From contig MAEO01000126.1 of assembly GCA_001683985.1 (NCBI GenBank), forward strand, positions 1,308 to 65,307: a DNA stretch of 64,000 nt, read 5' to 3'. The notes below the pieces were generated by a model. It had not been told where the DNA came from, did not search any database, and worked only from the letters and a program-made list of their open reading frames with translations. Of the stretch, positions 1 through 64,000 are shown piece after piece. Both the position numbers and the translations under genes were made by a program. Position 1 is the first letter of the stretch. The number at the start of each line of letters is the position of its first letter. Source of the stretch: Smithella sp. M82. Lineage in GTDB: Bacteria; Desulfobacterota; Syntrophia; Syntrophales; Smithellaceae.

Positions 1-2203
1 CTTTCACCTGTATGTCGTAAGTCAGGCTTCCCTGCGCGTCCATCCAGGCCTGCGCCAGATTCGCGGTTGTATTGCTCCAGTTATACTGAATAAGATTCCA
101 TGTGCCACTACGTGATCCCCAACCGTAGAATGATCCCAGCAACCAGCTCCAGAAACCGTTATACGAAGTATCCTGCATACTGGTCACTCTCATTGCCGCG
201 CTACCGTCAACGGTAGTATTAAATGTCTGGCCGCCCATCGCCGACGAAGTGTACCAATTGGCACTACTGGACATGTCGTCAGTAACCTGCTGTTTCTGGA
301 ATCCGCCGCCGCTGGTCAGGCCGACAGGTGCATCGTAGGTTACTGTACGGGACGTTTGACCTACAGTCCCTGTAATGGCCAGACGGACAAATTTACTCAA
401 GATCAATTTGGAGGAAGCCGGAACACTGATAGAACTGGTCCATAGATGATTAAATCCCGGATCGGACAAGGTTATATTATAAAGTGTGTTTCCTACCCTT
501 TTTTGATAATTGAAAACCCTGCCGTAATTGATATCCGAACCTCCTGAATTAACCAAAGTAAAATTTCCGTTATAGGCTGGTAAAACATTCACACCTGTGC
601 CTGTTGAATCCAGATTCAAATTTCCTCCCTTGGAAAGGCTTTGGGCAGAACCCGTCGTTTTGGCCAAAAGCCGGACATCCACGCCCGAAGAAATCGCCGG
701 CACTGATGTTGTCGGCGATGAGGCGGCAAAGCCGCTGAAGGTAATTGTGTTGCCTGAAACACTAAATCCCGTGTAGGAATAATAACCGGTGCCCACTTTA
801 AGATAACCGGCGGCAGAGGTGCTGAAATCCCCAGGAATTGTTCCATAAAAGGTTGCCGGAAGGGATGTTGCTCCAGCTCCTGTCGCACCGGAAGTATAAA
901 ACCAGAAAGGATACACTTTAATATTAAAGGAACCGTTATTGCTGAGAAAATAGTATGTTTTGTTATCCATATTTGTCAGCGCCGCATTTTTATTCGCTTC
1001 CGTGGAAGCGCTGCGGTAATTATAAGCCGCGTAACGGAATCCTGATTCCGCCAGATAATAAGCCTTGCGGGCTTGATCCGCATAAACCTCATTCATATAG
1101 GAAGAAGAAAACAGAGGCAGCATGGCCGCTCCCAACGCCGCCATAATCACCATTGTGATAATCAGGCTGACCAGAATACTGCCCCGCGATCGTAAAATCC
1201 CTGATATGGCGGGTATTCCCCGGCGTTTTGCGGCAAATAGAGCCGAGGTTAGAATAATCGAACCAAGAAGAATAAAGGGAATTGCCAACGGCGCGTACAT
1301 CAAACAAAAGGCCAAAACAACGATTGGCGCCAGCAGGCATCTTACCGCCCATATGGCCAGCGGTCTGTTATGAATGCTATTGGCAATGACAGGACCGTAT
1401 TCATAGTATTCTTTTATCAGCCATTTGCCTCCCGGCCAGTTGACAAGATGAGCATTGCGGAAATCCCGCAGAATCTGCACCATCGGATGAGCAGCATCTC
1501 CGTAAGCTGCTGTCGCCACAAAACAATTCCATCCTGTGGATATGGAAGTGGAACTGGGCGTGGCTGTAGGCGGCGGAGTGCCACCCAGGTTCCCATTATT
1601 CCGTGGATGTACCAGAGCAATAAGCGGCTGCAATGGTCTGCCGTCGGCCCGGGCAACGGTCATTTCCACTTTAATGGCCGAAAGATTTTTGTCGCTTCCC
1701 GTCGGCCATGTCGAGACAGGTGCATTAGCCCCGCTAATATATGACAAATTAAAATTACTGACATTATTGATAAGGATATCACCACTTGCCAGAGCAGTTC
1801 CACTGCCATTGGCAATTTTTATCGCCCCACTGTCTAGACCGATTGTGCGGACACAGTCGGTGGTACTGTAGCAGTTGCCCGTACCGGTAATAGGAAGAGT
1901 CGAATTACTGGCGGTGGAAGAAACATTGATCATTTCGGTGATTTCCCTGGTAAGCCGCGACATCGCCATCTGGGCTTTCTGGGTTGTTGCCGAATTTTCC
2001 TTGACTTCAACGTACCCCTTAATCGCCTGAGTAATGGCCAAACCGCCGACGGCAGCCAGAATACCCACCAGAATCATGGTTACGATAATCTCAATAAGGG
2101 TGAAACCGTTTTTCGGTCCGTTATTGCTGCAATCATGAACACGAAAAATTTTCTTGCACAACTGCTCCGGTAATTCGATTTTAAAATATTTTTTTATCAA
2201 CAT
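1..2203 (-). CDS. Large composite prepilin-type minor-pilin-like protein; 3' end lies outside the window (at least 734 aa)
   Basis: Absent from the ORF track because no stop lies inside the window. Hand translation of the minus strand from ATG at 2203 (5 nt after the stop of 2208..2675) stays open to position 1. aa 31-56 KNG|FTLIEIIVTMILVGILAAVGGLA is a prepilin cleavage/methylation motif (G-1, F+1, E+5). aa 227-329 read CFVATAAYG..ILRDFRN..hydrophobic helices..KRRG. aa 338-395 RGSILVSLIITMVIMAALGAAML..ARKAYYLAESGF is PilX-N-like. Start could instead be the in-frame TTG 14 codons downstream. Confidence 0.6.
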   Translation of the reverse strand, partial: MLIKKYFKIELPEQLCKKIFRVHDCSNNGPKNGFTLIEIIVTMILVGILAAVGGLAITQAIKGYVEVKENSATTQKAQMAMSRLTREITEMINVSSTASNSTLPITGTGNCYSTTDCVRTIGLDSGAIKIANGSGTALASGDILINNVSNFNLSYISGANAPVSTWPTGSDKNLSAIKVEMTVARADGRPLQPLIALVHPRNNGNLGGTPPPTATPSSTSISTGWNCFVATAAYGDAAHPMVQILRDFRNAHLVNWPGGKWLIKEYYEYGPVIANSIHNRPLAIWAVRCLLAPIVVLAFCLMYAPLAIPFILLGSIILTSALFAAKRRGIPAISGILRSRGSILVSLIITMVIMAALGAAMLPLFSSSYMNEVYADQARKAYYLAESGFRYAAYNYRSASTEANKNAALTNMDNKTYYFLSNNGSFNIKVYPFWFYTSGATGAGATSLPATFYGTIPGDFSTSAAGYLKVGTGYYSYTGFSVSGNTITFSGFAASSPTTSVPAISSGVDVRLLAKTTGSAQSLSKGGNLNLDSTGTGVNVLPAYNGNFTLVNSGGSDINYGRVFNYQKRVGNTLYNITLSDPGFNHLWTSSISVPASSKLILSKFVRLAITGTVGQTSRTVTYDAPVGLTSGGGFQKQQVTDDMSSSANWYTSSAMGGQTFNTTVDGSAAMRVTSMQDTSYNGFWSWLLGSFYGWGSRSGTWNLIQYNWSNTTANLAQAWMDAQGSLTYDIQVK

Positions 2204-2207
2204 AATT

Positions 2208-2675
2208 TTACTCCGTAAAAATCGCGGTAGCCGTTAAATCATGGTATTTGATGGTTATCTTATGAACGCCGCTGCTTCCTGATGCTTCAGTAGGCGGATT
2301 TCCGGAAAATGTTATAGTGTTATTGGCGATAACGTAATAGGGGTGATCTGCGTCGGAATAGTATGTTTTGGTTTCCGCTTCCGAAGCTGAACCGACATTG
2401 CTGTTAAAATTCGAATACGCCGTAGCCGGCGATTGACCGTTTAGCGCGCCGTAGGACATATAATATTTATAGTCGGCGGTCATTTTCTCCATAATTGTAT
2501 TCAAATAGGTACCGTTTTGCGCCAGAATAACCGGATTGTAACTCTTCATCATGCCCGTACCCATGAATTGCACCAGCATGGCACCAAGAATGGCCGCCAC
2601 TACCAGTGACACGACAACCTCCAGAAGAGTAAATCCGCTATTGTTTTTTATCTTATGTGATCGTCGATAAATCAT
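2208..2675 (-). CDS. Prepilin-type minor pilin / pseudopilin
   Basis: The 155-aa ORF has N-terminus MIYRRSHKIKNNSG|FTLLEVVVSLVVAAILGAML (G-1, F+1, E+5 plus a hydrophobic helix). It lies in tandem with two other prepilin-type genes. Confidence 0.75.
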   Translation of the reverse strand: MIYRRSHKIKNNSGFTLLEVVVSLVVAAILGAMLVQFMGTGMMKSYNPVILAQNGTYLNTIMEKMTADYKYYMSYGALNGQSPATAYSNFNSNVGSASEAETKTYYSDADHPYYVIANNTITFSGNPPTEASGSSGVHKITIKYHDLTATAIFTE

Positions 2676-2693
2676 GTAATTCCCCCGTAGAGA

Positions 2694-3158
2694 CTATGGA
2701 ATAAATCCCGTGTTTTTGGTAACCGTTATATCCCCGCCATTGGTTGTGATGGTCAGTGTCGCATTGCCCGGACTACCATATGCATTAAATGTAACACGGG
2801 GTATCGTAGCCGCGGAAGTAACGGATAAAGCAGATTTCTTTGTTGTTAAATCAACCGTTGCACTGTTCTCTCCGGAAATCGCAACAGGTGTTGTTGATCC
2901 TTCCCCTTCAAACATGTAATAGGTCGTGGAAGAAGAAAAGCAAATACCCCAGGGACTGCTGGCGCTCATTGCCCGGGCCTGTGCCAGACGAAGATGAGTT
3001 TTGAGAACCTCCAGTTGAGAGGCAAGATCATAAGAACTCGTATCAGACAATCGAACAAAGGCAACAACGGCAAGGATGGCAATAATCATAAGGCCAGATA
3101 TGACTTCGACCATGGTAAAACCACGCTGATTTTTGAATTGTTCTGCATTTTTAATCAT
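2694..3158 (-). CDS. Prepilin-type minor pilin, GspH/FimT-like
   Basis: The 154-aa ORF has N-terminus ..KNQRG|FTMVEVISGLMIIAILAVVAFV. The downstream segment LEVLKTHLRLAQARAM resembles the GspH/FimT helix. Its start shares one nucleotide with the upstream stop (TGATG at 3156-3160). Confidence 0.7.
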   Translation of the reverse strand: MIKNAEQFKNQRGFTMVEVISGLMIIAILAVVAFVRLSDTSSYDLASQLEVLKTHLRLAQARAMSASSPWGICFSSSTTYYMFEGEGSTTPVAISGENSATVDLTTKKSALSVTSAATIPRVTFNAYGSPGNATLTITTNGGDITVTKNTGFIP

Positions 3159-3772
3159 CAGCGCACCTCCGAAAAAATATTTCCCGGATAATAATTATCG
3201 ACAGCTATTTTCAATAGAATGGTTATACCCAATCCGGTAATGGAAAATATCGCTGCAAAATAAATCGCCACTGGGACACGGATATACAATGTGCCCACCA
3301 GACCATTCAGGATAACCAGACCCGCATAAAGAATCATTCCAACACGGGCGAGACGGATGGCGGATTCTCCTCTTGTATAAACAGCAACACCCAAAGCTAT
3401 AAGCTCTATTGCCAGCAGAAGTCCTATGAGCGGCTGAAGAGTCAACCATTCTGTATAATGCAGCCCCCCTGACAGATACAGTCCTATCATCAGGATGAAT
3501 CCCAAAATCAGGTAGAAAAAACCGGTCAGGAAAAAGTAAAAAGAACATTCCTTTTTTGTTACAGGATTACGGAAACCAAGGGTAAGATTTGTTGAAAAAG
3601 CCGAATTACCGAATAAACGCTTCAGAAAAAAATGCGGTCCGGCGAGTTCTTGTTCCGGCAGGCGCGCCATTATCTTTTCCGTAAAACCTTCCGGAGGATT
3701 TTTCGGGGAAGTATTTTCCATAATTCCGGTAAGATCGCGAAAACGCTCCCACTCTTTTTCATCTTTAAACAT
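3158..3772 (-). CDS. Putative membrane anti-sigma factor (context-based)
   Basis: 204 aa with a soluble N-terminus followed by about 5 hydrophobic helices. It lies directly downstream of the ECF sigma gene, with an AGGAG RBS upstream of ATG 3772. No zf-HC2 motif was seen, so the call rests on position and topology. Confidence 0.45.
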   Translation of the reverse strand: MFKDEKEWERFRDLTGIMENTSPKNPPEGFTEKIMARLPEQELAGPHFFLKRLFGNSAFSTNLTLGFRNPVTKKECSFYFFLTGFFYLILGFILMIGLYLSGGLHYTEWLTLQPLIGLLLAIELIALGVAVYTRGESAIRLARVGMILYAGLVILNGLVGTLYIRVPVAIYFAAIFSITGLGITILLKIAVDNYYPGNIFSEVR

Positions 3773-3824
3773 TATTTTTCTCCTTTAGACCTTTGCAAAA
3801 CTGCATAGAGCCAGTAATTATGTC

Positions 3825-3882
3825 ATGACGGCGGAGGCCGTCATCCAGTGTTTTATCCCTGGATTCCCGATCAGGTCGGGAA
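3825..3882. repeat. Two REP-like hairpins in the sigma/anti-sigma intercistronic spacer
   Basis: ATGACGGC-ggag-GCCGTCAT (3825-3844) and TTCCCGA-tcagg-TCGGGAA (3864-3882). The TGACGG..CCGTCA palindrome also occurs in the R arm of the large repeat family. Confidence 0.6.
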
Positions 3883-3934
3883 TGACGAATGAATAAGTTC
3901 TGCAAATTTCTCTCCTTTGTAAATATATACAATT

Positions 3935-4522
3935 TTACCTGTCAGAAGTCACATTTTCTTCAATATATTTTCGTAATTTTTCCAAACCCCTGTAAACACG
4001 CATCTTGATAGCGCTAAGTGATAGTCCTGTGATATCGGAAATTACTTCAAAGGAAAGTCCTTGATAGAAGCGCAGTATCAACAACTCGCGCAGTTCTGGA
4101 GATATTTTTTGGAGACAAATTTCCAGTATTTCTTCCCGTTCTTTACTCAATTCATCTCCGGCCCGGGTCTCTGGCGCAATAAGTTGATTATTACCGAAAT
4201 CGCTTGTGCCGGGCATCCTTTCTCCTTGACGTATACCATCCAACCGGTGATAGCTGCTTTTTTTCAAGTGATTGCGGATAATATTAAGACTGACTGTATA
4301 GATCCAGGTGAAGAAACTCCGTTTGACATCATAGCGGTACAACTGATTGAAGGAACGTAGAAATGTCTCCTGCGCCAGATCTTCGGCATCCTGCAAATTT
4401 CCGGTCATGCGATAGGCTAAATTGTAAATTGGAATCTTATACTCTTCGATTAACAAAGCATACGCTTGCCTGTCTCCCTTCAGAACCTTGGCAACGATTT
4501 CTGCTTCGTTTTTATGATCCAT
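3935..4522 (-). CDS. ECF-type RNA polymerase sigma-70 family factor
   Basis: Region 2 (DAEDLAQETFLRSF) and region 4 (LSAIKMRVYRGLEKLR) motifs are present. I place the start at the internal ATG 4522 (MDHKNEAEIV..) because the track's 29-aa N-terminal extension to 4609 looks non-coding. Confidence 0.85.
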   Translation of the reverse strand: MDHKNEAEIVAKVLKGDRQAYALLIEEYKIPIYNLAYRMTGNLQDAEDLAQETFLRSFNQLYRYDVKRSFFTWIYTVSLNIIRNHLKKSSYHRLDGIRQGERMPGTSDFGNNQLIAPETRAGDELSKEREEILEICLQKISPELRELLILRFYQGLSFEVISDITGLSLSAIKMRVYRGLEKLRKYIEENVTSDR

Positions 4523-4635
4523 GTTCGTTTTTAACTGAGTATATTTTTTATTTCTGCAACACTGCCCGCCTGGTGCAGTGCGTCGGAAGCAGACTGTCAT
4601 ATCGACCATAGGGAGATATCTGTTTTAACACCCAC

Positions 4636-4675
4636 AAGGATTAGATTTCTCGCTTCGCTCGAAATGACAATATTG
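4636..4675 (+). repeat. Short dispersed ~35-nt repeat, copy 1
   Basis: ttagatttctcgcttcgctcgaaatgacaatattg matches the reverse complement of 55481-55520 with 2-3 differences. Confidence 0.6.
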
Positions 4676-5030
4676 CAAAGAAGCATTAGACGCACTACAT
4701 TAAATCTTTAAAATTAATAATATTACCATACCAATCTAATATCAAGTAAATTCGGCGTAGACGTTAAATCATTCTTCACAATCAGAAACCAAAATTATCA
4801 GCCCATGCAAATTTTATGATAAAATATTTTTGGACAAATTAATTTAAAAATAGTACTTATTATAAATCTTATAATTAAATAGAATTTGGTAATGCAGGGA
4901 TTGCTTCCTCGAACATTACGGAGGACGGTGTTTTGGGAAAAAGCGCGCTTCAAAAGATTCGATAAAAGAAAGAATGGATGCCCGACAAGCTAATTCGGCA
5001 TGACAAAAGAAAATAAGGAGGGTTCTTTTT

Positions 5031-6131
5031 ATGTTGTGCGGCAAGACAATCGCCGTTGTTGTTCCCGCGTACAATGAAGAAAAACAAATAAAGCAGGTTT
5101 TGGAAACCATGCCTGATTTTGTTGATCGCATTATTGTCGTCAACGATTGTTCCACAGACAGCACAGCCGCCATCGTTTTAGATTACATCAGTAAACAGCA
5201 GCCATCTCCGACAATTATTAAAAACAATGCTCTCAGTAACAGCAAAAACAAGTACAACAAAGCTGAAGATTTACTTAAAGAAAAACAAGAAAGCGATATA
5301 AAACTTTTTATTCCTTCGGAAATTGCCAATACCCACCCTGAATCCGACAGGATAATTCTTATCAATAATTTGAAAAACGGAGGCGTTGGATCGGCTATCG
5401 CCCGTGGCTACAAATGGTGTCTGGATAACAATATTGATTGTACCGCTTCCATGGATGGCGATGGGCAGATGGATCCGGCAGAATTGGAATCAATCTGCAA
5501 ACCAATTGTCCGTGAAGAAGTTGATTGTGTCAAAGGTAACCGGCTCATTCACGGCGGTGTGCGCCTGGTCATGCCTAAAACCCGTTATTTCGGCAACGCC
5601 ATCTTATCTATCTTAACTAAGATAGCCTCCGGCTACTGGCATATTTCAGATACGCAGTGCGGCTATCGCGCTCTATCATTATCAGCCTTAAATTCAATGA
5701 GATTGCATAAAATTTATAAGAGTTACGGCATGCCGAATGACATACTTATTAGATTAAACATTGCTTTCTGCACTTTAAAGGAAGTAAAAATAAAGCCTGT
5801 TTATAATATCGGCGAAAAATCTAAAATGAAAGTATATAAGGTAATTCCCCGAATAGCCTGGCTGCTTTTTATAAGCTTTTTTAAAAGACTATGGATAAAA
5901 TATCTTTTTCGCGATTTTCATCCGCTTTTTTTACTTTATCATTTCGCCTTTTTTTTAGGCATTTTTACTATCCCGTACGCCCTGAAAATTATCAACATTA
6001 CTATTTCCGGAGGCTCGGTTTCACCAGTAACCATGCTCGCATTCTTCTTTCTTTTTACCGGCAGTTTCCAATCTCTTTTATTCGCCATGTGGATGGATAT
6101 CCAGGATAATGAAAGACTTTATAAAACATGA
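5031..6131 (+). CDS. Family 2 glycosyltransferase with C-terminal membrane helices
   Basis: The N-terminus IAVVVPAYNEEKQI..VVNDCSTDST and a DGDGQ (DxD-like) motif are typical of GT2. The C-terminal ~90 aa are hydrophobic. Confidence 0.85.
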   Translation: MLCGKTIAVVVPAYNEEKQIKQVLETMPDFVDRIIVVNDCSTDSTAAIVLDYISKQQPSPTIIKNNALSNSKNKYNKAEDLLKEKQESDIKLFIPSEIANTHPESDRIILINNLKNGGVGSAIARGYKWCLDNNIDCTASMDGDGQMDPAELESICKPIVREEVDCVKGNRLIHGGVRLVMPKTRYFGNAILSILTKIASGYWHISDTQCGYRALSLSALNSMRLHKIYKSYGMPNDILIRLNIAFCTLKEVKIKPVYNIGEKSKMKVYKVIPRIAWLLFISFFKRLWIKYLFRDFHPLFLLYHFAFFLGIFTIPYALKIINITISGGSVSPVTMLAFFFLFTGSFQSLLFAMWMDIQDNERLYKT

Positions 6132-6205
6132 TGGATTTTTGACAAAGAAAATAAACATGACCAATAATTAGGAAGAAGCCTGTCCATTGAATAGATAAAT
6201 TCAAG

Positions 6206-7645
6206 TCAGCTGTAAACATTTATAATGTTTAATTTTAAGGCCAATCTTAGAATGTCCCTGCATATTTTAAGACGGAAAGGAACCGCTAATATTTTCCCCC
6301 ACAGCAGACCAAATTTATCAATTAACTTGTTCCTTATCAACCAGCACTCCGCTTCTTTCTCCGCATATCTGAAAATATTATAACGATCTTTTTTGGTAAA
6401 ATCTTTTGTGTCGAATTGAACGCCAATGTCATCGGTGCATTCGTTATGGGTAAGAACATACTCGTAAGGCGCGTAGTATAAGTTTGCATTCCCTTCCACC
6501 CACTTTTCCAATCTGGTTGTAGGATAAGCAATGATCATTGAATATCTCGGTATATATATTTTATTTTCCTTGAAAAATTTAATCGACTTGATGACCTTTT
6601 CTTTATTATCTCCGGGAAGTCCTACAAGAAAAAAAGCTTTTGATATAATCCCGGCTTCGTTAACAGCTTTTATAGCCTTTTTAATCTGCTCCAATGTTTC
6701 CCCTTTTTTTATCATTTTCAAAACATCCGGATCAACCGATTCAATACCCATTGCCAGAAGTTTACAGCCCGCTTTTTTCATAAGTCTGGCTATTTCCGGC
6801 GTCATTTTATCGGCTCTTATTCCCTGAGGACAGTCCCATTCAATCTGCATGTCTTTCTCAATCAGCAGATTACAAAAATCAATGACTCTTTGTTTGTCGA
6901 AATTGAAAGTATCATCGGCTATCGTAAAATACTTTGTATTAAACTTTTTCATATTCAATTCTATTTCCTGCACAAGACTTTGTGCCGACCTTGGTCTGTA
7001 TTTCCTACCATGAATCAAATATGAACAACAGTAACTGCAATTATAAGGACATCCTCTGCTTGTAAAAAGAGGCAAGGTAAGGGTTTTCCCGACTCTGTAT
7101 TTATCAAGAGGAAACAATCCAAAATCAACAAACGGAAGGGAATCGAGATCGTTAATATGCTCAGGTTTTGGATTAAAATGTTTTGTGTTGCCATCCTTGT
7201 AACCAAATCCTTTCGTTTGTCTCATTTTTCCCTTATCAGGGAAAGCATTGACAAATTCTGTGATGGTTTTATCAGCCTCACCTACGCAGATATAATCAAC
7301 AGATTCCGGGTCTAGAGCTTTTTCCGGACACATGGTTGTATGAGGACCACCAATAACTGTTACTATACTTGAATCATTTTTTTTGACTATTTCGCATAAA
7401 TTTACCGCGTTTAAATAATCGAAACTCGAAGCTGAAAAACCGATTATATGAGGCTTGAAATCGGTTATTGCCGCTAGCAAATTATCATTCCCATATCCTT
7501 TTAAACGCAAATCCAGAATCATTGTTTTAAATCCGGCTTTAATCAGAATTGATGCCAGCAGTCCTAAACCTAAAAGGGGAGTTGTCGGATAACCGTAAAC
7601 ACTGCGTGCGTCCGGTTTTACAAGCATTACTTTTGTACAACTCAT
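6206..7645 (-). CDS. B12-binding-domain radical SAM protein
   Basis: An N-terminal Rossmann-like B12-binding region is followed by the CxxxCxxC cluster motif (GCPYNCSYCC). A 4-nt overlap with the upstream gene (7642-7645) indicates an operon. Confidence 0.85.
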   Translation of the reverse strand: MSCTKVMLVKPDARSVYGYPTTPLLGLGLLASILIKAGFKTMILDLRLKGYGNDNLLAAITDFKPHIIGFSASSFDYLNAVNLCEIVKKNDSSIVTVIGGPHTTMCPEKALDPESVDYICVGEADKTITEFVNAFPDKGKMRQTKGFGYKDGNTKHFNPKPEHINDLDSLPFVDFGLFPLDKYRVGKTLTLPLFTSRGCPYNCSYCCSYLIHGRKYRPRSAQSLVQEIELNMKKFNTKYFTIADDTFNFDKQRVIDFCNLLIEKDMQIEWDCPQGIRADKMTPEIARLMKKAGCKLLAMGIESVDPDVLKMIKKGETLEQIKKAIKAVNEAGIISKAFFLVGLPGDNKEKVIKSIKFFKENKIYIPRYSMIIAYPTTRLEKWVEGNANLYYAPYEYVLTHNECTDDIGVQFDTKDFTKKDRYNIFRYAEKEAECWLIRNKLIDKFGLLWGKILAVPFRLKICRDILRLALKLNIINVYS

Positions 7646-8595
7646 TTTATTTCCTTTACACTCGGGAAATATTTTTTTCTTCCTATAATCAGAACAGAAA
7701 CTGCTCCCATAATCAGATCCGCAATTAGTGTAATTAGTCTAATAATCATCGGGAAGATCAGAGCAAACTGAATTCCATCGGCATTTCTTAAAATAAGATA
7801 CATTGTTCCTTCTCTTACACCCAAACCACCCGGCACTATAAGAATCAAAAAGCCAATCACATCACCCAGCAACATTGCCGATGAAATAGAGATTATTTTT
7901 GAAATATTCAAATTGATTCCCATGCCCATTGCAATAAAACACCCCGCCAATCCCCAGAAAAAAGCGCCTATAATATAAAATAATTCCATGGATAGAATCC
8001 GGGATGTTGACAATTGTCTAAAAACGAACTTCTGTCCGCTTATTCGTGAAACCATATCCACAAATAATTTCATAATATTCCTGTTGAATATAAGCAAATT
8101 AACAATAATCAGCAAACATATTAATATTGTCAGTCCTGTTTGCAAATGATGCCAATCGTAACACATTATCAATAAAAAACTACCCATTAATAAAGATACC
8201 AGAACAGGTAATACAGCGGTCATGGCGTTAAGGTATAAAGCTGTCGTTTTCGGAACACCCTTTGATGCAAGCCAGTAGATTTGAAACACATATGACCATA
8301 GCTTTCCCGGTATGTATTTTCCCAACTGCGAAATATTAACCAAAGCTATGCTTTGCGTAAATTTTAACTTTTTCTGATTATCAAAGTAGTTTATCCCCAG
8401 ATGCCAGCTCAATGTCGTGCACAAATAATTGGCGATCATCATGAAAATACCCAAGACAATATATCCCCAATTTATTTGTAAAGGAAACGATCTGACGGAT
8501 TCCCAGTTCGCCCTAAACTCCCGGTAGAAGAATAATATGAACACCGCCACGACAGCAACCGAGAGCAATGATTTTAAGTATTTTTTATAAGCCAT
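7642..8595 (-). CDS. Polytopic membrane protein, lysyl-PG-synthase-TM/flippase-like family
   Basis: 317 aa with about 8 hydrophobic helices. The pattern ..GKYIPGKLW.. and ..VPGGLGVREG.. is typical of the UPF0104/LPG_synthase_TM family that often accompanies GT2 genes. Confidence 0.6.
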   Translation of the reverse strand: MAYKKYLKSLLSVAVVAVFILFFYREFRANWESVRSFPLQINWGYIVLGIFMMIANYLCTTLSWHLGINYFDNQKKLKFTQSIALVNISQLGKYIPGKLWSYVFQIYWLASKGVPKTTALYLNAMTAVLPVLVSLLMGSFLLIMCYDWHHLQTGLTILICLLIIVNLLIFNRNIMKLFVDMVSRISGQKFVFRQLSTSRILSMELFYIIGAFFWGLAGCFIAMGMGINLNISKIISISSAMLLGDVIGFLILIVPGGLGVREGTMYLILRNADGIQFALIFPMIIRLITLIADLIMGAVSVLIIGRKKYFPSVKEIK

Positions 8596-8599
8596 TTCA

Positions 8600-9304
8600 T
8601 CATCCTGACTTTTCCAGAATATAAATATTAGTCGGACTGATAATGCTTACTATTTCAGGCAATTTAATGCCGAATGGAATTTTATATTCGCTTGAATACT
8701 TTTCGGATTCATTGATAACGTCAACGGTGCAATCAACTACGCTGAATTTTGCGATTGATGCAAGTTTTTTCAGAAATGGATGAGATATAAGATATACATC
8801 TTCCTGATTCCTTCCTAGATATTTGGCCAGTTTTAGAAACAACCTTTGCGGAAGATAATGTAAAAAAGGAATTTTATAATAAGGTTCTGTCGGATAATAC
8901 CTGTTAGGATTGGCAACGTAACAAATACCATTATTTTTCAGCAGGCGGTTAACTTCCATCAATAATTTCAGTTTATCTTCCGTATGAGCCAGAACATGAT
9001 TTAATATGGCAATATCAAACCCGTCATCGAAAAACTGCGACAAATCTTTTTCTATTTTAATGAATTTTATTTTATTTCTGACATCCGGTGAAACCTGGTC
9101 AACAACATCCGTTGCCCATACGCTGTTTCGTTCTGAAAAATACGCGGCAATATGTCCGCTGCCGCATCCGATATCAATTATTTTTTTATCAGCAAGCCTA
9201 TCGTCTTTACTTCCCAAATATTGCAATAAAACTGATTCTATCTTCTTTGCTTTAATCAACCTGCCGTAATCTACTGCATAGCCCCGTTCCAGATATTTAT
9301 TCAT
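8600..9304 (-). CDS. Class I SAM-dependent methyltransferase
   Basis: Motif I reads [12 protein letters not shown]. The acidic loop and post-I motifs fit Methyltransf_11/23-type enzymes. Confidence 0.8.
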
Positions 9305-10392
9305 TGATTAAATCCGTTTATTTTTTCGGCAACTTCGTAAATATCTTTTTGAGTATGTCCGTATGAAATCGGCAGGCTGAGAGTTGAGGCATGTATGGCT
9401 TCCGAAATCGGATAGGATTTACTGCCCAACAGATCGTGTAAGGCTTTCTGTTTATGCGGCGGCACCGGATAATGAATTTCTGTCTTTATTCCCTGGTCCA
9501 TCAGATATTTCTTTAATTTATCTCTTTGAGGATGCCTGATATTGAAAATATGATAAATATCATGATAACCATTCTGTACAACAGGCTTAATGAAATCTCC
9601 CTTTATTTTCTTTAAATATATCGCGGCAAGTTTTCTTTTATGATTATTTATTTCGTCGAGCTTTTTTAATTTTACGGATAAAAATGCCGCTTGTAATTCG
9701 TCCAGTCGCGAATTGTATCCGATAATTTCATTATAATATTTTATCCTGGAACCGTAATTTCTGAACATTTTTGCCTGCTGTGCAAGTTCCGGGTCATTTG
9801 TAACAATAGCTCCGGCATCGCCAAGCGCGCCTAAATTTTTTGTAGGATAAAAACTGAACGCATTACAGTGTCCGAAAGCGCCGGCTTTCTTTTTCTTATA
9901 TTCAGCGCCGTGAGCCTGAGCGCAGTCTTCAATAACTTTTAACTTACGACGCTTTGCTATTTCCATTATCGCATCCATATCGCACATTTTTCCATACAAA
10001 TGGACAGGCATAATCGCCGCAGTCTTGGACGTTACAGCATCTTCTATTTTTTCAGGATCGATATTGTATGTCTTTATATCCGGCTCGATCAGAATGGGTC
10101 TCAACCCGCAGTGGATAATGGAAAGTATTGTTGCAATATAAGTATTTGACGGAACAATTATTTCCGAACCGGGCTTTATGCGAAATATTTTGAGCGAGAT
10201 AATCAGCGCATCCAGACCGGATGCGACACCTATGCAATTTTTTACGCCGCAATAATCGGCAAATGCATTTTCAAATTTATTCACCGCCTGACCGAGAATA
10301 TAAAAACCTCTTTTGGCGACATCAGCGAAAGCTTTTTTATAATCCGCCAGAAATGACCTGTTTGTCCCGGATAAATTTTCATATTCGATCAT
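9301..10392 (-). CDS. DegT/DnrJ/EryC1/StrS-family sugar aminotransferase (PLP-dependent)
   Basis: Full-length family pattern, including ..DCAQAHGA.., [11 protein letters not shown] (the PLP lysine region) and ..SLSLPI... 4-nt overlaps on both sides indicate an operon. Confidence 0.9.
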
Positions 10393-10754
10393 TTGTATTC
10401 CTCGTAAATGTAATCATCCGGATCGAAATATTCAGATGCCAGCACCATTAAAATAGCATCTTCTGTAAAGTCATGCATAATATGCCAATCATTGGGCTCA
10501 ATTATAAGGCACTTTGACGGCTTATTAAGATAAAAATCTTCTTTTGCAGCGCCATCGTTATTGGATACGACACAACTACCTTTCAGGCAGATAGCCGCCT
10601 GAACAGTTTTGTGATGCCGGTGTCCCCCGCGAACGGAATCATCCACGCCGTAAATATAGAAAATTCTCTTAATCTCAAAAGGAATTACTTTTTCGATTAC
10701 CGTAAGATTGCCGCGTTTATCCGAAAATGTCTTAAGATCGATCAGTTTTGCCAT
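10389..10754 (-). CDS. WxcM/FdtA-like sugar 3,4-ketoisomerase (cupin)
   Basis: From the internal ATG 10754 the sequence reads [40 protein letters not shown], the FdtA-type signature. The track's upstream extension to 10868 overlaps the GT4 gene and looks spurious. Confidence 0.8.
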
Positions 10755-11970
10755 GTGTTTCCTTGTATTTTTCAATATAATATTCAGCGATAGCTTTCCA
10801 GTTGAATTTCGTCTGAATAAGCTCAAGTGATTTTCTTCCCATATCGATACGCAAGCTTTCATCTTCAATTAACCGACTGACTAAAACAGCTAATTTCTTG
10901 TAATCTCCTTCCGGGTGAAGAAAACCGTTAACACCATCGAACACTACAAGATCATTCCCCCCGACATTGGATGCGACGATAGGCCGGCTGCAAGCCATCG
11001 CTTCCGGCACAACCGTATTCAAGCCATCCGGCGGATTTTTCTCCGAAGGCATTAGAAATATATCACACGCCGAATAATAATCGGCCAATTCATTCGCAGT
11101 TACATAACCGATAAATATTACATGTCCGGAAGTATTGTCTTGATTTAAAATTTTCATGTACTCGTTTTTTAAATTACCATCTCCAATAATGGCCAATTTA
11201 ATATTTTTATGTCTTTCTGCAATATATTTTAAAGCCCGAAAAGCCGTGGAGAAACCTTTCTTGGGGATAAACCGACCAATCATTAAAAGCAATATATCGT
11301 CATCGTTTATCGCTAATTTCTCTCTGATAATTTTTCTTTTTTCAGCCGAAAAATATATTTTTCTATCATCAACTCCGTAAATAACATAATCAATTTTCTC
11401 CGAATCGATACCACTTCTGACCAATTCTTCTTTCAAATCGGCGCTATTACAGGATAGGTAATCGGATTTAGCAACAATTCTTGCCATGATTTTCCCTAAT
11501 ATTCCTGTGTTTCTAATGACTGTGACATCCGAGCCCGGAAACGAAGTAAGAATTCTCGTTCTCGAACCGGCAAGCCATTTCGCTCCGACCGCAATGAGTG
11601 TATTAGGGACTGCCCAGTGACAATGCAGAAAGTCATAATTTTCCCGTTTTAATAATCCGGCAAGTTTGATCACCCCGGCAATTATTAAAAATGGCGTCAG
11701 TAAAATTGTCGTTTTTGATATTTGGGTATCGTTTATCATAGAATTACCGTATCCGATCAAATGCCAGGATTTAAACGGCATATATCTATACTCGACTATT
11801 TTTATTTTATCTGCCTTGTCTGTTTTTCTGCGCTCACCTGAATACAATGGCGTAAATACGGTCAGCTCATTTCCTAAATCGGCATACGCCTTAGCAAGCG
11901 ATGCGATAAAGTTTGATCTCCAGTCCCCGATGAAAAAAGGATAAGAATGAGAAACAATGCATATTTTCAT
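10732..11970 (-). CDS. Family 4 (GT-B) glycosyltransferase
   Basis: The N-terminus MKICIVSHSYPFF..GD and the C-terminal ..LMPSEKNPPDGLNTVVPEAMACSRPIVASNVGG.. (E-x7-E region) are typical of GT4. Confidence 0.85.
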   Translation of the reverse strand: MKICIVSHSYPFFIGDWRSNFIASLAKAYADLGNELTVFTPLYSGERRKTDKADKIKIVEYRYMPFKSWHLIGYGNSMINDTQISKTTILLTPFLIIAGVIKLAGLLKRENYDFLHCHWAVPNTLIAVGAKWLAGSRTRILTSFPGSDVTVIRNTGILGKIMARIVAKSDYLSCNSADLKEELVRSGIDSEKIDYVIYGVDDRKIYFSAEKRKIIREKLAINDDDILLLMIGRFIPKKGFSTAFRALKYIAERHKNIKLAIIGDGNLKNEYMKILNQDNTSGHVIFIGYVTANELADYYSACDIFLMPSEKNPPDGLNTVVPEAMACSRPIVASNVGGNDLVVFDGVNGFLHPEGDYKKLAVLVSRLIEDESLRIDMGRKSLELIQTKFNWKAIAEYYIEKYKETHGKTDRS

Positions 11971-12016
11971 TTTATTGCCTGTGTTATCTTTTTAATCCAA
12001 ACGATATTTCAGTGGG

Positions 12017-12166
12017 TTTCCTCTGAAAATGCACATCTGGGTTATTGTTTATATTGTTATTTAAAAACTATCCTCTTCAAATCCCCCTCAATCCCCCTTT
12101 TCTAAAGGGGGGTGAGGGGGGATTTTTATCCTCCTTTGTGACGGCGTGCCGTCATGTGGGTTTCAT
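12017..12166 (+). repeat. Modular hairpin repeat, copy R1 (L arm + 1 hairpin module + R arm)
   Basis: The L arm is tttcctctgaaaatgcacatct..ttatttaaaaactatcc. The core is aaatccccctcaatccccc-ttttctaaa-ggggggtgaggggggattt. The R arm is ..cctttgtgacggcgtgccgtcatgtgggtttcat. R1 aligns with R5 and R6 over both arms. Confidence 0.85.
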
Positions 12167-12404
12167 AACCATATTTTATAAACCTGACATTAATTAAATA
12201 ACTTTACAAAAGCCATGCTTGCATTTAATAATAAAACAAAAATATTATCCAGAAATTAATAATATGGAAGCAATCAATACCGGATATTGTCACTAAATCC
12301 ATAAAGCACCGTTGCTTTTTTAATAAAATTATGTCAATTAAGTTCAGATGAATTTCAATTATCTTCCAGAACATATAGAACAGAACTAATTAATAAGGAA
12401 ACTC

Positions 12405-14483
12405 ATGCTGACAAAAGAAAACGGCTTTTCTTTTCCCATTATTTTCAAATTTCCCGAATTGCCGAAATATTTATTTATTTTCATTTCCCTTTTTATAGTT
12501 TTAATTTCAATTTACTCCAACAGTTTTTATGGGGAATGGCATTTTGATGATTATGCCAATATTGTCGATAATCCTCACATTCAGATGAAATCATTTTCCT
12601 GGCCGGAAATAAAACATTGCATATACGGTCTTGAACAAAAAAGACCGTCACGACCCTTGTCTTATTTAAGTTTCGCTTCCAACTATTATTTCCATGGGAA
12701 GGATGTATTTGGTTATCATGTGGTAAATTTTGCAATTCATTTCTTTGCATCCGTTTTCCTCTTTCTTTTTATTTACAACACATTGAAACTACCCCGACTA
12801 AAGAGTCAATATGAAAGTATTGCCTATCCCATAGCTTCCATCGCGACATTTTTCTGGGCTGTTCATCCTTTATGGGTCACTTCCGTCACTTATGTCGTTC
12901 AGCGAATGGCATCCATGGCCGGACTTTTTTACATTGCCTCCATGTATTTTTATTTAAAGGCACGCACGAATTCAAAATTTAAATATTCATTCTCATTCTT
13001 TATAATTAGTTTATTGTGCGGATTAGCTTCAATACTTACCAAAGAAAACGCAGCAATGCTGCCTGTCAGTATTCTTCTTTTCGATTTATTTCTTATAGCG
13101 GGCATTACCAGGCAAAATGTCATCAAATACGCAAAAATTGCGTTTCTGCCTTTATTAATTATTCTACTTATCGGTCTTATCTACGTTGATTTTTCCAACA
13201 TCCTGGACGAATATAAAATACGTGACTTCACTATGATCGAAAGAGTGATGACACAACCCCGTGTCATTTTATTTTATCTTTCCCTGTTATTTTATCCGAT
13301 TGGTTCACGATTAACTTTTCTTTATGATATTGATGTGTCCCGTTCCCTGCTCCAGCCCTGGACGACAATTCCATCAATATTGTTAATATTATTTATAATT
13401 ATTTTTGCCGTTTATATTGCCCGTAAGCGTCCCTTGATTTCTTTTTGCATTATTTTTTATTTTTTGAATCATCTTATTGAAGGCTCCATTTTCAATCTGG
13501 AATTAATTTATGAACATCGCAACTATTTACCTTCTATGCTTTTATTTATTCCTATTGCGGAATTCATAATTTACGTTATCGATTATTTTTCTTATAATAA
13601 AATCATTCAGTTTATAGTTGCTTTGGGCATAGCTATAATCATTACCGGAGAAGGCGACATCACCTACACTCGCAACAAAATAGTTTCTGATGATTTTCTC
13701 TTGTGGTTTGATAATATCGAAAAATCTCCGGCCCTGAGCAGACCGCACGCCAACACCGGCAGAATATATTTCATGTATAATCAAAAAGAAAAAGCGCTTC
13801 AGGAATACAAAAAAGCAATGGCTTTAAACAACTTTGGAAATAATGATATCCTGGCTATTCAACAATGCAACCTGGGCATATTGTATTTTGAAATGATGCA
13901 GGATGAGCCGGCTATGGAATGCTTCAGGAAGTCTTCTGCAATACTTCCTGAATATATACAAACCAATATTCATATAGCCAAAATAAAACTGCGCCATAAT
14001 AAAATCGAAGAGGCCAAACAAATAGTTTTAGATAAATTAAAAAAATACCGATCAGAGCCCAAGGTAATGGAACTATTAAGTCTTATACTGTTAAAAGACG
14101 GACAAATTAATGGCGCTCGATTTCTTGCCCGGAAACTTCTGGCAAAAGACCCGGATTCACTGCCCGCGCTGATGATCATGGCCGAAATCTGCCGCATAAA
14201 AAATAATTATCCGGTTGCCGTCTTGTTTTGGAAATCCGTCCGTTCGCTATCCCGGCAGAATGCTTTTGCCAATCTGGCGCTTATTGAATTGTACGCAAAG
14301 ATAAAAGATGAGAAAAAGTTGAATGCGGAAATTCGTCTCTTATATTACTTAAAAGGCTCCTTAAAATTAAGCGAATACATTCAAATGTTGAACAAAGATA
14401 AGAATCTAAATATATATGTTCCTAAACTCGAAAACTTTTCAGATGAAACCCACATGACGGCATGCCGTCACAAAGGAGGATAA
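12405..14483 (+). CDS. Polytopic membrane protein with C-terminal TPR repeats; GT-C (PMT/TMTC-like) glycosyltransferase candidate
   Basis: 692 aa with about 11-12 hydrophobic helices in aa 1-430. The first-loop motif WHFDDYANIVDNPHIQ resembles the DD/DE loop of PMT/TMTC-type GT-C enzymes. aa 450-650 contain TPR-like repeats. The last 12 codons (ETHMTACRHKGG*) are encoded by repeat copy R2. Confidence 0.55.
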   Translation: MLTKENGFSFPIIFKFPELPKYLFIFISLFIVLISIYSNSFYGEWHFDDYANIVDNPHIQMKSFSWPEIKHCIYGLEQKRPSRPLSYLSFASNYYFHGKDVFGYHVVNFAIHFFASVFLFLFIYNTLKLPRLKSQYESIAYPIASIATFFWAVHPLWVTSVTYVVQRMASMAGLFYIASMYFYLKARTNSKFKYSFSFFIISLLCGLASILTKENAAMLPVSILLFDLFLIAGITRQNVIKYAKIAFLPLLIILLIGLIYVDFSNILDEYKIRDFTMIERVMTQPRVILFYLSLLFYPIGSRLTFLYDIDVSRSLLQPWTTIPSILLILFIIIFAVYIARKRPLISFCIIFYFLNHLIEGSIFNLELIYEHRNYLPSMLLFIPIAEFIIYVIDYFSYNKIIQFIVALGIAIIITGEGDITYTRNKIVSDDFLLWFDNIEKSPALSRPHANTGRIYFMYNQKEKALQEYKKAMALNNFGNNDILAIQQCNLGILYFEMMQDEPAMECFRKSSAILPEYIQTNIHIAKIKLRHNKIEEAKQIVLDKLKKYRSEPKVMELLSLILLKDGQINGARFLARKLLAKDPDSLPALMIMAEICRIKNNYPVAVLFWKSVRSLSRQNAFANLALIELYAKIKDEKKLNAEIRLLYYLKGSLKLSEYIQMLNKDKNLNIYVPKLENFSDETHMTACRHKGG

Positions 14484-14648
14484 AAATCCCCCCTCACCCC
14501 CCTTTAGAAAAGGGGGGAAATCAAGCCCTGCCTTCTTTGCCCAAGAAGGGAACTCCCCCTTGAGAAAAGGGGGGAAATCAAGCCCTGCCTTCTTTGCCCA
14601 AGAAGGGAACTTCCCCCTTTAGAAAAGGGGGATTGAGGAGGATTTGAT
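14443..14648 (-). repeat. Modular hairpin repeat, copy R2 (R arm + 3 hairpin modules, L arm missing; internal 57-58-bp tandem duplication)
   Basis: R2 starts atgaaacccacatgacggcatgccgtcacaaaggagg, the reverse complement of the R1 R arm with 1 mismatch. The units at 14506-14562 and 14563-14620 are near-identical (agaaaaggggggaaatcaagccctgccttctttgcccaagaagggaact..). Confidence 0.85.
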
Positions 14649-14677
14649 AGCGTGATTTATAAATCACGCTATTTTTT
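14649..14677 (+). terminator. Rho-independent terminator (plus strand)
   Basis: AGCGTGATTT-at-AAATCACGCT perfect hairpin followed by aTTTTTT. There is no T-run on the opposite strand. Confidence 0.6.
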
Positions 14678-14698
14678 CAACAAATCCATTTTTCTATC

Positions 14699-15073
14699 TT
14701 ACAGATCCGGATAATACCATGTTCCGGTTTGGGCTTCGTCTAAAGTAGCACCTTTCACTGAATTTACCGTGATTAAAATATTGTTTCCGTCCGGGCCCGC
14801 TGTCACAGTATAATCATCACCGAGATCTAGGTCAGCTTGTACGGACGCCAGAACAGAACCAGGTGAAGTCGTTCCATTACCCCTCAACATCTGCGAAGCG
14901 TAATAATTACTCGCTCGCGCTTTTACCTCGGCAATCGCCGACTGAGCGGCAGCTCTTCGGGACTCTTCCATCATGCTAAGGTACCTGGGAATAGCAACCG
15001 CGGCTAAAATTCCTAAAATAACCAACACCGCAATGATTTCAATCAACGTAAAACCTTTTTCATTTTTTAACAT
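14699..15073 (-). CDS. Type IV major pilin (MshA-position)
   Basis: The 124-aa ORF has leader MLKNEKG|FTLIEIIAVLVILGILAAVAIP (G-1, F+1, E+5) and a small globular C-terminus. It lies next to the mshG/E-like genes and has a sigma54-type promoter upstream. Confidence 0.85.
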   Translation of the reverse strand: MLKNEKGFTLIEIIAVLVILGILAAVAIPRYLSMMEESRRAAAQSAIAEVKARASNYYASQMLRGNGTTSPGSVLASVQADLDLGDDYTVTAGPDGNNILITVNSVKGATLDEAQTGTWYYPDL

Positions 15074-15127
15074 TTTCCATCCCTCCTTATAGTTTTTTAC
15101 ATAATATTACTTTTTGCAGCCAACTGC

Positions 15128-15200
15128 TTCATCTGAAAATGCACATCTAAATCAAATCCCCCTCAATCCCCCTTTTTCTAAAGGGGGAAGTTCCTCTCTT
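15128..15200 (+). repeat. Modular hairpin repeat, copy R3 (short L arm + first hairpin; left half of a split copy)
   Basis: ttcatctgaaaatgcacatctaaatcaaatccccctcaatccccctttttctaaagggggaagttcctctctt matches R6 up to the ccctcttt arm of hairpin B. Confidence 0.75.
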
Positions 15201-15222
15201 CATAAATTTATATTTATAAAAA

Positions 15223-15238
15223 AGCAAAAGCTATGCCA
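15223..15238 (-). promoter_or_regulatory. Sigma54 (-24/-12) promoter candidate for the pilin gene
   Basis: The minus strand reads TGGCAT-AGCTT-TTGCT. The GG and GC are spaced exactly as in TGGCAC-N5-TTGCW, and the site is about 150 nt upstream of the pilin ATG (15073). Confidence 0.6.
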
Positions 15239-15414
15239 TTTCCGATACAATACAAACAATTTACTTGTATTAATTAATATAATTTCTAACTTATTCAATT
15301 ACTTCAATTTCTATTTATTGTCAACTTTAATATTTACATCAGTAATGATTCCTTAATAACACCATATTCAAAAAATTGATGTTTTATCTACAATTATTGT
15401 AGGCTTCTTAAACT

Positions 15415-15488
15415 AAAGAGGGCAGGGCCTGAGTTCCCCCCCCCCTTTTCTAAAGGGGGGTGAGGGGGGATTAAGGGGAGGGTGAAAG
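15415..15488 (+). repeat. Modular hairpin repeat, copy R4 (right half of split copy; C10 tract; degenerate R arm)
   Basis: aaagagggcagggcctgagtt-C10-ttttctaaaggggggtgaggggggatt matches R6 61409-61465. R4 has 10 C (15436-15445) where R6 has 6. Confidence 0.75.
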
Positions 15489-15555
15489 TTTATATTACCC
15501 ACTCACTTTGAGAAAGAACCAGATTCCAGATTTGTCTTATTTCTCTGTTTCCGTA

Positions 15556-16779
15556 TCAATGTTTTCCGGCCAGCTTTGTAAGATCCCACATCGGCAAAAA
15601 TATGGCTAAGGCAAAAAACCCGACAATCGCCGCCAACCCGACAATAAGAACAGGACCTATGGCATCGGAAAGACCTTTGATTGCATATTCAACTTCATCA
15701 TCGTAATGTTTGGCAATTTCACGCAACATTTCATCAATGTTACCCGATTCTTCACCAATCGCAATCATATCAATGACCATCGGGGTAAAATATTTTGCCG
15801 ATTTCAAAGGCGCTGAAATTCCAGCCCCTTCCTTAATTCGATCACGAATATGTTCAAATGATCTGGTCAGAGCTTCATTACCCATTGTGGCGGAAAGAAT
15901 AGTCAGCGATTGCATAATGGGAACACCGCTTGCCTGTAAAATAGCAAATATACTGGCAAAACGTGATAATGCCGCTTTCTTGAATAATTGTCCCACTATG
16001 GGAAGTTCCAATAAGAAACTATCCCTGACAAATTTGCCGTTTTTCGTTTTAAAATAATAAGCTAAGCCGAAAACAACTATTGCTGTTATAGTAAGAATTA
16101 TATACCAGTATTTGGCCAGAAAATTGTATAAAAACATGGCAATTCTTGTCGGCAGCGGCAAAACCAGCCCGGCAGTTTTAAAAACAGAAACAAATTGAGG
16201 TATTACAACAGTTAAAAGAACAACAAACGCTATACTTAAAGCAATAACAATTATCATCGGATATCTAACTGCCGATTTGATATCCGCTTTGACTTTCTCT
16301 TCGTGTTCGATGATGTAGATCAGACGATCTAAAACGATGGGAACATTTCCGCTCATCTCGCCTGCCTTGATCATATTACAGTAAAGACTGGAAAATATTT
16401 TAGGAAATTTCTCCAATGCCTCCGAAAAAGACAGACCCTGTTTGATATCCTGAATTATTGATAATATCGCTTTTTTTAAGCCGTGACTTTCAGTCTGGTT
16501 TGCCAAAATATCCAAGAGTCTGAGCATCGGCACGCCGGCAACCAGCATAGATCGTAATTGTTTTGTAAAAATAATCAAATCCGTCATTTTGACTCTGTCC
16601 GAACTAAACAGCGACTGCAACAGGCTTTCATCTCCTGATTTACTTTGTTCCTTTATTTTTGAAGGTATGAGATTGCGTGACATCAATATGGAATTTGCTA
16701 TTTGAATTGATTCAGCTTCCATGGTTCCGGAGACAGTATTTCCGCTGTCGTTAATTGCTTCGTAAAAATAGTTGGGCAT
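15556..16779 (-). CDS. mshG: Type IV pilus / T2SS platform protein (PilC/GspF family), MshG-like
   Basis: 407 aa with the duplicated GspF-domain pattern (..AGEMSGN.. and ..IGEESGN..) and three TM helices. It lies immediately downstream of the ATPase gene. Confidence 0.88.
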   Translation of the reverse strand: MPNYFYEAINDSGNTVSGTMEAESIQIANSILMSRNLIPSKIKEQSKSGDESLLQSLFSSDRVKMTDLIIFTKQLRSMLVAGVPMLRLLDILANQTESHGLKKAILSIIQDIKQGLSFSEALEKFPKIFSSLYCNMIKAGEMSGNVPIVLDRLIYIIEHEEKVKADIKSAVRYPMIIVIALSIAFVVLLTVVIPQFVSVFKTAGLVLPLPTRIAMFLYNFLAKYWYIILTITAIVVFGLAYYFKTKNGKFVRDSFLLELPIVGQLFKKAALSRFASIFAILQASGVPIMQSLTILSATMGNEALTRSFEHIRDRIKEGAGISAPLKSAKYFTPMVIDMIAIGEESGNIDEMLREIAKHYDDEVEYAIKGLSDAIGPVLIVGLAAIVGFFALAIFLPMWDLTKLAGKH

Positions 16780-16797
16780 TTTTATCCTTACCTGAAT

Positions 16798-18504
16798 TTA
16801 AGACATAACCGCGGAAGCCGCTTCTTCCAAAGTTGTAATTCCCTGCATCACTTTTTGGGCGGAATCATCTCTCAGTGTTTTCAATTTTCCGGCAGCTACC
16901 GCAGCGCGTGTAATTTCCTGACTAGAGCTCTGTTTGATAATCATGTCCTGAATCATTTCGTCATTGACCAAAACTTCAAAAATGCCGGTTCTTCCCTTAT
17001 ATCCGGTATTTCTGCAACTATTACAGCCTCTGCCCCGCTGAAAATTGGCATTGGCCGCCTGTTCCGGCGTGATTCCCAAAGCAGCCAGAGCCTTTGCCGG
17101 CGGATTATAACGCTCTTTACAATACGGACAGATGGTGCGCACCAACCGTTGAGCAAAAGAAACTATCAAAACAGACGACACCAGGTAAGGTTCGATGCCC
17201 ATATCAATAAATCGAGTTATAACTCCTGCGGCATCATTAGTATGCACTGTGCTTAGAACTCTATGTCCGGTCTCTGCCGCCTGCATGGCTACGGCGGCTG
17301 TTTCCGCATCTCTGATTTCGCCGACCATAATTACATCCGGATCCTGACGAAGTATCGAACGCAAACCGCCGGCAAAGGTCATTCCCGCTTTACGGTTCAA
17401 CTGCACCTGGCGTATATCATTGATTCTATATTCTACCGGATCTTCCAGGGTTATTATATTTATGTCCGGTTTGTTTATTGAACTCAATATTGCGTAAAGA
17501 CTGGTGCTCTTGCCGCTTCCCGTAGGCCCTGTGCTTAAAATCATTCCGTATGGTTTATTGGCCATGGCTTCTATTTTGGCCATGTCTTCTTCGGTCATGC
17601 CCAAACGATCAAGCGTATAAAAACCGGCGCCCATATCCAACAGACGCATGACAATATTTTCTCCGTAAATTGTGGGAATTGAAGATACTCTGACGTTTAT
17701 TTCCTTCTTTTCTATCTTGAGAGTAAATCGTCCGTCCTGAGGGATTCTGGAAACAGTAATGTCCATGTTGGCAATAATCTTCACGCGGGCAATGATGGAT
17801 AAGAATATTGACTTGGGCGGCGAGGGCATTTCTATCAATTTGCCGTCAATACGATAACGCAACTGCACTGTATTCTGCTGCGGACTGATATGGATATCGC
17901 TGGCATTATCACGGACAGCCTGAGCAAAAATGGAATTGGTCAGACGAATAATCAGCGCTTCTCCCGCCATATCCTGCAACGATGCGATTTGGATTTCTTC
18001 TTTATTTTCCGGCTCTTCATCCTCGCCCCTGGATTCTATTTCCATGGTTCCCATAATATTGCCCAGATCGGACTGCATGCCATACATACTATTTATAAGC
18101 TGATTGATTTCCACTTCCGTACAAATTACCGGCTCAACTTCCAGGTCGGTTAATTTTTCAAGAGAATCCAAAATTTGTATATCCAGAGGATCGACAATTG
18201 CAACGGTCAAAAGTTTGCCTTTCAATTTTAAAGGAACCACCTGATTTTTTTGCGCGATTTCAATCGGTATATATCGAACCAGCTCCAGATCCAGCGGAAA
18301 ATCATTGAGCTGATATTTCCTTATGTTGAGTTGATCGCTGATCAAATCTATTATTTGTTTTTCCTGAACCAGTCCCTGGCGGATTAAATACTGACCAAGC
18401 TTCAAATCTGTCTTCTTTTGATTTTCCAATGCCTGTTCGAGCTTTTTCTCGGTCAAAATTCCGCTTTTAACCAGTAGTTCACCCAGACGTCTTTTATCTT
18501 TCAT
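16798..18504 (-). CDS. mshE: Type IV pilus assembly ATPase (GspE/PilB family) with MshEN-type N-terminal domain
   Basis: Walker A GPTGSGKST, Asp/His boxes and a tetracysteine CPYC..CNSC are present. The N-terminus carries two 24-aa RLGxxLVxxGILxxxxLxxALxxQ-type motifs separated by 5 aa. Confidence 0.9.
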   Translation of the reverse strand: MKDKRRLGELLVKSGILTEKKLEQALENQKKTDLKLGQYLIRQGLVQEKQIIDLISDQLNIRKYQLNDFPLDLELVRYIPIEIAQKNQVVPLKLKGKLLTVAIVDPLDIQILDSLEKLTDLEVEPVICTEVEINQLINSMYGMQSDLGNIMGTMEIESRGEDEEPENKEEIQIASLQDMAGEALIIRLTNSIFAQAVRDNASDIHISPQQNTVQLRYRIDGKLIEMPSPPKSIFLSIIARVKIIANMDITVSRIPQDGRFTLKIEKKEINVRVSSIPTIYGENIVMRLLDMGAGFYTLDRLGMTEEDMAKIEAMANKPYGMILSTGPTGSGKSTSLYAILSSINKPDINIITLEDPVEYRINDIRQVQLNRKAGMTFAGGLRSILRQDPDVIMVGEIRDAETAAVAMQAAETGHRVLSTVHTNDAAGVITRFIDMGIEPYLVSSVLIVSFAQRLVRTICPYCKERYNPPAKALAALGITPEQAANANFQRGRGCNSCRNTGYKGRTGIFEVLVNDEMIQDMIIKQSSSQEITRAAVAAGKLKTLRDDSAQKVMQGITTLEEAASAVMS

Positions 18505-18528
18505 TTATCCTCCGGACAACTTAAAACC

Positions 18529-20079
18529 TCAACGCTGCAACTTACGGCGATTAAAAAAAACTGTGTCTGCATCCCATTGAGATAATATTTTTGTTTTTTC
18601 AGCAGCCGGCGGCGGCAGCTTGCCGATTGCTTCCTGTGCCGCGCGAATATCCCGGAAACATTTATCAATTACAATCGCAAAATTAATGCCGTCTTTTTTA
18701 TTCCAAAAGGAAAAGAAAACCACCGCAGGCATCTTTTGCCGAAAAGAATCATCTTGAAAAACATTATACACTATTTCCAAATCTTTTCCACTTTCCACAG
18801 CAGCAATTATATCGCCATCAGTTATCGGTTTTATATCTGCAGGAATCAAGGGCAGCTCTATTTTTTCTCCCTCAACAATTATATTTTTATTCTTGATATG
18901 AGGATTCGCTGCAGTTAATGCGTTGATTATTTCCGGCCTTGCCTCGCCATATATATTATACGCTGTCCACCAAAGAGTTCGTCTTTTTGTCATTGTTAAC
19001 TTTCCAAGACACTCAGGCATTATCCAATTCTTTTTTTCATCCTGTTGAGTACTTACTTTACCGGTAGATACAAATACTGGATCTGTTTTTTCAGCATTCG
19101 AAGTCATTGGAATAGCTAAGGTTCCGGCTAATTGCTTATGCCCCGCTGTATATTGGCGCTGAAATACAATTGCTCCCAGCGAAAGGCTCACTATAATAAC
19201 AACAGAAACACTCCCCAACGCCCACTTCAACATTCTTAATGATGGCGTTGCCATATCATTAATACAGCTTCTGACCATAAACCAGCCGGCTTTATTCTTT
19301 TGACGAATGATCATTGTTAAGACTACCTGATGACAAAGAATAACCACTTTGCGCGGATAGCCGCCAGTCGCCAGATAAACAGCTACAAGCCCCCCAAAAG
19401 TAAACAAAGACGGCGCCGTTTCATTATCCCGGGCGACACGGAGACGATGATTGATCATTGCCCGCATTTGTTTGAAACTCAAAGGTTGAAGATGATAGAG
19501 AAGATTAACTCTATCAAGAAGATTAGGATGCTTTTTAAGAATCGTTTGGAATTCTTTTTGCGCAAAGATTATTATCTGCAGCAGCTTAAAGTTATTTGTT
19601 TCATAATTAAGAAATTCACGCAAAATTTCCAGGCAATTCTCCGGAATTTTTTGTCCTTCGTCAATAATCAGAACAATTATTTTTTTTTCATCTACTCCTT
19701 TGTCAAAAAGATAATTTTTAATTCTTTCTTTTAAATGCCATTCACTTTCAAAATTATTCAGATCTTTAATTCCCAGCATCAAGGCAACAGTCTGCAGGAA
19801 TTCAACAACGCTGTTAAATGCCGGATCAAGCAAAAGGTGAGTTTCAATTTCTGCAGAATCTGCCGTAACAGAAGAGAAATTCCGGATAAGTTTCCTGCAC
19901 AAAGTGGTTTTGCCGGCGCCAATGTCTCCTATTACGACATTAATGCCACGGCGCAGACGAACAGCCAACTCCAGCTTTTGCAGGCAGCTTGTCTGTTGTG
20001 GCAACTGAAAAAGAAATTCCGGTTCCGGCGAGTTGGAAAATGGCTCCTTCTTAAAATTGAGAATATTGTAATAATCCAT
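18529..20079 (-). CDS. mshM: ExeA/MshM-like AAA ATPase with TM helix and C-terminal LysM-like region
   Basis: Walker A reads VIGDIGAGKTTL and Walker B reads IIVLIIDEGQ. A mid-protein TM helix (WALGSVSVVIIVSLSLGAIVF) is followed by the C-terminal ..YNIYGEARPEIINALTAANPHIKNKNIIVEGEKIELPLIP, which is LysM-like. The position between the secretin and ATPase genes matches mshM. Confidence 0.75.
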   Translation of the reverse strand: MDYYNILNFKKEPFSNSPEPEFLFQLPQQTSCLQKLELAVRLRRGINVVIGDIGAGKTTLCRKLIRNFSSVTADSAEIETHLLLDPAFNSVVEFLQTVALMLGIKDLNNFESEWHLKERIKNYLFDKGVDEKKIIVLIIDEGQKIPENCLEILREFLNYETNNFKLLQIIIFAQKEFQTILKKHPNLLDRVNLLYHLQPLSFKQMRAMINHRLRVARDNETAPSLFTFGGLVAVYLATGGYPRKVVILCHQVVLTMIIRQKNKAGWFMVRSCINDMATPSLRMLKWALGSVSVVIIVSLSLGAIVFQRQYTAGHKQLAGTLAIPMTSNAEKTDPVFVSTGKVSTQQDEKKNWIMPECLGKLTMTKRRTLWWTAYNIYGEARPEIINALTAANPHIKNKNIIVEGEKIELPLIPADIKPITDGDIIAAVESGKDLEIVYNVFQDDSFRQKMPAVVFFSFWNKKDGINFAIVIDKCFRDIRAAQEAIGKLPPPAAEKTKILSQWDADTVFFNRRKLQR

Positions 20080-20115
20080 TTTTAGACGCCATCTTGATAT
20101 TTAATACGCTATTGC

Positions 20116-21672
20116 TTACTTTACAACCGGCAATATATGAGGGGTAATAAATATAAGAACCTCTTCCATTTTATCGCTTTTACTATCAGACTTAAAAGCC
20201 CAGCCCAATATAGGAAGATCTTTTAACCAGGGAACACCGTTGCCGGCATCGGATTTTGTTTGCTTGGTTAATCCTGAAATAACGATTGTTTCACCATCTT
20301 CAACAATTAATATCGTTTTTGTTTGCTTCTTGATAATATAAGGGTCTCCCAACGATGATTTTCGTGTCATATCCACTTCATCTTTTTTGACTGTAATCTC
20401 CATTTTCAAATTTTTGCCGTCAATGACATGGGGCTTAATTTGTAAACGCAACAGAACATCTTCAAAATTTGTGGTTTGAGTAGGCGCGCTGCCCTGAGAT
20501 GTCTCGAGTGTTACAAAAGGAACTCTTTCACCATTTTCGGTGAAGGCTTCCTGATTATCCAAAGTTGTGATAGATGGACTGGATAAGATATTTAATTTAT
20601 TGTCCTGTTGAAGCGCCTGGAGTTGCACTTCCAGAAAATTTCCGTCGGTTTTCCCGAACAATAAACCTAAAGAGCCGGCGGCTGTGCTTGTTAAATTATT
20701 CGCTTGAAAATTCAACCCTAAAGGAGCGCCTCCGACACCAAAAGGCCCATTGGCGATTGGATTAATTTCAGATGTCGAAGTTGTTCTGGTTCCGCCTCCT
20801 GATACTATAACATTATTTCCGGCAAGATTAGATCCTTTATTATATCCTCCCCACATAATTCCCAAATCACGGGCAACGCCCTTGGTTGTTTCCACGATAT
20901 TGGCTTTAATTAAAATCTGTGGTGTTGGTTTATCCAATTTTTCAATAACGGGCATTATCTTGGTCAGATCATCACGCAAAGCGGAAATAACCAGAGAATT
21001 GGTGTGTTCATCAACTTTAATTGAACCTCGCGGTTTATTATCCTTATCTTTGGTAAGTAAATCCTGAACTGTTTCTGCAAGCTTTTTGGTATCGGCATAG
21101 TTTATATTTACCACTACCGGATCCAAAAGAGACTCCACCCATTGGGTATCGCGCAGCTGCTGTTTTCTTTCTAAATCCAGTTTAACGTCTTCACTGGTCA
21201 GCACTCTGATTACATTGCCCTCCCATATATAAGATAAATTATAGGTGCGCAACAAACCGGTAAACGCCGAATCCCAGGGAACTCCACGAAAATCAACGCT
21301 AATTTCACCTTTCAACTCATCCTTAACCAGGATGTTCAAGTTGACAGATTTCGCCATAGCCCGCAGCACTGCTTTGAGCTCAGCCTGCCGCATAGTCAGA
21401 TTAATTCGATCAGTAGGTAATTTTCTTACTGTTGCTTCAGCTACGGGTATGGACGCCTGTTTTGCAGTAACAGAAATTTTCTTGGGTTCGGCGGAGGGAG
21501 AGTGGCCTTGCGATTTTTCGGCTAAAGTAGTCCATTTATCAAAGAAAGAATCCCTCTTCTCACTTTTAAGTCCATCAGCGCAGCCGAACAAAAATATCAG
21601 TGCGAAAAAAGCGAGATTTAATATAATGATTTTTTTATTTCTTGCAGAGTATTTCAAATCGCCAACCTCCAA
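20116..21672 (-). CDS. mshL: Type IV pilus secretin (PilQ/MshL family), lipoprotein-type N-terminus
   Basis: Lipobox LFGC. The secretin C-domain pattern reads ..LNILSSPSITTLDNQEA.. and ..VPWLKDLPILGWAFKS..EEVLIFITPHIL. Confidence 0.9.
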   Translation of the reverse strand: MEVGDLKYSARNKKIIILNLAFFALIFLFGCADGLKSEKRDSFFDKWTTLAEKSQGHSPSAEPKKISVTAKQASIPVAEATVRKLPTDRINLTMRQAELKAVLRAMAKSVNLNILVKDELKGEISVDFRGVPWDSAFTGLLRTYNLSYIWEGNVIRVLTSEDVKLDLERKQQLRDTQWVESLLDPVVVNINYADTKKLAETVQDLLTKDKDNKPRGSIKVDEHTNSLVISALRDDLTKIMPVIEKLDKPTPQILIKANIVETTKGVARDLGIMWGGYNKGSNLAGNNVIVSGGGTRTTSTSEINPIANGPFGVGGAPLGLNFQANNLTSTAAGSLGLLFGKTDGNFLEVQLQALQQDNKLNILSSPSITTLDNQEAFTENGERVPFVTLETSQGSAPTQTTNFEDVLLRLQIKPHVIDGKNLKMEITVKKDEVDMTRKSSLGDPYIIKKQTKTILIVEDGETIVISGLTKQTKSDAGNGVPWLKDLPILGWAFKSDSKSDKMEEVLIFITPHILPVVK

Positions 21673-21681
21673 TGGAATTTT

Positions 21682-22182
21682 TTATTCTTGCAGGGGAATT
21701 TCTTCTCTGTCTCCGGTATTTTTATTAAAGATAATAACTTTAGAAGGCGTAATCTGCCTTAAGAAGTACCCTTCCATTTCTAATTGTTCCCCTATCCTGT
21801 ATTCCAAACCGTTAATAATGGCCATTTTATTTTTTCCGGAATCCACATAACCGGAATAAATTATTTTGGCTGTGACACTGCCTTTGTCAGCATTTTCTTT
21901 CGCCGCCCACTCTTTATACAGATCTCTCTTCCAGAAAGGATCTTTATTCCAATCAGATTCTATTTTTTTAACCACATACATATCAAAATCAGTTAACTTA
22001 TCTTTGCTTAATTCATTTGTCAGTTCGCTCAACGAAGTATTTTTTTTCGCAGAATCAACATTAGCGCTTGTTTGGACTTTTTTATCCGCCGGACGGGCAA
22101 TCAAGAATTCATAACCTGCATATAAAACAAATAAACCGGCTATTGCTAAAATTATGATTTCCCGTTTTTTTAATTTACCCAT
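21682..22182 (-). CDS. MshK/PilP-position pilus biogenesis protein
   Basis: 166 aa with an N-terminal TM helix. The C-terminal IIYSGYVDSGKNKMAIINGLEYRIGEQLEMEGYFLRQITPSKVII resembles the GspB/MshK-type beta domain. The call is mainly positional. Confidence 0.45.
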   Translation of the reverse strand: MGKLKKREIIILAIAGLFVLYAGYEFLIARPADKKVQTSANVDSAKKNTSLSELTNELSKDKLTDFDMYVVKKIESDWNKDPFWKRDLYKEWAAKENADKGSVTAKIIYSGYVDSGKNKMAIINGLEYRIGEQLEMEGYFLRQITPSKVIIFNKNTGDREEIPLQE

Positions 22183-22202
22183 AAATACTCTATGCCACTC
22201 TG

Positions 22203-22751
22203 CTACTTAACAGCTATCCGGATTTTCATTTTAAATTCCATAGAATAAGGTTGCTGCTGAACATTAATCTCCTCTATTCTATCCAAATAAGGAACAGATC
22301 CCAATCCGATCAACATTTTCCGAAAATCGGCGAATTCTCCTTTCAACACGACGTTATGTAAAAAGGATGTGGAAGAACCAGCCAATGTGCTTAAATCCGG
22401 TGTAAATGACATTATGGTTAATCCTGCCTTTCCCGCTATTGCCCGGAAATCATCCTGAAACTTCCCCGCTTCCGAGCGGGGTATTGTTGTTTTCTCAGGA
22501 CTGGGAAAAAGACGCACTGTTTTATCATCAGCGCTTTTGAGCAAATTTAAATACACCGGCCCCAGTTCTTTTTGTTCTTCAATTTTATATTTCAATTCCT
22601 GATTCTCTTTATTCAGAGAAGAATTATATTTATACAAAGGGAAAATTCCCACGAGAACAATAAGGAATATAATGCCGCCATAAATTACCAGATACCAGAA
22701 ATTTTTCGGATCTACGTTAATATTCAATCCTTTAATATTCAACTTCTTCAT
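22203..22751 (-). CDS. PilO/MshJ-like pilus assembly protein
   Basis: 182 aa with an N-terminal TM helix followed by a coiled-coil (NKENQELKYKIEEQKEL). It sits between the pilMN-like and secretin genes. Confidence 0.55.
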   Translation of the reverse strand: MKKLNIKGLNINVDPKNFWYLVIYGGIIFLIVLVGIFPLYKYNSSLNKENQELKYKIEEQKELGPVYLNLLKSADDKTVRLFPSPEKTTIPRSEAGKFQDDFRAIAGKAGLTIMSFTPDLSTLAGSSTSFLHNVVLKGEFADFRKMLIGLGSVPYLDRIEEINVQQQPYSMEFKMKIRIAVK

Positions 22752-22756
22752 CGTGG

Positions 22757-24637
22757 CTAACCTATTTTAGCGCTCAAAATAAAATGCAGGATTTCATTTT
22801 TCTTAAAAGTGACAATGCTGTTTTTTTGTATCGATACATGACTCAACATCGGTGAATTTTCCAGTTTCATCACATACCGGGATAAATTTGAATCGAGCAT
22901 ATTTCTCGGTCCTGAAATAACTCCCTGAATTATAACCTCTGTGCCTTTATCGGCTTCCTTTGATGCTTTATCATCGGTTTTGGGCAAAGCTTTTTCTTCG
23001 GCTATTTTAAGACCGATTAGATGAATATCGGGTGATGTAATATCAGATACTTCTCCAATCACCGCCATTCCCGAATACCTATGAACATATTGACGGGCGA
23101 TTTTTCTTTTCATCTTCACTTCGTCGGCTATCTTAGAAACTTTATCAACCGACAAAAGCGGATTTAAAAGCGCCAAATCCTTCCTCAGTTTTTCCTGTTG
23201 TTTTGCAGCAGAATTTATTTGGAAGCCTTGATAGACTATTAAGAGAAGACAAGCAAACAGAGCTGCCAGAAAGGACAAGAAAGTTATTTTATTGATTCTT
23301 TTTATATTTATTTCCTTATCTTTTTCATAATAAGTAAAAACAGCATTAGGAGTATGTTTATTGTCCGACAAGGAAAGACCAAGGGCAGGAGCCAGAAATA
23401 TTCTCTCAGAAATATTTAAAGACTTGACAGAAGACGGAACCGTCTGCTGCCGGAAAGGGTCAAAGAACTCTGTCTTTATTTCCAGTTGATCACTTAAGTA
23501 GTCCCGAATAGAATTATAAACATTAATCGACGATAATATGTAAATTTTTTCAATTTTTTTATTTTCGCCGGCAGATGTGTAATGTTTCAACGTCATATCT
23601 ACCTGGCGAGCCAATCTTTCCCATACCGGAAAAATCATCTCCAATATCTCTTCTTTTTTAAAATCGTAACCGAAATCTGTATTTTTTAGTTTTTCCGAAT
23701 CCGGACTAAGACTGCATAGAATTTTTTTTGCTTCATCATTTCTTAATCTTACATTTCCTGTTTTTTCCAGGACGGACTCGATAATTGCTTCCACCATGCT
23801 GCTGTTGCCGGTCTTGACGCTGCGGGTCATTACCAGATTTTCTTTATTGAAAACATCGATACGGGAAAAATCATTGCCGATAAACAAACTGACAAACACC
23901 TCTTTAATCGCCGGCATCCATCCGGATCGAAAAATATTTTGTATTGCAAATGAAATTATTGTAATTCCGGCAAGAGTTATTCCGATATCAGAAAACAAAG
24001 TTTTAATTTTTTCAATTTCCGCTTTGGGCGCGGTATAAACCATAACGGAATATTTGGGGTTAACTTTTTCAACTATCTCATTTTGTATTTCAAAATCAAA
24101 AACCGATTTTTCATCATCAATGTAACCTTCTTTTTTCGCCGTCCAATATACTACATTTCCCAGTTGTTTTTTGGGCACACGCGGAACTTTAAGGTAATAG
24201 ACGTTAACCTCGCTTGTCGATACATTTGTCCAGATATCACAATTCGCCGGCGAACCGCAAAAAGCAGCCAAAGAAGATTTTAAAAGCGCAATGAACTCCG
24301 ATGAATCTTTAGATATCTGAGGACCGAACTTGACGATTCTCTGATCAACTAAAACCGACTTGTCGCCAAGACCTTTGACAGTCTTAACCAGGCGAATAAA
24401 TTCCCTGCCGATATCAACACCGACTGTATAATTTTTTTTATTAGAAAATCGTTTGGGGAAAGTTAATTTGATTTTTTTTAGCGGCTTTTTTCCGGAAAAA
24501 GCCGCTTCCGGTCTTTGCAATGATGTAAAAGATTTTTCATCTTTTTTGCGTATAGCATTAAGAAGTTTTTCCGTTGAGTTTATATCTTTATTTATCTCCG
24601 ACAATAAAAACCCCCTATCATTTTGATTTTTTATCAA
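22757..24637 (-). CDS. PilM-PilN fusion-type pilus assembly protein (MshI-like)
   Basis: 626 aa. The actin-like ATPase fold signature (YTVGVDIGREFIRLV..) is followed by a TM helix (ITFLSFLAALFACLLLIVY) and a PilN-like periplasmic part. The TTG start at 24637 is uncertain. Confidence 0.7.
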   Translation of the reverse strand: MIKNQNDRGFLLSEINKDINSTEKLLNAIRKKDEKSFTSLQRPEAAFSGKKPLKKIKLTFPKRFSNKKNYTVGVDIGREFIRLVKTVKGLGDKSVLVDQRIVKFGPQISKDSSEFIALLKSSLAAFCGSPANCDIWTNVSTSEVNVYYLKVPRVPKKQLGNVVYWTAKKEGYIDDEKSVFDFEIQNEIVEKVNPKYSVMVYTAPKAEIEKIKTLFSDIGITLAGITIISFAIQNIFRSGWMPAIKEVFVSLFIGNDFSRIDVFNKENLVMTRSVKTGNSSMVEAIIESVLEKTGNVRLRNDEAKKILCSLSPDSEKLKNTDFGYDFKKEEILEMIFPVWERLARQVDMTLKHYTSAGENKKIEKIYILSSINVYNSIRDYLSDQLEIKTEFFDPFRQQTVPSSVKSLNISERIFLAPALGLSLSDNKHTPNAVFTYYEKDKEINIKRINKITFLSFLAALFACLLLIVYQGFQINSAAKQQEKLRKDLALLNPLLSVDKVSKIADEVKMKRKIARQYVHRYSGMAVIGEVSDITSPDIHLIGLKIAEEKALPKTDDKASKEADKGTEVIIQGVISGPRNMLDSNLSRYVMKLENSPMLSHVSIQKNSIVTFKKNEILHFILSAKIG

Positions 24638-24769
24638 TCTTTTTATATTGTTGCAAGAAAATAATACATACTTTTTACATTATTGCAAGGAAATAATATG
24701 ATATTTCTTAAAGATGTTTCGGATGAAATAGTTTAATTAAAGGTCTTGAATGATTATCGGGTTTTTGTT

Positions 24770-24960
24770 ATGAACCCACATGGCGGTATCCGTCACAAAG
24801 GAGCATGAAAATCCCCCCTCACCCCCCTTTAGAAAAGGGGGGATGCCCTCTTTGCCCAAGAGGGGAACTTCCCCCTTTAGAAAAGGGGGATTGAGGGGGA
24901 TTTGATGAGGATAGTTTTTAAATAACAATATAAACAATAACTTAGATGTGTATTTTCGAG
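24770..24960 (-). repeat. Modular hairpin repeat, copy R5 (full length, 2 hairpin-A modules + hairpin B)
   Basis: The reverse complement aligns end-to-end with R6 and R1 (ctcgaaaatacacatctaagttattgtttatattgttatttaaaaactatcc ... ccgccatgtgggttcat). Confidence 0.85.
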
Positions 24961-25009
24961 TAAAAACATTACTTTTTAAAAAATATATTGATTTAATTAA
25001 TTGTATGTT

Positions 25010-26323
25010 ATGATCAAAAAACGTTTTTCTTCTTACGGCACAATACTATTTTTTCTATTTTTGTTGTGCCCGATAACGGCGTCCACAAATATTCCTGTCG
25101 GCGACGAAAAAATACCGGATTCAATAATTTCCCTGTCTTCCGGTTACGCTATTGTCGTTGATAAACAGCATCAAAAGATATATGTTTTTCAAAAGAACGG
25201 AACATTCTCCAAAGTATTTGAAGCTCCTTGCTCCACCGGACAAAATCCCGGCTCCAAACAGGCTGCCGGCGACAAAAAAACTCCCAATGGAATCTTTTTC
25301 GTGACAAAAATGCTGACAAACCCCGGCCCTCCCGAAATTTACGGTTCTATGGCTTTTTCTTTGGATTATCCGACTATTTCAGATCAAAGAGCAGGCAGAG
25401 ACGGTAATAATATCTGGATTCATGGCACCACAAAAACACTCCTGCCCACACAATCAAAAGGCTGTGTGGTCCTGCATGATAACGATCTCAAACGTCTTGC
25501 CAAATTCATTTATATTAACAAAACACCTGTCGTCATCTCAGAGTTTATAAAATGGGCGCCTCAGGATAAGATTCCACCATTAAAAAACGAATTGGAAAGA
25601 ATTTTAACATCATGGCATAAGGCTTTTGTCAAGAAAGATATTAAAGCAATCGATTCCCTTTATGCACCAGGGTCAGAAATCAAGGGCAAGAGACGTGAAG
25701 ATCTCAACCACAAAATTAAATGTCTGACAAATCTGGATCAACATTTTCTTTTGGAGCCAAGAGATGTATCCATTTTGCAGAAAAATAACAATGCAGTAAT
25801 TATTTTTGATCAGATTTATGCAGTTAACAGCAATAATTATTCTTTTCAGGGATTTTATAATAAACTGATTTTAGAAAAGATTAATAATAAATGGTACGTT
25901 ACCGATGACGCCACGCCGCCGCCAACGGTCAATAAAAATCTGGCTCAGGTAAGCAGTAAACAAACCGAAGATAAATCAAACTCCCAAGAGAAAGAGGCTA
26001 TAGAAAATTTGGTCAATAAATGGCTGTCCAACTGGAAATATGGAAAGATGAGAACTTACCGCAGTTGTTATGCGCCGGATTTCCAATCAAGGGGAATGAA
26101 CTTAAGCGACTGGGTTTCTTATAAAACTACGATACGCCAGAAAAGCGAAAATATTAGTATTCGCATTGACAAACTGCAAATATCAGTAAACAATGATACG
26201 GCCAGAGCTTCATTTATTCAGCATTACAGTTCATCATTGATCAACAGCAAGGGCAAGAAGACCCTTGAACTTAAAAAAATAGGTGATGAATGGAAGATAT
26301 ATAGAGAACTTATGAATAATTAA
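25010..26323 (+). CDS. Secreted L,D-transpeptidase (YkuD) with two NTF2-like-looking C-terminal modules
   Basis: A signal-like N-terminus is followed by the YkuD motif IWIHGTTKTLLPTQSKGCVVL (His..Gly-Cys). aa 338-438 form the module shared with 26403..27878 and 35507..37417. In-frame ATG at 25010 is preferred over TTG at 25001. Confidence 0.8.
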   Translation: MIKKRFSSYGTILFFLFLLCPITASTNIPVGDEKIPDSIISLSSGYAIVVDKQHQKIYVFQKNGTFSKVFEAPCSTGQNPGSKQAAGDKKTPNGIFFVTKMLTNPGPPEIYGSMAFSLDYPTISDQRAGRDGNNIWIHGTTKTLLPTQSKGCVVLHDNDLKRLAKFIYINKTPVVISEFIKWAPQDKIPPLKNELERILTSWHKAFVKKDIKAIDSLYAPGSEIKGKRREDLNHKIKCLTNLDQHFLLEPRDVSILQKNNNAVIIFDQIYAVNSNNYSFQGFYNKLILEKINNKWYVTDDATPPPTVNKNLAQVSSKQTEDKSNSQEKEAIENLVNKWLSNWKYGKMRTYRSCYAPDFQSRGMNLSDWVSYKTTIRQKSENISIRIDKLQISVNNDTARASFIQHYSSSLINSKGKKTLELKKIGDEWKIYRELMNN

Positions 26324-26402
26324 CTTGACAATATTAATTATTTTTGTTTTGTTTTCGCTTAATTCGGAAAAACAACATAAATAAACTTGAGAGGATTAAT
26401 AT

Positions 26403-27878
26403 ATGAATAAAAGATTATTATTTATAAATTTATCTCTGATATTTTTGTTGTCTGCGCCTTCGATTTTTGCTGAAACCGGCAACACTTCTCAACAAACCGT
26501 CGCCGATATTCCTGCTAATACCGCAGAAGAATATTTTAACCGAGGCAACTTTTTTAGAAAACAAGGTAATTTCACTCAAGCTATTTCCGATTACACCAAC
26601 GCCATCAGAATTAATTCCAAGTATGCTAAAGCTTATTATAATCGCGGGAACGTTTATGTAAAACAAGGTGATTTTGCTCAAGCTATCTCCGATTACACCA
26701 AAGCTGTCGAAATAAACCCTGACTATTCAGAAGCTTACTACAATCGTGGAAATACTTACGAAAAACAAGGCAATCTCACCCAGGCAATTTCTGACTATTC
26801 CAGCGCTATTAAAATCAATCCTAAATATGCGGCAGCTTACTGTAATCGTGGAAATGCTTATCAAACCCAAGGTAATCTTCAGCAAGCTCTTTCAGATTAT
26901 AATAAGGCCATAGAAATCAATCCCCACTTTGCCGGTGTCTATGCCAACCGTGGAAATGTTTATCAGGCTCAAAACAATCTCCCGAAAGCTATTGCCGATT
27001 ACAACAAGGCCATAGAAATTGATCCTAAAGTTGCCGGTTTTTATGCGAATCGTGGAAATGTCTATCAATCTCAAGGCAATCTGCCACAAGCTATTAATGA
27101 TTACAGCAAAGCATTAGAAAAAAACCCAAGCGATAATACATCTCTCTACAACAGAGCGCTTGCTTATTACGGCATAGAACAATTCGGAAAATCATTAGAG
27201 GATTACACAGTAGCTATCAGCCAGAATCCAAGTAAAGAAGCTTATGAAAACTTTATTAGAAATGTTCCGGAAAAGAAATCGTCTGATACAGAAAATGTCA
27301 GAAACAAAATATTACTAACCTTTGAAGAAAAGATAAAGCCGGAAAAGAAATTGGCAATTTCCGCTGCCCCTGCTGTTACAGAAACCACTGCCGTCAGCGC
27401 GCCTACTGTAGCTTCCTCAGAACCGGCAACTACTGTTCCTGCTATAAAAGAACCTGCAACTGCCGCAGTTTCGGCGCCAGTTATTACTGCATCAGTCGCT
27501 CCTGAAAATCGAGTTCAGGTCAATAATAAACAAACTGAAACAACTACCTCTGAAGAAGATGTTCGGAATCTGGTAATAAAATGGGTCGCCAGTTGGGAAT
27601 CAGGTGATTTAGAAAGTTACCGCAGTTGTTACGCATCAGATTTCCAGTCAAAAGGAATGAATTTAAATAACTGGATAAAATATAAAAACAAGATACGGCA
27701 GAAAAGTAAAAATATAAGTATTCGAATTGATGGTTTGCAAATATCAGTAGATGAAAACTATGCCATGGCAAAATTTTCTCAAACTTACAGTTCTTCGATA
27801 CTAAAAGACAAGGGCACAAAAACATTGGAGCTAAAAAAAATAGGCAACAAATGGAAAATATATAGAGAAGTTATGTAA
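26403..27878 (+). CDS. Secreted TPR-repeat protein with shared C-terminal module
   Basis: Signal peptide ..SAPSIFAE. About 7 consecutive 34-aa TPR units follow (AxAYYNRGNxYxxQGNxxQAIxDYxKAIEINP), then an Ala/Thr/Pro-rich linker. The last ~100 aa are homologous to the C-termini of the L,D-transpeptidase and the TolC-like protein. Confidence 0.85.
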   Translation: MNKRLLFINLSLIFLLSAPSIFAETGNTSQQTVADIPANTAEEYFNRGNFFRKQGNFTQAISDYTNAIRINSKYAKAYYNRGNVYVKQGDFAQAISDYTKAVEINPDYSEAYYNRGNTYEKQGNLTQAISDYSSAIKINPKYAAAYCNRGNAYQTQGNLQQALSDYNKAIEINPHFAGVYANRGNVYQAQNNLPKAIADYNKAIEIDPKVAGFYANRGNVYQSQGNLPQAINDYSKALEKNPSDNTSLYNRALAYYGIEQFGKSLEDYTVAISQNPSKEAYENFIRNVPEKKSSDTENVRNKILLTFEEKIKPEKKLAISAAPAVTETTAVSAPTVASSEPATTVPAIKEPATAAVSAPVITASVAPENRVQVNNKQTETTTSEEDVRNLVIKWVASWESGDLESYRSCYASDFQSKGMNLNNWIKYKNKIRQKSKNISIRIDGLQISVDENYAMAKFSQTYSSSILKDKGTKTLELKKIGNKWKIYREVM

Positions 27879-28019
27879 GAAATCAGCAAGCAACTATTTG
27901 CCCATGTATTAATTTAAATCAGCATACTTCAGTTAGAGATATAGAGAAGGCGGTAATTTTCCAAAAAATGTCCGCCTTTTTTTCTATTTGGGTACTATGA
28001 TGCAAATTATCATGCATTT

Positions 28020-28077
28020 ACCCCGTTAGAAAGCCCCGCTGCTTGCAGCGTGGATGACGAAGGTCTTCTAACGGGGT
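28020..28077. repeat. Long REP-like hairpin
   Basis: ACCCCGTTAGAA ... TTCTAACGGGGT forms a 12-bp outer stem that encloses an inner CGCTGC-tt-GCAGCG stem. Confidence 0.5.
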
Positions 28078-28140
28078 TTACAGGCCTTGATTTTTATTCC
28101 AATGAGGTTTATGTAAGAAAAATCACTTTCGAGGCGGAAA

Positions 28141-28758
28141 ATGATAGTAAATAAAGAAAAAATAGACAAGATCAAAGGATTTTTAGACAAGCGCGAAGCA
28201 AACTGCCTTTATAAACTGGCTCTGGAAGCCGGCAAAAAAGGACCTTGTCTGGAAATCGGCAGTTACTGCGGCAAATCATCCGTTTATCTGGGAACAGCAT
28301 GTAAGGAAAATTCCACGGTTCTTTTTTCGATCGATCATCACGGCGGTTCTGAAGAACAGCAGCCGGGGGAAGAATACTTTGACTCCGATCTGTTGGATAA
28401 AGAAACAGGAAAGATAGACACGTTAAAATTTTTCCGCAAAACAATCGCAGATTTTAACCTGGAAGATACGGTAATTCCTATTATCGGCCGCTCTGAAACA
28501 ATAGGACGCGTGTGGAAAACACCCCTTAGTTTGATTTTTATTGACGGCAGTCACGCATATGAATCAGTTTTGAACGACTACAATATTTGGGCAAAAAACT
28601 TAATTTTAGGAGGATACCTTTTATTTCACGATATATTCTCCGATCCGGCCAAAGGCGGACAGGCACCATATCTGGTTTATCAAAAAGCGTTGTCTTCCAA
28701 ACTTTACGAAGCAAAACCTATGTGCGAATCGTTAGGAATATTAATACGCCGGCAATAA
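28141..28758 (+). CDS. Class I SAM-dependent methyltransferase (Methyltransf_24-like)
   Basis: LEIGSYCGKSSVYLG (motif I) and ..IFIDGSHAYESVLNDYNIW.. are typical of this family. Confidence 0.75.
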   Translation: MIVNKEKIDKIKGFLDKREANCLYKLALEAGKKGPCLEIGSYCGKSSVYLGTACKENSTVLFSIDHHGGSEEQQPGEEYFDSDLLDKETGKIDTLKFFRKTIADFNLEDTVIPIIGRSETIGRVWKTPLSLIFIDGSHAYESVLNDYNIWAKNLILGGYLLFHDIFSDPAKGGQAPYLVYQKALSSKLYEAKPMCESLGILIRRQ

Positions 28759-28862
28759 ATTGATTATACCGTTTAAAATTAAAAGGAAGCGCATAATAAA
28801 CAGTTCCCTTTCCCTACCGAGACTTTTCGCCGGAACGGCGGAAAGTCCAATTTTAAATGGGA

Positions 28863-30434
28863 TCAAGACCAGGACCAAACACAACCTTTATCTGTAATAT
28901 TGGCTACCAGATAGCCGCGCCACGCAAAATCGCGGATAGTATCGTAAACCACTTTTTCATTGGCATTTGTATACTCTTTTACTCTCCGGCAAAGTTCGTG
29001 TAAAGCGCTGTCTCTGGAACCGTTCAATAAATGTGGTTCGATAAAACCACATTTTTCAATGATATCGCTTTTCAGAATCTGATAGGTCAATTTCATTCGC
29101 CAGTGACCTTCAACACGCATAGTATCTTCCGGATCAGCGACTCCTTCCTGATATTTACGGACAATTTTATTCCAGTCGGTTTCCATCTCTTCATTATAGC
29201 TGACTCCGAAGTCATGCATATCCTGCGGAAGCAGCGCTGATGTCTTCACAATAGCATCATTGGCATCGTAGCGATTCCAGTCATTCGTTATGATTTCCAG
29301 ATCATAATCATCAATTTTTTCCCGAACTGTAGTTCCCGGAAAAGGCGCCAGAAAATGGTAACCGTAAATAGCTTTCGTACTTCTCGCGAAATCGTCTGTC
29401 TCCAGCAACGTATCTTTTGTTTCCCCAGGCAACCCGATTATAAACGAAGCGTGAGCTATCATTCCCGATTCCTGGCACATCTTTACTGCTGAATAGACCT
29501 GTTCCAACTTTATGCCTTTCTTTATTCTTTTGAGCATTTCCGGATTGCCCGTTTCTACCCCGAAACTGACGCTGTCGCAACCGGCTGCGGCCATTAAATC
29601 GAATATTTCCCGGTTTACAGTATCCACACGCGCAAAAGCGCTCCAAACAAACTTTAACGAACGCTCTTTAATCCCCGTACAAATTTCCTTGACCCGTTCT
29701 TTATCGGCAGTAAAAAGATCATCAGCTATATTGATACGATCAAAGCCATAACCGATAATTGTTTCTATTTCATCAAGAACAAGTCTGGGATTTCTTTTAC
29801 GAACCTTGGACCCTACCATTTTGCGTCCTAAACAGAATATACAGGAATACGGACAACCACGTCCGGTAATCAAACTTACAGGAAATCCCAACGCGCGATA
29901 GCGCGAAATCGGAAGCAAATGTCTCGACGGTGAAGGAATCCTGTCAATATCCATGATAAAATCTCTTCTGCCGGTAACAACTATTTCATCACCGCTGCGG
30001 TAAGCGATTCCGCGGACATCCTGCCATTTGTTTTTCTTTTTTAGTATATGAGTAAGCTCGGCAATCGTATCCTCTCCTTCCCCAATCACAACCAAATCTA
30101 TTTCAGGATAACTTTTCAACGTATCTATGGCCGTAAAAGATACATGAGGCCCGCCCATCATTGTAATAATTTCCGGATCATAACTTTTTACATCATGAAG
30201 TATCTGTTGTGCCTTATAAAAATTCATCGTTACGGAAGTGGCGCCCACAGCGTCAGGTCGGAAAGCTTTCAATTGTTTTTCCAGATTTTCTCTAGTGTAG
30301 GCACAAACAATATAATCAAAAATTTTAACTTCCGCTCCGGCGGCCGCGAATGCCGCGGCGACATAAGTAACTCCCAACGGCGGGGAAGGCATTTCTTCCA
30401 GCGGATAAGGCGGAGCAATAACGGCAATGCGCAT
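28863..30434 (-). CDS. B12-binding-domain radical SAM protein (second paralog)
   Basis: An N-terminal B12-binding-like domain is followed by CxxxCxxC (GCPYSCIFC). It is the last gene of the six-gene minus-strand operon. Confidence 0.85.
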   Translation of the reverse strand: MRIAVIAPPYPLEEMPSPPLGVTYVAAAFAAAGAEVKIFDYIVCAYTRENLEKQLKAFRPDAVGATSVTMNFYKAQQILHDVKSYDPEIITMMGGPHVSFTAIDTLKSYPEIDLVVIGEGEDTIAELTHILKKKNKWQDVRGIAYRSGDEIVVTGRRDFIMDIDRIPSPSRHLLPISRYRALGFPVSLITGRGCPYSCIFCLGRKMVGSKVRKRNPRLVLDEIETIIGYGFDRINIADDLFTADKERVKEICTGIKERSLKFVWSAFARVDTVNREIFDLMAAAGCDSVSFGVETGNPEMLKRIKKGIKLEQVYSAVKMCQESGMIAHASFIIGLPGETKDTLLETDDFARSTKAIYGYHFLAPFPGTTVREKIDDYDLEIITNDWNRYDANDAIVKTSALLPQDMHDFGVSYNEEMETDWNKIVRKYQEGVADPEDTMRVEGHWRMKLTYQILKSDIIEKCGFIEPHLLNGSRDSALHELCRRVKEYTNANEKVVYDTIRDFAWRGYLVANITDKGCVWSWS

Positions 30435-30437
30435 ATC

Positions 30438-31160
30438 TTAATCTCCCTTGCGTGGAAATAACAACGATCTGAACCACCCAGCCAAAGTATTGCCTTTCAT
30501 CAAAGCACGATCAATCAACTCAAAATCTGAAGCCAGTTTGGCCGGATTAGAAAGCCAATCATTCCTCGTTCTCATCGGCATATCCGGATCAAGGTATTTT
30601 ATAACTGTTGCCGGATTACCTGCGGCAATGGCATTGGCCGGAATATCTTTTACGACGATGGAACCGGCGCCGATAACTGCGTTATCCCCTATAGTCACTC
30701 CTTTTCCTACAATCACACTGTCTCCCAGCCAGACATTGTTGCCGATTGTGACAGACTGAGTATTACCGATCGGTTTACTGCGATCATACAAATCGTGCCA
30801 GTCGGCATCGGAAATACTGACATTTTGAGCAGTCATACAGCCATCACCCATAGTTATTGACGTGGCTGACATAATTCTGGTGCCCGGGCAGATAAGACAA
30901 CATTTGCCTATTTCAATTGTTCCCTTACCCAACCAAACGGGCCAGACAGCAAATCTTACTTTTCTATCAGGTGTGGCAATGACAGTGGAATAATCTCCGA
31001 GATAAACGGGCCCACCGAACACTTCCACATGTTGAGGTTTCATAAAAACCAATCCTCGGCCGAAATACTCGAATTGAGGAGCAAGAAAATACTCCGCGTA
31101 CCATTTCTGATACTTATTATAAAAGCGCTTAAGGTAATATGGACGATGATCTTTTCTCAA
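30438..31160 (-). CDS. Hexapeptide-repeat (left-handed beta-helix) acyl/acetyltransferase
   Basis: The C-terminal half shows tandem hexapeptide pattern: [36 protein letters not shown]. Confidence 0.8.
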
Positions 31161-31265
31161 TTTTCTACCTTGTTAAAATTGGATTTTGCTTAAAGTGAAT
31201 TTAAATAATCACAAAGATTGATCGGAAGCGAAAAACCGGGAACACTGCTTCTTAAAAATAAATCT

Positions 31266-32300
31266 TCACTTATTCCAAGAAGCCCAAAATTTATGATTAA
31301 AAAGTTTTCCCGCCGGCGTTATTTCATTCAAAGCATCCAACGCCAGCATTACGGCCGCTGCCGTCCATCCCGTTTTTTCCTCCGGCCAAATAACTCCATC
31401 CGGAAAAGTCACACCCATCCAGAAAGATCCGTCGGAAAATCTTTTATCCGTCAGCCAGCTAAATATCATCTTGGCTCGGGAATGATCTTCAATCGCCGCC
31501 AGAGTTAAAACAAATTCGGCTGTCTCCGCCATTGTCACCCAGGGGCGGTCGCTGACACAGCGCACCCCCCATTCAGGAACAACAAATTTTTCCCACAAAT
31601 GCGCCACCCGTCTTTTTGCTTCTTCACCGGTTATGGCTCCGCACATAATCGGATAATACCAATCCATTGAATACCTTGATTTAATCATATTAAACAAATC
31701 CGGCCTGTCTTTTATGGCCACACCCAGTGCATCCATAGCTTTTTGCCAACGTGGACACTTCTTTCCCAGGATCCCGGCAATTGCCAGACCGCATTTAATA
31801 CTCATGTAGATCGAGCTGGAACCTGTCAGGAGGGCCATTTTATCAATGACTCCGTTCTTATTTTTTGCCCAGTATATTTCACCATCAGGAGCCTGCAGAT
31901 TGATTGCATACTGAATGCCCTGCGAAATTGTGTGCCACATCATTTTTAAAAACTTTACATCGCGGGTAATCAGATAATGGTGAAACGCACCTACAGCCAC
32001 ATAAGAAGAAAAATTAGATTCTTTTGTGGAATTGATGATCTTCCCGTCCAGACTTTCCGACCACCAACTGCCATCGGAAAGTTGAGTATCGGCAAGCCAT
32101 TCATACGCCCGCCTTGCTTCGTGATAAAAACCGCCTATACTCAAACCCATTGCGCTCTCCACATGATCCCACGGATCGGTTTTACCGCCGACCGACCAGG
32201 GAATTTCACCATTTTCTTTTTGAATAGAAGCAATAAAAACAGCTATCTTTTCCAACGAAACAGGAGTTAAATCTTCACTTATGGAAAGTTTTAGTTCCAT
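31266..32300 (-). CDS. Prenyltransferase / terpenoid-cyclase-like alpha-alpha barrel protein
   Basis: 344 aa with repeated ..DGSWW.., ..PDGEIYW.. and ..SDGSFW.. motifs, as in prenyltransferase/squalene-oxidase repeats. It is too short for a full squalene-hopene cyclase. Confidence 0.55.
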   Translation of the reverse strand: MELKLSISEDLTPVSLEKIAVFIASIQKENGEIPWSVGGKTDPWDHVESAMGLSIGGFYHEARRAYEWLADTQLSDGSWWSESLDGKIINSTKESNFSSYVAVGAFHHYLITRDVKFLKMMWHTISQGIQYAINLQAPDGEIYWAKNKNGVIDKMALLTGSSSIYMSIKCGLAIAGILGKKCPRWQKAMDALGVAIKDRPDLFNMIKSRYSMDWYYPIMCGAITGEEAKRRVAHLWEKFVVPEWGVRCVSDRPWVTMAETAEFVLTLAAIEDHSRAKMIFSWLTDKRFSDGSFWMGVTFPDGVIWPEEKTGWTAAAVMLALDALNEITPAGKLFNHKFWASWNK

Positions 32301-32303
32301 TAA

Positions 32304-33008
32304 TTATCCTCTTTTAAAATAATATACTATGCTTTTCCCTATAATCGGATTTAGAAATTCTTCCAACAGCCGAATCAACCAAAAATTTTTCATCATATCC
32401 CATTCCAGGAATTTCTTATAATATTTGACTATAAAATTTTCTTCATTCTTCAGGCCGATAATACATTTAAGCCACCAGTACGGCATATGGAGGGCGTGTT
32501 TATAATTTATTTTCCGGCATTTAAATCCCTCTTTCAACAACATTATCTGGAGATCTTTCTTTCTGTATATTCTAATGTGACCGCCTTCCGAATGACAGTA
32601 ATCATGTGAAATTAACCAACATATTCTCTCAGAATAATAACGCGGTACACTAACTACAAAAGTACCTTCTGGTTTTAATATCCTGATTAATTCCTTTATA
32701 GCTGCTTCATGATCGGGAATATGTTCCAAAACTTCCGAACAAATTACGCAATCAAATGATTTATCGGCAAATGGCAGTCTGTTTATATCGGCTTCCGATA
32801 CCAAAAAGTCTTTCGACAAAGCGTCAGGCATATTTTCCAGAGATGTTAAGGCTTCCCGCAATGCCCCCGTATTTTTATCTATTCCGACAATTCTCAGATT
32901 CGGTTGTTTTGCCAGGAAACGCAAGTGTCTTCCCAACCCGCAACCGGCATCCAGAACAAAACCTTGTGGTTTTAATCCCAACTCAGGAAATTCCACGGTA
33001 ACCATCAA
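32304..33008 (-). CDS. Class I SAM-dependent methyltransferase (Methyltransf_11-like)
   Basis: VLDAGCGLGRH (motif I) and ..FDCVICSEVLEHIPD.. are present. It overlaps the upstream GT4 gene by 26 nt. Confidence 0.8.
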   Translation of the reverse strand: MMVTVEFPELGLKPQGFVLDAGCGLGRHLRFLAKQPNLRIVGIDKNTGALREALTSLENMPDALSKDFLVSEADINRLPFADKSFDCVICSEVLEHIPDHEAAIKELIRILKPEGTFVVSVPRYYSERICWLISHDYCHSEGGHIRIYRKKDLQIMLLKEGFKCRKINYKHALHMPYWWLKCIIGLKNEENFIVKYYKKFLEWDMMKNFWLIRLLEEFLNPIIGKSIVYYFKRG

Positions 33009-34248
33009 TCGTCTCCCTGTATATATTAACCATTTCCTTCGCCGCTACAGACCAATTAAAAATAGAATTTACACGTTCTATTCCTGCCTCACCCATTTTT
33101 TTCCTTTGCTCCGGATTCTTAAATAAAAATACTATTTCTCTGGCCAGAGCATCGGCATCGGCCGGAGGAACAATCAGACCGGCATTTCCGACAACTTCCG
33201 GTAATGCACCTCCGCTGGTGCTGATCAGAGGCACGCCACAAGCCATAGCTTCCGCTGCCGGCAGACCAAAACCTTCATATATGGAAGGAACGACGGCAAC
33301 AGTGGCCTTTGAATAATAACCGGCAAATTCTTCATTCTTTATACGGCCGGTGAAATGAACAATGTCGCCTATTCCCAGTTCAGCTACAAGTTTTAAAATT
33401 GATCCATCTTTTTTAGGCTCACCGATAACGGTTAATTTTACGGATTGTTTTTTTCTTATCTGAGCAACCGCTTCCAGCAGATACCTTAAACCCTTTAATG
33501 GCGTATCCGAGCTGTTTGTTACGATAATGGAATTATCCGGTCTCGAATCATTCTGAACAGGGTAAAAGAATTCGTTGTCAACACCATTAGGCACAACACG
33601 AAATTTGGACAAATTTATCGAAAATTCCCTGGCAATATCATTTTTAGAGCATTCCGAAACAGTAACAATATGTGATAACTGCCTAGCCACTTTTTTTTGC
33701 ATTTCAATAAAGGTAAACCAACGGTTAACACGCATCTTCTTTAATTTTGTTCCTGCAACTCTAAGATATTCCTGCTTATCAAAGGTCATAGGATGATGAA
33801 TGGTTGCTATTGTGGGCATAACTTTTTGAGCTATTTTTCCTATACCATAAGCCAGGCACTGATTATCATGAACAATATCGTAATTCACTTCGCTTTTCTG
33901 CAAATAGCGATAAGCTCTCACACCGAAAGTAAACGGTTCAGGAAACATACCGAGGCACATGGTCAAATATTCATATATATTTAAAGGATCAACAAAAAGA
34001 TCACTCATCTTTTTCGGACGGAAAGAATGTTCCGGATTATAAAGATCAAGACTGGGAAGCTTATGCAAACGCACTCTATGATCAAGATGCGGATAAGGCG
34101 GTCCCGACAATACATCAACCTCGTGGCCCAGATCGCTTAGCGCTTTACTTAAATGTTTAATATAAACACCTTGTCCGCCGCAATTAGGATTGCCGCGATA
34201 AGTTAACAAACAAATTTTCAGCGGTTTTGAATCAGAAGACTTTTTCAT
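32983..34248 (-). CDS. Family 4 (GT-B) glycosyltransferase
   Basis: LKICLLTYRGNPNCGGQGVY.. at the N-terminus and ..VVPSIYEGFGLPAAEAMACGVPLISTSGGALPEVV.. at the C-terminus. Confidence 0.85.
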   Translation of the reverse strand: MKKSSDSKPLKICLLTYRGNPNCGGQGVYIKHLSKALSDLGHEVDVLSGPPYPHLDHRVRLHKLPSLDLYNPEHSFRPKKMSDLFVDPLNIYEYLTMCLGMFPEPFTFGVRAYRYLQKSEVNYDIVHDNQCLAYGIGKIAQKVMPTIATIHHPMTFDKQEYLRVAGTKLKKMRVNRWFTFIEMQKKVARQLSHIVTVSECSKNDIAREFSINLSKFRVVPNGVDNEFFYPVQNDSRPDNSIIVTNSSDTPLKGLRYLLEAVAQIRKKQSVKLTVIGEPKKDGSILKLVAELGIGDIVHFTGRIKNEEFAGYYSKATVAVVPSIYEGFGLPAAEAMACGVPLISTSGGALPEVVGNAGLIVPPADADALAREIVFLFKNPEQRKKMGEAGIERVNSIFNWSVAAKEMVNIYRETIDGYRGIS

Positions 34249-34895
34249 ACATTCACTTTTTGCACTATTCTTTTTGAATTTTCAAACATAATTGATATTT
34301 CATCATCGTTCAATCCCGCACCTCTGGCAATTTTTACAGCCATTTTACTGCTAACAAAATCGTCAGGAATATGGACATCGTTATTAAGAATCAGATTAGC
34401 CTTAAATTTTCTGGCCATCTGCACAACATGCCCGTTACTAAGACTGTGACCTTTACGCGTTGTAATCTCCAAATAAATTCCTCTTTCCGCCGCCAGATGC
34501 GCTTCTTCTTCGGTCAAAAGTCCCGGATGGGCTAAAATATCTATATCCGATTTCAGAGCAGCCAGATTTGTTCCGGCAGGAACAGGTTCAACAATTGTTT
34601 CTCCATGAACAATTACTATCTTTGCTCCTAATTTCCTTGCCTCGTCGGCAAGTGCGGAGATATCACGCGGATCAACATGTGTAATTTCAACTCCAGGAAG
34701 CGCTCTAATATTGCCTTTTTCCGTTATCTTTGAACAAACCCTGATAATCCGTGGAAGAATAAAATCAATGTTGGAGTGATCGACATGATCGGTGATGGCC
34801 AAAACTTCATAACCTGCGGCATAAGCGCGTTGCGCCAGTTCCGCGGGTATCAAACTACCATCACTAAAAATGGAATGGGTATGCAGGTCAATCAC
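34245..34895 (-). CDS. PHP-domain metal-dependent phosphoesterase
   Basis: MIDLHTHSIFSDG.., ..ITDHVDH.. and ..VHGE.. are the His/Asp metal ligands typical of PHP/histidinol-phosphatase-like proteins. It is the first gene of the operon. Confidence 0.8.
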   Translation of the reverse strand: MIDLHTHSIFSDGSLIPAELAQRAYAAGYEVLAITDHVDHSNIDFILPRIIRVCSKITEKGNIRALPGVEITHVDPRDISALADEARKLGAKIVIVHGETIVEPVPAGTNLAALKSDIDILAHPGLLTEEEAHLAAERGIYLEITTRKGHSLSNGHVVQMARKFKANLILNNDVHIPDDFVSSKMAVKIARGAGLNDDEISIMFENSKRIVQKVNV

Positions 34896-34985
34896 TAAAA
34901 TATTCCAAATTTAATTTATTTTAAACTGAATGGACTTAGCAAATTTAAGACTGATAGTCAATAAGGATATGCAATTTTTAAGATA

Positions 34986-35290
34986 TTAATTTAGATTTTT
35001 TCTTAAAAGCAGGAAGGTGGCCGAAACACGGCAAATATTTTTCCCTTTATTATCAGTAACTAAGCAATCTCCGATAACCAGACTTTGACCTTTTTTAAAC
35101 ACAGTGGCAGCGGCAATAAGTTCTCCATCGCTGACACCCGCCAGAAAATTACTCTTTAACTCAATTGTAGTCAAACCTTCTTCAGGACTTAACCGGGTCA
35201 TTATTGCATGAGCGATTGTTTCGTCAGCCAACGAACAATCAGCCCCCCCTGCATTACTTTAGCCCCCTGCAAGCACTCCGGACGCACCGG
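34986..35290 (-). pseudogene. PaaI/hotdog-fold thioesterase remnant (N-terminally disrupted)
   Basis: The 81-aa ORF (34986..35231) matches only the C-terminal two-thirds of PaaI-type thioesterases (..LADETIAHA..TIELKSNFL..). The upstream ..KVMQGGLIV.. (HGG-box-like) lies in another frame across a C7/G7 tract (35244-35250), and an in-frame stop follows. Confidence 0.5.
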
Positions 35291-35439
35291 CATTTTTTAA
35301 TCAGGTGATTATTCTGCCACATAATATTGAGAGACTTTTCTCCATGCAGTTTCGGAATTTGAGTTCAAGGTTAGAAAAAGACGGCACAGTTATCAGTTAC
35401 AAATAAACAACTTACGGCCTGGATGCTTAAATACAAGCA

Positions 35440-35493
35440 CGTCTGCGCAAGCTTTAATATACTTACGCAGACGAAGAGGGATGAATATCCCTT
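35440..35493 (-). terminator. Tandem hairpins downstream of the TolC-like gene
   Basis: CGTCTGCG..CGCAGACG (35440-35473) and AGGGAT-gaat-ATCCCT (35476-35491) begin 14 nt after the stop at 35507. The T-run is weak. Confidence 0.35.
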
Positions 35494-35506
35494 GCGGTTA
35501 CCATGA

Positions 35507-37417
35507 TTACATAATTTCTTTATATATGTTCCATTTGCCGTTTATCTTTTTCAGTTCCAAAGTCTTCGTACCTGTATCCTTGAATATCGAGGAACTGTAA
35601 TTCTGGACAAATACAGCCAAAGCAGTATCTCCATCTAATGATATCTGCAAATCGTTAATGCTGATTTCTATGTCTTTACTTCTCTTTTGTAAATTATTTT
35701 TATACGATATCCAGTCATTTAAGTTTTTACCCTTCGACTGAAAATCTGACGCGTAACAACTGCGATAAGTCTTCATATCACCTGATTTCCAACTGGTTAG
35801 CCATTTACTTACTAATCTTTCTATATCTTCTTTAGGAACATATTTTGTTTCGATTTGTTTACTGCCGTCTGAAACTATATTTTTATCTGTAATGGCAGGA
35901 ACTGAAGCAACAACATCATTCCCTTTCGAATCTATAGGTTCCTCAGTTTTGGAAATAATAGTTTCTTCATAGTTGACTGCAACAGGCTCTTCATAACCGG
36001 CAGCAACAATCTTTTCATATCGCGGAACAATAGACTCCTCGTTCTTGGGAGCAAGGGCAACCTTTTTCTGCGCAACATTTTCAGCAAATATCAAAGTTTT
36101 CTTCAGACTGGCGTCTATGCGGCTTTCTTCCGGCCATTGCAAACCTAAAGTATGGACCAGTTTTCCCAAACCACTTAAAATACGATAGGAATCGTACATT
36201 TTATCATATTGAGCATTTATTAAATCTTTTTTCGCCGTTATCATTTCCGCCGATGTATCAAGTACGTCAAACAGTGTGCGACGTCCGATAGACCATTGCG
36301 AAACATAAGCATCCGCAGTTTTGGCGGTGGAAGCTACATATTGTTCAAGCTGCTTGATTCGTCTTTGGTCCGCCATATATTGATCATGGGATAGACGAAT
36401 AGACTGGATAGTCTGCAATTCAGTTTTCTTTGCTATTTCTTCTGCTTCATTTATCAAATAGAAAGTTTCTTTTATTCTCGCCTGATTATTAAATCCGTTG
36501 AAGATATTAAATGTAAGAGTCGCATTTGCCTGGAAATAATCCTGATAACTGTACCACGCCGAAGGTCCGTTTATTTCATTTCCCCAGGTGTAGCCGGCAC
36601 TGACATCCAGACTGGGGTAAACAAGCGCTTTTGCCGTTTTGTGCTGATATTTTCTTGCTTCGATATCTGCTCTGGCCGATTTCAATGTCGGGTGATTATC
36701 CAAAGCTATTTGTTCTGCTTCCTGCAAAGTAGCAGGAATTTCAGTATAAGAAGGTTCAGGCTTGATCGGGCTTGCCGGGAAATAGCCGATTACAGCTTTA
36801 TAATCGGTGCGCGCATTTTCAACATTCGCTTCAGTGACAATAAGATTGGACTGAGCCAAAGCCAGGCGTGCTTTGATCTGCTCCAGATCTACACCACGAT
36901 CTACCCCAGCCTGACTTCTCAACCTGATCTGGTCGAAGAAGCGTTCATGAATAAGCAAATTCTCTTTTGCCAGAGCATTCTGTTCCATTGCACGCAGATA
37001 GTTCAGGTAAACCTTGCATGTAAGTAAGGCGTTATTTTCTGATGCGCCCTGTAAAAGATACGCCTGTGACATCACGCGTGATTTTTGGCGATTCGTTTCC
37101 GAAAGTGTAGCTCCGCCTCTGAATAAATTCTGAGTTAGTCTCACATTCGCTTCATCCGGCCAGAAATGATCGCGAATCGGATTATTCTGATTAACATATC
37201 CGGCTGACAGAGACGAATCCACCATGGGGAAAAAGTCGGCCATCGCCTGTCGTACTTCCTGGTCCCTGGCCAATCGATTGTAGGCCACAGATGTTATGTC
37301 CGGATTATTTTGCAGAACTGACTTAACTGCATCCTGAAGTGTTTCCCCTCGTAAGTCCGTTCCAATAAAAACAAAAGCTAGAACGAAAATAACAATAACT
37401 TTAATGTCTCTTTTCAT
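35507..37417 (-). CDS. TolC-family T1SS outer-membrane protein (LapE-position) with ~206-aa C-terminal extension
   Basis: aa 1-430 are a typical TolC/AggA-type duplicated OEP pattern with a signal peptide. aa 431-529 form an acidic linker with YE(E/K) repeats. aa 530-636 form the module shared with 25010..26323 and 26403..27878. Confidence 0.85.
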   Translation of the reverse strand: MKRDIKVIVIFVLAFVFIGTDLRGETLQDAVKSVLQNNPDITSVAYNRLARDQEVRQAMADFFPMVDSSLSAGYVNQNNPIRDHFWPDEANVRLTQNLFRGGATLSETNRQKSRVMSQAYLLQGASENNALLTCKVYLNYLRAMEQNALAKENLLIHERFFDQIRLRSQAGVDRGVDLEQIKARLALAQSNLIVTEANVENARTDYKAVIGYFPASPIKPEPSYTEIPATLQEAEQIALDNHPTLKSARADIEARKYQHKTAKALVYPSLDVSAGYTWGNEINGPSAWYSYQDYFQANATLTFNIFNGFNNQARIKETFYLINEAEEIAKKTELQTIQSIRLSHDQYMADQRRIKQLEQYVASTAKTADAYVSQWSIGRRTLFDVLDTSAEMITAKKDLINAQYDKMYDSYRILSGLGKLVHTLGLQWPEESRIDASLKKTLIFAENVAQKKVALAPKNEESIVPRYEKIVAAGYEEPVAVNYEETIISKTEEPIDSKGNDVVASVPAITDKNIVSDGSKQIETKYVPKEDIERLVSKWLTSWKSGDMKTYRSCYASDFQSKGKNLNDWISYKNNLQKRSKDIEISINDLQISLDGDTALAVFVQNYSSSIFKDTGTKTLELKKINGKWNIYKEIM

Positions 37418-37470
37418 ATACCTCTCCTGTTGCTGATATAAAAAATCTTAAACAAATCTATCTTTACACC

Positions 37471-37800
37471 TTAAATAATTTCTTCTACAATTATGTTTTG
37501 GGAAGTCATTTTTTCCCGTATTTGTTCACGTTCAATTATTTTTTCCTGTGCCTTCTCCGGAAGCTCCGTAAAAAGTATTATATTTTTTTTCGTCAAAAGA
37601 TTAATCAGGTCTTCAAGAAGCCTAATTAAACCGGCATCAGAATGGGCCAGCAGATTTTCGAGGAATTTGCTGTCCATATTATCTTTTAAGAACTCAAGAA
37701 CCTCCTCGTCATTCAGCGACTTCTTTTCCGTTGCATCACGACCCGCAACAGTTCGCAATCCGATAATTTTCCCGTCAGCGGAACGTTCAATGTAAGGCAT
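37471..37800 (-). CDS. Small acidic hypothetical protein
   Basis: 109 aa, with no motif I recognise. The opposite-strand ORF (37493..37795) is Ser/Arg/Phe-rich and looks like an antisense artefact, so the minus frame is preferred. Confidence 0.4.
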   Translation of the reverse strand: MPYIERSADGKIIGLRTVAGRDATEKKSLNDEEVLEFLKDNMDSKFLENLLAHSDAGLIRLLEDLINLLTKKNIILFTELPEKAQEKIIEREQIREKMTSQNIIVEEII

Positions 37801-38022
37801 ATTATTTCATCCGAACATACATGAAGATATTACATTACGACATAGCCGCAAAACACATCTTCCATTGAAAAACTTATGGCTCCGATTTTTTTGCTTTTTG
37901 TCACTAAATTATTTTTGGTTCAATAGCATGTTTTTCAAAATATGTATACTTTTTTTTAAAAATGTGTAATCATAATAAGTGTTTTAAAAATAAAGAACCT
38001 TCATTTTTATTTTGAGTGATTT

Positions 38023-40191
38023 ATGAGTGAAGCAACCCTAATTACCAATAATTGGAATATTACTGAAAATCAAGACATTCATGAAGATCCTCTTTTGGAT
38101 TGTTTGGCAATACTAACCAAATTTTACGGTCGAAACACTTCAAAGGCAAGTTTAAGCGCCGGGTTGCCTCTTGTTCAGAATCGTCTTACAGTAGAATTGT
38201 TCTCCCGAGCTGCCAATCGGGCAGATCTCACATCACGTACACTGGAAAAATCTTTAGATGAGATCGGTTCTGTTCAGTTACCAGCCATATTGCTGCTTCA
38301 TAATCGCCAGGCCTGCATACTTGTAGAGAAAAACAGCGTCCTAAATGAGTATAAAATCATTTTACCGCAAAGCGGTAGTGGAGAAAAAATAATTACCAGA
38401 GATGAATTGGAAAAACTCTACGTTGGCTACGCAATTTTTGTCCGCCCCAAGTATATGAAAGGCATTAAATCAGTGGCCGACGAAAAATCAGCCGGATCAA
38501 AGCACTGGTTTTGGGGAACCATTTTTGAATCGTGGCGTATTTATCGGGATGTATTTTTGGCCGCATTTCTTATAAATGTATTTGGTCTGGTTGGTATTTT
38601 TTACGTTCTGAATGTCTATGACCGTGTAATTCCAAACAATGCGACAGAAACTCTCTGGGTTTTGTCCCTGGGGGTAGCAGTAATCTATATTTTTGCCGTT
38701 ATTATGCGCGCTTTACGGAGCTACTTCATTGATGAAGCAGCAAAGAAGACCAATCTGAAAATTTCCGCAATGCTTCTGCAAAAGATTCTTGATTTGAAAA
38801 TGGAAGCCCGTCCGCAATCAATAGGATCATTTACCAAGAACCTTCAGGAATTTGAGGGAATCCGCGATTTTATTACATCGTTTTCAATTACCGCCGTTAT
38901 CGATCTGCCCTTTACCCTATTAGGCCTTTTCGTCGTTTGGTGGATAGGCGGCTATATGGTTCTGGTTCACATTACAGCAATTGTCATACTAATCGTTTAT
39001 GCTTATTTTATCCAACCTCCCCTTCAGCAGGTTGTTGAAAAGACAATTAAAGCATCTGCTCAGAAAAACGCAATTCTTGTGGAAGGTGTAGCCGGCCTCG
39101 AAACAATAAAAATGCTGGGCGCTGAAGGCCAGATTCAAAGGGCGTGGGAAGAAGCCGTAAGCTATATATCTAAATGGAGCAACAAATCACGCATAATCTC
39201 ATCTTCCGTTCAGGATGTTTCGTATCTAGTGCAGAATATAACGACCGTGGCTGTTGTCGTTGTAGGTGTCTACATGATTACTGCCGGCGATCTTACTCAG
39301 GGGGGTCTTATAGCTTTGGTCATTCTTTCCAGGCAGGTAATTGCTCCTATAGCTCAAGTCGTAAATTTAGCAATGCGTTATCATCATACAAAGGAAGCGT
39401 TAAAAACATTAGACGAAATCATGAAACTGCCTGTCGAGAGGCCTGCCGGTAAAACATTTTTACCGAGGAAACGTTTTAATGGCGCCATCGGCGTAAAAAA
39501 CCTTATTTTTTCCTACCCCGGACAAACTACAAACGTTCTCAACAACATTACCCTGGATATCGCTGCCGGAGAAAAAGTGGGCATTATCGGACCGGTTGGT
39601 TCGGGCAAAACCACCTTGGGCAAATTGATTCTCGGTTTATACGAACCGATAAACGGCATGATTACTATGGACGGCACCGATATAAGACAAATCGATCCGG
39701 CAGAATTCCGGTACTTTTTAGGTTATGTTCCTCAGGATATCGTGCTTTTCAGGGGAACCGTACGGGACAATATCACAATGGGCGTATATGAAATTGACGA
39801 TCAGAATGTCGCGCTTGCGGCAGAAATGGCAGGCGTTGCGGATTTCGTAAAAAAACACCCTTCAGGATTTGACATGATGGTGGAAGAATTCGGCCGGGGA
39901 CTTTCCGGCGGTCAGCGACAGAGTGTTGCTATAGCACGTGCTCTTTTGCTCGATCCTCCTGTATTGGTTTTGGACGAACCGACAAGCAATATGGACAACC
40001 GGTCGGAAATCAGGTTAAAAAGCTATCTGGCAACGGCCGTAAAAGAAAAAACTGTAATATTGATTACGCATCGTGCTTCACTTTTGGATATGGTAAACCG
40101 TCTGATAGTTATAGACAACGGGACAATTATTGCTGACGGGCCGAAAGAATTTGTGCTGGAAGCAATGAAAAAAGGTCAGATTCGCCTTTAA
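38023..40191 (+). CDS. lapB: Type I secretion ABC transporter (permease/ATPase with N-terminal C39-like domain), LapB/HlyB-like
   Basis: 722 aa. The N-terminal ..DPLLDCLAILTKFYG.. is C39-like and is followed by 6 TM helices. Walker A is GPVGSGKTT, the signature is LSGGQRQ and Walker B is LVLDEPTS. Confidence 0.9.
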   Translation: MSEATLITNNWNITENQDIHEDPLLDCLAILTKFYGRNTSKASLSAGLPLVQNRLTVELFSRAANRADLTSRTLEKSLDEIGSVQLPAILLLHNRQACILVEKNSVLNEYKIILPQSGSGEKIITRDELEKLYVGYAIFVRPKYMKGIKSVADEKSAGSKHWFWGTIFESWRIYRDVFLAAFLINVFGLVGIFYVLNVYDRVIPNNATETLWVLSLGVAVIYIFAVIMRALRSYFIDEAAKKTNLKISAMLLQKILDLKMEARPQSIGSFTKNLQEFEGIRDFITSFSITAVIDLPFTLLGLFVVWWIGGYMVLVHITAIVILIVYAYFIQPPLQQVVEKTIKASAQKNAILVEGVAGLETIKMLGAEGQIQRAWEEAVSYISKWSNKSRIISSSVQDVSYLVQNITTVAVVVVGVYMITAGDLTQGGLIALVILSRQVIAPIAQVVNLAMRYHHTKEALKTLDEIMKLPVERPAGKTFLPRKRFNGAIGVKNLIFSYPGQTTNVLNNITLDIAAGEKVGIIGPVGSGKTTLGKLILGLYEPINGMITMDGTDIRQIDPAEFRYFLGYVPQDIVLFRGTVRDNITMGVYEIDDQNVALAAEMAGVADFVKKHPSGFDMMVEEFGRGLSGGQRQSVAIARALLLDPPVLVLDEPTSNMDNRSEIRLKSYLATAVKEKTVILITHRASLLDMVNRLIVIDNGTIIADGPKEFVLEAMKKGQIRL

Positions 40192-40205
40192 CAGGAGAGC
40201 TCGGT

Positions 40206-41657
40206 TTGAAAAAGATATTAAAGGATTTTAAAAATAACCCTATATCCCAGTTATTCCAGTTGTTACGTAATCTACCGGAAAAAGAAGGGCCTGTTGCCGA
40301 GCAAACGAAAAAGAGATCAAAAATAAACCAACTATTCAGGAAACTGCCTGAAGAAGATGTTGACTTTGCCACCGATATTCGCGCGACCATTCTTTCCCAG
40401 ACGCCTCAAGGCGGTAGACTGATTATTTGGGCAACCCTTGTCCTGCTGGTTATTTTCTTAATCTGGGCAGCCTTCTCGGAACTGGAGGAAGTTACCCGAG
40501 GAGAAGGCAAAGTTGTTCCATCAAGTCATGTTCAGGTAATACAAAATCTGGAAGGGGGAATTGTATCAGAAATCCTTGTCAATGTTGGTGATAAAGTCCA
40601 TAAAGACCAATTACTTGTGCGTTTGGATCAAACCCGATTTTCTTCATCTTTTGAAGAGAACCGGGCTAAATATCTTTCCAACAAAGCAAAATCAGCCAGA
40701 CTTAAAGCTGAAGCAAACGGAACCGCTCTGGTTATTCCTGAAGATGTTTTAAGAGAACGTCCGGATATTGCTGCTCGTGAACGCCAATTATATGAATCGC
40801 GGAGAATGGAACTGAATTCAAGCATCGAAATCAAACGTCAGCAGATAGCTCAACGAACCCAAGAAGTAAAAGAACTGGAAGCAAAACTTGAAGAGCTAAA
40901 CAGGACTTATTCTCTTCTGCAGAAGGAAATCAGCATGATAAAGCCGCTTGTAAAAAAGGGAGCGGCATCCGATGTGGAAGTTCTTCAACTAGAACGCCAG
41001 GCCAGTCAAATGGAAGGTGAAATTAATCGAACACGTCACGAGATTCCCAGAGCCCGATCGAAACTTGAGGAAAGTCAGGTTGCACTTCGCGAGATGAACC
41101 TTAATTTTAGAAACAAAGCTAATACTGAATCCAACGAAGTTCTCCGGGAAGTTGACGAAAGCGCCAGTTCATCCCTTGCCTTGAAGGACAGATTGGATAG
41201 AACTTCCGTCCGTTCCCCTGTAGACGGTATAGTGAATCGTGTAATGGTGAAGACCGTGGGAGGAGTCGTGCAACCAGGCATGGACATTATCGAAATTGTG
41301 CCCATGCATGGTAATCTGGAGATTGAAGCGAAAATCAAGCCGTCCGACATTGCCTTCCTACATCCCGGTCAGAAAGCTACTATAAAATTTACAGCTTATG
41401 ATTACACAATTTACGGCTCTCTTAATGCGGAACTGGAGCATGTAGGTGCCGACAGTATCACAGATGAAAAGGGAAACAGCTTTTTCCTCGTCAGATTAAG
41501 GACAGATAAAAATTATCTGGGTACGGATAAACATCCACTGCCGATAATGCCGGGCATGGTCGCAACAGTGGACATCCTTACCGGCAAAAAAACGGTCCTT
41601 TCCTATATTCTAAAACCTGTTCTGAAAGCGCGATATATGGCTTTGAGAGAACGTTAA
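40206..41657 (+). CDS. lapC: HlyD-family T1SS periplasmic adaptor, LapC-like
   Basis: An N-terminal TM helix is followed by a long coiled-coil and the C-terminal ..PGMVATVDILTGKKTVLSYILKP.. motif. The TTG start has an AGGAGA RBS. Confidence 0.9.
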   Translation: MKKILKDFKNNPISQLFQLLRNLPEKEGPVAEQTKKRSKINQLFRKLPEEDVDFATDIRATILSQTPQGGRLIIWATLVLLVIFLIWAAFSELEEVTRGEGKVVPSSHVQVIQNLEGGIVSEILVNVGDKVHKDQLLVRLDQTRFSSSFEENRAKYLSNKAKSARLKAEANGTALVIPEDVLRERPDIAARERQLYESRRMELNSSIEIKRQQIAQRTQEVKELEAKLEELNRTYSLLQKEISMIKPLVKKGAASDVEVLQLERQASQMEGEINRTRHEIPRARSKLEESQVALREMNLNFRNKANTESNEVLREVDESASSSLALKDRLDRTSVRSPVDGIVNRVMVKTVGGVVQPGMDIIEIVPMHGNLEIEAKIKPSDIAFLHPGQKATIKFTAYDYTIYGSLNAELEHVGADSITDEKGNSFFLVRLRTDKNYLGTDKHPLPIMPGMVATVDILTGKKTVLSYILKPVLKARYMALRER

Positions 41658-41699
41658 AAAAATATTCAAAAAATTGTTTTCATATCGCGTAGGATTTAT

Positions 41700-42338
41700 A
41701 TGGTTATTTTGCTAAGCAGTTCAAACGAAACAGTTCTCATGAGGTGGGCGGATCTTTTAAGAGGACATTTTGATACTAAAAAAGCCCAGTCTCTCGCCGA
41801 GCTTAAAAAAATGTGTCTTGCTGAAAAATTCGATGCTATCCTCCTTCACAGAATGCTTGTCGACATATCTGTTTTTTCTGAATTATACAAAAAATCTCCT
41901 GCGGCAAGGTTCTTTCTTCTTTCTGACAGACCGGATGAAGAAGAAGCCATATCATTTCTCAAACTTGGCATTGTCGGATATGGTAATACTTATATCTCAT
42001 CGCCCCGACTGCTTGAAGCTTTGCGGGTAATTACCAACGATGGGGTTTGGCTGGGACAAAAGACCATCCAACGCCTGATCATGGACACATCGGCAAAAGC
42101 AAGAGAAGATAACGAAAAAAACACTACTGATTCAACGATGGCGAAGTTGACAAAGGCAGAACGTCAAATTGCCGAATTTGTTGCCCGTGGCAAATCAAAT
42201 CTGGAAATCGCTGCAGATCTCAACATAACGGAAAGAACCGTCAAAGCCCACCTGACATCAATCTATGCAAAAACAAAAACCGGCAACAGACTTAATCTGG
42301 CCCTGCTAATCAATCTTGGCAAAGGCCCCAAAGAGTAA
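41700..42338 (+). CDS. LuxR/FixJ-type HTH regulator with degenerate (pseudo-)receiver domain
   Basis: The C-terminal LTKAERQIAEFVARGKSNLEIAADLNITERTVKAHLTSIYAKT is a LuxR HTH. In the N-terminal receiver-like fold, the expected phospho-acceptor position reads FDAILLHRML (His instead of Asp). Confidence 0.7.
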   Translation: MVILLSSSNETVLMRWADLLRGHFDTKKAQSLAELKKMCLAEKFDAILLHRMLVDISVFSELYKKSPAARFFLLSDRPDEEEAISFLKLGIVGYGNTYISSPRLLEALRVITNDGVWLGQKTIQRLIMDTSAKAREDNEKNTTDSTMAKLTKAERQIAEFVARGKSNLEIAADLNITERTVKAHLTSIYAKTKTGNRLNLALLINLGKGPKE

Positions 42339-42414
42339 TTTTTTGCCCCACTGAAAATTCAAGACAGCCAAAACAATAATTAGAAAAAACGGCACAATAT
42401 TTTATGTATTTATC

Positions 42415-42448
42415 AAAAAAAGTCGCGAAGGAAAAACTCCTTCGCGAC
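42415..42448 (-). terminator. Rho-independent terminator of the adhesin gene
   Basis: The minus strand reads GTCGCGAAGG-agttttt-CCTTCGCGAC followed by T7, 31 nt after the stop at 42480. Confidence 0.7.
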
Positions 42449-42479
42449 AACATGCAATAAAGATTATTATTAAAAAATT

Positions 42480-45400
42480 TTATTGATCTACATCTACTTT
42501 CCCGAGTAATGAATCAAGCTCGTTACCAGGACCCATATCACCCAAATCTGCATAATGAATATTTTCGAATGACACGCTGGCTTTTTCAACATTAGTGCTG
42601 TCCAATATTTGTAATCTTGCAGAACCATCTGCATTGGCAATAACATTAAGATGGTCTCCTATACCTTCATCCAGCACACTGCTTATATCGACTTTGTCAA
42701 GAGATGTCTTGCTGTAATCCAGAATGTGATCATGAGCACCGTTGGATACGATAAATGTATCCGCTCCCGAACCACCATGAAGTGTGTTATGACCGGTGCC
42801 ACCACTGAGGATGTCATTTCCAGCATCGCCGTTTATAACATCATTGCCTTCCTGACCGTAAACAATATCGTTACCATGACCTGCATCAATGAGATCATTA
42901 CCACCTTCGCGTCCACTTTCTTCCGACAAAGTCGCATGATTTGCCTTTATGTAATCAATAATTTGCTGTTCGGTCCAGCCGAGTTTTTCAAAGACCTCCC
43001 AGCCGGCGCCATCCGGAGTAGTCAGACCATTAGTGTCTGCCAGGGCATCTGTGTTAGGCACATCACCGAAGATTAAATCATTACCATCTCCGCCAATGAT
43101 ATGATCATCACCTGCCCTGTCTAAATCGGTATGTTGGGTTATATCAGCAAGAACCTGATTTAGCTGCTCACCGGTTGTAATGTTATTCGCAACATCCGGA
43201 GAAACTGTAGCGGATGCCCCTTCAACCTGGTTCAAATGATCCAGATTTGTATCTGATACATTGATACCGACTGCTTCAATTGTAAATCCTTTAGCTAGCA
43301 GCTCCTGTACTTCGCTTATTGTGTCGCTGTCATCGGCAACGGGAAGTATGTGATCCAGCGCAGTTTGATCAAACACTTTGCCAGTGCCGCCCAAATTAGA
43401 ATTGAACAGGCCGGGACTATCAGCATCATCTTTATAGTAATAGGTTGGTTCACCGTCCGAAATGAAAATTACCTGGCTGATTACATTCTCGCCTGTTAGC
43501 GGTGCATGAACACCTATGCTGTTTGCCCAACTCAGAGCTTCCTGCAAACCGGCTTCATAATTTGTTCCGCCTCCAGCGTGGAGGTTGTTTATTGCATTAA
43601 TCGCTGCCTGAAGTTCGCCGGCTTTGAGATCGTATATCCCCAATTGACTCGAGTTTGTGCTAAAATCAACTATTTGTACTCTAACATTTTCCGCAGGTCC
43701 GTTAGCCAAATCGGTAAGAGTATTGTTTACTGATATTTTGAGAGCTTCAAGACGAGTCATTGTTGTACCATTAAAGGTAATACTTTCGGTCATGCTCCCG
43801 GATGTATCCAGAACAAGTGACAGATTTAAACTCTTGCCCATGATTTTGCTGCCGCCTATATCGCCGACCAGAACATCGTTTCCGCCACCGCCGGTAATTG
43901 GCCCGTCATAGGGAGGTGTATGGTCGATATAATGATGAACAGTTTGGAGAATGCTATCATTAACATTTCTACCAACAACCAGCATGTTATCGGCAGGCAG
44001 GTTGACCGTTAAAGTAGCCGATGCAGTATCTCCGTCTCCATCCATAATAATATATGTAAAGACCTCGCTGGATGCTAATGGTGGAGTAGAAGGAGAGGTA
44101 TAAGTATAGTCACCGGTTGCAAAATTCACGGCTAATGTCCCGCCCTCGTGCGTTGTAATATTAAGGGTATTACTGGCTGAATCATAATAGGAAGAAGAAG
44201 TGTTATATATTTCTGTGCTGTCGATACTTCCGTCACCATTCGTATCATGAGCAATAGAAACTATCTTTAAGTCTGCCGGACCGTCAGCGCCGAAGGATAC
44301 ATCCGACGAACCTGTTATGAGGTTGCCTGTAGCTGTGCCCGGATTAATGACCGTATCTATCAGTGTATTATCAAGCTGGCTAAGATCCGTTACGACGATT
44401 GGATCTATTTGAGTTTCATTAACTCCATCATAAGCTATTGGAGCCAGGGATGTAGCACTGACGTCTGTGCCCATGCCCAAGGCATAGGATGTAACGTCAT
44501 GTTCGGCCAGGAAGTGCTCCCAAACGGTTGTTTCACTGTCGGAGATACCAACACTGCCGATGGGTCTGTTCGGTTCACCATCGGAGAGGAAGTAGGAGAC
44601 AAATTGACCGCCAGGGATTGCGCCGGGATCGTGAAAAGCCTCTATCGCAGACGCAAGTGCGGCGTCATAGTTTGTGCTTCCGTTAGCTGTTATACTTTCT
44701 AACGCCGTTATGGCATCATTGGCAGTCATCCAGTGTTCGCCCACGTCGTCGGCTGTTGTATTGAAGGTAACAATTCGGACCATGACATCTCCATGGCCAT
44801 CGTATTCATTAATCAGCTGTTCAATCGCATTTTTGGCCAATTCCAGACGTGTCAATCCATCGACTCCTGAATTTTCAGCCATCGATCCTGAGTTGTCCAG
44901 GATAATGAGCAGGTTTGATCCAACGCTGGTACTTGCATCAACGGTCACGTTTTGGTCACCAGCCGTCGGCATGTCATCCAGAACATTCACATTGAGAGTA
45001 ACCGTTCCGCTTACCTGATCTCCATCCCCATCTTGAGCAACAACGTTAAGATCTATACCATTGGCCAGCAGGGCCTGTAGATTTTCACCCTGAATCGGAT
45101 CGTGAATTAGATTGTCCGTTAAGGTAAATGTGTAGTTTCCGGTCACGACATCCACATCTAAAATGTAACCTGTTTCATTAATCACTATATGGCCATCCGC
45201 ACCTGCCGTATGACCGTTAATACTGTTAATACTGTAAATAGGTGTTGTGGCAGGACCATCTGCACCGAAGTTAAAGTTGTCTATCAGGTTTCCGGTAGCC
45301 GATGCAGAACCCGTGCCTGTAACCTCTCCTGTATTTAAAGGAGTACCATCTTGTGCATGCCCTGTCAGACCATCTTCATCTACAGTCAGCGAATCAGCGG

Positions 45401-46337
45401 CAACAGTGAGTTTCGGCATATCGTCAACTATCTCTATAGTAATGGTCGCCGGTGCCGATGTGCCCGTACCGTCGGATACGGTCAAACTGAACACATCCGT
45501 CTCCGGAACCGCCGGTGCATCCGTCGCCGGGGTCTTTAATTCATAGGTGTAATTGGCTACACCTGTCGCAGGATCGTAACTCGTGATCGTCAGGTCGCCG
45601 TTCGTGCCATGGATAACGTTGCCCGCTAAACTACCTATCGCTACTGTCGTGCCGTTGATCGTCACGCTCTGTATATCACCCAATCCGTCCGGATCGGATA
45701 TCGTGAAACTACCATAGGCAAACTCCGTATTGGCTGCCGCGTCGGAACCGCCCGCCAATCCGGATTCGGACACCACATCCGGTTGACCATCCGCTAACGG
45801 ATTGACATTAACGGTCGGGATTGTGTTTATCGGCTGTTCCGGATCGTAATCGTTCAATCCTATTGCGCCAAATGATATTCCCTGTGTTTCAGCTCCGCTT
45901 TCCGGGGTCACCTCTGCCCAGTCAGGGGTTACAACAAAAACCGGATGGCCTCCTCCTGAGCTTGCTTCTGCACCGGCAGCAGTCGCATCCAGCACTATCG
46001 GCTGTTCGCCTGACAGCAATGCGGCCTGAATTGCATCTTTCTCTGCTGCAGCTTCAGTAGAAGCATCCGGAGATGCTGTGCCATAAACATCTTCATCAAT
46101 GACCATATTGGACATTCTGCCGAGATCCAGTTGAACCGGATTGGCCGTATCAAAAACAATTGATACACTTGCGTTATCTCCAGTTATGATTTGATCGTCC
46201 GCAAAAACCGGACTGTTTATTTTAAGTATCCGTACCGTACCATCAGGTGATACCGCCTTTACGTTCCCGTAAAGGATGGCAACTTTTCCAGTTACCTGAT
46301 GTCCTTTTTCTATTGCGGCTTTTTTGATCTCGGCCAT
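42480..46337 (-). CDS. LapA-like giant RTX adhesin with N-terminal retention module, two VWA domains and C-terminal RTX repeats
   Basis: The N-terminus (..VTGKVAILYGNVKAVSPDGTVRIL..) is followed by TAAG at aa 119-122. Two VWA/MIDAS domains are present (ILDNSGSM.., LDTSGSM..). T1SS-type repeat blocks end in ..VDDMP/..LDDMP. The C-terminal nonapeptides include GGDGNDLIFGD and GGNDLIDAGHGNDIVYGQEGNDVINGDAGNDILSGG. Confidence 0.85.
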   Translation of the reverse strand: MAEIKKAAIEKGHQVTGKVAILYGNVKAVSPDGTVRILKINSPVFADDQIITGDNASVSIVFDTANPVQLDLGRMSNMVIDEDVYGTASPDASTEAAAEKDAIQAALLSGEQPIVLDATAAGAEASSGGGHPVFVVTPDWAEVTPESGAETQGISFGAIGLNDYDPEQPINTIPTVNVNPLADGQPDVVSESGLAGGSDAAANTEFAYGSFTISDPDGLGDIQSVTINGTTVAIGSLAGNVIHGTNGDLTITSYDPATGVANYTYELKTPATDAPAVPETDVFSLTVSDGTGTSAPATITIEIVDDMPKLTVAADSLTVDEDGLTGHAQDGTPLNTGEVTGTGSASATGNLIDNFNFGADGPATTPIYSINSINGHTAGADGHIVINETGYILDVDVVTGNYTFTLTDNLIHDPIQGENLQALLANGIDLNVVAQDGDGDQVSGTVTLNVNVLDDMPTAGDQNVTVDASTSVGSNLLIILDNSGSMAENSGVDGLTRLELAKNAIEQLINEYDGHGDVMVRIVTFNTTADDVGEHWMTANDAITALESITANGSTNYDAALASAIEAFHDPGAIPGGQFVSYFLSDGEPNRPIGSVGISDSETTVWEHFLAEHDVTSYALGMGTDVSATSLAPIAYDGVNETQIDPIVVTDLSQLDNTLIDTVINPGTATGNLITGSSDVSFGADGPADLKIVSIAHDTNGDGSIDSTEIYNTSSSYYDSASNTLNITTHEGGTLAVNFATGDYTYTSPSTPPLASSEVFTYIIMDGDGDTASATLTVNLPADNMLVVGRNVNDSILQTVHHYIDHTPPYDGPITGGGGNDVLVGDIGGSKIMGKSLNLSLVLDTSGSMTESITFNGTTMTRLEALKISVNNTLTDLANGPAENVRVQIVDFSTNSSQLGIYDLKAGELQAAINAINNLHAGGGTNYEAGLQEALSWANSIGVHAPLTGENVISQVIFISDGEPTYYYKDDADSPGLFNSNLGGTGKVFDQTALDHILPVADDSDTISEVQELLAKGFTIEAVGINVSDTNLDHLNQVEGASATVSPDVANNITTGEQLNQVLADITQHTDLDRAGDDHIIGGDGNDLIFGDVPNTDALADTNGLTTPDGAGWEVFEKLGWTEQQIIDYIKANHATLSEESGREGGNDLIDAGHGNDIVYGQEGNDVINGDAGNDILSGGTGHNTLHGGSGADTFIVSNGAHDHILDYSKTSLDKVDISSVLDEGIGDHLNVIANADGSARLQILDSTNVEKASVSFENIHYADLGDMGPGNELDSLLGKVDVDQ

Positions 46338-46424
46338 GATTTTTTCTCCTTTATTATATTAATTTATAATTATATTTTTATATTAATTTGAGTTATAATT
46401 TACACATTCTTATATGCAAGTCTA

Positions 46425-46448
46425 TTGTACCTTGGTACAATGGTACAA
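46425..46448. promoter_or_regulatory. Palindrome/direct-repeat operator candidate in the lapA-like / lapG divergent region
   Basis: TTGTACC-tt-GGTACAA is a perfect 7-2-7 palindrome (46425-46440). It is immediately followed by a second TGGTACAA (46441-48). Confidence 0.4.
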
Positions 46449-46617
46449 TTTTTATTATTTTAAATAGTACGCATGATTCTTTTAAAAATCAATTACCTTG
46501 ACAGGACATATAATCCGTGATTATAAGCAGTTACAAATAATCCATAATAATTTCGTCTTCCAAAGAAATGGAGTCAATAAACTGTTCTCGTTATTTTTAT
46601 AAAAGGGATCACGAATC

Positions 46618-47307
46618 TTGGCGCCTCTTGAATCCTCCAAAACTTCAAATATAATCAAAATCATAATACTTTTGGTAGTTGTTCTTGTAGGATTCATTGT
46701 CACCGGATCGGTCTTTACGGGTGAGAAATTTTATCTTGATCCCAAAGTCCTTCAAAAAGCACAGGAAAAATACGGTCAGGAAGCACGGATGCGTCTCGCT
46801 TCCTGGGAAGACATTTTAAAGAATGAGGGCGGAACTGACAGGGAAAAACTGGAAAAAATAAATTCTTTTTTTAATAAAAAAATTGTTTTCGTAAATGATA
46901 CAGATCTTTACGGAACAAAAGATTACTGGGCGACTCCGGTTGAATTTCTTGCCAGAGGAGCGGGTGATTGTGAGGATTATGCCATCGCCAAGTATTTCAG
47001 TCTTAAAATAATGGGCGTGGCTGAAGAAAAGCTGAGAATTGCCTACGTCAAGGCGCTACAATACAATATTTTTCACATGGTTATGTTGTACTACAGTAAC
47101 CCGGGAGCCGAACCTTTAATCCTCGACAGTCTCGTTGATTCCATCAATCCGGCATCGCAACGACGGGATCTCCTACCCATATTTACTTTCAACGGTGCGG
47201 GACTATGGCTGGCTCATGATCGCGGACAAGGAAAACTTGCCGGTAAAAGCAGTAGACTTGCGGCATGGAACGACCTTCTGCAAAGAATGGCAGGAACCGG
47301 AATTTAA
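46618..47307 (+). CDS. lapG: LapG-type periplasmic transglutaminase-like cysteine protease (BTLCP)
   Basis: Signal anchor. The Cys-His-Asp triad context reads GAGDCEDYAIAKYFSL .. FHMVMLYY .. LILDSL. It lies adjacent to lapD and diverges from a TAAG-bearing adhesin gene. The TTG start is uncertain. Confidence 0.85.
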   Translation: MAPLESSKTSNIIKIIILLVVVLVGFIVTGSVFTGEKFYLDPKVLQKAQEKYGQEARMRLASWEDILKNEGGTDREKLEKINSFFNKKIVFVNDTDLYGTKDYWATPVEFLARGAGDCEDYAIAKYFSLKIMGVAEEKLRIAYVKALQYNIFHMVMLYYSNPGAEPLILDSLVDSINPASQRRDLLPIFTFNGAGLWLAHDRGQGKLAGKSSRLAAWNDLLQRMAGTGI

Positions 47308-47325
47308 TTTAACAGGAGGCTTTAA

Positions 47326-49284
47326 ATGACTCTTTACAGGCAATTAGTTATTTTTACTGTATTATTGTTTTTAATTCTTTTCACGGGAACATGGTTCGCC
47401 AAGTTTGAGAGCACACGATCATTCCTGACAAACCAGCTTGAATCCCATGCTCAGGATACGGCAAGTTCTCTCGGCCTTGCTGTCTCGCAATACCCGGACG
47501 ACATGGTCAGCGTGGAAACCATGATCAATGCTATTTTCGACAGGGGATATTACGAAACGATCAGATTTATTGATCCTAACGGAAAGATCTTATTAGAAAG
47601 AAATCTGAAGGTAGTCATTGAAGGAGTGCCTTCATGGTTCATCAAGCTGGTCCCGTTAAAAGTACCCGAGGCCAATGCCTATGTCACGGCCGGCTGGCGC
47701 CAGGCGGGAACAATTTATGTCAAAAGCCATGCCGGATATGCTTACAACAGTCTATGGCAGGATATTAAGCATACAACATTACTTTTTGCGCTGTGCGGAA
47801 TTTTTATATTGATCGCGGGCGGCTTTGGATTACGTATGCTTCTGCGTCCCCTGGTCCTCGTTGAACAGCAGGCAGATGCTTTATGCCGAAAGGAATACGA
47901 AATTCAGACAAAGATACCAAGAACAAGAGAACTGCGGCGCATTGTTTTTGTGATGAACCGCATGACGGAAAAAGTGAAAGAAATGTTTTCCGAACAGGTA
48001 ACTCAGGCAGAGGCTCTGAGGGAACGAGCCTATAACGACACTTTAACGGGAATTGGCAACCGCCGTTATTTCGAGAGTCAAGTTACAGCTTATCTTGATA
48101 ACAAAGACAGCAATATAAAAGGATTTTTCTTACTGATCCGCATCCATGGTTTAGAAATACTCAATGAACAAAGAGGGTTCCTCATTGCCGACGAATTATT
48201 GAAAAAAGTCGCCTCTTTATTACAGGAAACTGCCGCAGGACTTGTTGGTTCAATTCTTGCCCGGCTTTCCGGAAGCGATTTTGGATTATTCCTGCCCGAT
48301 TATCCATCATCCGATGCAGACCGTCTTTCCCACGAGGTGACCAACAAACTCAGTGGATTAGTAGCAGCAGACATAACAGCTACAGACAATGTCTCCAACA
48401 TAGGGGCATGCGCTTTTGACCGCTCTGTTACTCTTGGTCAACTTCTTGCAGAAGCAGATTTGGCGCTGGCCGCTGCCACAAAGGTTGGGGCTAATACCTG
48501 GCATGTCCGCACCATTATGGAAAGTAGCGCCAATGTTCCTTTCGGACAAAACCAATGGAAAGAAGCGCTGGAAAAAGTACTTAAAGACCGTCGAATAGTC
48601 CTATACTCACAGCCGGTCGTAAAAGCCGTGGATCGTAATATCGTACTTCATCAGGAAATATTTTCCCGAATCGTCCTTGACAAAGGTGAAATCATCAATG
48701 CCGGTGTTTTCATCCCTGTTGCCGAACGTTTGAAACTTATTTCTTCTCTGGATCGCCTGATTATCGAAGAGGTAATAAAACTTGATTGCAATACGCTTGG
48801 CACCGATACTGTCGCGGTCAATTTATCCCCTTCATCATTGCAGGATAAATCTTTCGTTCAGTGGGTACAGCATACTTTAGTAAATTTACCCGAAAACACG
48901 CCTAAAATAATTTTTGAATTCCCGGAATTTGGCGCTGTCCAAAATGAAAATATTTTAAAGTCTTTCACTGCAGTTATTCGTGCGTGCGGCCATAAACTGG
49001 GGTTGGACCATTATGGTCAAAGTTGCGGGAACTTGAAATACCTTCAATCCCTGCGGCCGGATTACGTGAAAATTGACCGGGCATATACAGGTGAGTTAAA
49101 AGCTGAAGACAACGACAGCCGCTTCTTTATCAGCTCCATTTGCAGCGTAGCACACAGTATCGATGTTGTAGTTATTGCTGAAGGTGTCGAGACAGAAAAG
49201 CAATGGCAGCTTCTGCGAGAACTTAATATTGATGCTATTCAGGGCTATATAATAGATCGTTCGAAGCCGATCACAAAAACCTGA
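47326..49284 (+). CDS. lapD: LapD-type inner-membrane c-di-GMP receptor (TM-periplasmic-TM-HAMP-degenerate GGDEF-degenerate EAL)
   Basis: The periplasmic loop motif is TAGWRQAG (W124). The GGDEF position reads SGSDF. The EAL-domain positions are degenerate (..FEFPE.., ..LDHYG..). Domain order and size (652 aa) match LapD. Confidence 0.85.
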   Translation: MTLYRQLVIFTVLLFLILFTGTWFAKFESTRSFLTNQLESHAQDTASSLGLAVSQYPDDMVSVETMINAIFDRGYYETIRFIDPNGKILLERNLKVVIEGVPSWFIKLVPLKVPEANAYVTAGWRQAGTIYVKSHAGYAYNSLWQDIKHTTLLFALCGIFILIAGGFGLRMLLRPLVLVEQQADALCRKEYEIQTKIPRTRELRRIVFVMNRMTEKVKEMFSEQVTQAEALRERAYNDTLTGIGNRRYFESQVTAYLDNKDSNIKGFFLLIRIHGLEILNEQRGFLIADELLKKVASLLQETAAGLVGSILARLSGSDFGLFLPDYPSSDADRLSHEVTNKLSGLVAADITATDNVSNIGACAFDRSVTLGQLLAEADLALAAATKVGANTWHVRTIMESSANVPFGQNQWKEALEKVLKDRRIVLYSQPVVKAVDRNIVLHQEIFSRIVLDKGEIINAGVFIPVAERLKLISSLDRLIIEEVIKLDCNTLGTDTVAVNLSPSSLQDKSFVQWVQHTLVNLPENTPKIIFEFPEFGAVQNENILKSFTAVIRACGHKLGLDHYGQSCGNLKYLQSLRPDYVKIDRAYTGELKAEDNDSRFFISSICSVAHSIDVVVIAEGVETEKQWQLLRELNIDAIQGYIIDRSKPITKT

Positions 49285-49727
49285 CACCAAGTCGCATGTA
49301 AGTTACCGCCTGACAGGCGGTAATTACCGGTAAGGTAAAAATGTGATTTATTATGCGCTCCCCTGCGGGATGCGTTTCCGGTTTTTAGCTAACTTTGTTG
49401 GCATAGCCTGCCCCGGCGCAGGCCGGGATTGGCTTCCTCAACGTATTAGTAATACGCTTGCGGAGCCTCCTCCTTGCCCCGCTGAAACGGTACAGTTCAA
49501 CTAACGAATTCCTGTTCACCGCGTAATTGTAATTCGAGTTTCACTGCCGCCCCGCTATCTTTTGAAGGCAACTTGGTATGAGCTTAAATTTACATGGAAT
49601 CAAGGGTATAAACCCCAAAGCAAGCTTTGGAAACAGATTCCGCAACAAACTGCGGGGTATTACACCGGCCAAGCTTCAATAGGGGAATTCATAATTGATG
49701 TTAATATGTTTTGCATGCCCCGCAAAT

Positions 49728-49762
49728 AAAAAACCCGTGACGGAATTGCCACGGGTTTTTTT
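49728..49762. terminator. Bidirectional rho-independent terminator
   Basis: A6-CCCGTG-acggaattgc-CACGGG-T7. It lies 18 nt beyond the OmpA-family stop (49780) and closes the 495-bp non-coding region on the plus strand. Confidence 0.65.
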
Positions 49763-49779
49763 ATTCTAATAATTAATAC

Positions 49780-51159
49780 TTACTTTTTGATAATGTAATC
49801 CACTGCCGCTTCTACACGCCGGTTTTTCTGACGCCCTTCTTTTGTTTTATTAGAGTCGATTGGTTTTTCTGCACCGAAGCCGATTGCAGTCAGGCGCTTG
49901 GCATCAATACCTGATTTTTCTACGAGGTATTTCTTTACAGAATTAGCCCGTCGCTGGGAAAGTTTTTTATTGTAGTCCGGATCTTTGGATCTATTAATGT
50001 TATCGGTATGTCCTTCGATTGTTACGTTTAAATCCTCATATTTCTTCATAACATCAGCCAGCGCATCAATATCCTTAAAATAGTTTCCCTTGATGACGGA
50101 TTTGTCGAAATCAAACAATACGTTGAGGGTCGTTCTTCCTTTCTCCACAATCTCCGGGATAGGACAACCATCCTTATCTACCTTCACACCGGCAGGAGTG
50201 TCGGGACACTTGTCCCTACCGTCACACACGCCGTCCGAATCGGTATCTTTGGGGCAACCGTTTTCATCGACTGTGCAGCCGGCAAGTGTATCAGGACACT
50301 TGTCACAACCGTCGCACACACCATCATTGTCGGAATCCTTGGAACATCCATTCTCATCGACAATACAGCAGGAGGGTGTATCGGGGCACTTATCGCAACC
50401 ATCACATATACCATCCTTGTCGGAATCAATGGGACAACCATCATCGTCGACTACGCAACATTGAGGCACATTGGTACATTTCTTTTGCTTAACAACAGGT
50501 AGCGGTTCCGGTGGAGGCGGGGGGGCAACAGGTTCTACACCGCCGAAGTGGTAATTCAGGCCGACCGAAAGAATGTGATCTCCCAATGTAGCGTCTTCCC
50601 CGGGGATTTCACATTCGGTAAAGAAGTAGCGGTATCCAAAATCGATGGACAAACTGGGAATGATTTCCAGGTTTATTCCGGCTATTCCCTGCACCGCGTA
50701 ATTATTAAAGGATTCATCAATCGATCCGCCGGCTATTTCACCCATTGACCAACCTGCACCAACTCCAATGTAGGGTCGAATCATTCCTTCCGGATACCTT
50801 AATAAAAGATTGACCATCAGGTTGTTTGATTTATAGTACTCCGTTCCGGGGTCATCGAAATCCTGGTCGTGGAGATACATATACTCCAGTTCAGCAGCTA
50901 ACCATTTGAATGGGAAGATATAACCGGCTTTAGCTGCGGCTGCCCAACTGTTGTTGAGCTTAATTGACGGCCCATTGTCAACCTTAAGTTCATCAGGTAC
51001 GACAAAACCACCGAAAACTCCAACATAGAACGGATTATAGATTTCTACCGGTTCTTGAGTGGCTTGGATGGGTTCCGCGGCTGAAACAAATGATGATAAA
51101 GTTAAAAGTAGAAATGAAGCTACGATTAGCACTAAATAAGGGAAAGAATGTTTATTCAT
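49780..51159 (-). CDS. OmpA-family outer-membrane protein with beta-barrel N-domain, thrombospondin type-3 repeats and OmpA_C peptidoglycan-binding domain
   Basis: The start is placed at ATG 51159, with an AGGAGG RBS 7 nt upstream. A signal peptide ends ..FVSAAEP. TSP3 repeats read DSDKDGICDGCDKCPDT (x3-4). The C-terminal ..IEGHTDN..YNKKLSQRRANSV..NRRVE is the OmpA_C motif. Confidence 0.85.
   Translation of the reverse strand: MNKHSFPYLVLIVASFLLLTLSSFVSAAEPIQATQEPVEIYNPFYVGVFGGFVVPDELKVDNGPSIKLNNSWAAAAKAGYIFPFKWLAAELEYMYLHDQDFDDPGTEYYKSNNLMVNLLLRYPEGMIRPYIGVGAGWSMGEIAGGSIDESFNNYAVQGIAGINLEIIPSLSIDFGYRYFFTECEIPGEDATLGDHILSVGLNYHFGGVEPVAPPPPPEPLPVVKQKKCTNVPQCCVVDDDGCPIDSDKDGICDGCDKCPDTPSCCIVDENGCSKDSDNDGVCDGCDKCPDTLAGCTVDENGCPKDTDSDGVCDGRDKCPDTPAGVKVDKDGCPIPEIVEKGRTTLNVLFDFDKSVIKGNYFKDIDALADVMKKYEDLNVTIEGHTDNINRSKDPDYNKKLSQRRANSVKKYLVEKSGIDAKRLTAIGFGAEKPIDSNKTKEGRQKNRRVEAAVDYIIKK
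50158..50460 (-). repeat. In-frame tandem coding repeats (~93 bp / 31 aa) encoding TSP3 calcium-binding units
   Basis: Three successive 31-aa units read CC(V/I)VD(D/E)xGCxxDSDxDG(I/V)CDGCDKCPDT.., followed by a partial fourth. Confidence 0.8.
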
Positions 51160-51378
51160 AAGCAATCCTCCTTTCAAGGAATTTTTTTAATTATTGAACA
51201 TATTTGATCTTTATAAGCGATAGAAAATTAAAAGTAAAGATTAATTTTATAAATTTTTTAAATCATAATATTTGTAAAATTTAAACTTTTTCAATGTAAT
51301 ACAAAAATATAATTGAGCCTGCATATCCTCAAAGCATTGAAAGATTCTTAAGCCAAGCCGGATGAAAGGCAAACAGCA

Positions 51379-52476
51379 TTATAAATAACCGTTTTTATTG
51401 ATGACATGAACGGAAGTTGCCTTGAAGGAAGCGACTACTGTCGCCCCTTGAGTTATGCCTAAATCTTCGCAAGAAGTTATTGTAACGTACGCGACCAAAG
51501 GGAATCCACAATCGAGAATAAGTTTATTAAAAAATCCCTGGCGGATAATTTTGGTTACTTTTGCTTCAAAGATATTGCGCGCACTGCTTTTACCCGACTT
51601 TTGGCTAAATACGGTAACATTCTCCGGCCTCAAACAGCAGTAAACCTTTTGTCCGATGGAACAATCGCCTATAGCCGCTATTTCCTTTCCATAAACTGAA
51701 ACAACGATATTCCCTTCCGAACAGCTTTTCACCGTTCCCTCCAGTATTGTTTCCGTACCGACAAAATTGGCCACAAACTCCGAATCCGGATGATTGAATA
51801 CTTCGGTAGTTGTACCGGACTGAACTATTTTCCCGTTATTCATGACACTGACATCCTGCGCCAGACGCAACGTTTCTTCCCGATCGTGCAGAGCCAGCAC
51901 CGCCGTGATTTTTGTCTCAACCAGCGTATTTTTCAAATCGTCAATAATGGTTTCCCTCGAAGGAGGATCCAGTGAGTTGAATGCTTCATCGAGCAGGATT
52001 ATTTGCGGTTTAATGGCAAACGCCCGCGCCAGCGAGACTCTTTTTGCCTCCCCGCCGGAAAGCGCACGCGCCGATCTTTTCTCCAAATGACTTATGCCAA
52101 AATATTCCAAAGCCTGCCAAACTCTCGTCTTTATTTCTTCATTTTTAACTTTGCGGAATTTTAGACCCAGTGCAACATTTTCGAAAACATTGCTGTTCAA
52201 AAGCAGGGGTTCCTGAAAGACGACCGATACATTACGCCGCAACCTTGTCAGATCTGCCCTGCTTTCAACGGATGAATTCTGAAAATATATTTTACCCTGT
52301 TCCGGCTTCAACAAACCGGCCAGCATCAAAAGCAGAGTGGATTTACCTGCGCCGTTGGGCCCGATAAGCGCCAGAATTCTCCCCCGTTGCACATGCAATT
52401 CTGGAATACCCAGCACGGTTACACTACCGCGGCGCAAAATAATATTTTCTATCTTCATCAGAGATTCGTGATTCAT
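51379..52476 (-). CDS. ABC transporter ATP-binding protein with C-terminal TOBE-like domain (tungstate/molybdate type)
   Basis: Walker A is GPNGAGKST, the signature is LSGGEAKR and Walker B is ILLDEAF. The ~120-aa C-terminal extension is of TOBE/Mop type. It overlaps the permease gene by 4 nt. Confidence 0.85.
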   Translation of the reverse strand: MNHESLMKIENIILRRGSVTVLGIPELHVQRGRILALIGPNGAGKSTLLLMLAGLLKPEQGKIYFQNSSVESRADLTRLRRNVSVVFQEPLLLNSNVFENVALGLKFRKVKNEEIKTRVWQALEYFGISHLEKRSARALSGGEAKRVSLARAFAIKPQIILLDEAFNSLDPPSRETIIDDLKNTLVETKITAVLALHDREETLRLAQDVSVMNNGKIVQSGTTTEVFNHPDSEFVANFVGTETILEGTVKSCSEGNIVVSVYGKEIAAIGDCSIGQKVYCCLRPENVTVFSQKSGKSSARNIFEAKVTKIIRQGFFNKLILDCGFPLVAYVTITSCEDLGITQGATVVASFKATSVHVINKNGYL

Positions 52477-53171
52477 CGGGAATGTTGCCTTTGCTGTATT
52501 TGCGTAAGCAAAGCGTTAATAATAAAGGCGAGAATTAAAAGAATAATTCCCAGTGCGATCGCAATGTCAAAATTCCCTTTGCCTGTTTCCATAACTGTGG
52601 CTGTGGTTAGAACTCGCGAGTATCCTTTGATATTGCCGCCGACCATAATAGATGCTCCGACTTCGGAAATAACGCCTCCAAAACCAGCCATTACTGCCGC
52701 CAGCAGTGGAAGTTTCGCTTCCTTAATCAATATCCAAACCATCTGCAAGCGGCTTGCACCTAGAGACAAAATCTGCAGACGCAGATTTGGCGGCAGATTT
52801 TGAATGGAAGCCAACGATATGCCCATGACAATCGGCGTGGCAATAATCGCCTGAGCAATAATCATGGCATAAGGAGTATAGAGGATTTCCAAAAATCCGA
52901 AAGGACCGCTACGCCAAATCATCATCGTAACAAAAAGACCGACGACAACAGGAGGCAAACCCATTCCAGTATTGATTAAACTGATGACAAATCTTTTCCC
53001 GAAAAAATTATTCAAGGCAACGGCGGTTCCGATGGAAACTCCGATAAAAAGACTGATGAGTGTGGCTGTCCCTGATATTTTCAAAGACAGCCACGTTATT
53101 CCCAACACCTCGGGATCAAAATTAATGATTAATTCAAAAGCCTTTATTATGCCCTGAACGATTAATTCCAC
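52473..53171 (-). CDS. ABC transporter permease (TupB/ModB-like)
   Basis: 232 aa with about 5-6 TM helices and an EAA-like loop (..LSLGASRLQMVWILIKEAKLPLL..). Confidence 0.85.
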   Translation of the reverse strand: MELIVQGIIKAFELIINFDPEVLGITWLSLKISGTATLISLFIGVSIGTAVALNNFFGKRFVISLINTGMGLPPVVVGLFVTMMIWRSGPFGFLEILYTPYAMIIAQAIIATPIVMGISLASIQNLPPNLRLQILSLGASRLQMVWILIKEAKLPLLAAVMAGFGGVISEVGASIMVGGNIKGYSRVLTTATVMETGKGNFDIAIALGIILLILAFIINALLTQIQQRQHSR

Positions 53172-53200
53172 TTCTTAAACCTGTTGCACGTTCAATAAAC

Positions 53201-54076
53201 TTATTTTCCTAAGTCTTCCACTTTTTTCCCGGCATCAGGGAAAAATAAAGGCGATCCGTACTTATCAACTCCGAATGTCTTGATAATTGCCTGAGTCTTT
53301 TTCGAAACTACAAATTCGGCAAAAGCTTTGGCGCCGGGGGCATTAGCCTTCGGCCACTTGGCGCTGTTCACTTCAATCACATGATAAATATTAAGCAGTG
53401 CAGCGTCGCCTTCAACCAATATATCCAATCCCAGATTTTTCTTCAAAGCCAGATATGTTCCGCGATCCGCCAGCGTATAACCTTTTTTCTCCGCAGCGAC
53501 ATTTAAAGTCTGTCCCATACCCAGTCCTGTTTCCTGATACCATTTCTGGCCTGCGGGAGTTATTTCGGCTTTTTTCCATAATGCTTTTTCCTTGGCATGT
53601 GTTCCGGAATTATCACCTCGTGAGAGAAATAAACTTTCGGATTGGGCAATCATTTTCATCGCCTCTGCCGATGATTTTACACCTTTGATCTTTGCGGGAT
53701 CATTACCTGGACCGACAATAATGAAATCATTATGCATAACTAGCCGGCGATTGACGCCGTACCCTTCTTCAACGAACTTCTTTTCCGCATCCGGCGAATG
53801 AACCAGCATTACATCCGCTTCACCTTTTTCTCCCATTTTCATGGCCTGTCCGGAACCGACTGCAATTGTTTTAACAAAATAACCCGTCTTCTTCTCAAAA
53901 ATAGGAATCAAAACATCAAGCAATCCCGTATCCTGGGTACTGGTAGTTGTGGCAAGAATAATATTTTTCTGTTTGGGCGCTGATTTGCCGGCAAAAACAT
54001 TTGATGTCCCCAATGCCAAAAGTAACACAGCCAACATCAATATCAACACAACTTTACTGTTTCTGAAAACTTTCAT
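53201..54076 (-). CDS. tupA: Periplasmic tungstate-binding protein, TupA-like
   Basis: A signal peptide is present. ATTTSTQDTGLLDVL and SRGDNSGTH match the TupA-type anion-binding signatures (TTTS..G / RGD.SGT), as I recall them. Confidence 0.75.
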   Translation of the reverse strand: MKVFRNSKVVLILMLAVLLLALGTSNVFAGKSAPKQKNIILATTTSTQDTGLLDVLIPIFEKKTGYFVKTIAVGSGQAMKMGEKGEADVMLVHSPDAEKKFVEEGYGVNRRLVMHNDFIIVGPGNDPAKIKGVKSSAEAMKMIAQSESLFLSRGDNSGTHAKEKALWKKAEITPAGQKWYQETGLGMGQTLNVAAEKKGYTLADRGTYLALKKNLGLDILVEGDAALLNIYHVIEVNSAKWPKANAPGAKAFAEFVVSKKTQAIIKTFGVDKYGSPLFFPDAGKKVEDLGK

Positions 54077-54104
54077 AATTATTCTCCTTTATATTAAATT
54101 CTTC

Positions 54105-54248
54105 TTATTTTTTCTGAAGCTTTTGCCATTCCACGGAATTAGGAAAGAAAAGCGGCGAATCGTATTTATCCTTGCCGAAATCCCGGATAATCAACTGACC
54201 TTTGTACTTAATACAATCCGGATACCTTAGTTTCTCATTACACCCCAT
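54105..54248 (-). pseudogene. Remnant of a second tupA-like gene (C-terminal ~30 codons only)
   Basis: The 47-codon ORF ends ..KGQLIIRDFGKDKYDSPLFFPNSVEWQKLQKK*. It aligns with the TupA C-terminus KTQAIIKTFGVDKYGSPLFFPDAGKK (15 of 27 identical by eye). Confidence 0.55.
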
Positions 54249-54458
54249 AAACATTTTATTACGATGTTAATGTCATAATTGATATAATGCCAAAATTCAA
54301 GTGAATAATCATGAGCAAATAATATATTTATATATAGAGAAACTGCTATAAATTTATTGACCTTACCTTATAATTTGGGTATTGATACAAAAATTTATCA
54401 TTAAAAGTAATCAACGTTTCCCCCATGATAAAGTGAGTGGCTAAAGGAGATATATAAA

Positions 54459-54674
54459 ATGAGTATGGAAATAAAAGCACCGCTGACCGGAAAAATCGTC
54501 AGTATCGTTGTTAATGTAGGAGACCAAGTCAAGATCGACGATGAAATCGTCATTATGGATGCTATGAAGATGGAAATTCCCATATATTCGCCTGCTGATG
54601 GAACAGTTAAGAAAATAAATGTTAAGGAAGGTGATTCCGTAAAAACGGACCAAGTTTTGGCGATACTTGCTTAG
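54459..54674 (+). CDS. Stand-alone biotinyl/lipoyl-domain carrier protein (71 aa)
   Basis: The AMKME biotinylation motif sits in ..IVIMDAMKMEIPIYSP... A good RBS (AAAGGAGA) lies upstream. Confidence 0.8.
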   Translation: MSMEIKAPLTGKIVSIVVNVGDQVKIDDEIVIMDAMKMEIPIYSPADGTVKKINVKEGDSVKTDQVLAILA

Positions 54675-54685
54675 AGGAGCCTCTA

Positions 54686-55387
54686 TTACTCAGAGTCCTT
54701 AATCAACATTGTTGCCGGATCAAGAATCAAATCATTTTGTTTTGATTCGATTGATATTCCTTTAAGAGATTTGATATATACTTCATCGCCTTTTGCCGCC
54801 AATTGAACGATAGCATCAAACAAATCCGCTATGTGCAGAAAAGAAAGAGGCAAACCATTCTCCTGCGGGGGTTCATGGCGATGTGTATGGACAGTAAACC
54901 ACATTCGCATAGAATATTTGTCAACTAACTCCTTCAATCGCATAAGCTGGCCTCGTCCAGCGTCATCAAATCGGAATCCGTCAATAATAATCGTATGTGG
55001 TTTGAAGATATTCTGCTCCATTAAATCAGTCAGGCGTTCTTCCAATTTTGGAGCGCTAAAACCTTCCACCTTGAAGGTCATGATAAAACGATACGGCTGA
55101 ATTCTATCCCAGTATTCAGTTACTTCAACAATGCCGAATCTTTTAATAATATCATGAAAAATCTCCTGATACCATAGATCAACCTTACCGACCGCATCGT
55201 TTAGACTAACGTGAAGGATAGAATTTCCCCTCAACATCATATTCAAAGCCAATTGAACCAGCAGGGCGGTCTTTCCAACTCCTGCATGAGCCAGAACCGC
55301 TCCGAAACCTCCGACAGGCAAAATATCTTCATTTTCATAACCAAGACTGACAAGCGGATTGCGATATAACATTTCCTTTTTTATCAT
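54686..55387 (-). CDS. RecA/KaiC-superfamily P-loop ATPase of unknown function
   Basis: Walker A-like AHAGVGKTALL and Walker B-like HTIIIDGF are present. The start is uncertain: TTG 55483 in the track, while ATG 55387 has an AAGGA RBS. Confidence 0.4.
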   Translation of the reverse strand: MIKKEMLYRNPLVSLGYENEDILPVGGFGAVLAHAGVGKTALLVQLALNMMLRGNSILHVSLNDAVGKVDLWYQEIFHDIIKRFGIVEVTEYWDRIQPYRFIMTFKVEGFSAPKLEERLTDLMEQNIFKPHTIIIDGFRFDDAGRGQLMRLKELVDKYSMRMWFTVHTHRHEPPQENGLPLSFLHIADLFDAIVQLAAKGDEVYIKSLKGISIESKQNDLILDPATMLIKDSE

Positions 55388-55480
55388 GATGATATCCTTA
55401 TAAGTTAAATGGATAATATTATTTTCCCTTTTCAGGTCAACGCTAATTGTAAACATATCTATATATCGATTTAATTCTAA

Positions 55481-55520
55481 CAATATGTCATTTCGAGCAA
55501 AGCGAGAAATCTTAATTTTA
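55481..55520 (-). repeat. Short dispersed ~35-nt repeat, copy 2
   Basis: caatatgtcatttcgagcaaagcgagaaatcttaatttta is the reverse complement of the 4636-4675 copy with 2-3 differences. Confidence 0.6.
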
Positions 55521-55579
55521 AAAAATTCACGTTTTAAGATTCCTCATTCCGAAAAACCGGACTCGTAATGACAAAGCTA

Positions 55580-57667
55580 TTACGCGGCCGATTTTTTATT
55601 TTGAGCCACTTCCAAAGCAATTTTTTCCGCAATCGACTGCGGTACCTGCCGATATATCGCAAACTCCATTGTAAACTGCGCTTTGCCCTGCGTGGCCGAA
55701 CGCAGGATAGTCGAAAATCCGAACATTTCCGCCAGCGGAACCTGCGCTTCAATCACGCACATGACATCTTCATCCTGAGAGCCGATAATCATTCCGCGAC
55801 GCTGATTCAAAAGTCCCATAACCGAACCCTGAAACTCCGTGGGCGTCTCCACAACAACTTTCATTATCGGTTCATGGATGACCGGTTTGGCTCGCAGATA
55901 TGCTTCCTTGAAAGCGCCGCGTGCTGCCGCCTGAAATGCCATATCCGAAGAATCAACGGAGTGTGACGCGCCGTCATTGATGACAACCTTTACGCCGGTA
56001 ACCGGAAATTCCAGCTTCGGCCCCTTTGCCATGCTTTGCTTAAATCCTTTTTCACAGGCTTGAATATACTGGGTGGGAATCGCTCCACCGAATATCTTAT
56101 TTTCAAATACAAATTCGCCATCGGAAATAGGTTCCAGATAACCGGCCACGCGGCCGAATTGTCCCGCCCCACCGGTTTGCTTTTTATGAGTATAATTAAA
56201 TTCGGCACGTTGAGTAATCGTTTCACGATATGCAACACGGGGATTGCCTGTCGTAACATCGGCTCCATATTCACGTCGCATTCTTTCCACATAAATATCC
56301 AGATGCAGCTCGCCCATGCCCTCGATAATTGTATCGCCGGTTTCATTATCAACATATGTTTTGAAAGTCGGATCTTCCTTGGCAAATCTGTTGAGCGCTT
56401 TGGCCACGGCGATCTGCGATTTATTGTCTTTGAGTACAATCGCCAGCGAGATGACCGGCTTGGGAACATACATCGAAATCATGGTTAAGTTTACTTCCGG
56501 AGAAGTGAAGGTATCTCCAGAAGAACATTCAATTCCAAACAACGCGCCGATATATCCGGCCCGCAGATATTCGACATCCTCCATCTGGTCGGCATGCATG
56601 CGTACCAGCCTGCCGACCTTCACTTTCTTACCGGTACGGACATTGACTATTGTCGAACCTTTTTCCAGCGTTCCCTGATAAACACGAATATAGGTTAACT
56701 GCCCGTACTGGCCGTCTTCCAGTTTGAAAACCAACGCGACAATCGGTTTTTCCGGGTCGTTACTCAACACGACTTTTTCTTCATTCTTATCCATATCGAT
56801 AGCTTCATTTTCTATTTCAGAAGGACAGGGCAGAAGATAAGTTACACCGTCGAGCATCGGCTGAACACCTTTGTTTTTATAAGCAGAGCCCATGTAAACG
56901 GGGGTTATTTCTCTTTTAAGCGTTCCTTTGCGCAGAGCCGTATAAATCATTTCAGATGATATTTCGCTTTCATTTAAGATTGCTTCCGTCAGTTCATCGG
57001 AAAAAAGTGACGCGGCATCTATTAATTCTTCTCTTTTGGCTTTGGCTTCTTCCAGTAGATAAGAAGGAATTTCAACTTCGCGAACAATTTCACCGTTGCC
57101 ACCTTCAAAATAAAGAGCCTTCATACCAACCAGATCAACAACACCCTGCACATCGTTTTCCAGACCGATGGGAATCTGCATTGCCACGGCATTATGTCCC
57201 AGTTTTGTTTTCAACTGGCTGATAACACGGAAAGGATTGGCGCCACTGCGGTCGCATTTATTGATAAAAGCTATGCAGGGAACTTTATATCTCTTCATTT
57301 GACGATCAACTGTTATGGATTGAGACTGAACACCTCCCACAGCACATAAAACCAAAATTGCACCATCCAGAACGCGAAGAGAACGTTCCACCTCAATGGT
57401 AAAATCGACGTGACCGGGCGTATCGATTATATTTATTTCATGGCCTTTCCATTCACAATAAGTTGCCGCTGAAGCAATCGTGATGCCGCGCTCCTTCTCC
57501 AGTTCCATTGAATCCATGGTAGCGCCGACACCATCTTTGCCTTTGACATCATGAATGGCATGAATTCTTTTCGTGTAATAAAGAATTCTTTCGGTAAGCG
57601 TGGTCTTGCCGGAATCGATATGCGCGCTTATGCCGATATTGCGAATTTTTTGATCTTCAGTCTTCAT
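55580..57667 (-). CDS. fusA: Elongation factor G paralog (EF-G2-type; not in an str operon context)
   Basis: G1-G4 motifs are present ([21 protein letters not shown]) and homology is full-length. The start is at ATG 57667 ([13 protein letters not shown]..). The track's 34-aa extension translates a PDKSGR-type hairpin repeat. Confidence 0.9.
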
Positions 57668-57982
57668 TATTTTTTCCTTTTGTTTCTTATATAATCCCGC
57701 GTCGCTTCGTCCCGATTTATCGGGACTCCTTTTCAATAAAAAACCCCACGCTTGTAAGAATCGCTGCAAGATGGGGTGTCCACCGTAAACCAGAATTTTT
57801 TGTGAAAGGGCTAGTTACACATTGATTGACAATATGTCAAGCTAACATTTTATTATTATTTTTTATTAATATTTTGGTAAAAGAAACACCTCTGGGGAAA
57901 TTGTAATATTTTCAACACACTAAAAAAGCGCTCCGCAACGATTTCTCATAAACGAAGCGCTCATTTTAAATTCCGGCAAATA

Positions 57983-58183
57983 TTACACAGGTTTGACGTT
58001 TGTAGCTTCCGGGCCTTTTTTGCCCTGAGCAATATCAAAACTTACCAGTTGACCTTCTTTTAATGTTTTGAAACCATCGGTTTGAATTGCACTAAAATGT
58101 ACAAAAACGTCGGCGCCGTCCTCTTGCGAAATGAAGCCGAAACCTTTGCTTTCATTGAACCACTTCACTTTACCTTCTGACAC
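57983..58183 (-). CDS. cspA: Cold-shock protein (CspA family)
   Basis: The 66-aa ORF carries RNP1 KGFGFI and RNP2 VFVHF. It has a GTG start with an AAAGGAGG RBS and a ~160-nt upstream leader. Confidence 0.95.
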
Positions 58184-58410
58184 AGTTCTAATCCTCCTTT
58201 CTTAATATTTCTAAAAGTCGAATCAACGCTATGGCAGAACTAAAAAAACCACCAACACTCTAAAGTACAGCCGGCTAACCTATGTGCTTCAAAACGTCTA
58301 AATTCAACTCTTTCCTTCAAATCTTCACTCCCGAACATTTGAAGTTGGCGTGACCTTATAGCAATTCCCGAGAATAGTCAAGATTTTTTATATAGTGTAA
58401 AAATATTTGA

Positions 58411-59625
58411 TCATGCCGGCTTGCGGAAGACAACCTGAATATCACCCAAAACGCGTTCGGCAAATCCCGCTTCGCATATAGACAGATAGTATTCCCATTT
58501 TCTACGGAAAGCGTCATTAAACCCCATTGCTGATATTGATCCAATATTGTTGAGGTATTTCTCCCGCCAGTCTCTGAGTGTTGCAGCATAGTTAATGCCG
58601 ATATCCTTTAAATTTTCCATCAGAAAACCCGAATATTTTGTCGCCGCCTGACTTAGAACAGTAACTGAAGGAAGAAGCCCACCAGGGAAAATATGTTTCT
58701 GAATCCAATCTATTTTCCGCTTGTATTCTTTATAACGCTGATCAGGAATGGTGATAACCTGAATAACAAGCAACCCGCCCGGCCGGAGAAGGCGGTCACA
58801 ACACTGGAAAAATTTGCCGAAATACCGGTGACCAACGGCTTCCAACATTTCAATGGAAACTATTTTATCATAGATACCCTTGATTTCGCGGTAATCCTGA
58901 AGGCGAATCTCAATATTTTTTTCCAGTCCTTCCTTTTTTACACGATCCATTGCCAGCTCATATTGTGCTTTGGAAACTGTAATGCCCGCAAGACGGCATT
59001 TTGTCTGTTTAACCGCTTCTATTGCAAATCCGCACCAGCCACAACCGATTTCAAGTACATGATCTGTTCCTTTTATTTGAGCCTTTTCTATAATGCTGCT
59101 TACTTTATTTTTTTGAGCCGTTTCACAGGAATCATTATCTGAAGCATAAATCCCGCAGGAATAAAGCATGGATGGGTCAAGAAATTTCTGAAAGAATTCG
59201 TTGCTCAAATCATAGTGCTGCTGAATATTTTCCCGGCTGCCATCCGGCGTATTTCCCCTTGAATTATAAAACAAACGATTTTTCTGATTGCACAACCAGG
59301 CTACGGCAGAATACCCATCTTTTAATGCCTGCCGGTTCTTGATAAATAATCGGAACAGACATGGAATGTCTTCGGTATCCCACATGCCAAGCATAAAAGA
59401 TTCACCAAGGCCGATATCGCCCCGCAAAACAACTTCAGAAAAAAACCGGTAATCGAATACATTAATATCGGCCGATAGACTCGAACCTTTGTCACCAAAG
59501 GATTCCTTTTGACCGTCAGGAAGACAAATCGTCAGATGACCGGCTCGAATCTTTTTTAGAAGCTGAAAAATAATATTTTTGCAAATTTTCTGCGTTAAAG
59601 TTGGCGACATTTTACGGATTGTCAT
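58411..59625 (-). CDS. cfa: Cyclopropane-fatty-acyl-phospholipid synthase
   Basis: Full-length CFA-synthase pattern: ..HYDLSNEFFQKFLD..MLYSCG.., SAM motif VLEIGCGWCGFA and ..SIEMLEAVGH... Confidence 0.9.
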   Translation of the reverse strand: MTIRKMSPTLTQKICKNIIFQLLKKIRAGHLTICLPDGQKESFGDKGSSLSADINVFDYRFFSEVVLRGDIGLGESFMLGMWDTEDIPCLFRLFIKNRQALKDGYSAVAWLCNQKNRLFYNSRGNTPDGSRENIQQHYDLSNEFFQKFLDPSMLYSCGIYASDNDSCETAQKNKVSSIIEKAQIKGTDHVLEIGCGWCGFAIEAVKQTKCRLAGITVSKAQYELAMDRVKKEGLEKNIEIRLQDYREIKGIYDKIVSIEMLEAVGHRYFGKFFQCCDRLLRPGGLLVIQVITIPDQRYKEYKRKIDWIQKHIFPGGLLPSVTVLSQAATKYSGFLMENLKDIGINYAATLRDWREKYLNNIGSISAMGFNDAFRRKWEYYLSICEAGFAERVLGDIQVVFRKPA

Positions 59626-59679
59626 AACAGCGCCCTCCTAAAATTATCACTAAGTTGTACAGCGCCCATTGGGGCACTG

Positions 59680-60087
59680 TCAATCTTTTTGTGTAAAATA
59701 TTCATAGGCCAATTCTTTAAAGAAAGGCAGGTTCTTACGCACTTTTCCTACCGGGTTTGACCTCCAATGCAATTCCATTTTCAAAGATATTTTACATGTT
59801 TGCCGGACATCATGTTCCATCTCCTCCAGCATAGCTTTATCCCTGATGACGATAAATTTCCAGGGCTGAGAGTTTCCGGCGGAAGGAGCGTAGCGGCCGG
59901 CTTCCAGTATTCGCCGAACCAGATGTTCCGGCGCCTGCTCTGGTTTGTACCAGCGAACACTTCGTCGTTCTAAAATAACTTTCTCTGCCTGATTCCAGTC
60001 TTCCGTAAGCGGTAGAGAGATCTTATTCTTCTCCGCCTCCAATTCCATGTCTATAGCCTTTACATCACTCACAGTTCTATTATCCAT
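59680..60087 (-). CDS. Nitroreductase-family protein, probably C-terminally truncated
   Basis: RRSVRWY..ILEAGRYAPSAGNSQPWKFIVI is the N-terminal nitroreductase signature. Only about 90 aa of the ~170-aa fold are present before the stop, and cfa starts 54 nt later. Confidence 0.5.
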   Translation of the reverse strand: MDNRTVSDVKAIDMELEAEKNKISLPLTEDWNQAEKVILERRSVRWYKPEQAPEHLVRRILEAGRYAPSAGNSQPWKFIVIRDKAMLEEMEHDVRQTCKISLKMELHWRSNPVGKVRKNLPFFKELAYEYFTQKD

Positions 60088-60349
60088 GCTACATCCTTCA
60101 GAAGGGAAGTCATTCCATACACTCTACGTGTCTTTTTATACATTATTTTTGTGATTTTCAACAACAAAAGTGCGGACATACCGGCAGACATTTCATGCAC
60201 CGGATTCCGTAGTTTTCAAACATGCTCGTCGTGAAATATTCGTTTCTGAAAAAATTGTTGAAAAATGTGATAGAATGTTTTATTTTTACTTTGATTTTTT
60301 ATTGCTTTATGTTATAAAATAAACATTTCGATTTTAAGGAAGAATATTT

Positions 60350-60994
60350 TTGAGAACTGTACTGAAGGCGCGCATACCTGTTCAACAAAGGGGAATTAAA
60401 ACAAAAGAAAAAATTATCAGCGCTGCAATGGTGTTATTTGCTGAAAAGGGATATTATAAAACAAATGCCATGGAAATCGCCGCCAAGGCTGACATCGCAA
60501 CAGGCACCTTTTACAGTTATTTCAACAACAAAAAGGAAGTCTTCCGTGAAATAATTATACGTGTATTTAAAAATATTGCTGAAAGTGTGTTGCTTAAAAT
60601 TGAACTCCAGACTCATAACAACCATGCGGAAAATTATAAAGAGCTGAGAAATATTATTCATTTTATTGTAAATAATATTCTTCAAGCATACAGAATTAAC
60701 AATCGGCTTTTAAAAGAAATTCTTGCCATGGTATTGCTTGATCACGAAATAGAAAAAATACTCATCAAGGAAGAAAAAAAAGTAATAAATCTCCTGGTTG
60801 TATTATTTCAAACCTACAAAGATTCCATGCGTATATCCGACTTGGAAGCAGCTGCGGTATTGCTTCTTAAATTTATGGAAGAAATGGTTTACATAATAAA
60901 ATTTGGCAGTACCGATATCAAGGAAAAAAGGCTTCTAAAAGAAATAGAAGACTTGATGTGCAGATATCTGCTGATAGACAGTTTAAAAAGTTAG
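60350..60994 (+). CDS. TetR/AcrR-family transcriptional regulator
   Basis: The N-terminal HTH reads KEKIISAAMVLFAEKGYYKTNAMEIAAKADIATGTFYSYFNNKKEVF. The TTG start has an AAGGAAG RBS. An extended -10 (TGaTAGAAT, 60268-60276) lies upstream. Confidence 0.8.
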   Translation: MRTVLKARIPVQQRGIKTKEKIISAAMVLFAEKGYYKTNAMEIAAKADIATGTFYSYFNNKKEVFREIIIRVFKNIAESVLLKIELQTHNNHAENYKELRNIIHFIVNNILQAYRINNRLLKEILAMVLLDHEIEKILIKEEKKVINLLVVLFQTYKDSMRISDLEAAAVLLLKFMEEMVYIIKFGSTDIKEKRLLKEIEDLMCRYLLIDSLKS

Positions 60995-61021
60995 AGCCAT
61001 TTTATATCTTTTAGTCACTAA

Positions 61022-61296
61022 TCAAACTTTCAAAACAGGACGTTTATTGAACCATGGTTTTGCCTTTTCCAACTGAGAAGCCAGTCTGAAAAGAGTTGCC
61101 TCATCACCGAATGGCGCTACAAATTGGACACCGCAGAGCATGTCGTTTTTATCCCACTGCAACGGAACATTCATTGCCGGTTGTCCGGTAAAGTTGGCAA
61201 TCTGAGTAAAAGGCATCTGGGCAAGAGTTTTATCGCAATTTTATTTACCATGCCGGAAGCCTTGGCCAGTAAACCAAGTTTAACTATATTTAATAC
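61022..61296 (-). pseudogene. Amidase-signature-family remnant (C-terminal ~70 codons)
   Basis: ..LAQMPFTQIANFTGQPAMNVPLQW..GVQFVAPFGDEATLFRLASQLE.. matches the C-terminal end of Asp-tRNA/Glu-tRNA-type or general amidases. There is an in-frame stop at 61241-61243, and repeat copy R6 begins at 61297 where the remaining ~400 codons should lie. Confidence 0.6.
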
Positions 61297-61503
61297 TTTC
61301 CTCTGAAAATACACATCTAAGTTCTTGTTTATATTGTTATTTAAAAACTATCCCCATCAAATCCCCCTCCATCCCCCTTTCCTAAGGGGGGAAGTTCCCC
61401 TCTTTGGCAAAGAGGGCAGGGCTTGAGTTCCCCCCTTTTCTAAAGGGGGGTGAGGGGGGATTTTTATGCTCCTTCGTGACGGATACCGTCATGTGGGTTT
61501 CAT
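61297..61503 (+). repeat. Modular hairpin repeat, copy R6 (full length)
   Basis: L arm + hairpin A + hairpin B (ccctcttt-ggc-aaagaggg) + hairpin A + R arm. R6 aligns with R1, with the reverse complement of R5, and with R3+R4. Confidence 0.85.
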
Positions 61504-61548
61504 TTGTAATCAGATTATTTTATTTTTTTTCCGAATAATCACTTTTCT

Positions 61549-61975
61549 TCATGACGCCCCGAATACAGGAAGAGCACTGCGCTTCAGAAGGTGCATTCGA
61601 CGGGAAGACATAACGAACGGCTCGTTCGTATATAAGAAGTAATCCCATGCCCGGTTGATTAGAACCATGACTCTGTTGCGGAATCCGATTAGATTAAAAA
61701 GACGAATAACCAGCCAAAGCATCCAGGCAAAAAATCCGGTAAAAGTGCGCGAACCGATGGCAACTCCGGCAGCTTTACGGCCTATAGTAATCATCGATCC
61801 GCGATCTTTATAAACGAAAGCTTGTGGTGTCGAACCTGCAACTTGCCTTATTTACAGGCTGGTCGGCCAGTGTACGCGCTGCCCACAAACCGCCAAAACC
61901 GCCGCCGATAATGACGACCTGCGGTTCTTTACCTTCAGTTAAATTTCCCCATAACCCACCTGCGGAATGATTCAA
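61549..61975 (-). pseudogene. ndh: Type II NADH dehydrogenase (ndh) with large internal deletion and frame change
   Basis: The N-terminal fragment from TTG 61975 reads ..EGKEPQVVIIGGGFGGLWAARTLADQPV (FAD-binding GxGxxG) and then runs into a stop. The C-terminal fragment, in another frame, reads ..AFVYKDRGSMITIGRKAAGV..GFFAWMLWLVIRLFNLIGFRNR... About 300 central codons are missing. Confidence 0.6.
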
Positions 61976-62030
61976 TTATTCCAGTGAATACATTGTTCCA
62001 TCTTTAATTAACTGTTGCTGCCGCTATTTG

Positions 62031-64000
62031 TTATTTCTTTGTTTTAGTAATCTTTCTGCCGGTGCTTGCCGGTTTTTTCTTTTTTAGCGGCTCAACCGGT
62101 CTGTGCTTTTTTACCGGCGCATTGGATTGTTTTTTTTCCTTTACAGGTTCGAGCGCCAGATTTACAACATCCATCATATCGTTGACAAAATGAAATGAAA
62201 TATTCTTTTGCACATTGGCTGGAATATCTTCAAGGTCTTTCTTATTCCAGGCAGGCAGCAAAATAGTCCTGATGCCGGCACGGTAAGCTGCGAGTACTTT
62301 ATCTTTGATGCCGCCCACCGGAAGCACAGCACCGCGCAGTGTTATCTCCCCGGTCATAGCCAGATGTTTCTTCACTTTGCGGTTGGTTAACAAAGACGTC
62401 AAAACAGTGAGCATCGTCACACCTGCCGACGGACCATCTTTGGGGATTGCCCCTGCCGGCACGTGAATATGAATATCCATATCATCAAAAAACTCTGATT
62501 TTATACCTAACACCCTGGCATTAGTGCGGATAAAACTCAATGCCGCAGTCGCCGACTCTTTCATGACGTCCCCCAACTGCCCTGTTAGAGTAAGGCCTTT
62601 TTTGCCTTTCATGGCCGTGGCTTCCACAAACAGTATGTCACCGCCTACCGGTGTCCAGGCAAGACCTATGGCAATGCCCGGCCTGGTGATTCGCGAATCG
62701 ATGTCGGTAGGAACCTTTATCGGTCCCAAATACGCGGGAATGTCTTCATCCGTCAGCTTTTTTGATTTGACGCTGCCCTCGGCAATCTGTGCCGCTACAC
62801 CTCGACAAACGTTGGCAATTTCCCTTTCCAGGTTTCTTACTCCCGCTTCACGCGTGTAACCGGTAATGATCATGTCGAGCGCTTTTTCATTCAACTGAAA
62901 TTGTTCTGCAGTCAGTCCGTTTTCTGTCAACTGCCGCGGGATTAAATAGCGCTCGGCAATTTTAACCTTTTCCTGCTGTGTATAACCAGTCAATTCGATA
63001 ACTTCCAGTCTGTCGAGCAGCGCCGGAGGAATAGTGTCCAGCACATTGGCCGTAGTAATGAACATGACATGCGACAGATCGAACGGCACATCCAGATAGT
63101 GATCGGAAAACGAATTGTTTTGTTGAGGATCCAGGACCTCCAGCAGAGCCGAAGAGGGATCACCGCGGAAATCACTGCCGACCTTGTCTATTTCATCAAG
63201 CATAAACACCGGATTGTTCGACTCCGCGCGTCTGAGTCCCTGAATAATACGTCCGGGCAAAGCGCCGATATAAGTGCGACGATGGCCTCTGATTTCGGCC
63301 TCATCGCGCACACCGCCCAGTGATATGCGCACAAACTTGCGCTCGAGCGCCCGGGCAATGGAATGCCCCAGTGAAGTTTTACCTGTTCCCGGAGGACCCA
63401 CAAAACAAAGGATAGGTCCTTTGGAATCCGGTTTGAGCTTGCGCACCGCGAGATACTCGATAATGCGCTTCTTAGGCTTAGTCAGGCCATAGTGGTCTTC
63501 ATCCAAAACCTGACGAGCCTTGGTTATATCCAGATTATCTGCTGTCGAAACGTTCCAGGGAAGAGCCGTTATCCAGTCAAGATAGGTCGAAGAAACCGTA
63601 TATTCCGCTGAGAACGGATGCATGCGGGACAAGCGCTCAAGTTCCCTTAGCGCTTCTTTTTTTGCTTCTTCAGGCAGATTTTTCTCTTCAATTTTTTTAC
63701 GATATTCATCCGTCTCTACCGTATTTTCATCTGTTTCACCCAGTTCCTGCTTGATAGCCTTCATTTGCTGACGCAGATAATATTCTCTCTGGCTTTTATC
63801 GATATCGTCCTTGACTTTGGTTTGTATTTTATTGCCCAGTTCCAGAACTTCCTTTTGATGATTAACCATACCGGTAACTACTTTGAGACGTTCTTTCAAA
63901 TCGGCAACATCCAGAACTTTTTGTTTTTCTTCCATGGGCGCGTTGATGATTGAAGCAATCAAATCAGCCAGAATACCCGCATCAGTAATGGATTTGGCCA
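62031..64000 (-). CDS. lon: ATP-dependent Lon protease (N-terminus outside window)
   Basis: Walker A reads [12 protein letters not shown]+ and S16 protease domains are present (..[10 protein letters not shown].. with the catalytic Ser, ..[11 protein letters not shown]..). The frame is open to the window edge. The C-terminal ~40 aa form a Lys-rich tail. Confidence 0.95.

Follow-up and report, generated by a model that had tools for sequence, protein, structure and literature searches.

MITEPpu9 is the transposase-less partner of ISPpu9, moved by it in trans, and has a small palindrome near its left end (PMC12288879). In this pair from Pseudomonas putida KT2440 (IS110 family), short boxes matching both ends of the insertion sequence (IS) enclose a cargo other than a transposase, the sRNA gene ssr9. 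Several copies are scattered in intergenic DNA, insertion is site-specific without duplication, and circle excision was shown experimentally; ISPpu9 targets REP sequences. Our literature searches on transposase-less elements with IS110 ends yielded this one registered precedent, and a 2024 review of MITEs never mentions IS110. The IS1111 group (IS1111, IS4321/IS5075 and the attC-targeting group) is defined by ends of unequal length, short on the left and longer on the right, with subterminal inverted repeats of 7–17 bp (PMC11208160). Its members encode a DEDD recombinase, have a structured right end, the expected seat of the bridge RNA, and insert orientation-specifically without target-site duplication. 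Small hairpin-bearing MITEs tied to an IS1111-group IS occur in Coxiella burnetii (QMITE2/IS1111; PMC5896051; PMC10969869). Mosaic palindromic units with variable copy number, clustered and nested in intergenic DNA, are known as BIMEs in E. coli and as BOX/RUP/SPRITE clusters in S. pneumoniae (PMC10969869).

Six repeats in the 64,000 nt of DNA analysed here (the window) add a natural case in which elements made of IS110/IS1111 ends lack a transposase. Judged by sequence comparison, they are very likely non-autonomous, MITE-like mini-elements derived from an IS110-family (IS1111-group) IS. They share with MITEPpu9 the lack of a transposase, the short boxes matching both IS ends, the scatter of several copies in intergenic DNA and site-specific insertion without duplication. 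The palindrome GCCC-N4-GGGC of MITEPpu9 has its counterpart in TGACGG-N4-CCGTCA. Host and IS lineage differ. The cargo is a nested GC-hairpin cassette with a variable number of units instead of an sRNA gene, the target is similar to the junction of the element's own right and left ends instead of a REP sequence, and the excised circle is here a postulated step. Full-length relatives of the repeats share with the IS1111 group the DEDD recombinase, the short left and long right ends, the subterminal repeats of 7–17 bp and a right end that is both conserved and structured, whereas the window copies hold only about 45 and 60 nt of the termini, without recombinase or bridge-RNA region. The Coxiella MITE/IS pairs flank the icm/dot secretion-system cluster as the window copies flank an Msh-type pilus; there, however, the REP of the MITE is the target of IS1111, while here the MITE is made of IS ends and the hairpin is internal cargo. 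BIMEs and the pneumococcal clusters consist of species-specific units and have no IS110-type termini.

A preceding sequence-only reading had described a mobile, MITE-like repeat family of six copies with an L arm, a hairpin part and an R arm. Positions, orientations, this three-part architecture and the gene context were all recovered. Copy R1 (12017–12166, plus strand) is a complete mini-IS with an inner unit count of zero. Its L arm (about 12023–12078) is the terminus of the IS right end, followed by the outer GC hairpin (12079–12124) and an R arm (12122–12166) that is the terminus of the IS left end and holds the TGACGG-N4-CCGTCA stem. The transposase of the parent IS is oriented opposite to the strand given for R1. 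R5 (24770–24960, minus) is complete with one shortened inner unit and lies in the intergenic region between divergent PilM-like and YkuD genes. R6 (61297–61503, plus) is complete with one inner unit, lies 36 kb from the pilus locus and is surrounded by amidase and NDH-2 gene fragments between TetR and Lon genes. R2 (14443–14648, minus) comprises an R arm (14443–14487) and a hairpin cassette with two 57-nt units; the L arm is absent. The internal tandem duplication noted before is an array at 14498–14631 with a period of 57, 2.3 copies and 96% matches. R3 and R4 are truncated: in R3 (15128–15200, plus) the initial ~22 nt of the L arm are joined to hairpin A and hairpin B's left half, while R4 (15415–15488, plus) has hairpin B's right half together with the outer hairpin A, without R arm. 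The six copies occupy five intergenic sites; four of these follow one another around the type IV (Msh-like) pilus locus.

Arms of 71–114 nt share 91–99% identity from copy to copy in a pairwise repeat comparison (I2, 114 nt, 95%; I4, 95 nt, 93%; I5, 87 nt, 95%; I6, 74 nt, 99%; I7, 71 nt, 96%; D8, 95 nt, 91%). With up to three mismatches, hairpin A (CCCCCTTTTCTAAAGGGGG) gave 17 strand-matches at 10 places, all within the copies, against a chance expectation of 0.02. Matches of the L-arm start and of the R-arm palindrome in the window were also confined to the copies. Hairpins A and B had been thought to alternate side by side, but they are nested. A single long outer hairpin houses the 57-nt units in its loop, and their number differs among copies as proposed, between zero and two: none in R1, one each in R5, R6 and R3 plus R4 together, and two in R2. 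The weak inverted similarity reported for the ends is an inverted repeat, recast here as a subterminal repeat of about 12 bp typical of IS1111-group elements, in which TGAAA(nnn)CACAT pairs with ATGTG(nnn)TTTCA; the pairing is visible in the folds. RNA folding predicted rod-like structures with z = −3.3 to −5.1. Open reading frames called over the repeats are spurious, as suspected. An Rfam search of the whole window at the gathering threshold, and of the locus and full-length ISs by E-value, gave no meaningful family. Exact searches with the L arm (a 29-mer in viral contigs, a 25-mer in metagenome contigs) found no matches, so the AT-rich middle of this arm is rare.

The parent was identified by the arms. 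The exact R arm was found in 15 metagenome contigs. In three of them (L067, L068 and L076) it lies about 100 nt upstream of an open reading frame with a DEDD_Tnp_IS110 domain (E = 2e-30) and a Transposase_20 domain (2e-13 in L067 and L068). L067 and L068 have 1598 nt in common at 87% identity, bounded by CTGAAAATACACCTCT, the start of the L arm, and CATGTGGGTTTCAT, the end of the R arm. The R arm of the copies matches the IS left end at 40–42 of 45 nt (89–93% identity), and the L arm matches the IS right end at 43 of 58 nt, with 26 of 31 nt at the terminus (74–84% identity). These full-length ISs of ~1.6 kb come from other metagenomes and not demonstrably from the host genome; two look-ups for the full IS in samples holding the window's strain returned other samples. 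Several contigs break inside an arm and the transposase lies on contigs of ~1.2–2 kb, which is typical of a multicopy IS. Contigs bearing the transposase number in the hundreds; homologues of the recombinase are named IS110 family transposase by NCBI, and a 93%-identical transposase is labelled Syntrophales. The nearest relatives of the window's MshE carry the labels Deltaproteobacteria bacterium HGW and Smithella; the latter genus belongs to Syntrophales.

The parent IS has a left end of ~135 nt, a right end of ~230 nt and a subterminal repeat of ~12 bp, all within the IS1111-group definition. The right end contains a conserved structured block, with one compensatory pair among four sequences only; for a bridge RNA, no Rfam model matched the full-length ISs. 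The arms match the IS termini and no main open reading frame of the window has a transposase or recombinase domain, in agreement with the earlier statement that a transposase is missing. The copies are therefore non-autonomous mini-ISs. Both ends match those of an autonomous IS known from other metagenomes, the copies measure 150–207 bp, below the ~500 bp usual for MITEs, and several are similar. The inverted repeats are subterminal and imperfect and a target-site duplication is lacking, so the copies are MITE-like in behaviour and not MITEs in the classical sense of terminal inverted repeats plus duplication. This is expected for IS110-family derivatives. The GC hairpin is absent from the full-length ISs, and short relatives carry other inner GC hairpins (L066, L071, L077). 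Another idea considered, on the model of Coxiella or P. putida, was that the IS targets the hairpins. This was rejected: no hairpin flanks the full-length copies, and the hairpins are enclosed by the two ends in mini-IS order.

A further reading treats the arms as incidental and the GC hairpins as REP/REPIN units, mobilised by an IS200-like Y1 transposase (RAYT), or as PATEs of the IS200/IS605 family. The hairpins are indeed short, abundant, palindromic and mostly extragenic in the window, and are nested and clustered like BIMEs. Their ends read AATCCCCC...GGGGGATT and lack the GTAG or CGTC tag by which two REP superfamilies are marked in the description cited (PMC3733652). No Y1 transposase is encoded by the open reading frames of the window, in 62 loci the hairpin has no recurrent enzyme family as its neighbour, and REPs have not been reported as identical across phyla or in frame within genes. 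The arms match IS110-family ends and not IS200/IS605 ends. We give this reading almost no weight.

The mini-IS assignment agrees with the insertion sites. Compared with empty sites in two relatives (L081 and L084), R5 is a clean insertion, and a classical target-site duplication was not found in this comparison. At eight independent sites the left flank is TTTCAyT and the right flank AT-rich, that is, insertion is site- and orientation-specific. It adjoins a sequence like the junction of the element itself (TTTTCAG/ATGAAAC in transposase orientation, the slash marking the junction). The left junction of R1 was also seen in another strain (L080). By analogy with ISPpu9/MITEPpu9, a DEDD recombinase guided by a bridge RNA probably moves the copies in trans. 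A complete copy consists of the last ~55–60 nt of the IS right end (L arm), the nested GC-hairpin cargo and the first ~45 nt of the left end (R arm) with its small stem-loop. A full-length IS elsewhere in the genome would provide the recombinase and the bridge RNA, the latter presumably encoded in the part of the long right end that the mini-elements have lost. Both may work in trans on the retained termini and excise the mini-element as a small circle, whose right-end/left-end junction would read ...CATTTTCAG/ATGAAACCCACAT..., and the circle could re-insert at junction-like, AT-rich intergenic sites. Such elements bear on the way in which bridge-RNA recombinases work in trans on minimal donor sites, here of only ~45 and ~60 nt.

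The repeats had been interpreted as an integral mark of the boundaries between pilus transcription units. Six orthologous pilus loci of relatives (84–94% MshE identity) have the same operons and no element at all. This speaks against the interpretation: the sites are empty in the relatives, so the copies are lineage-specific insertions and not conserved boundary signals. A 98%-identical strain has R2, R3 and R4, and this presence/absence polymorphism is evidence of movement. In this lineage the copies sit at deletion or replacement junctions. The clustering at the locus is only moderately significant: p = 0.002–0.012 when intergenic gaps are counted, four consecutive gaps being filled, and p = 0.10 in a distance-based test.

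R2 overlaps the 3′ end of the TPR gene, taking in its final 13 codons and stop codon (the open reading frame ends at 14483), the one case in which a window copy reaches into a gene. Beside it lies a native AT-rich terminator hairpin (AGCGTGATTTATAAATCACGCT, 14649–14676, z = −6.7 to −7.7) that does not belong to the repeat. R2 has taken the place of its U-tract on the pilin side, while the T-run facing the TPR gene is still there; in L081, which has no R2 at this site, the hairpin is followed by T8. R3 is placed between the sigma-54 promoter (predicted start at about 15212) and the ribosome-binding site of the pilin gene, in a stretch of 87 nt that corresponds to 21 nt in L081, and would hence fall in the predicted pilin 5′ UTR. 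The only sigma-54 −24/−12 match in the window (TGGCATAGCTTTTGCT, 15223–15238) belongs to a native pilin promoter segment between R3 and R4 (15201–15415, minus strand), which is 78.7% identical to positions 14387–14600 of L081. Its last 22 nt (15394–15415) are the remains of a deleted sigma-54 activator gene. R4 marks this deletion of ~1.4 kb; the activator gene is present in all relatives examined. The pilin gene has thus kept its sigma-54 promoter and lost the adjacent activator gene, a testable account of strain-level differences in piliation among Smithella-like syntrophs. Exact-protein look-ups for the YkuD and CMAS neighbours gave no matches.

R3 and R4 are complementary halves of one cassette. 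A single element split by foreign DNA was considered and discarded because the 215 bp between them are native promoter DNA, colinear with the relatives. Such halves around native DNA would need two separate deletions initiated at hairpin tips, which is plausible. The insertions are recent, and their long palindromes have probably served as hot spots of rearrangement. At R4 the sigma-54 activator gene, and at R3 one of the arms, would have been lost through deletions that began at the tip of hairpin B. R2 has replaced the pilin terminator U-tract and re-coded the C-terminus of the TPR protein, and R1 lies at the edge of a swapped glycan cassette. Long palindromic cargo would thereby have acted as a local mutagen in a surface-structure locus.

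Selection of the copies as boundary modules between the glycan, TPR, pilin and msh units, working as bidirectional terminators, insulators or RNA-processing sites, is unlikely in our assessment. The four filled gaps fit such a role, the hairpins are highly stable and in one orientation carry a GGGGGGATTTTTAT tail, R2 occupies the former place of the pilin U-tract, R3 would lie in the pilin 5′ UTR, and the conservation of R2, R3 and R4 in the 98%-identical strain is in line with it. The six orthologous loci, however, have the same operon structure without elements, so the boundaries work without copies. A consensus scan for intrinsic terminators called none of the copies: the stems are bulged, the loop has 9 nt and the T-run is partly paired in the stem. 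The native terminator hairpin beside R2 was kept, R6 is in a decaying region unrelated to pili, several copies are truncated at deletion junctions, and clustering by distance is weak. For mini-ISs, an effect on transcript boundaries, by termination or by stabilisation of the pilin 5′ UTR through R3, is a plausible by-product and not the reason for the copies.

The orientations alternate (+, −, +, −) over R1, R2, R3/R4 and R5. The left end of R2 (14443) and the right end of R5 (24960) face each other and bracket the pilin gene and the msh operon, a 10.5-kb pilus cluster, like a composite transposon. The copies could accordingly be substrates of programmed recombination, with the IS recombinase inverting, excising or mobilising pilus modules, and phase variation or transfer of a pilus island as the outcome. 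ISPpu9 circles form from varied combinations of end boxes (PMC12288879), bridge recombinases are capable of DNA insertion, excision and inversion (PMC11208160), and every element lies at a junction of conserved and variable DNA. Nevertheless, two independent assemblies (L063 and L064) show the same arrangement, R2, R3 and R4 each miss one end, four elements alternate by chance with a probability of 0.125, and no recombinase was shown in the host genome. Programmed recombination is a very unlikely function of the mini-ISs.

The GC hairpin is a module separate from the arms and far more widespread. It has ~45–54 nt of the form AATCCCCCC-NNN-CCCCCC-TTTTCTAAA-GGGGGG-TGA-GGGGGGATT. An identical 32-nt core occurs in MAGs whose labels cover at least six phyla (labels: Nitrospirota, Thermodesulfobacteriota/Deltaproteobacteria, Nitrospinota, Aminicenantes, Abyssobacteria, Gammaproteobacteria and Brocadiia), and a core of ~50 nt is nearly invariant over many phyla. 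The hairpin stays nearly constant while flanking orthologous genes diverge by 20–25%. It nests within itself and rides on IS1111-type mini-elements; outside the window it occurs alone, often in frame within genes. Neither the 32-mer core nor the end of the R arm was present in viral contigs, and nothing thus points to a phage vector. When all open reading frames of the 62 loci were clustered, what emerged were ubiquitous superfamilies alone (ABC ATPases, sigma-54 activators, response regulators and HlyD) and no enzyme linked to the hairpin. Literature searches on the hairpin sequence, its peptides and in-frame palindromic elements in Nitrospirota found no description of it. Tentatively, the hairpin could be a previously undescribed palindromic element that spreads horizontally in its own right, although we consider this somewhat less probable than its opposite. 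As no linked enzyme was found, a self-standing element would spread by a mechanism that is new or, at the least, unassigned.

This core, identical over phylum-level lineages and tolerated in frame within genes, is the most interesting by-product of the analysis and raises the questions of its route of spread and the cause of the strong sequence constraint. Rickettsia palindromic elements (RPEs; PMC10969869) are similar in being palindromic inserts in frame in unrelated housekeeping genes, where they encode short peptides in loops or linkers. RPEs are ~100–150 bp and confined to Rickettsia; the hairpin core is ~45–54 nt, GC-rich and cross-phylum, and by sequence it is not a member of any RPE family. 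The RPE-like position is seen in foreign copies and not in those of the window. About a third of the foreign hairpin copies (23 of 64) are spanned by long open reading frames, with MurD, Mfd, MnmA and LeuRS among the genes concerned, some of which are essential. The encoded peptides are of the PPLEKGGRGDL type. Pfam domains are found on both sides of the in-frame inserts. Against the solved structures of MnmA and MurD, the inserts appear as gaps or breaks, and the encoded peptide is a 15-residue Pro/Gly-rich loop.

Six copies of a hairpin-bearing repeat were confirmed in the window by direct sequence reading and a systematic repeat search: R1 (12017-12166, plus strand), R2 (14443-14648, minus), R3 (15128-15200, plus), R4 (15415-15488, plus), R5 (24770-24960, minus) and R6 (61297-61503, plus). 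R3 and R4 are truncated. GC hairpins A and B lie between an AT-rich L arm and an R arm with a TGACGG-N4-CCGTCA palindrome. The arms share 91-99% identity between copies over 71-114 nt. In a motif search of the window, hairpin A gave 17 strand-matches at 10 places, all within the copies (expected 0.02), and the L-arm start and the R-arm palindrome were equally copy-specific. The sequence-only reading had described a MITE-like family at the boundaries of pilus-locus transcription units, and its gene context agrees with the annotation: a glycan operon (GT4/FdtA/aminotransferase, minus strand), a TPR-containing membrane protein (12405-14483, plus), the pilin gene (14699-15073, minus), a series of GspF, MshE, AAA22 ATPase, secretin, two small ORFs and a PilM-like gene (15556-24637, minus) and a YkuD-family gene (from 25001, plus). 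R6, flanked by a TetR gene and Lon, is separated from this locus by 36 kb. Short ORFs beside it (61022-61216 and 61549-61975) resemble remnants of an amidase C-terminus and an NDH-2/FAD-dependent oxidoreductase (GGGFGG motif), placing R6 in a region of gene decay.

The arms correspond to the termini of an IS110-family insertion sequence (IS). A metagenome scan matched the R arm in 15 contigs. On contigs L067, L068 and L076, the R arm is followed, about 100 nt downstream, by an ORF encoding DEDD_Tnp_IS110 and Transposase_20 domains. L067 and L068 have a common block of 1598 nt (87% identity) that begins with CTGAAAATACACCTCT, the start of the window L arm, and finishes with CATGTGGGTTTCAT, the end of the R arm. 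The R arm is identical to the left-end terminus of the IS in 40-42 of 45 nt, the L arm to the right-end terminus in 43 of 58 nt and, at the tip, in 26 of 31 nt. Several R-arm contigs end within the arm and homologous transposases are mostly on contigs of 1.2-2 kb, which is the pattern of multicopy ISs. One homologue (93% identity) carries the label 'IS110 family transposase [Syntrophales bacterium]'. The transposase ORFs of L067 (557-1564) and L068 (4832-5881) stop at 335-349 aa near a T/A run; intact homologues (P0129-P0131) have 403-407 aa. An assembly error, a frameshift or a programmed shift could account for the short ORFs. The window MshE matches a protein of a 'Deltaproteobacteria bacterium HGW' MAG with 94% identity and Smithella proteins with 80-84%, which makes the host a Smithella-like member of the Syntrophales, the order to which Smithella belongs.

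In the parent IS, the left end is about 135 nt and the right end about 230 nt long, with subterminal inverted repeats of about 12 bp. This layout is that of the IS1111 group as defined by Durrant et al. (2024; PMC11208160), who assigned the bridge RNA to the right end. Four full-length copies contain a strongly conserved, structured block in this end; this number of sequences is too small for real support by covariation, and no Rfam model matched the block. Because the arms match IS termini and the window lacks an IS110-type gene (best tblastn E = 1.4) and, in domain searches of its ORFs, other transposase or recombinase domains, the copies are best read as transposase-less mini-ISs, with GC hairpins between a right-end and a left-end terminus. 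The absence of a transposase had been noted before. The description as MITE-like thus stands, and the arm matches name an IS110/IS1111 parent. MITEPpu9 of ISPpu9 is a direct precedent: IS-end boxes surround an sRNA gene, a small palindrome lies near the left end and the transposase acts in trans, excising minicircles (PMC12288879). Short relatives with different inner GC hairpins are present on L066, L071 and L077.

Every complete copy is predicted to form one long fold (z = -3.3 to -5.1). The weak inverted similarity reported for the ends is reflected in it: the subterminal inverted repeats pair, TGAAA..CACAT with ATGTG..TTTCA, and the R-arm palindrome forms a separate stem. The GC part folds as one long outer hairpin, AATCCCCC-TCA-ATCCCCC / GGGGGG-TGA-GGGGGGATT. 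Units of 57 nt, each containing hairpin B, occupy its loop: none in R1, one in R5, R6 and R3+R4 and two in R2, where TRF verified the proposed tandem duplication (57-nt period, 2.3 copies). The number of modules is variable, as proposed, but according to the folds the units nest inside the outer-hairpin loop and do not alternate side by side with hairpin A.

The hairpin is distributed far beyond the Syntrophales. The exact 32-mer CCCCCTTTTCTAAAGGGGGGTGAGGGGGGATT was found at 62 loci (L001-L062) of a species-representative genome set. The MAG labels were Nitrospirota/Thermodesulfovibrionia, Thermodesulfobacteriota/Deltaproteobacteria/Syntrophales, Nitrospinota, Aminicenantes, Abyssobacteria, Gammaproteobacteria and Brocadiia; within the GC hairpin core of about 50 nt, 32 nt are the same in MAGs assigned by label to at least six phyla. 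None of these loci has anything in common with the window beyond the element, and most resemble it only in the hairpin of about 40-57 nt. L057, L026 and L038 have longer matches to the nested cassette or the R arm (72-80% identity). A long ORF with at least 40 codons on either side runs through the hairpin in 23 of 64 copies (e.g., L018:58-1779, L027:989-4180, L032:906-3632 and L054:7240-7998). Pfam detected the expected domains on both sides in MurD, Mfd, P-type ATPase, RecO, LeuRS, MnmA, FolC, fumarase and Ogg proteins, and the in-frame translations read IPPHPPLEKGGRGDL, NPPSPPFRKGGxGGF and PPFLKGGEGGL. Against solved structures, the insert is a clean gap in MnmA (2DER) and causes breaks at three sites in MurD. 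The L018 MurD has two inserts missing from its L060 orthologue; the insert common to both is almost identical, with flanks of about 80% identity. The hairpin behaves like a Rickettsia palindromic element, yet is not one. Clustering of neighbouring ORFs revealed no enzyme recurring beside it in the 62 loci, a search of viral contigs did not detect it, and our literature searches found no published description. In some Nitrospirota and Desulfobacterota loci, a tail resembling an IS left end follows this hairpin; the stem-loop of the tail differs in sequence, and the tail ends in ..TTCAT. The association of hairpin and mini-IS is therefore itself widespread. In Thermodesulfobacteriota MAGs (L003, L026, L048, L052 and L057), the core belongs to another short element, whose inverted termini are tattactacggcaa...ttgccggagtaata, so the hairpin rides on more than one kind of carrier. 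The window element may be described as an IS1111-type mini-element with a pan-phylum palindromic cargo.

The empty site of R5 is preserved in the related locus L081 as AAAAAGCAGTGTTTCCAT|AGCAAAAAC; the window element sits exactly at the bar, without a target-site duplication. TTTCAyT precedes the L arm at eight independent junctions and mimics the R-arm tip. The left flank of R1 in strain L080 is GTGGGTTTCAT|CTGAAAATG, and the R-arm tip of R2 is followed by CTGAAAA. Judging from these flanks, the preferred target resembles the right-end/left-end junction of the element (in transposase orientation, TTTTCAG|ATGAAAC). Such a target is consistent with site-specific recombination at a common core and with the known behaviour of the IS1111 group. 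The element also favours AT-rich intergenic DNA near gene starts.

A conserved role as boundary signal was not borne out by the comparison of orthologous loci, a check already proposed with the claim. Six loci with the same operons (MshE identity 94% in L081-L083, 88% in L084, 84% in L085 and L086) all lack the element motifs, with up to three mismatches allowed. R2, R3 and R4 are common to the window and a 98%-identical strain (L063, L064). The copies are therefore lineage-specific insertions. Clustering at the locus is suggestive only, with post hoc p values of 0.002-0.012 (gap count) and 0.10 (distance). The hairpins are predicted to be very stable and one orientation ends in GGGGGGATTTTTAT; part of the T-run is paired inside the stem, and a consensus terminator scan called none of the copies. 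We conclude that the copies are selfish insertions, not conserved boundary signals, with side-effects that may matter.

The copies coincide with rearrangements at the locus. All six related loci have a sigma-54 activator gene (PilR-like, 437-440 aa) between GspF and pilin. It is missing from the window (15394-15529 versus L081:12981-14408, about 1.4 kb gone), and domain searches detected no sigma-54 activator domain anywhere in the 64 kb. The last 22 nt of the gene (15394-15415) adjoin the hairpin-B loop in R4. Native pilin promoter DNA makes up the 215 bp between R3 and R4; this segment has 78.7% identity to L081 and contains the sole sigma-54 -24/-12 match of the window (15223-15238), and R3 is located between this promoter and the pilin ribosome-binding site. 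Pilin has kept its sigma-54 promoter though the adjacent activator gene was deleted, a loss that may affect its expression; R3 may act as a stem-loop in the 5' UTR. The cassette halves retained by R3 and R4 are complementary. Long palindromes are known to break at their hairpin tips (SbcCD). In the simplest account, two copies would each have undergone a deletion from the hairpin-B tip inward, leading away from GspF and from pilin.

R2, which lacks its own L arm, took the place of the U-tract of the native pilin terminator and about 45 nt beyond, and may be a substitute terminator. The TPR ORF extends 40 nt into R2 (14443-14483), so that the IS left-end terminus supplies its last 13 residues (DETHMTACRHKGG). 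Without R2, the frame would continue for four native codons (ERDL) and stop at a TAA in the native terminator-hairpin loop. In the relatives, the TPR gene is preceded by co-oriented glycan genes. At this place the window carries another glycan cassette (6206-11970) in divergent orientation, without DNA-level homology to L081:17730-21710, and R1 marks the junction of the TPR side and this swapped cassette. The pilin cassette also varies between close relatives: compared with window 14699-15073 (124 aa), the pilin of L063 (4470-4850, 126 aa), a strain 98% identical over MshE and GspF, has a divergent C-terminal half, and L081 has two tandem pilin genes.

The window also contains other repeats. 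An unrelated 27-nt palindrome (TGTCATTTCGAGCRAAGCGAGAAATCT) occurs at 4643-4669 (minus) and 55486-55512 (plus), both intergenic, with none expected by chance; similar motifs of the GTCATTGCGAGCG.. type are present in some foreign loci, such as L015. A 329-nt inverted repeat with 73% identity (27550-27878 and 35507-35835, also 25950-26314) is the Cds6_C/NTF2-like C-terminal domain common to the YkuD protein, a TPR protein and an OEP outer-membrane protein. Tandem 102-nt units (26527-27103, 62-73% identity) inside a TPR-repeat gene are ordinary TPR repeats at the DNA level. That surface-structure loci abound in the window is seen from a Lap-type adhesin system (38023-49284), which comprises a C39-ABC exporter, an HlyD protein, a 1285-aa VWA/RTX protein, a BTLCP (LapG-like) protease and a LapD-like GGDEF-EAL receptor.

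Follow-up and report, generated by a model that had tools for sequence, protein, structure and literature searches.

The window, i.e., the whole stretch of 64,000 nucleotides of Smithella sp. M82 DNA that was analyzed, contains a type IV pilus cluster that is MSHA-like. Upstream of a single pilin gene, whose homologues carry the JGI name 'MSHA pilin protein MshA', the cluster comprises on the same strand (i) a T2SSF/MshG-type platform protein, (ii) an ATPase with an MshE c-di-GMP-binding N-domain, and (iii) an ExeA/MshM-like AAA_22 protein, and continues beyond the AAA_22 gene with a secretin gene, two small open reading frames, and a PilM-like gene. The features considered here lie mostly in the 482-bp intergenic gap between mshG and the pilin gene (Table 1), for which no intrinsic terminator is predicted. 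On the other side of the pilin gene, a terminator hairpin sits between it and the repeat copy R2, at the place where relatives display one or two further pilin paralogues.

Table 1. Features of the mshG-pilin region of the window, with positions in the 64-kb stretch and the basis of each assignment
Feature	Position	Strand	Basis or remark
R2, repeat copy with internal 57-bp tandem duplication	14436-14650	(+)	3' of the pilin terminator hairpin
MSHA-like type IV pilin gene (124 residues)	14699-15073	(-)	ORF and N_methyl / prepilin GFxxxE motif
Shine-Dalgarno sequence AAGGAGGG	15081-15088	(-)	7 nt 5' of the pilin ATG; read directly; kept in relatives
R3, single repeat unit of the short type: left end, hairpin with C5/G5, hairpin B 5' arm	~15129-15200	(+)	alignments of repeat copies
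Predicted transcription start	15212	(-)	12 nt downstream of the -12 C; from the usual sigma54 promoter geometry
Sigma54-type -24/-12 element TGGCAT-AGCTT-TTGCT	15238-15223	(-)	unique in the window; orthologous site kept in relatives
AT-rich spacer, palindrome to promoter	15239-15387	(-)	orthologous to the spacer in relatives
Conserved block AGTTGACAA within the AT-rich spacer	15318-15326	(-)	
Perfect 15-bp palindrome CTACAATAATTGTAG, candidate upstream activating sequence	15388-15402	(-)	single copy in the window
Remnant of the activator gene 3' end, 12 nt (agtttaagaagc, then ctacaataa with the old stop)	15403-15414	(-)	
R4, single repeat unit of the long type (hairpin B 3' arm, linker, hairpin with C10/G6, outer stem arm), continued by a diverged repeat-type tail	15415-15527	(+)	
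C10 homopolymer, 5' arm of the R4 hairpin	15436-15445	(+)	C6 in R1, R2, R5, and R6
Start of the ancestral mshG-to-activator spacer, ~28 nt kept	15528-15555	(-)	(near-)identical to L001 7225-7252
mshG/pilC-type platform protein gene	15556-16779	(-)	T2SSF domains; closes the upstream pilus assembly operon

The arrangement resembles the MSHA locus of Vibrio and Shewanella, in which an assembly operon ending with mshE and mshG precedes one or more separately promoted pilin genes, and the N-terminal c-di-GMP-binding domain of MshE is also present in the window. Nevertheless, the secretin of the window scores above threshold as PilQ, not MshL, and the minor pilin genes mshB, mshC, and mshD are missing after the pilin gene. 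To our knowledge, no sigma54 control has been described for the Vibrio msh locus. Smithella species are key syntrophic degraders of alkanes and propionate, and their pili are discussed in relation to cell-cell contact.

The pilin strand of the intergenic gap carries the element TGGCATAGCTTTTGCT, which departs at one position from the consensus TGGCAC-N5-TTGCW and displays the arrangement taken here to define a sigma54 promoter, i.e., GG at -24 separated by exactly 10 nt from GC at -12. The pattern TGGCAYN5TTGCW has this single match in the 64-kb window, over the whole of which 0.21 matches are expected by chance, and the lone match falls in the correct orientation within one 482-bp intergenic region. 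Its 3' end is 149 nt from the pilin ATG, so that both the element and the distance of about 150 nt given in an initial annotation of this DNA are confirmed. The identical 16-mer occupies the orthologous position in the loci L001, L003, L081, and L104, and a scan of the pilin strand of the intergenic region for sigma70 promoters revealed no candidate site. The predicted start, near 15212, would give the pilin mRNA a leader of ~139 nt with R3 included, in support of the earlier placement of this repeat in the pilin 5' UTR.

The comparison relies on an MshG protein scan of species-representative genomes, which yielded 80 loci, all from Smithella, Smithellaceae, or other Syntrophales, with mshG serving as the anchor for all comparative loci. 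The best MshG match, Smithella sp. SDB_sulfate1 (L001), is 92% identical at the amino acid level and 88% at the nucleotide level. In L001, L003, and most other relatives, a gene encoding a 440-residue sigma54 activator (7354-8676 in L001) is located between mshG and the pilin gene. Of the 61 loci with a pilin found downstream of mshG, 45 have this gene, as do, without exception, 17 additional close relatives (L085-L101; MshG 87-94% identical). The encoded protein comprises (i) an N-terminus of ~70 residues with two hydrophobic helices, predicted to be transmembrane and to anchor the protein in the membrane, (ii) a Sigma54_activat AAA+ domain (E = 3.6e-74), with GSFTGA as the sigma54-contact loop, (iii) an AAA_lid_14 domain, and (iv) a Fis-type HTH_8 domain. 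A receiver (REC) domain is absent from the activator of the relatives, and the pilus cluster contains no kinase gene.

Of the 45 activator-bearing loci, 29 have a variant of the -24/-12 element ahead of the first pilin gene, compared with none of the 15 activator-less loci other than the window, the background rate of the relaxed motif being 0.018 per 400 nt. Because the element tracks the adjacent activator gene across related loci, the prediction of a sigma54 promoter is well supported. The palindrome CTACAATAATTGTAG shows a similar distribution: its exact copies, found in ~30 related loci, lie in every case between activator and pilin genes and extend to relatives with only 55% MshG identity. 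Motif and palindrome occur together in 27 of the activator-bearing loci, the palindrome alone in 10, the motif alone in 2, and neither in 6; the corresponding numbers for the 16 activator-less loci are 1 (the window), 1 (L082), 0, and 14, the palindrome being found among these only in two recent-loss lineages.

In the window, the palindrome is located ~150 bp upstream of the -24 element, with a palindrome-to-motif offset of 165 nt, the offset in relatives being mostly 157-176 nt (full range ~146-205 nt). As looked for in an enhancer, this is a dyad site at ~80-200 bp upstream of a -24/-12 element that co-occurs with an activator gene. Some relatives display two copies, separated by 21 bp in L014, L017, and L048 and by 32 bp in L060 and L061, corresponding to two and three helical turns, respectively. 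In most relatives the stop codon of the activator gene falls inside the palindrome, and part of the conservation could reflect coding constraint. The clear separation is provided by L060 and L061 only: in L061, and in L060 if counted likewise, both copies lie well downstream of the stop codon, and since they lie beyond it their conservation is not a by-product of coding. We infer that the palindrome is the binding site, or upstream activating sequence, of the pilus-linked sigma54 activator.

Pilin control by PilR/PilS and RpoN, known from Pseudomonas aeruginosa, Myxococcus xanthus, and Geobacter sulfurreducens, comprises a -24/-12 promoter, a binding site 100-200 bp upstream, and, adjacent to the pilin gene in the pilus cluster, a gene for an AAA+ activator that has a Fis-type HTH, and each of these has its counterpart in the Smithella relatives. 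Nevertheless, there are important differences: the activator of the relatives has neither a receiver domain nor a partner kinase and carries two N-terminal transmembrane helices, the assembly genes are MSHA-like (MshEN ATPase, ExeA/MshM-like AAA_22) and not pilBTCMNOPQ, and in the window lineage the activator gene is deleted. Because the receiver domain and the kinase are missing, the system of the relatives, as read from its domains and sites, is one that would work like PilR-RpoN control from outside the PilR family. The PilR-type control earlier proposed for the pilin fails on the same feature, and on the window itself encoding no activator. Sigma54-controlled pilin genes are textbook knowledge and the promoter as such is not news; what the comparison adds is that, across Syntrophales, an MSHA-like cluster brings its own receiver-less, membrane-anchored sigma54 activator together with a near-invariant 15-bp palindrome and a phased promoter. 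A literature search found no description of this activator-palindrome-pilin module or of the repeat that flanks it in the window.

A tblastn search found no homologue of the activator and no other sigma54 AAA+ domain anywhere in the 64-kb window. Three homologues 88-89% identical to that of L001 (P0002, P0003, and P0007), considered as candidates for a relocated copy, are all in the canonical mshG-activator-pilin context. What the window has preserved is the DNA between the activator and the pilin gene. By blastn, 15201/4-15415 is collinear with the stretch from the 3' end of the activator gene to the promoter in relatives, at 79-89% identity (L001 84%, L081 88%, L090 89%, L097 87%, L085 and L093 79%), with the boundaries 15201/15415 recurring in every comparison and with mshG and the pilin gene flanking the segment in conserved order. 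The low G+C content of 15201-15414 (17-21%) is native to the orthologous region of the relatives. Judged by this orthology, the 214-bp AT-rich segment is the ancestral pilin upstream region and the repeats on its two sides are the newcomers.

The initial annotation had taken the opposite view, in which a promoter-bearing fragment of 214 bp broke up a single R6-like repeat element at its hairpin-B loop. Its observations are sound as far as the junctions are concerned: R3 ends with ...gaagttcctctctt at 15200, R4 opens with aaagagggcagggc at 15415, and R6 displays the complete hairpin cccctcttt-ggc-aaagaggg, with ggc as its loop. R3 and R4 complement each other as halves, with breakpoints at the two hairpin-B arms, and the segment they enclose is distinct in composition. 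Put together they nevertheless do not rebuild a perfect R6, since R3 is without ~35 nt of the R6 left end and the right end of R4 differs from that of R6; in addition, R4 runs on as a repeat-type tail to ~15527, past the 15488 at which the annotated feature had ended. The supposed insert is orthologous and collinear in six or more repeat-free relatives (L001, L081, L085, L090, L093, and L097) and includes the last codons of the neighboring activator gene, its AT-richness comes with the region, and both repeat halves start at a natural unit terminus, all of which make a split element most improbable.

The extent of the loss can be read at both ends of R4. The 12 nt next to the palindrome align with agcttaagaagcctacaataa of L090 and agtataagaaatctacaataa of L001, which encode the activator C-terminus ...(S)(I/L)RNLQ-stop. 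At the mshG end, homology to the mshG-activator spacer ends ~28 nt past the mshG stop codon, the alignment with L001 resuming at ~15528, and the ~1.4 kb that make up the rest of the spacer and the activator gene (L001 7253-8654) have given way to R4 with its tail, 113 bp in all. The same activator-less architecture is found in L102 and L103 (Logan assemblies, 99.7% identical to the window), whose contigs end inside the R4 hairpin, and in L104, a JGI metagenome contig that spans mshG, R4, the palindrome, the promoter, R3, the pilin gene, and the start of R2. Samples with this lineage include SRR10190798/99 and JGI 3300018772. An assembly artefact is ruled out by this agreement of three independent datasets.

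The account that we regard as probable is the following. On the pilin strand, 15201-15414 would constitute an ancestral module comprising the palindrome, an AT-rich spacer of ~150 bp, and the sigma54 -24/-12 promoter, a module that in relatives would be served by its own bacterial enhancer-binding protein, the gene for which lies directly upstream. A deletion of ~1.4 kb would have taken the activator gene, halting 12 nt short of the palindrome; R4, one unit of a lineage-specific repeat, would fill the scar, and a second unit in inverted orientation, R3, would have inserted into the leader of the pilin mRNA. The promoter, if used, would then need an activator encoded elsewhere in the genome, pilin otherwise being made by read-through from mshG. 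The parts of this account with direct support are the orthology of the supposed insert, the deletion, the conservation and co-occurrence of activator, palindrome, and promoter, the insertion of the repeats, and the persistence of the architecture in three datasets.

The repeat family to which R3 and R4 belong is further represented in the window at about 12018-12170, 24770-24960, and 61299-61505. Its core pattern has 26 matches in six clusters within the 64 kb, all intergenic, against 0.23 expected. Alignment of the two halves of R6 to each other and to R3 and R4 discloses the family as an inverted dimer of a ~60-nt unit that begins with AAAGAGGG and continues with an optional CAGGGCYT, GARYT, a C run, a T/A-rich loop, a G run, and TGAGGGGGGATT, so-called hairpin B being formed by two unit termini abutting. 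Since R3 and R4 each end at such a natural terminus, together they mimic a split element. The two would accordingly be monomer insertions in inverted orientation, a reading drawn from this internal homology only, as the window holds no other isolated half-unit. Two full elements followed by two deletions that each ended in the hairpin-B loop would produce the same arrangement and keep some probability, at the cost of four events, compared with two insertions and the deletion for monomer units.

The repeats are absent from ~100 related loci. Compared with L090, R1 is a clean insertion that fills a gap of 15 bp; R3 takes the place of 12 nt in the leader of L081 and L090. Neither R1 nor R3 shows a convincing target-site duplication at its junctions, no transposase appeared in domain scans of the window, and the repeat core was not found in viral contigs. 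The closest parallels are REP/BIME, BOX, Correia, and further small MITE-like hairpin repeats, with which the window repeats share that they are short, non-coding, rich in G/C hairpins, modular, and intergenic, and also the clean insertions, the copies both in 5' leaders and after genes, and the internal duplications and deletions. They differ in fitting no Rfam family at threshold, a scan of 11900-15700 giving sub-threshold chance matches only, and in being confined to one Smithella lineage among ~100 related loci.

As a consequence of R3, the distance from motif to ATG is 149 nt, versus 79-90 nt in the closest relatives with the same or a near-identical motif (L001, L003, L007, L008, and L081). 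In the leader RNA, R3 folds as a 9-bp G/C hairpin that the shorter leader of the relatives does not have. No regulatory role is proposed for it, because the leader as a whole has an ordinary folding energy (z = -0.64) and leaves the ribosome-binding site accessible, the Shine-Dalgarno sequence being unpaired in the centroid fold; an effect on mRNA stability is possible. R3 and R4 could also be imagined to render the promoter an invertible on/off cassette of the fimS type, given that their inverted arms (15155-15187 and 15440-15472, 33 nt, 73% complementary) bracket the whole module. In the window and L104 alike, the module nevertheless retains its ancestral orientation, the arms are imperfect, other copies of the family are without such an arrangement, and domain scans revealed no recombinase gene near the locus, which leaves inversion with hardly any likelihood.

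The homopolymer of 10 nt in R4, where R6 has 6, is present as earlier noted, and the proposal attached to it was that of a slipped-strand hotspot located where enhancer-binding proteins act. A further reading would make it a switch that phase-varies pilin expression. The length does differ between near-identical strains, being 10 in the window and 6 in L104, as in the other repeat copies compared, although both values come from assemblies and may include sequencing error. Across ~570 nt outside the variable region of the pilin gene, five differences separate the window from L104, namely a single substitution and four changes in homopolymer length, C10 versus C6 among them. Such differences between assemblies can be sequencing error, and the two Logan contigs simply break at the tract. 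The conserved candidate enhancer is the palindrome, not the tract, which is separated from it by 34 bp on the promoter-distal side and lies outside any ORF, the core promoter, and the spacer between the phased sites, the locations in which a contingency tract is expected. Because it lies outside the module, in a lineage-specific repeat, its length cannot change the enhancer-to-promoter spacing. The variable length therefore stands as an observation, and a role as a pilin switch is very unlikely.

A sister lineage, D17 (L002, L082, and L084), offers a second case of activator loss at the same locus. D17 is an outgroup to the window plus L001, with 84.5% nucleotide identity to the window versus 88% between the window and L001. 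It is likewise without the activator, with a different junction in which the mshG stop codon is followed by 3 nt and then the palindrome, and by parsimony the loss would be independent of that in the window lineage. D17 shows decay of the -24/-12 element and insertion of a different small repeat, and point changes in the old leader have given rise to TTGACA-16-TATATT, which matches the sigma70 consensus in 11 of 12 positions. From these sequences, D17 is a lineage that replaced the sigma54 promoter by a putative sigma70 one, a pattern expected if the activator was the cognate partner of the sigma54 promoter. As an instance of promoter class switching after regulator loss, D17 resembles the window in the locus, in the gene lost, and in the palindrome, retained as a relic; it differs in that the window has kept both the 16-mer and the palindrome unaltered and at unaltered spacing, with no sigma70 replacement visible.

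The kind of promoter in the window is ordinary; its evolutionary state is unusual, and the main interest of the locus is that the activator was deleted while enhancer and promoter were retained. Whether the orphan promoter fires bears on two readings. It may be a relic that no longer fires, the pilin being expressed by read-through of the mshI-to-mshG transcript across R4, or being silent or decaying. The cognate activator gene is gone, with no other sigma54 activator within 64 kb, no predicted terminator stands between mshG and the pilin gene, the strains that share the deletion are nearly identical, leaving little time for decay, and D17 shows that activator loss can make the promoter dispensable. 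Against this, no sigma70-type replacement is detectable on the pilin strand, unlike in D17, the palindrome, the 165-nt spacing, and the 16-mer are intact in the window and in L104, and the pilin ORF is intact and has been diversified by recombination since the deletion. We consider the relic reading possible but doubtful.

The state of the pilin gene itself is informative. The pilins of the window and L104 are mosaic, with exchanged C-terminal halves (83% amino acid identity), and both ORFs are intact. That the ORFs remained intact and were diversified by recombination after the shared deletion suggests that the pilin gene is still in use. The promoter, too, may still be used in the window lineage; the deletion may, however, have happened too recently for an inactive promoter to show decay, and the intact motifs are no proof of selection. 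Activation in trans by an enhancer-binding protein encoded elsewhere is offered tentatively, as a minority possibility of about the same weight as the relic reading.

Taken with D17, the window suggests that Smithella lost the activator at least twice, with opposite outcomes, and, on a reading we hold with reserve, that the orphan pilin promoter, if active, has been rewired to another activator. An active orphan promoter would mean that the pilin gene had been handed to a different enhancer-binding protein, i.e., regulatory rewiring caught in the act. The window lineage and its sister D17 constitute a natural experiment on the fate of a sigma54 promoter after deletion of its activator, contrasting a class swap with an orphan. 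If this reading is true, small mobile repeats would mark, and perhaps mediate, deletions of the activator gene, of a second pilin gene, and of a glycosyltransferase-like gene. The loss of the pilus regulator in some strains is of practical use in reading Smithella transcriptomes. As a separate observation, a lineage-specific hairpin repeat is located at each rearranged site of the locus.

Relatives of the window lineage carry one or two additional tandem pilin paralogues 3' of the first pilin gene and its terminator hairpin, with three pilins at the locus in L097. At the corresponding position the window comprises only R2, a copy of the G/C-hairpin intergenic repeat with an internal 57-bp tandem duplication, and the pilin terminator hairpin agcgtgatttataaatcacgct is also kept in L001. 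Comparison with L090 discloses R1, another copy of the repeat, as a clean insertion of ~145 bp, and directly beside it the window lacks a 458-aa PMT_2-like gene, which in L090 has the TPR-membrane gene on one side and the GT4 glycosyltransferase gene on the other. This absence is a third gene-content difference adjoining a repeat copy.

L102 and L103, assembled independently from short reads of a strain 99.7% identical to the window, both stop within the hairpin of R4, the copy in the scar of the activator-gene deletion, at its G/C run; evidently, the repeat family breaks up assemblies of the window lineage. In the D17 lineage (L002, L082 and L084), a Smithella group with its own loss of the activator gene, the DNA that separates the relic palindrome from the pilin gene contains a small palindromic element of another kind (gtcatttcgaccgcagggagaaatctaagatttctc...ttcgaaatgac), and the L002 contig breaks off within this element. 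In addition, five of the six aligned relatives share the block AGTTGACAA, which lies in the spacer from the palindrome to the sigma54 promoter and may be a weak -35 element or a site for IHF or another architectural function.

The window and L104, a near-identical strain, agree fully over the 5' half of the pilin gene, the 3' halves are mosaic, and the two proteins share 83% amino acid identity overall. The L104 region contains a 63-bp insertion, through which a duplicate of the old 3' end (ccaaaccggaacatggtattatccg) is left 3' of the new stop; the arrangement of this variable region looks like cassette-type recombination. In one relative, L010 (MFD00709.bin.2.75), the alignment of the activator gene falls into two pieces that overlap, the pilin ORF is cut off after 53 aa and the -24/-12 element has a spacing 1 nt too short, so that either the locus is decaying or the long-read assembly contains homopolymer errors.

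Elsewhere, the window encodes a Lap-type c-di-GMP-controlled adhesin system made up of an OEP outer-membrane protein, a C39-ABC exporter, an HlyD protein, a LuxR-type regulator, a 1285-aa VWA/RTX adhesin, a BTLCP (LapG-like) protease and a LapD-like GGDEF-EAL receptor. When the pilus and its MshEN ATPase are counted too, two c-di-GMP-linked attachment systems are located inside 30 kb. The same Cds6_C NTF2-like domain forms the C-terminal end of three otherwise unrelated window proteins.

Coordinates of the features in the window and in the compared loci
Feature	Window	Related locus
Extra pilin paralogue		L001 9451-9825
R1	about 12018-12160	
R1 comparison	12001-12295	L090 10782-12361
R2	14436-14650	
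Pilin terminator hairpin	14650-14681	
Pilin gene comparison	14708-14980	L104 1200-1520
Block AGTTGACAA	15318-15326 (-)	
Assembly ends in R4 hairpin	15443 (equivalent)	L102 3579; L103 3004
D17 small palindromic element		L082 690-790; L002 6260-6318; L084 110-200
Atypical activator and pilin locus		L010 7385-8573 and 8812
Cds6_C, YkuD L,D-transpeptidase	25001-26323	
Cds6_C, TPR protein	26403-27878	
Cds6_C, OEP outer-membrane protein	35507-37417	
Lap-type system	35507-49284
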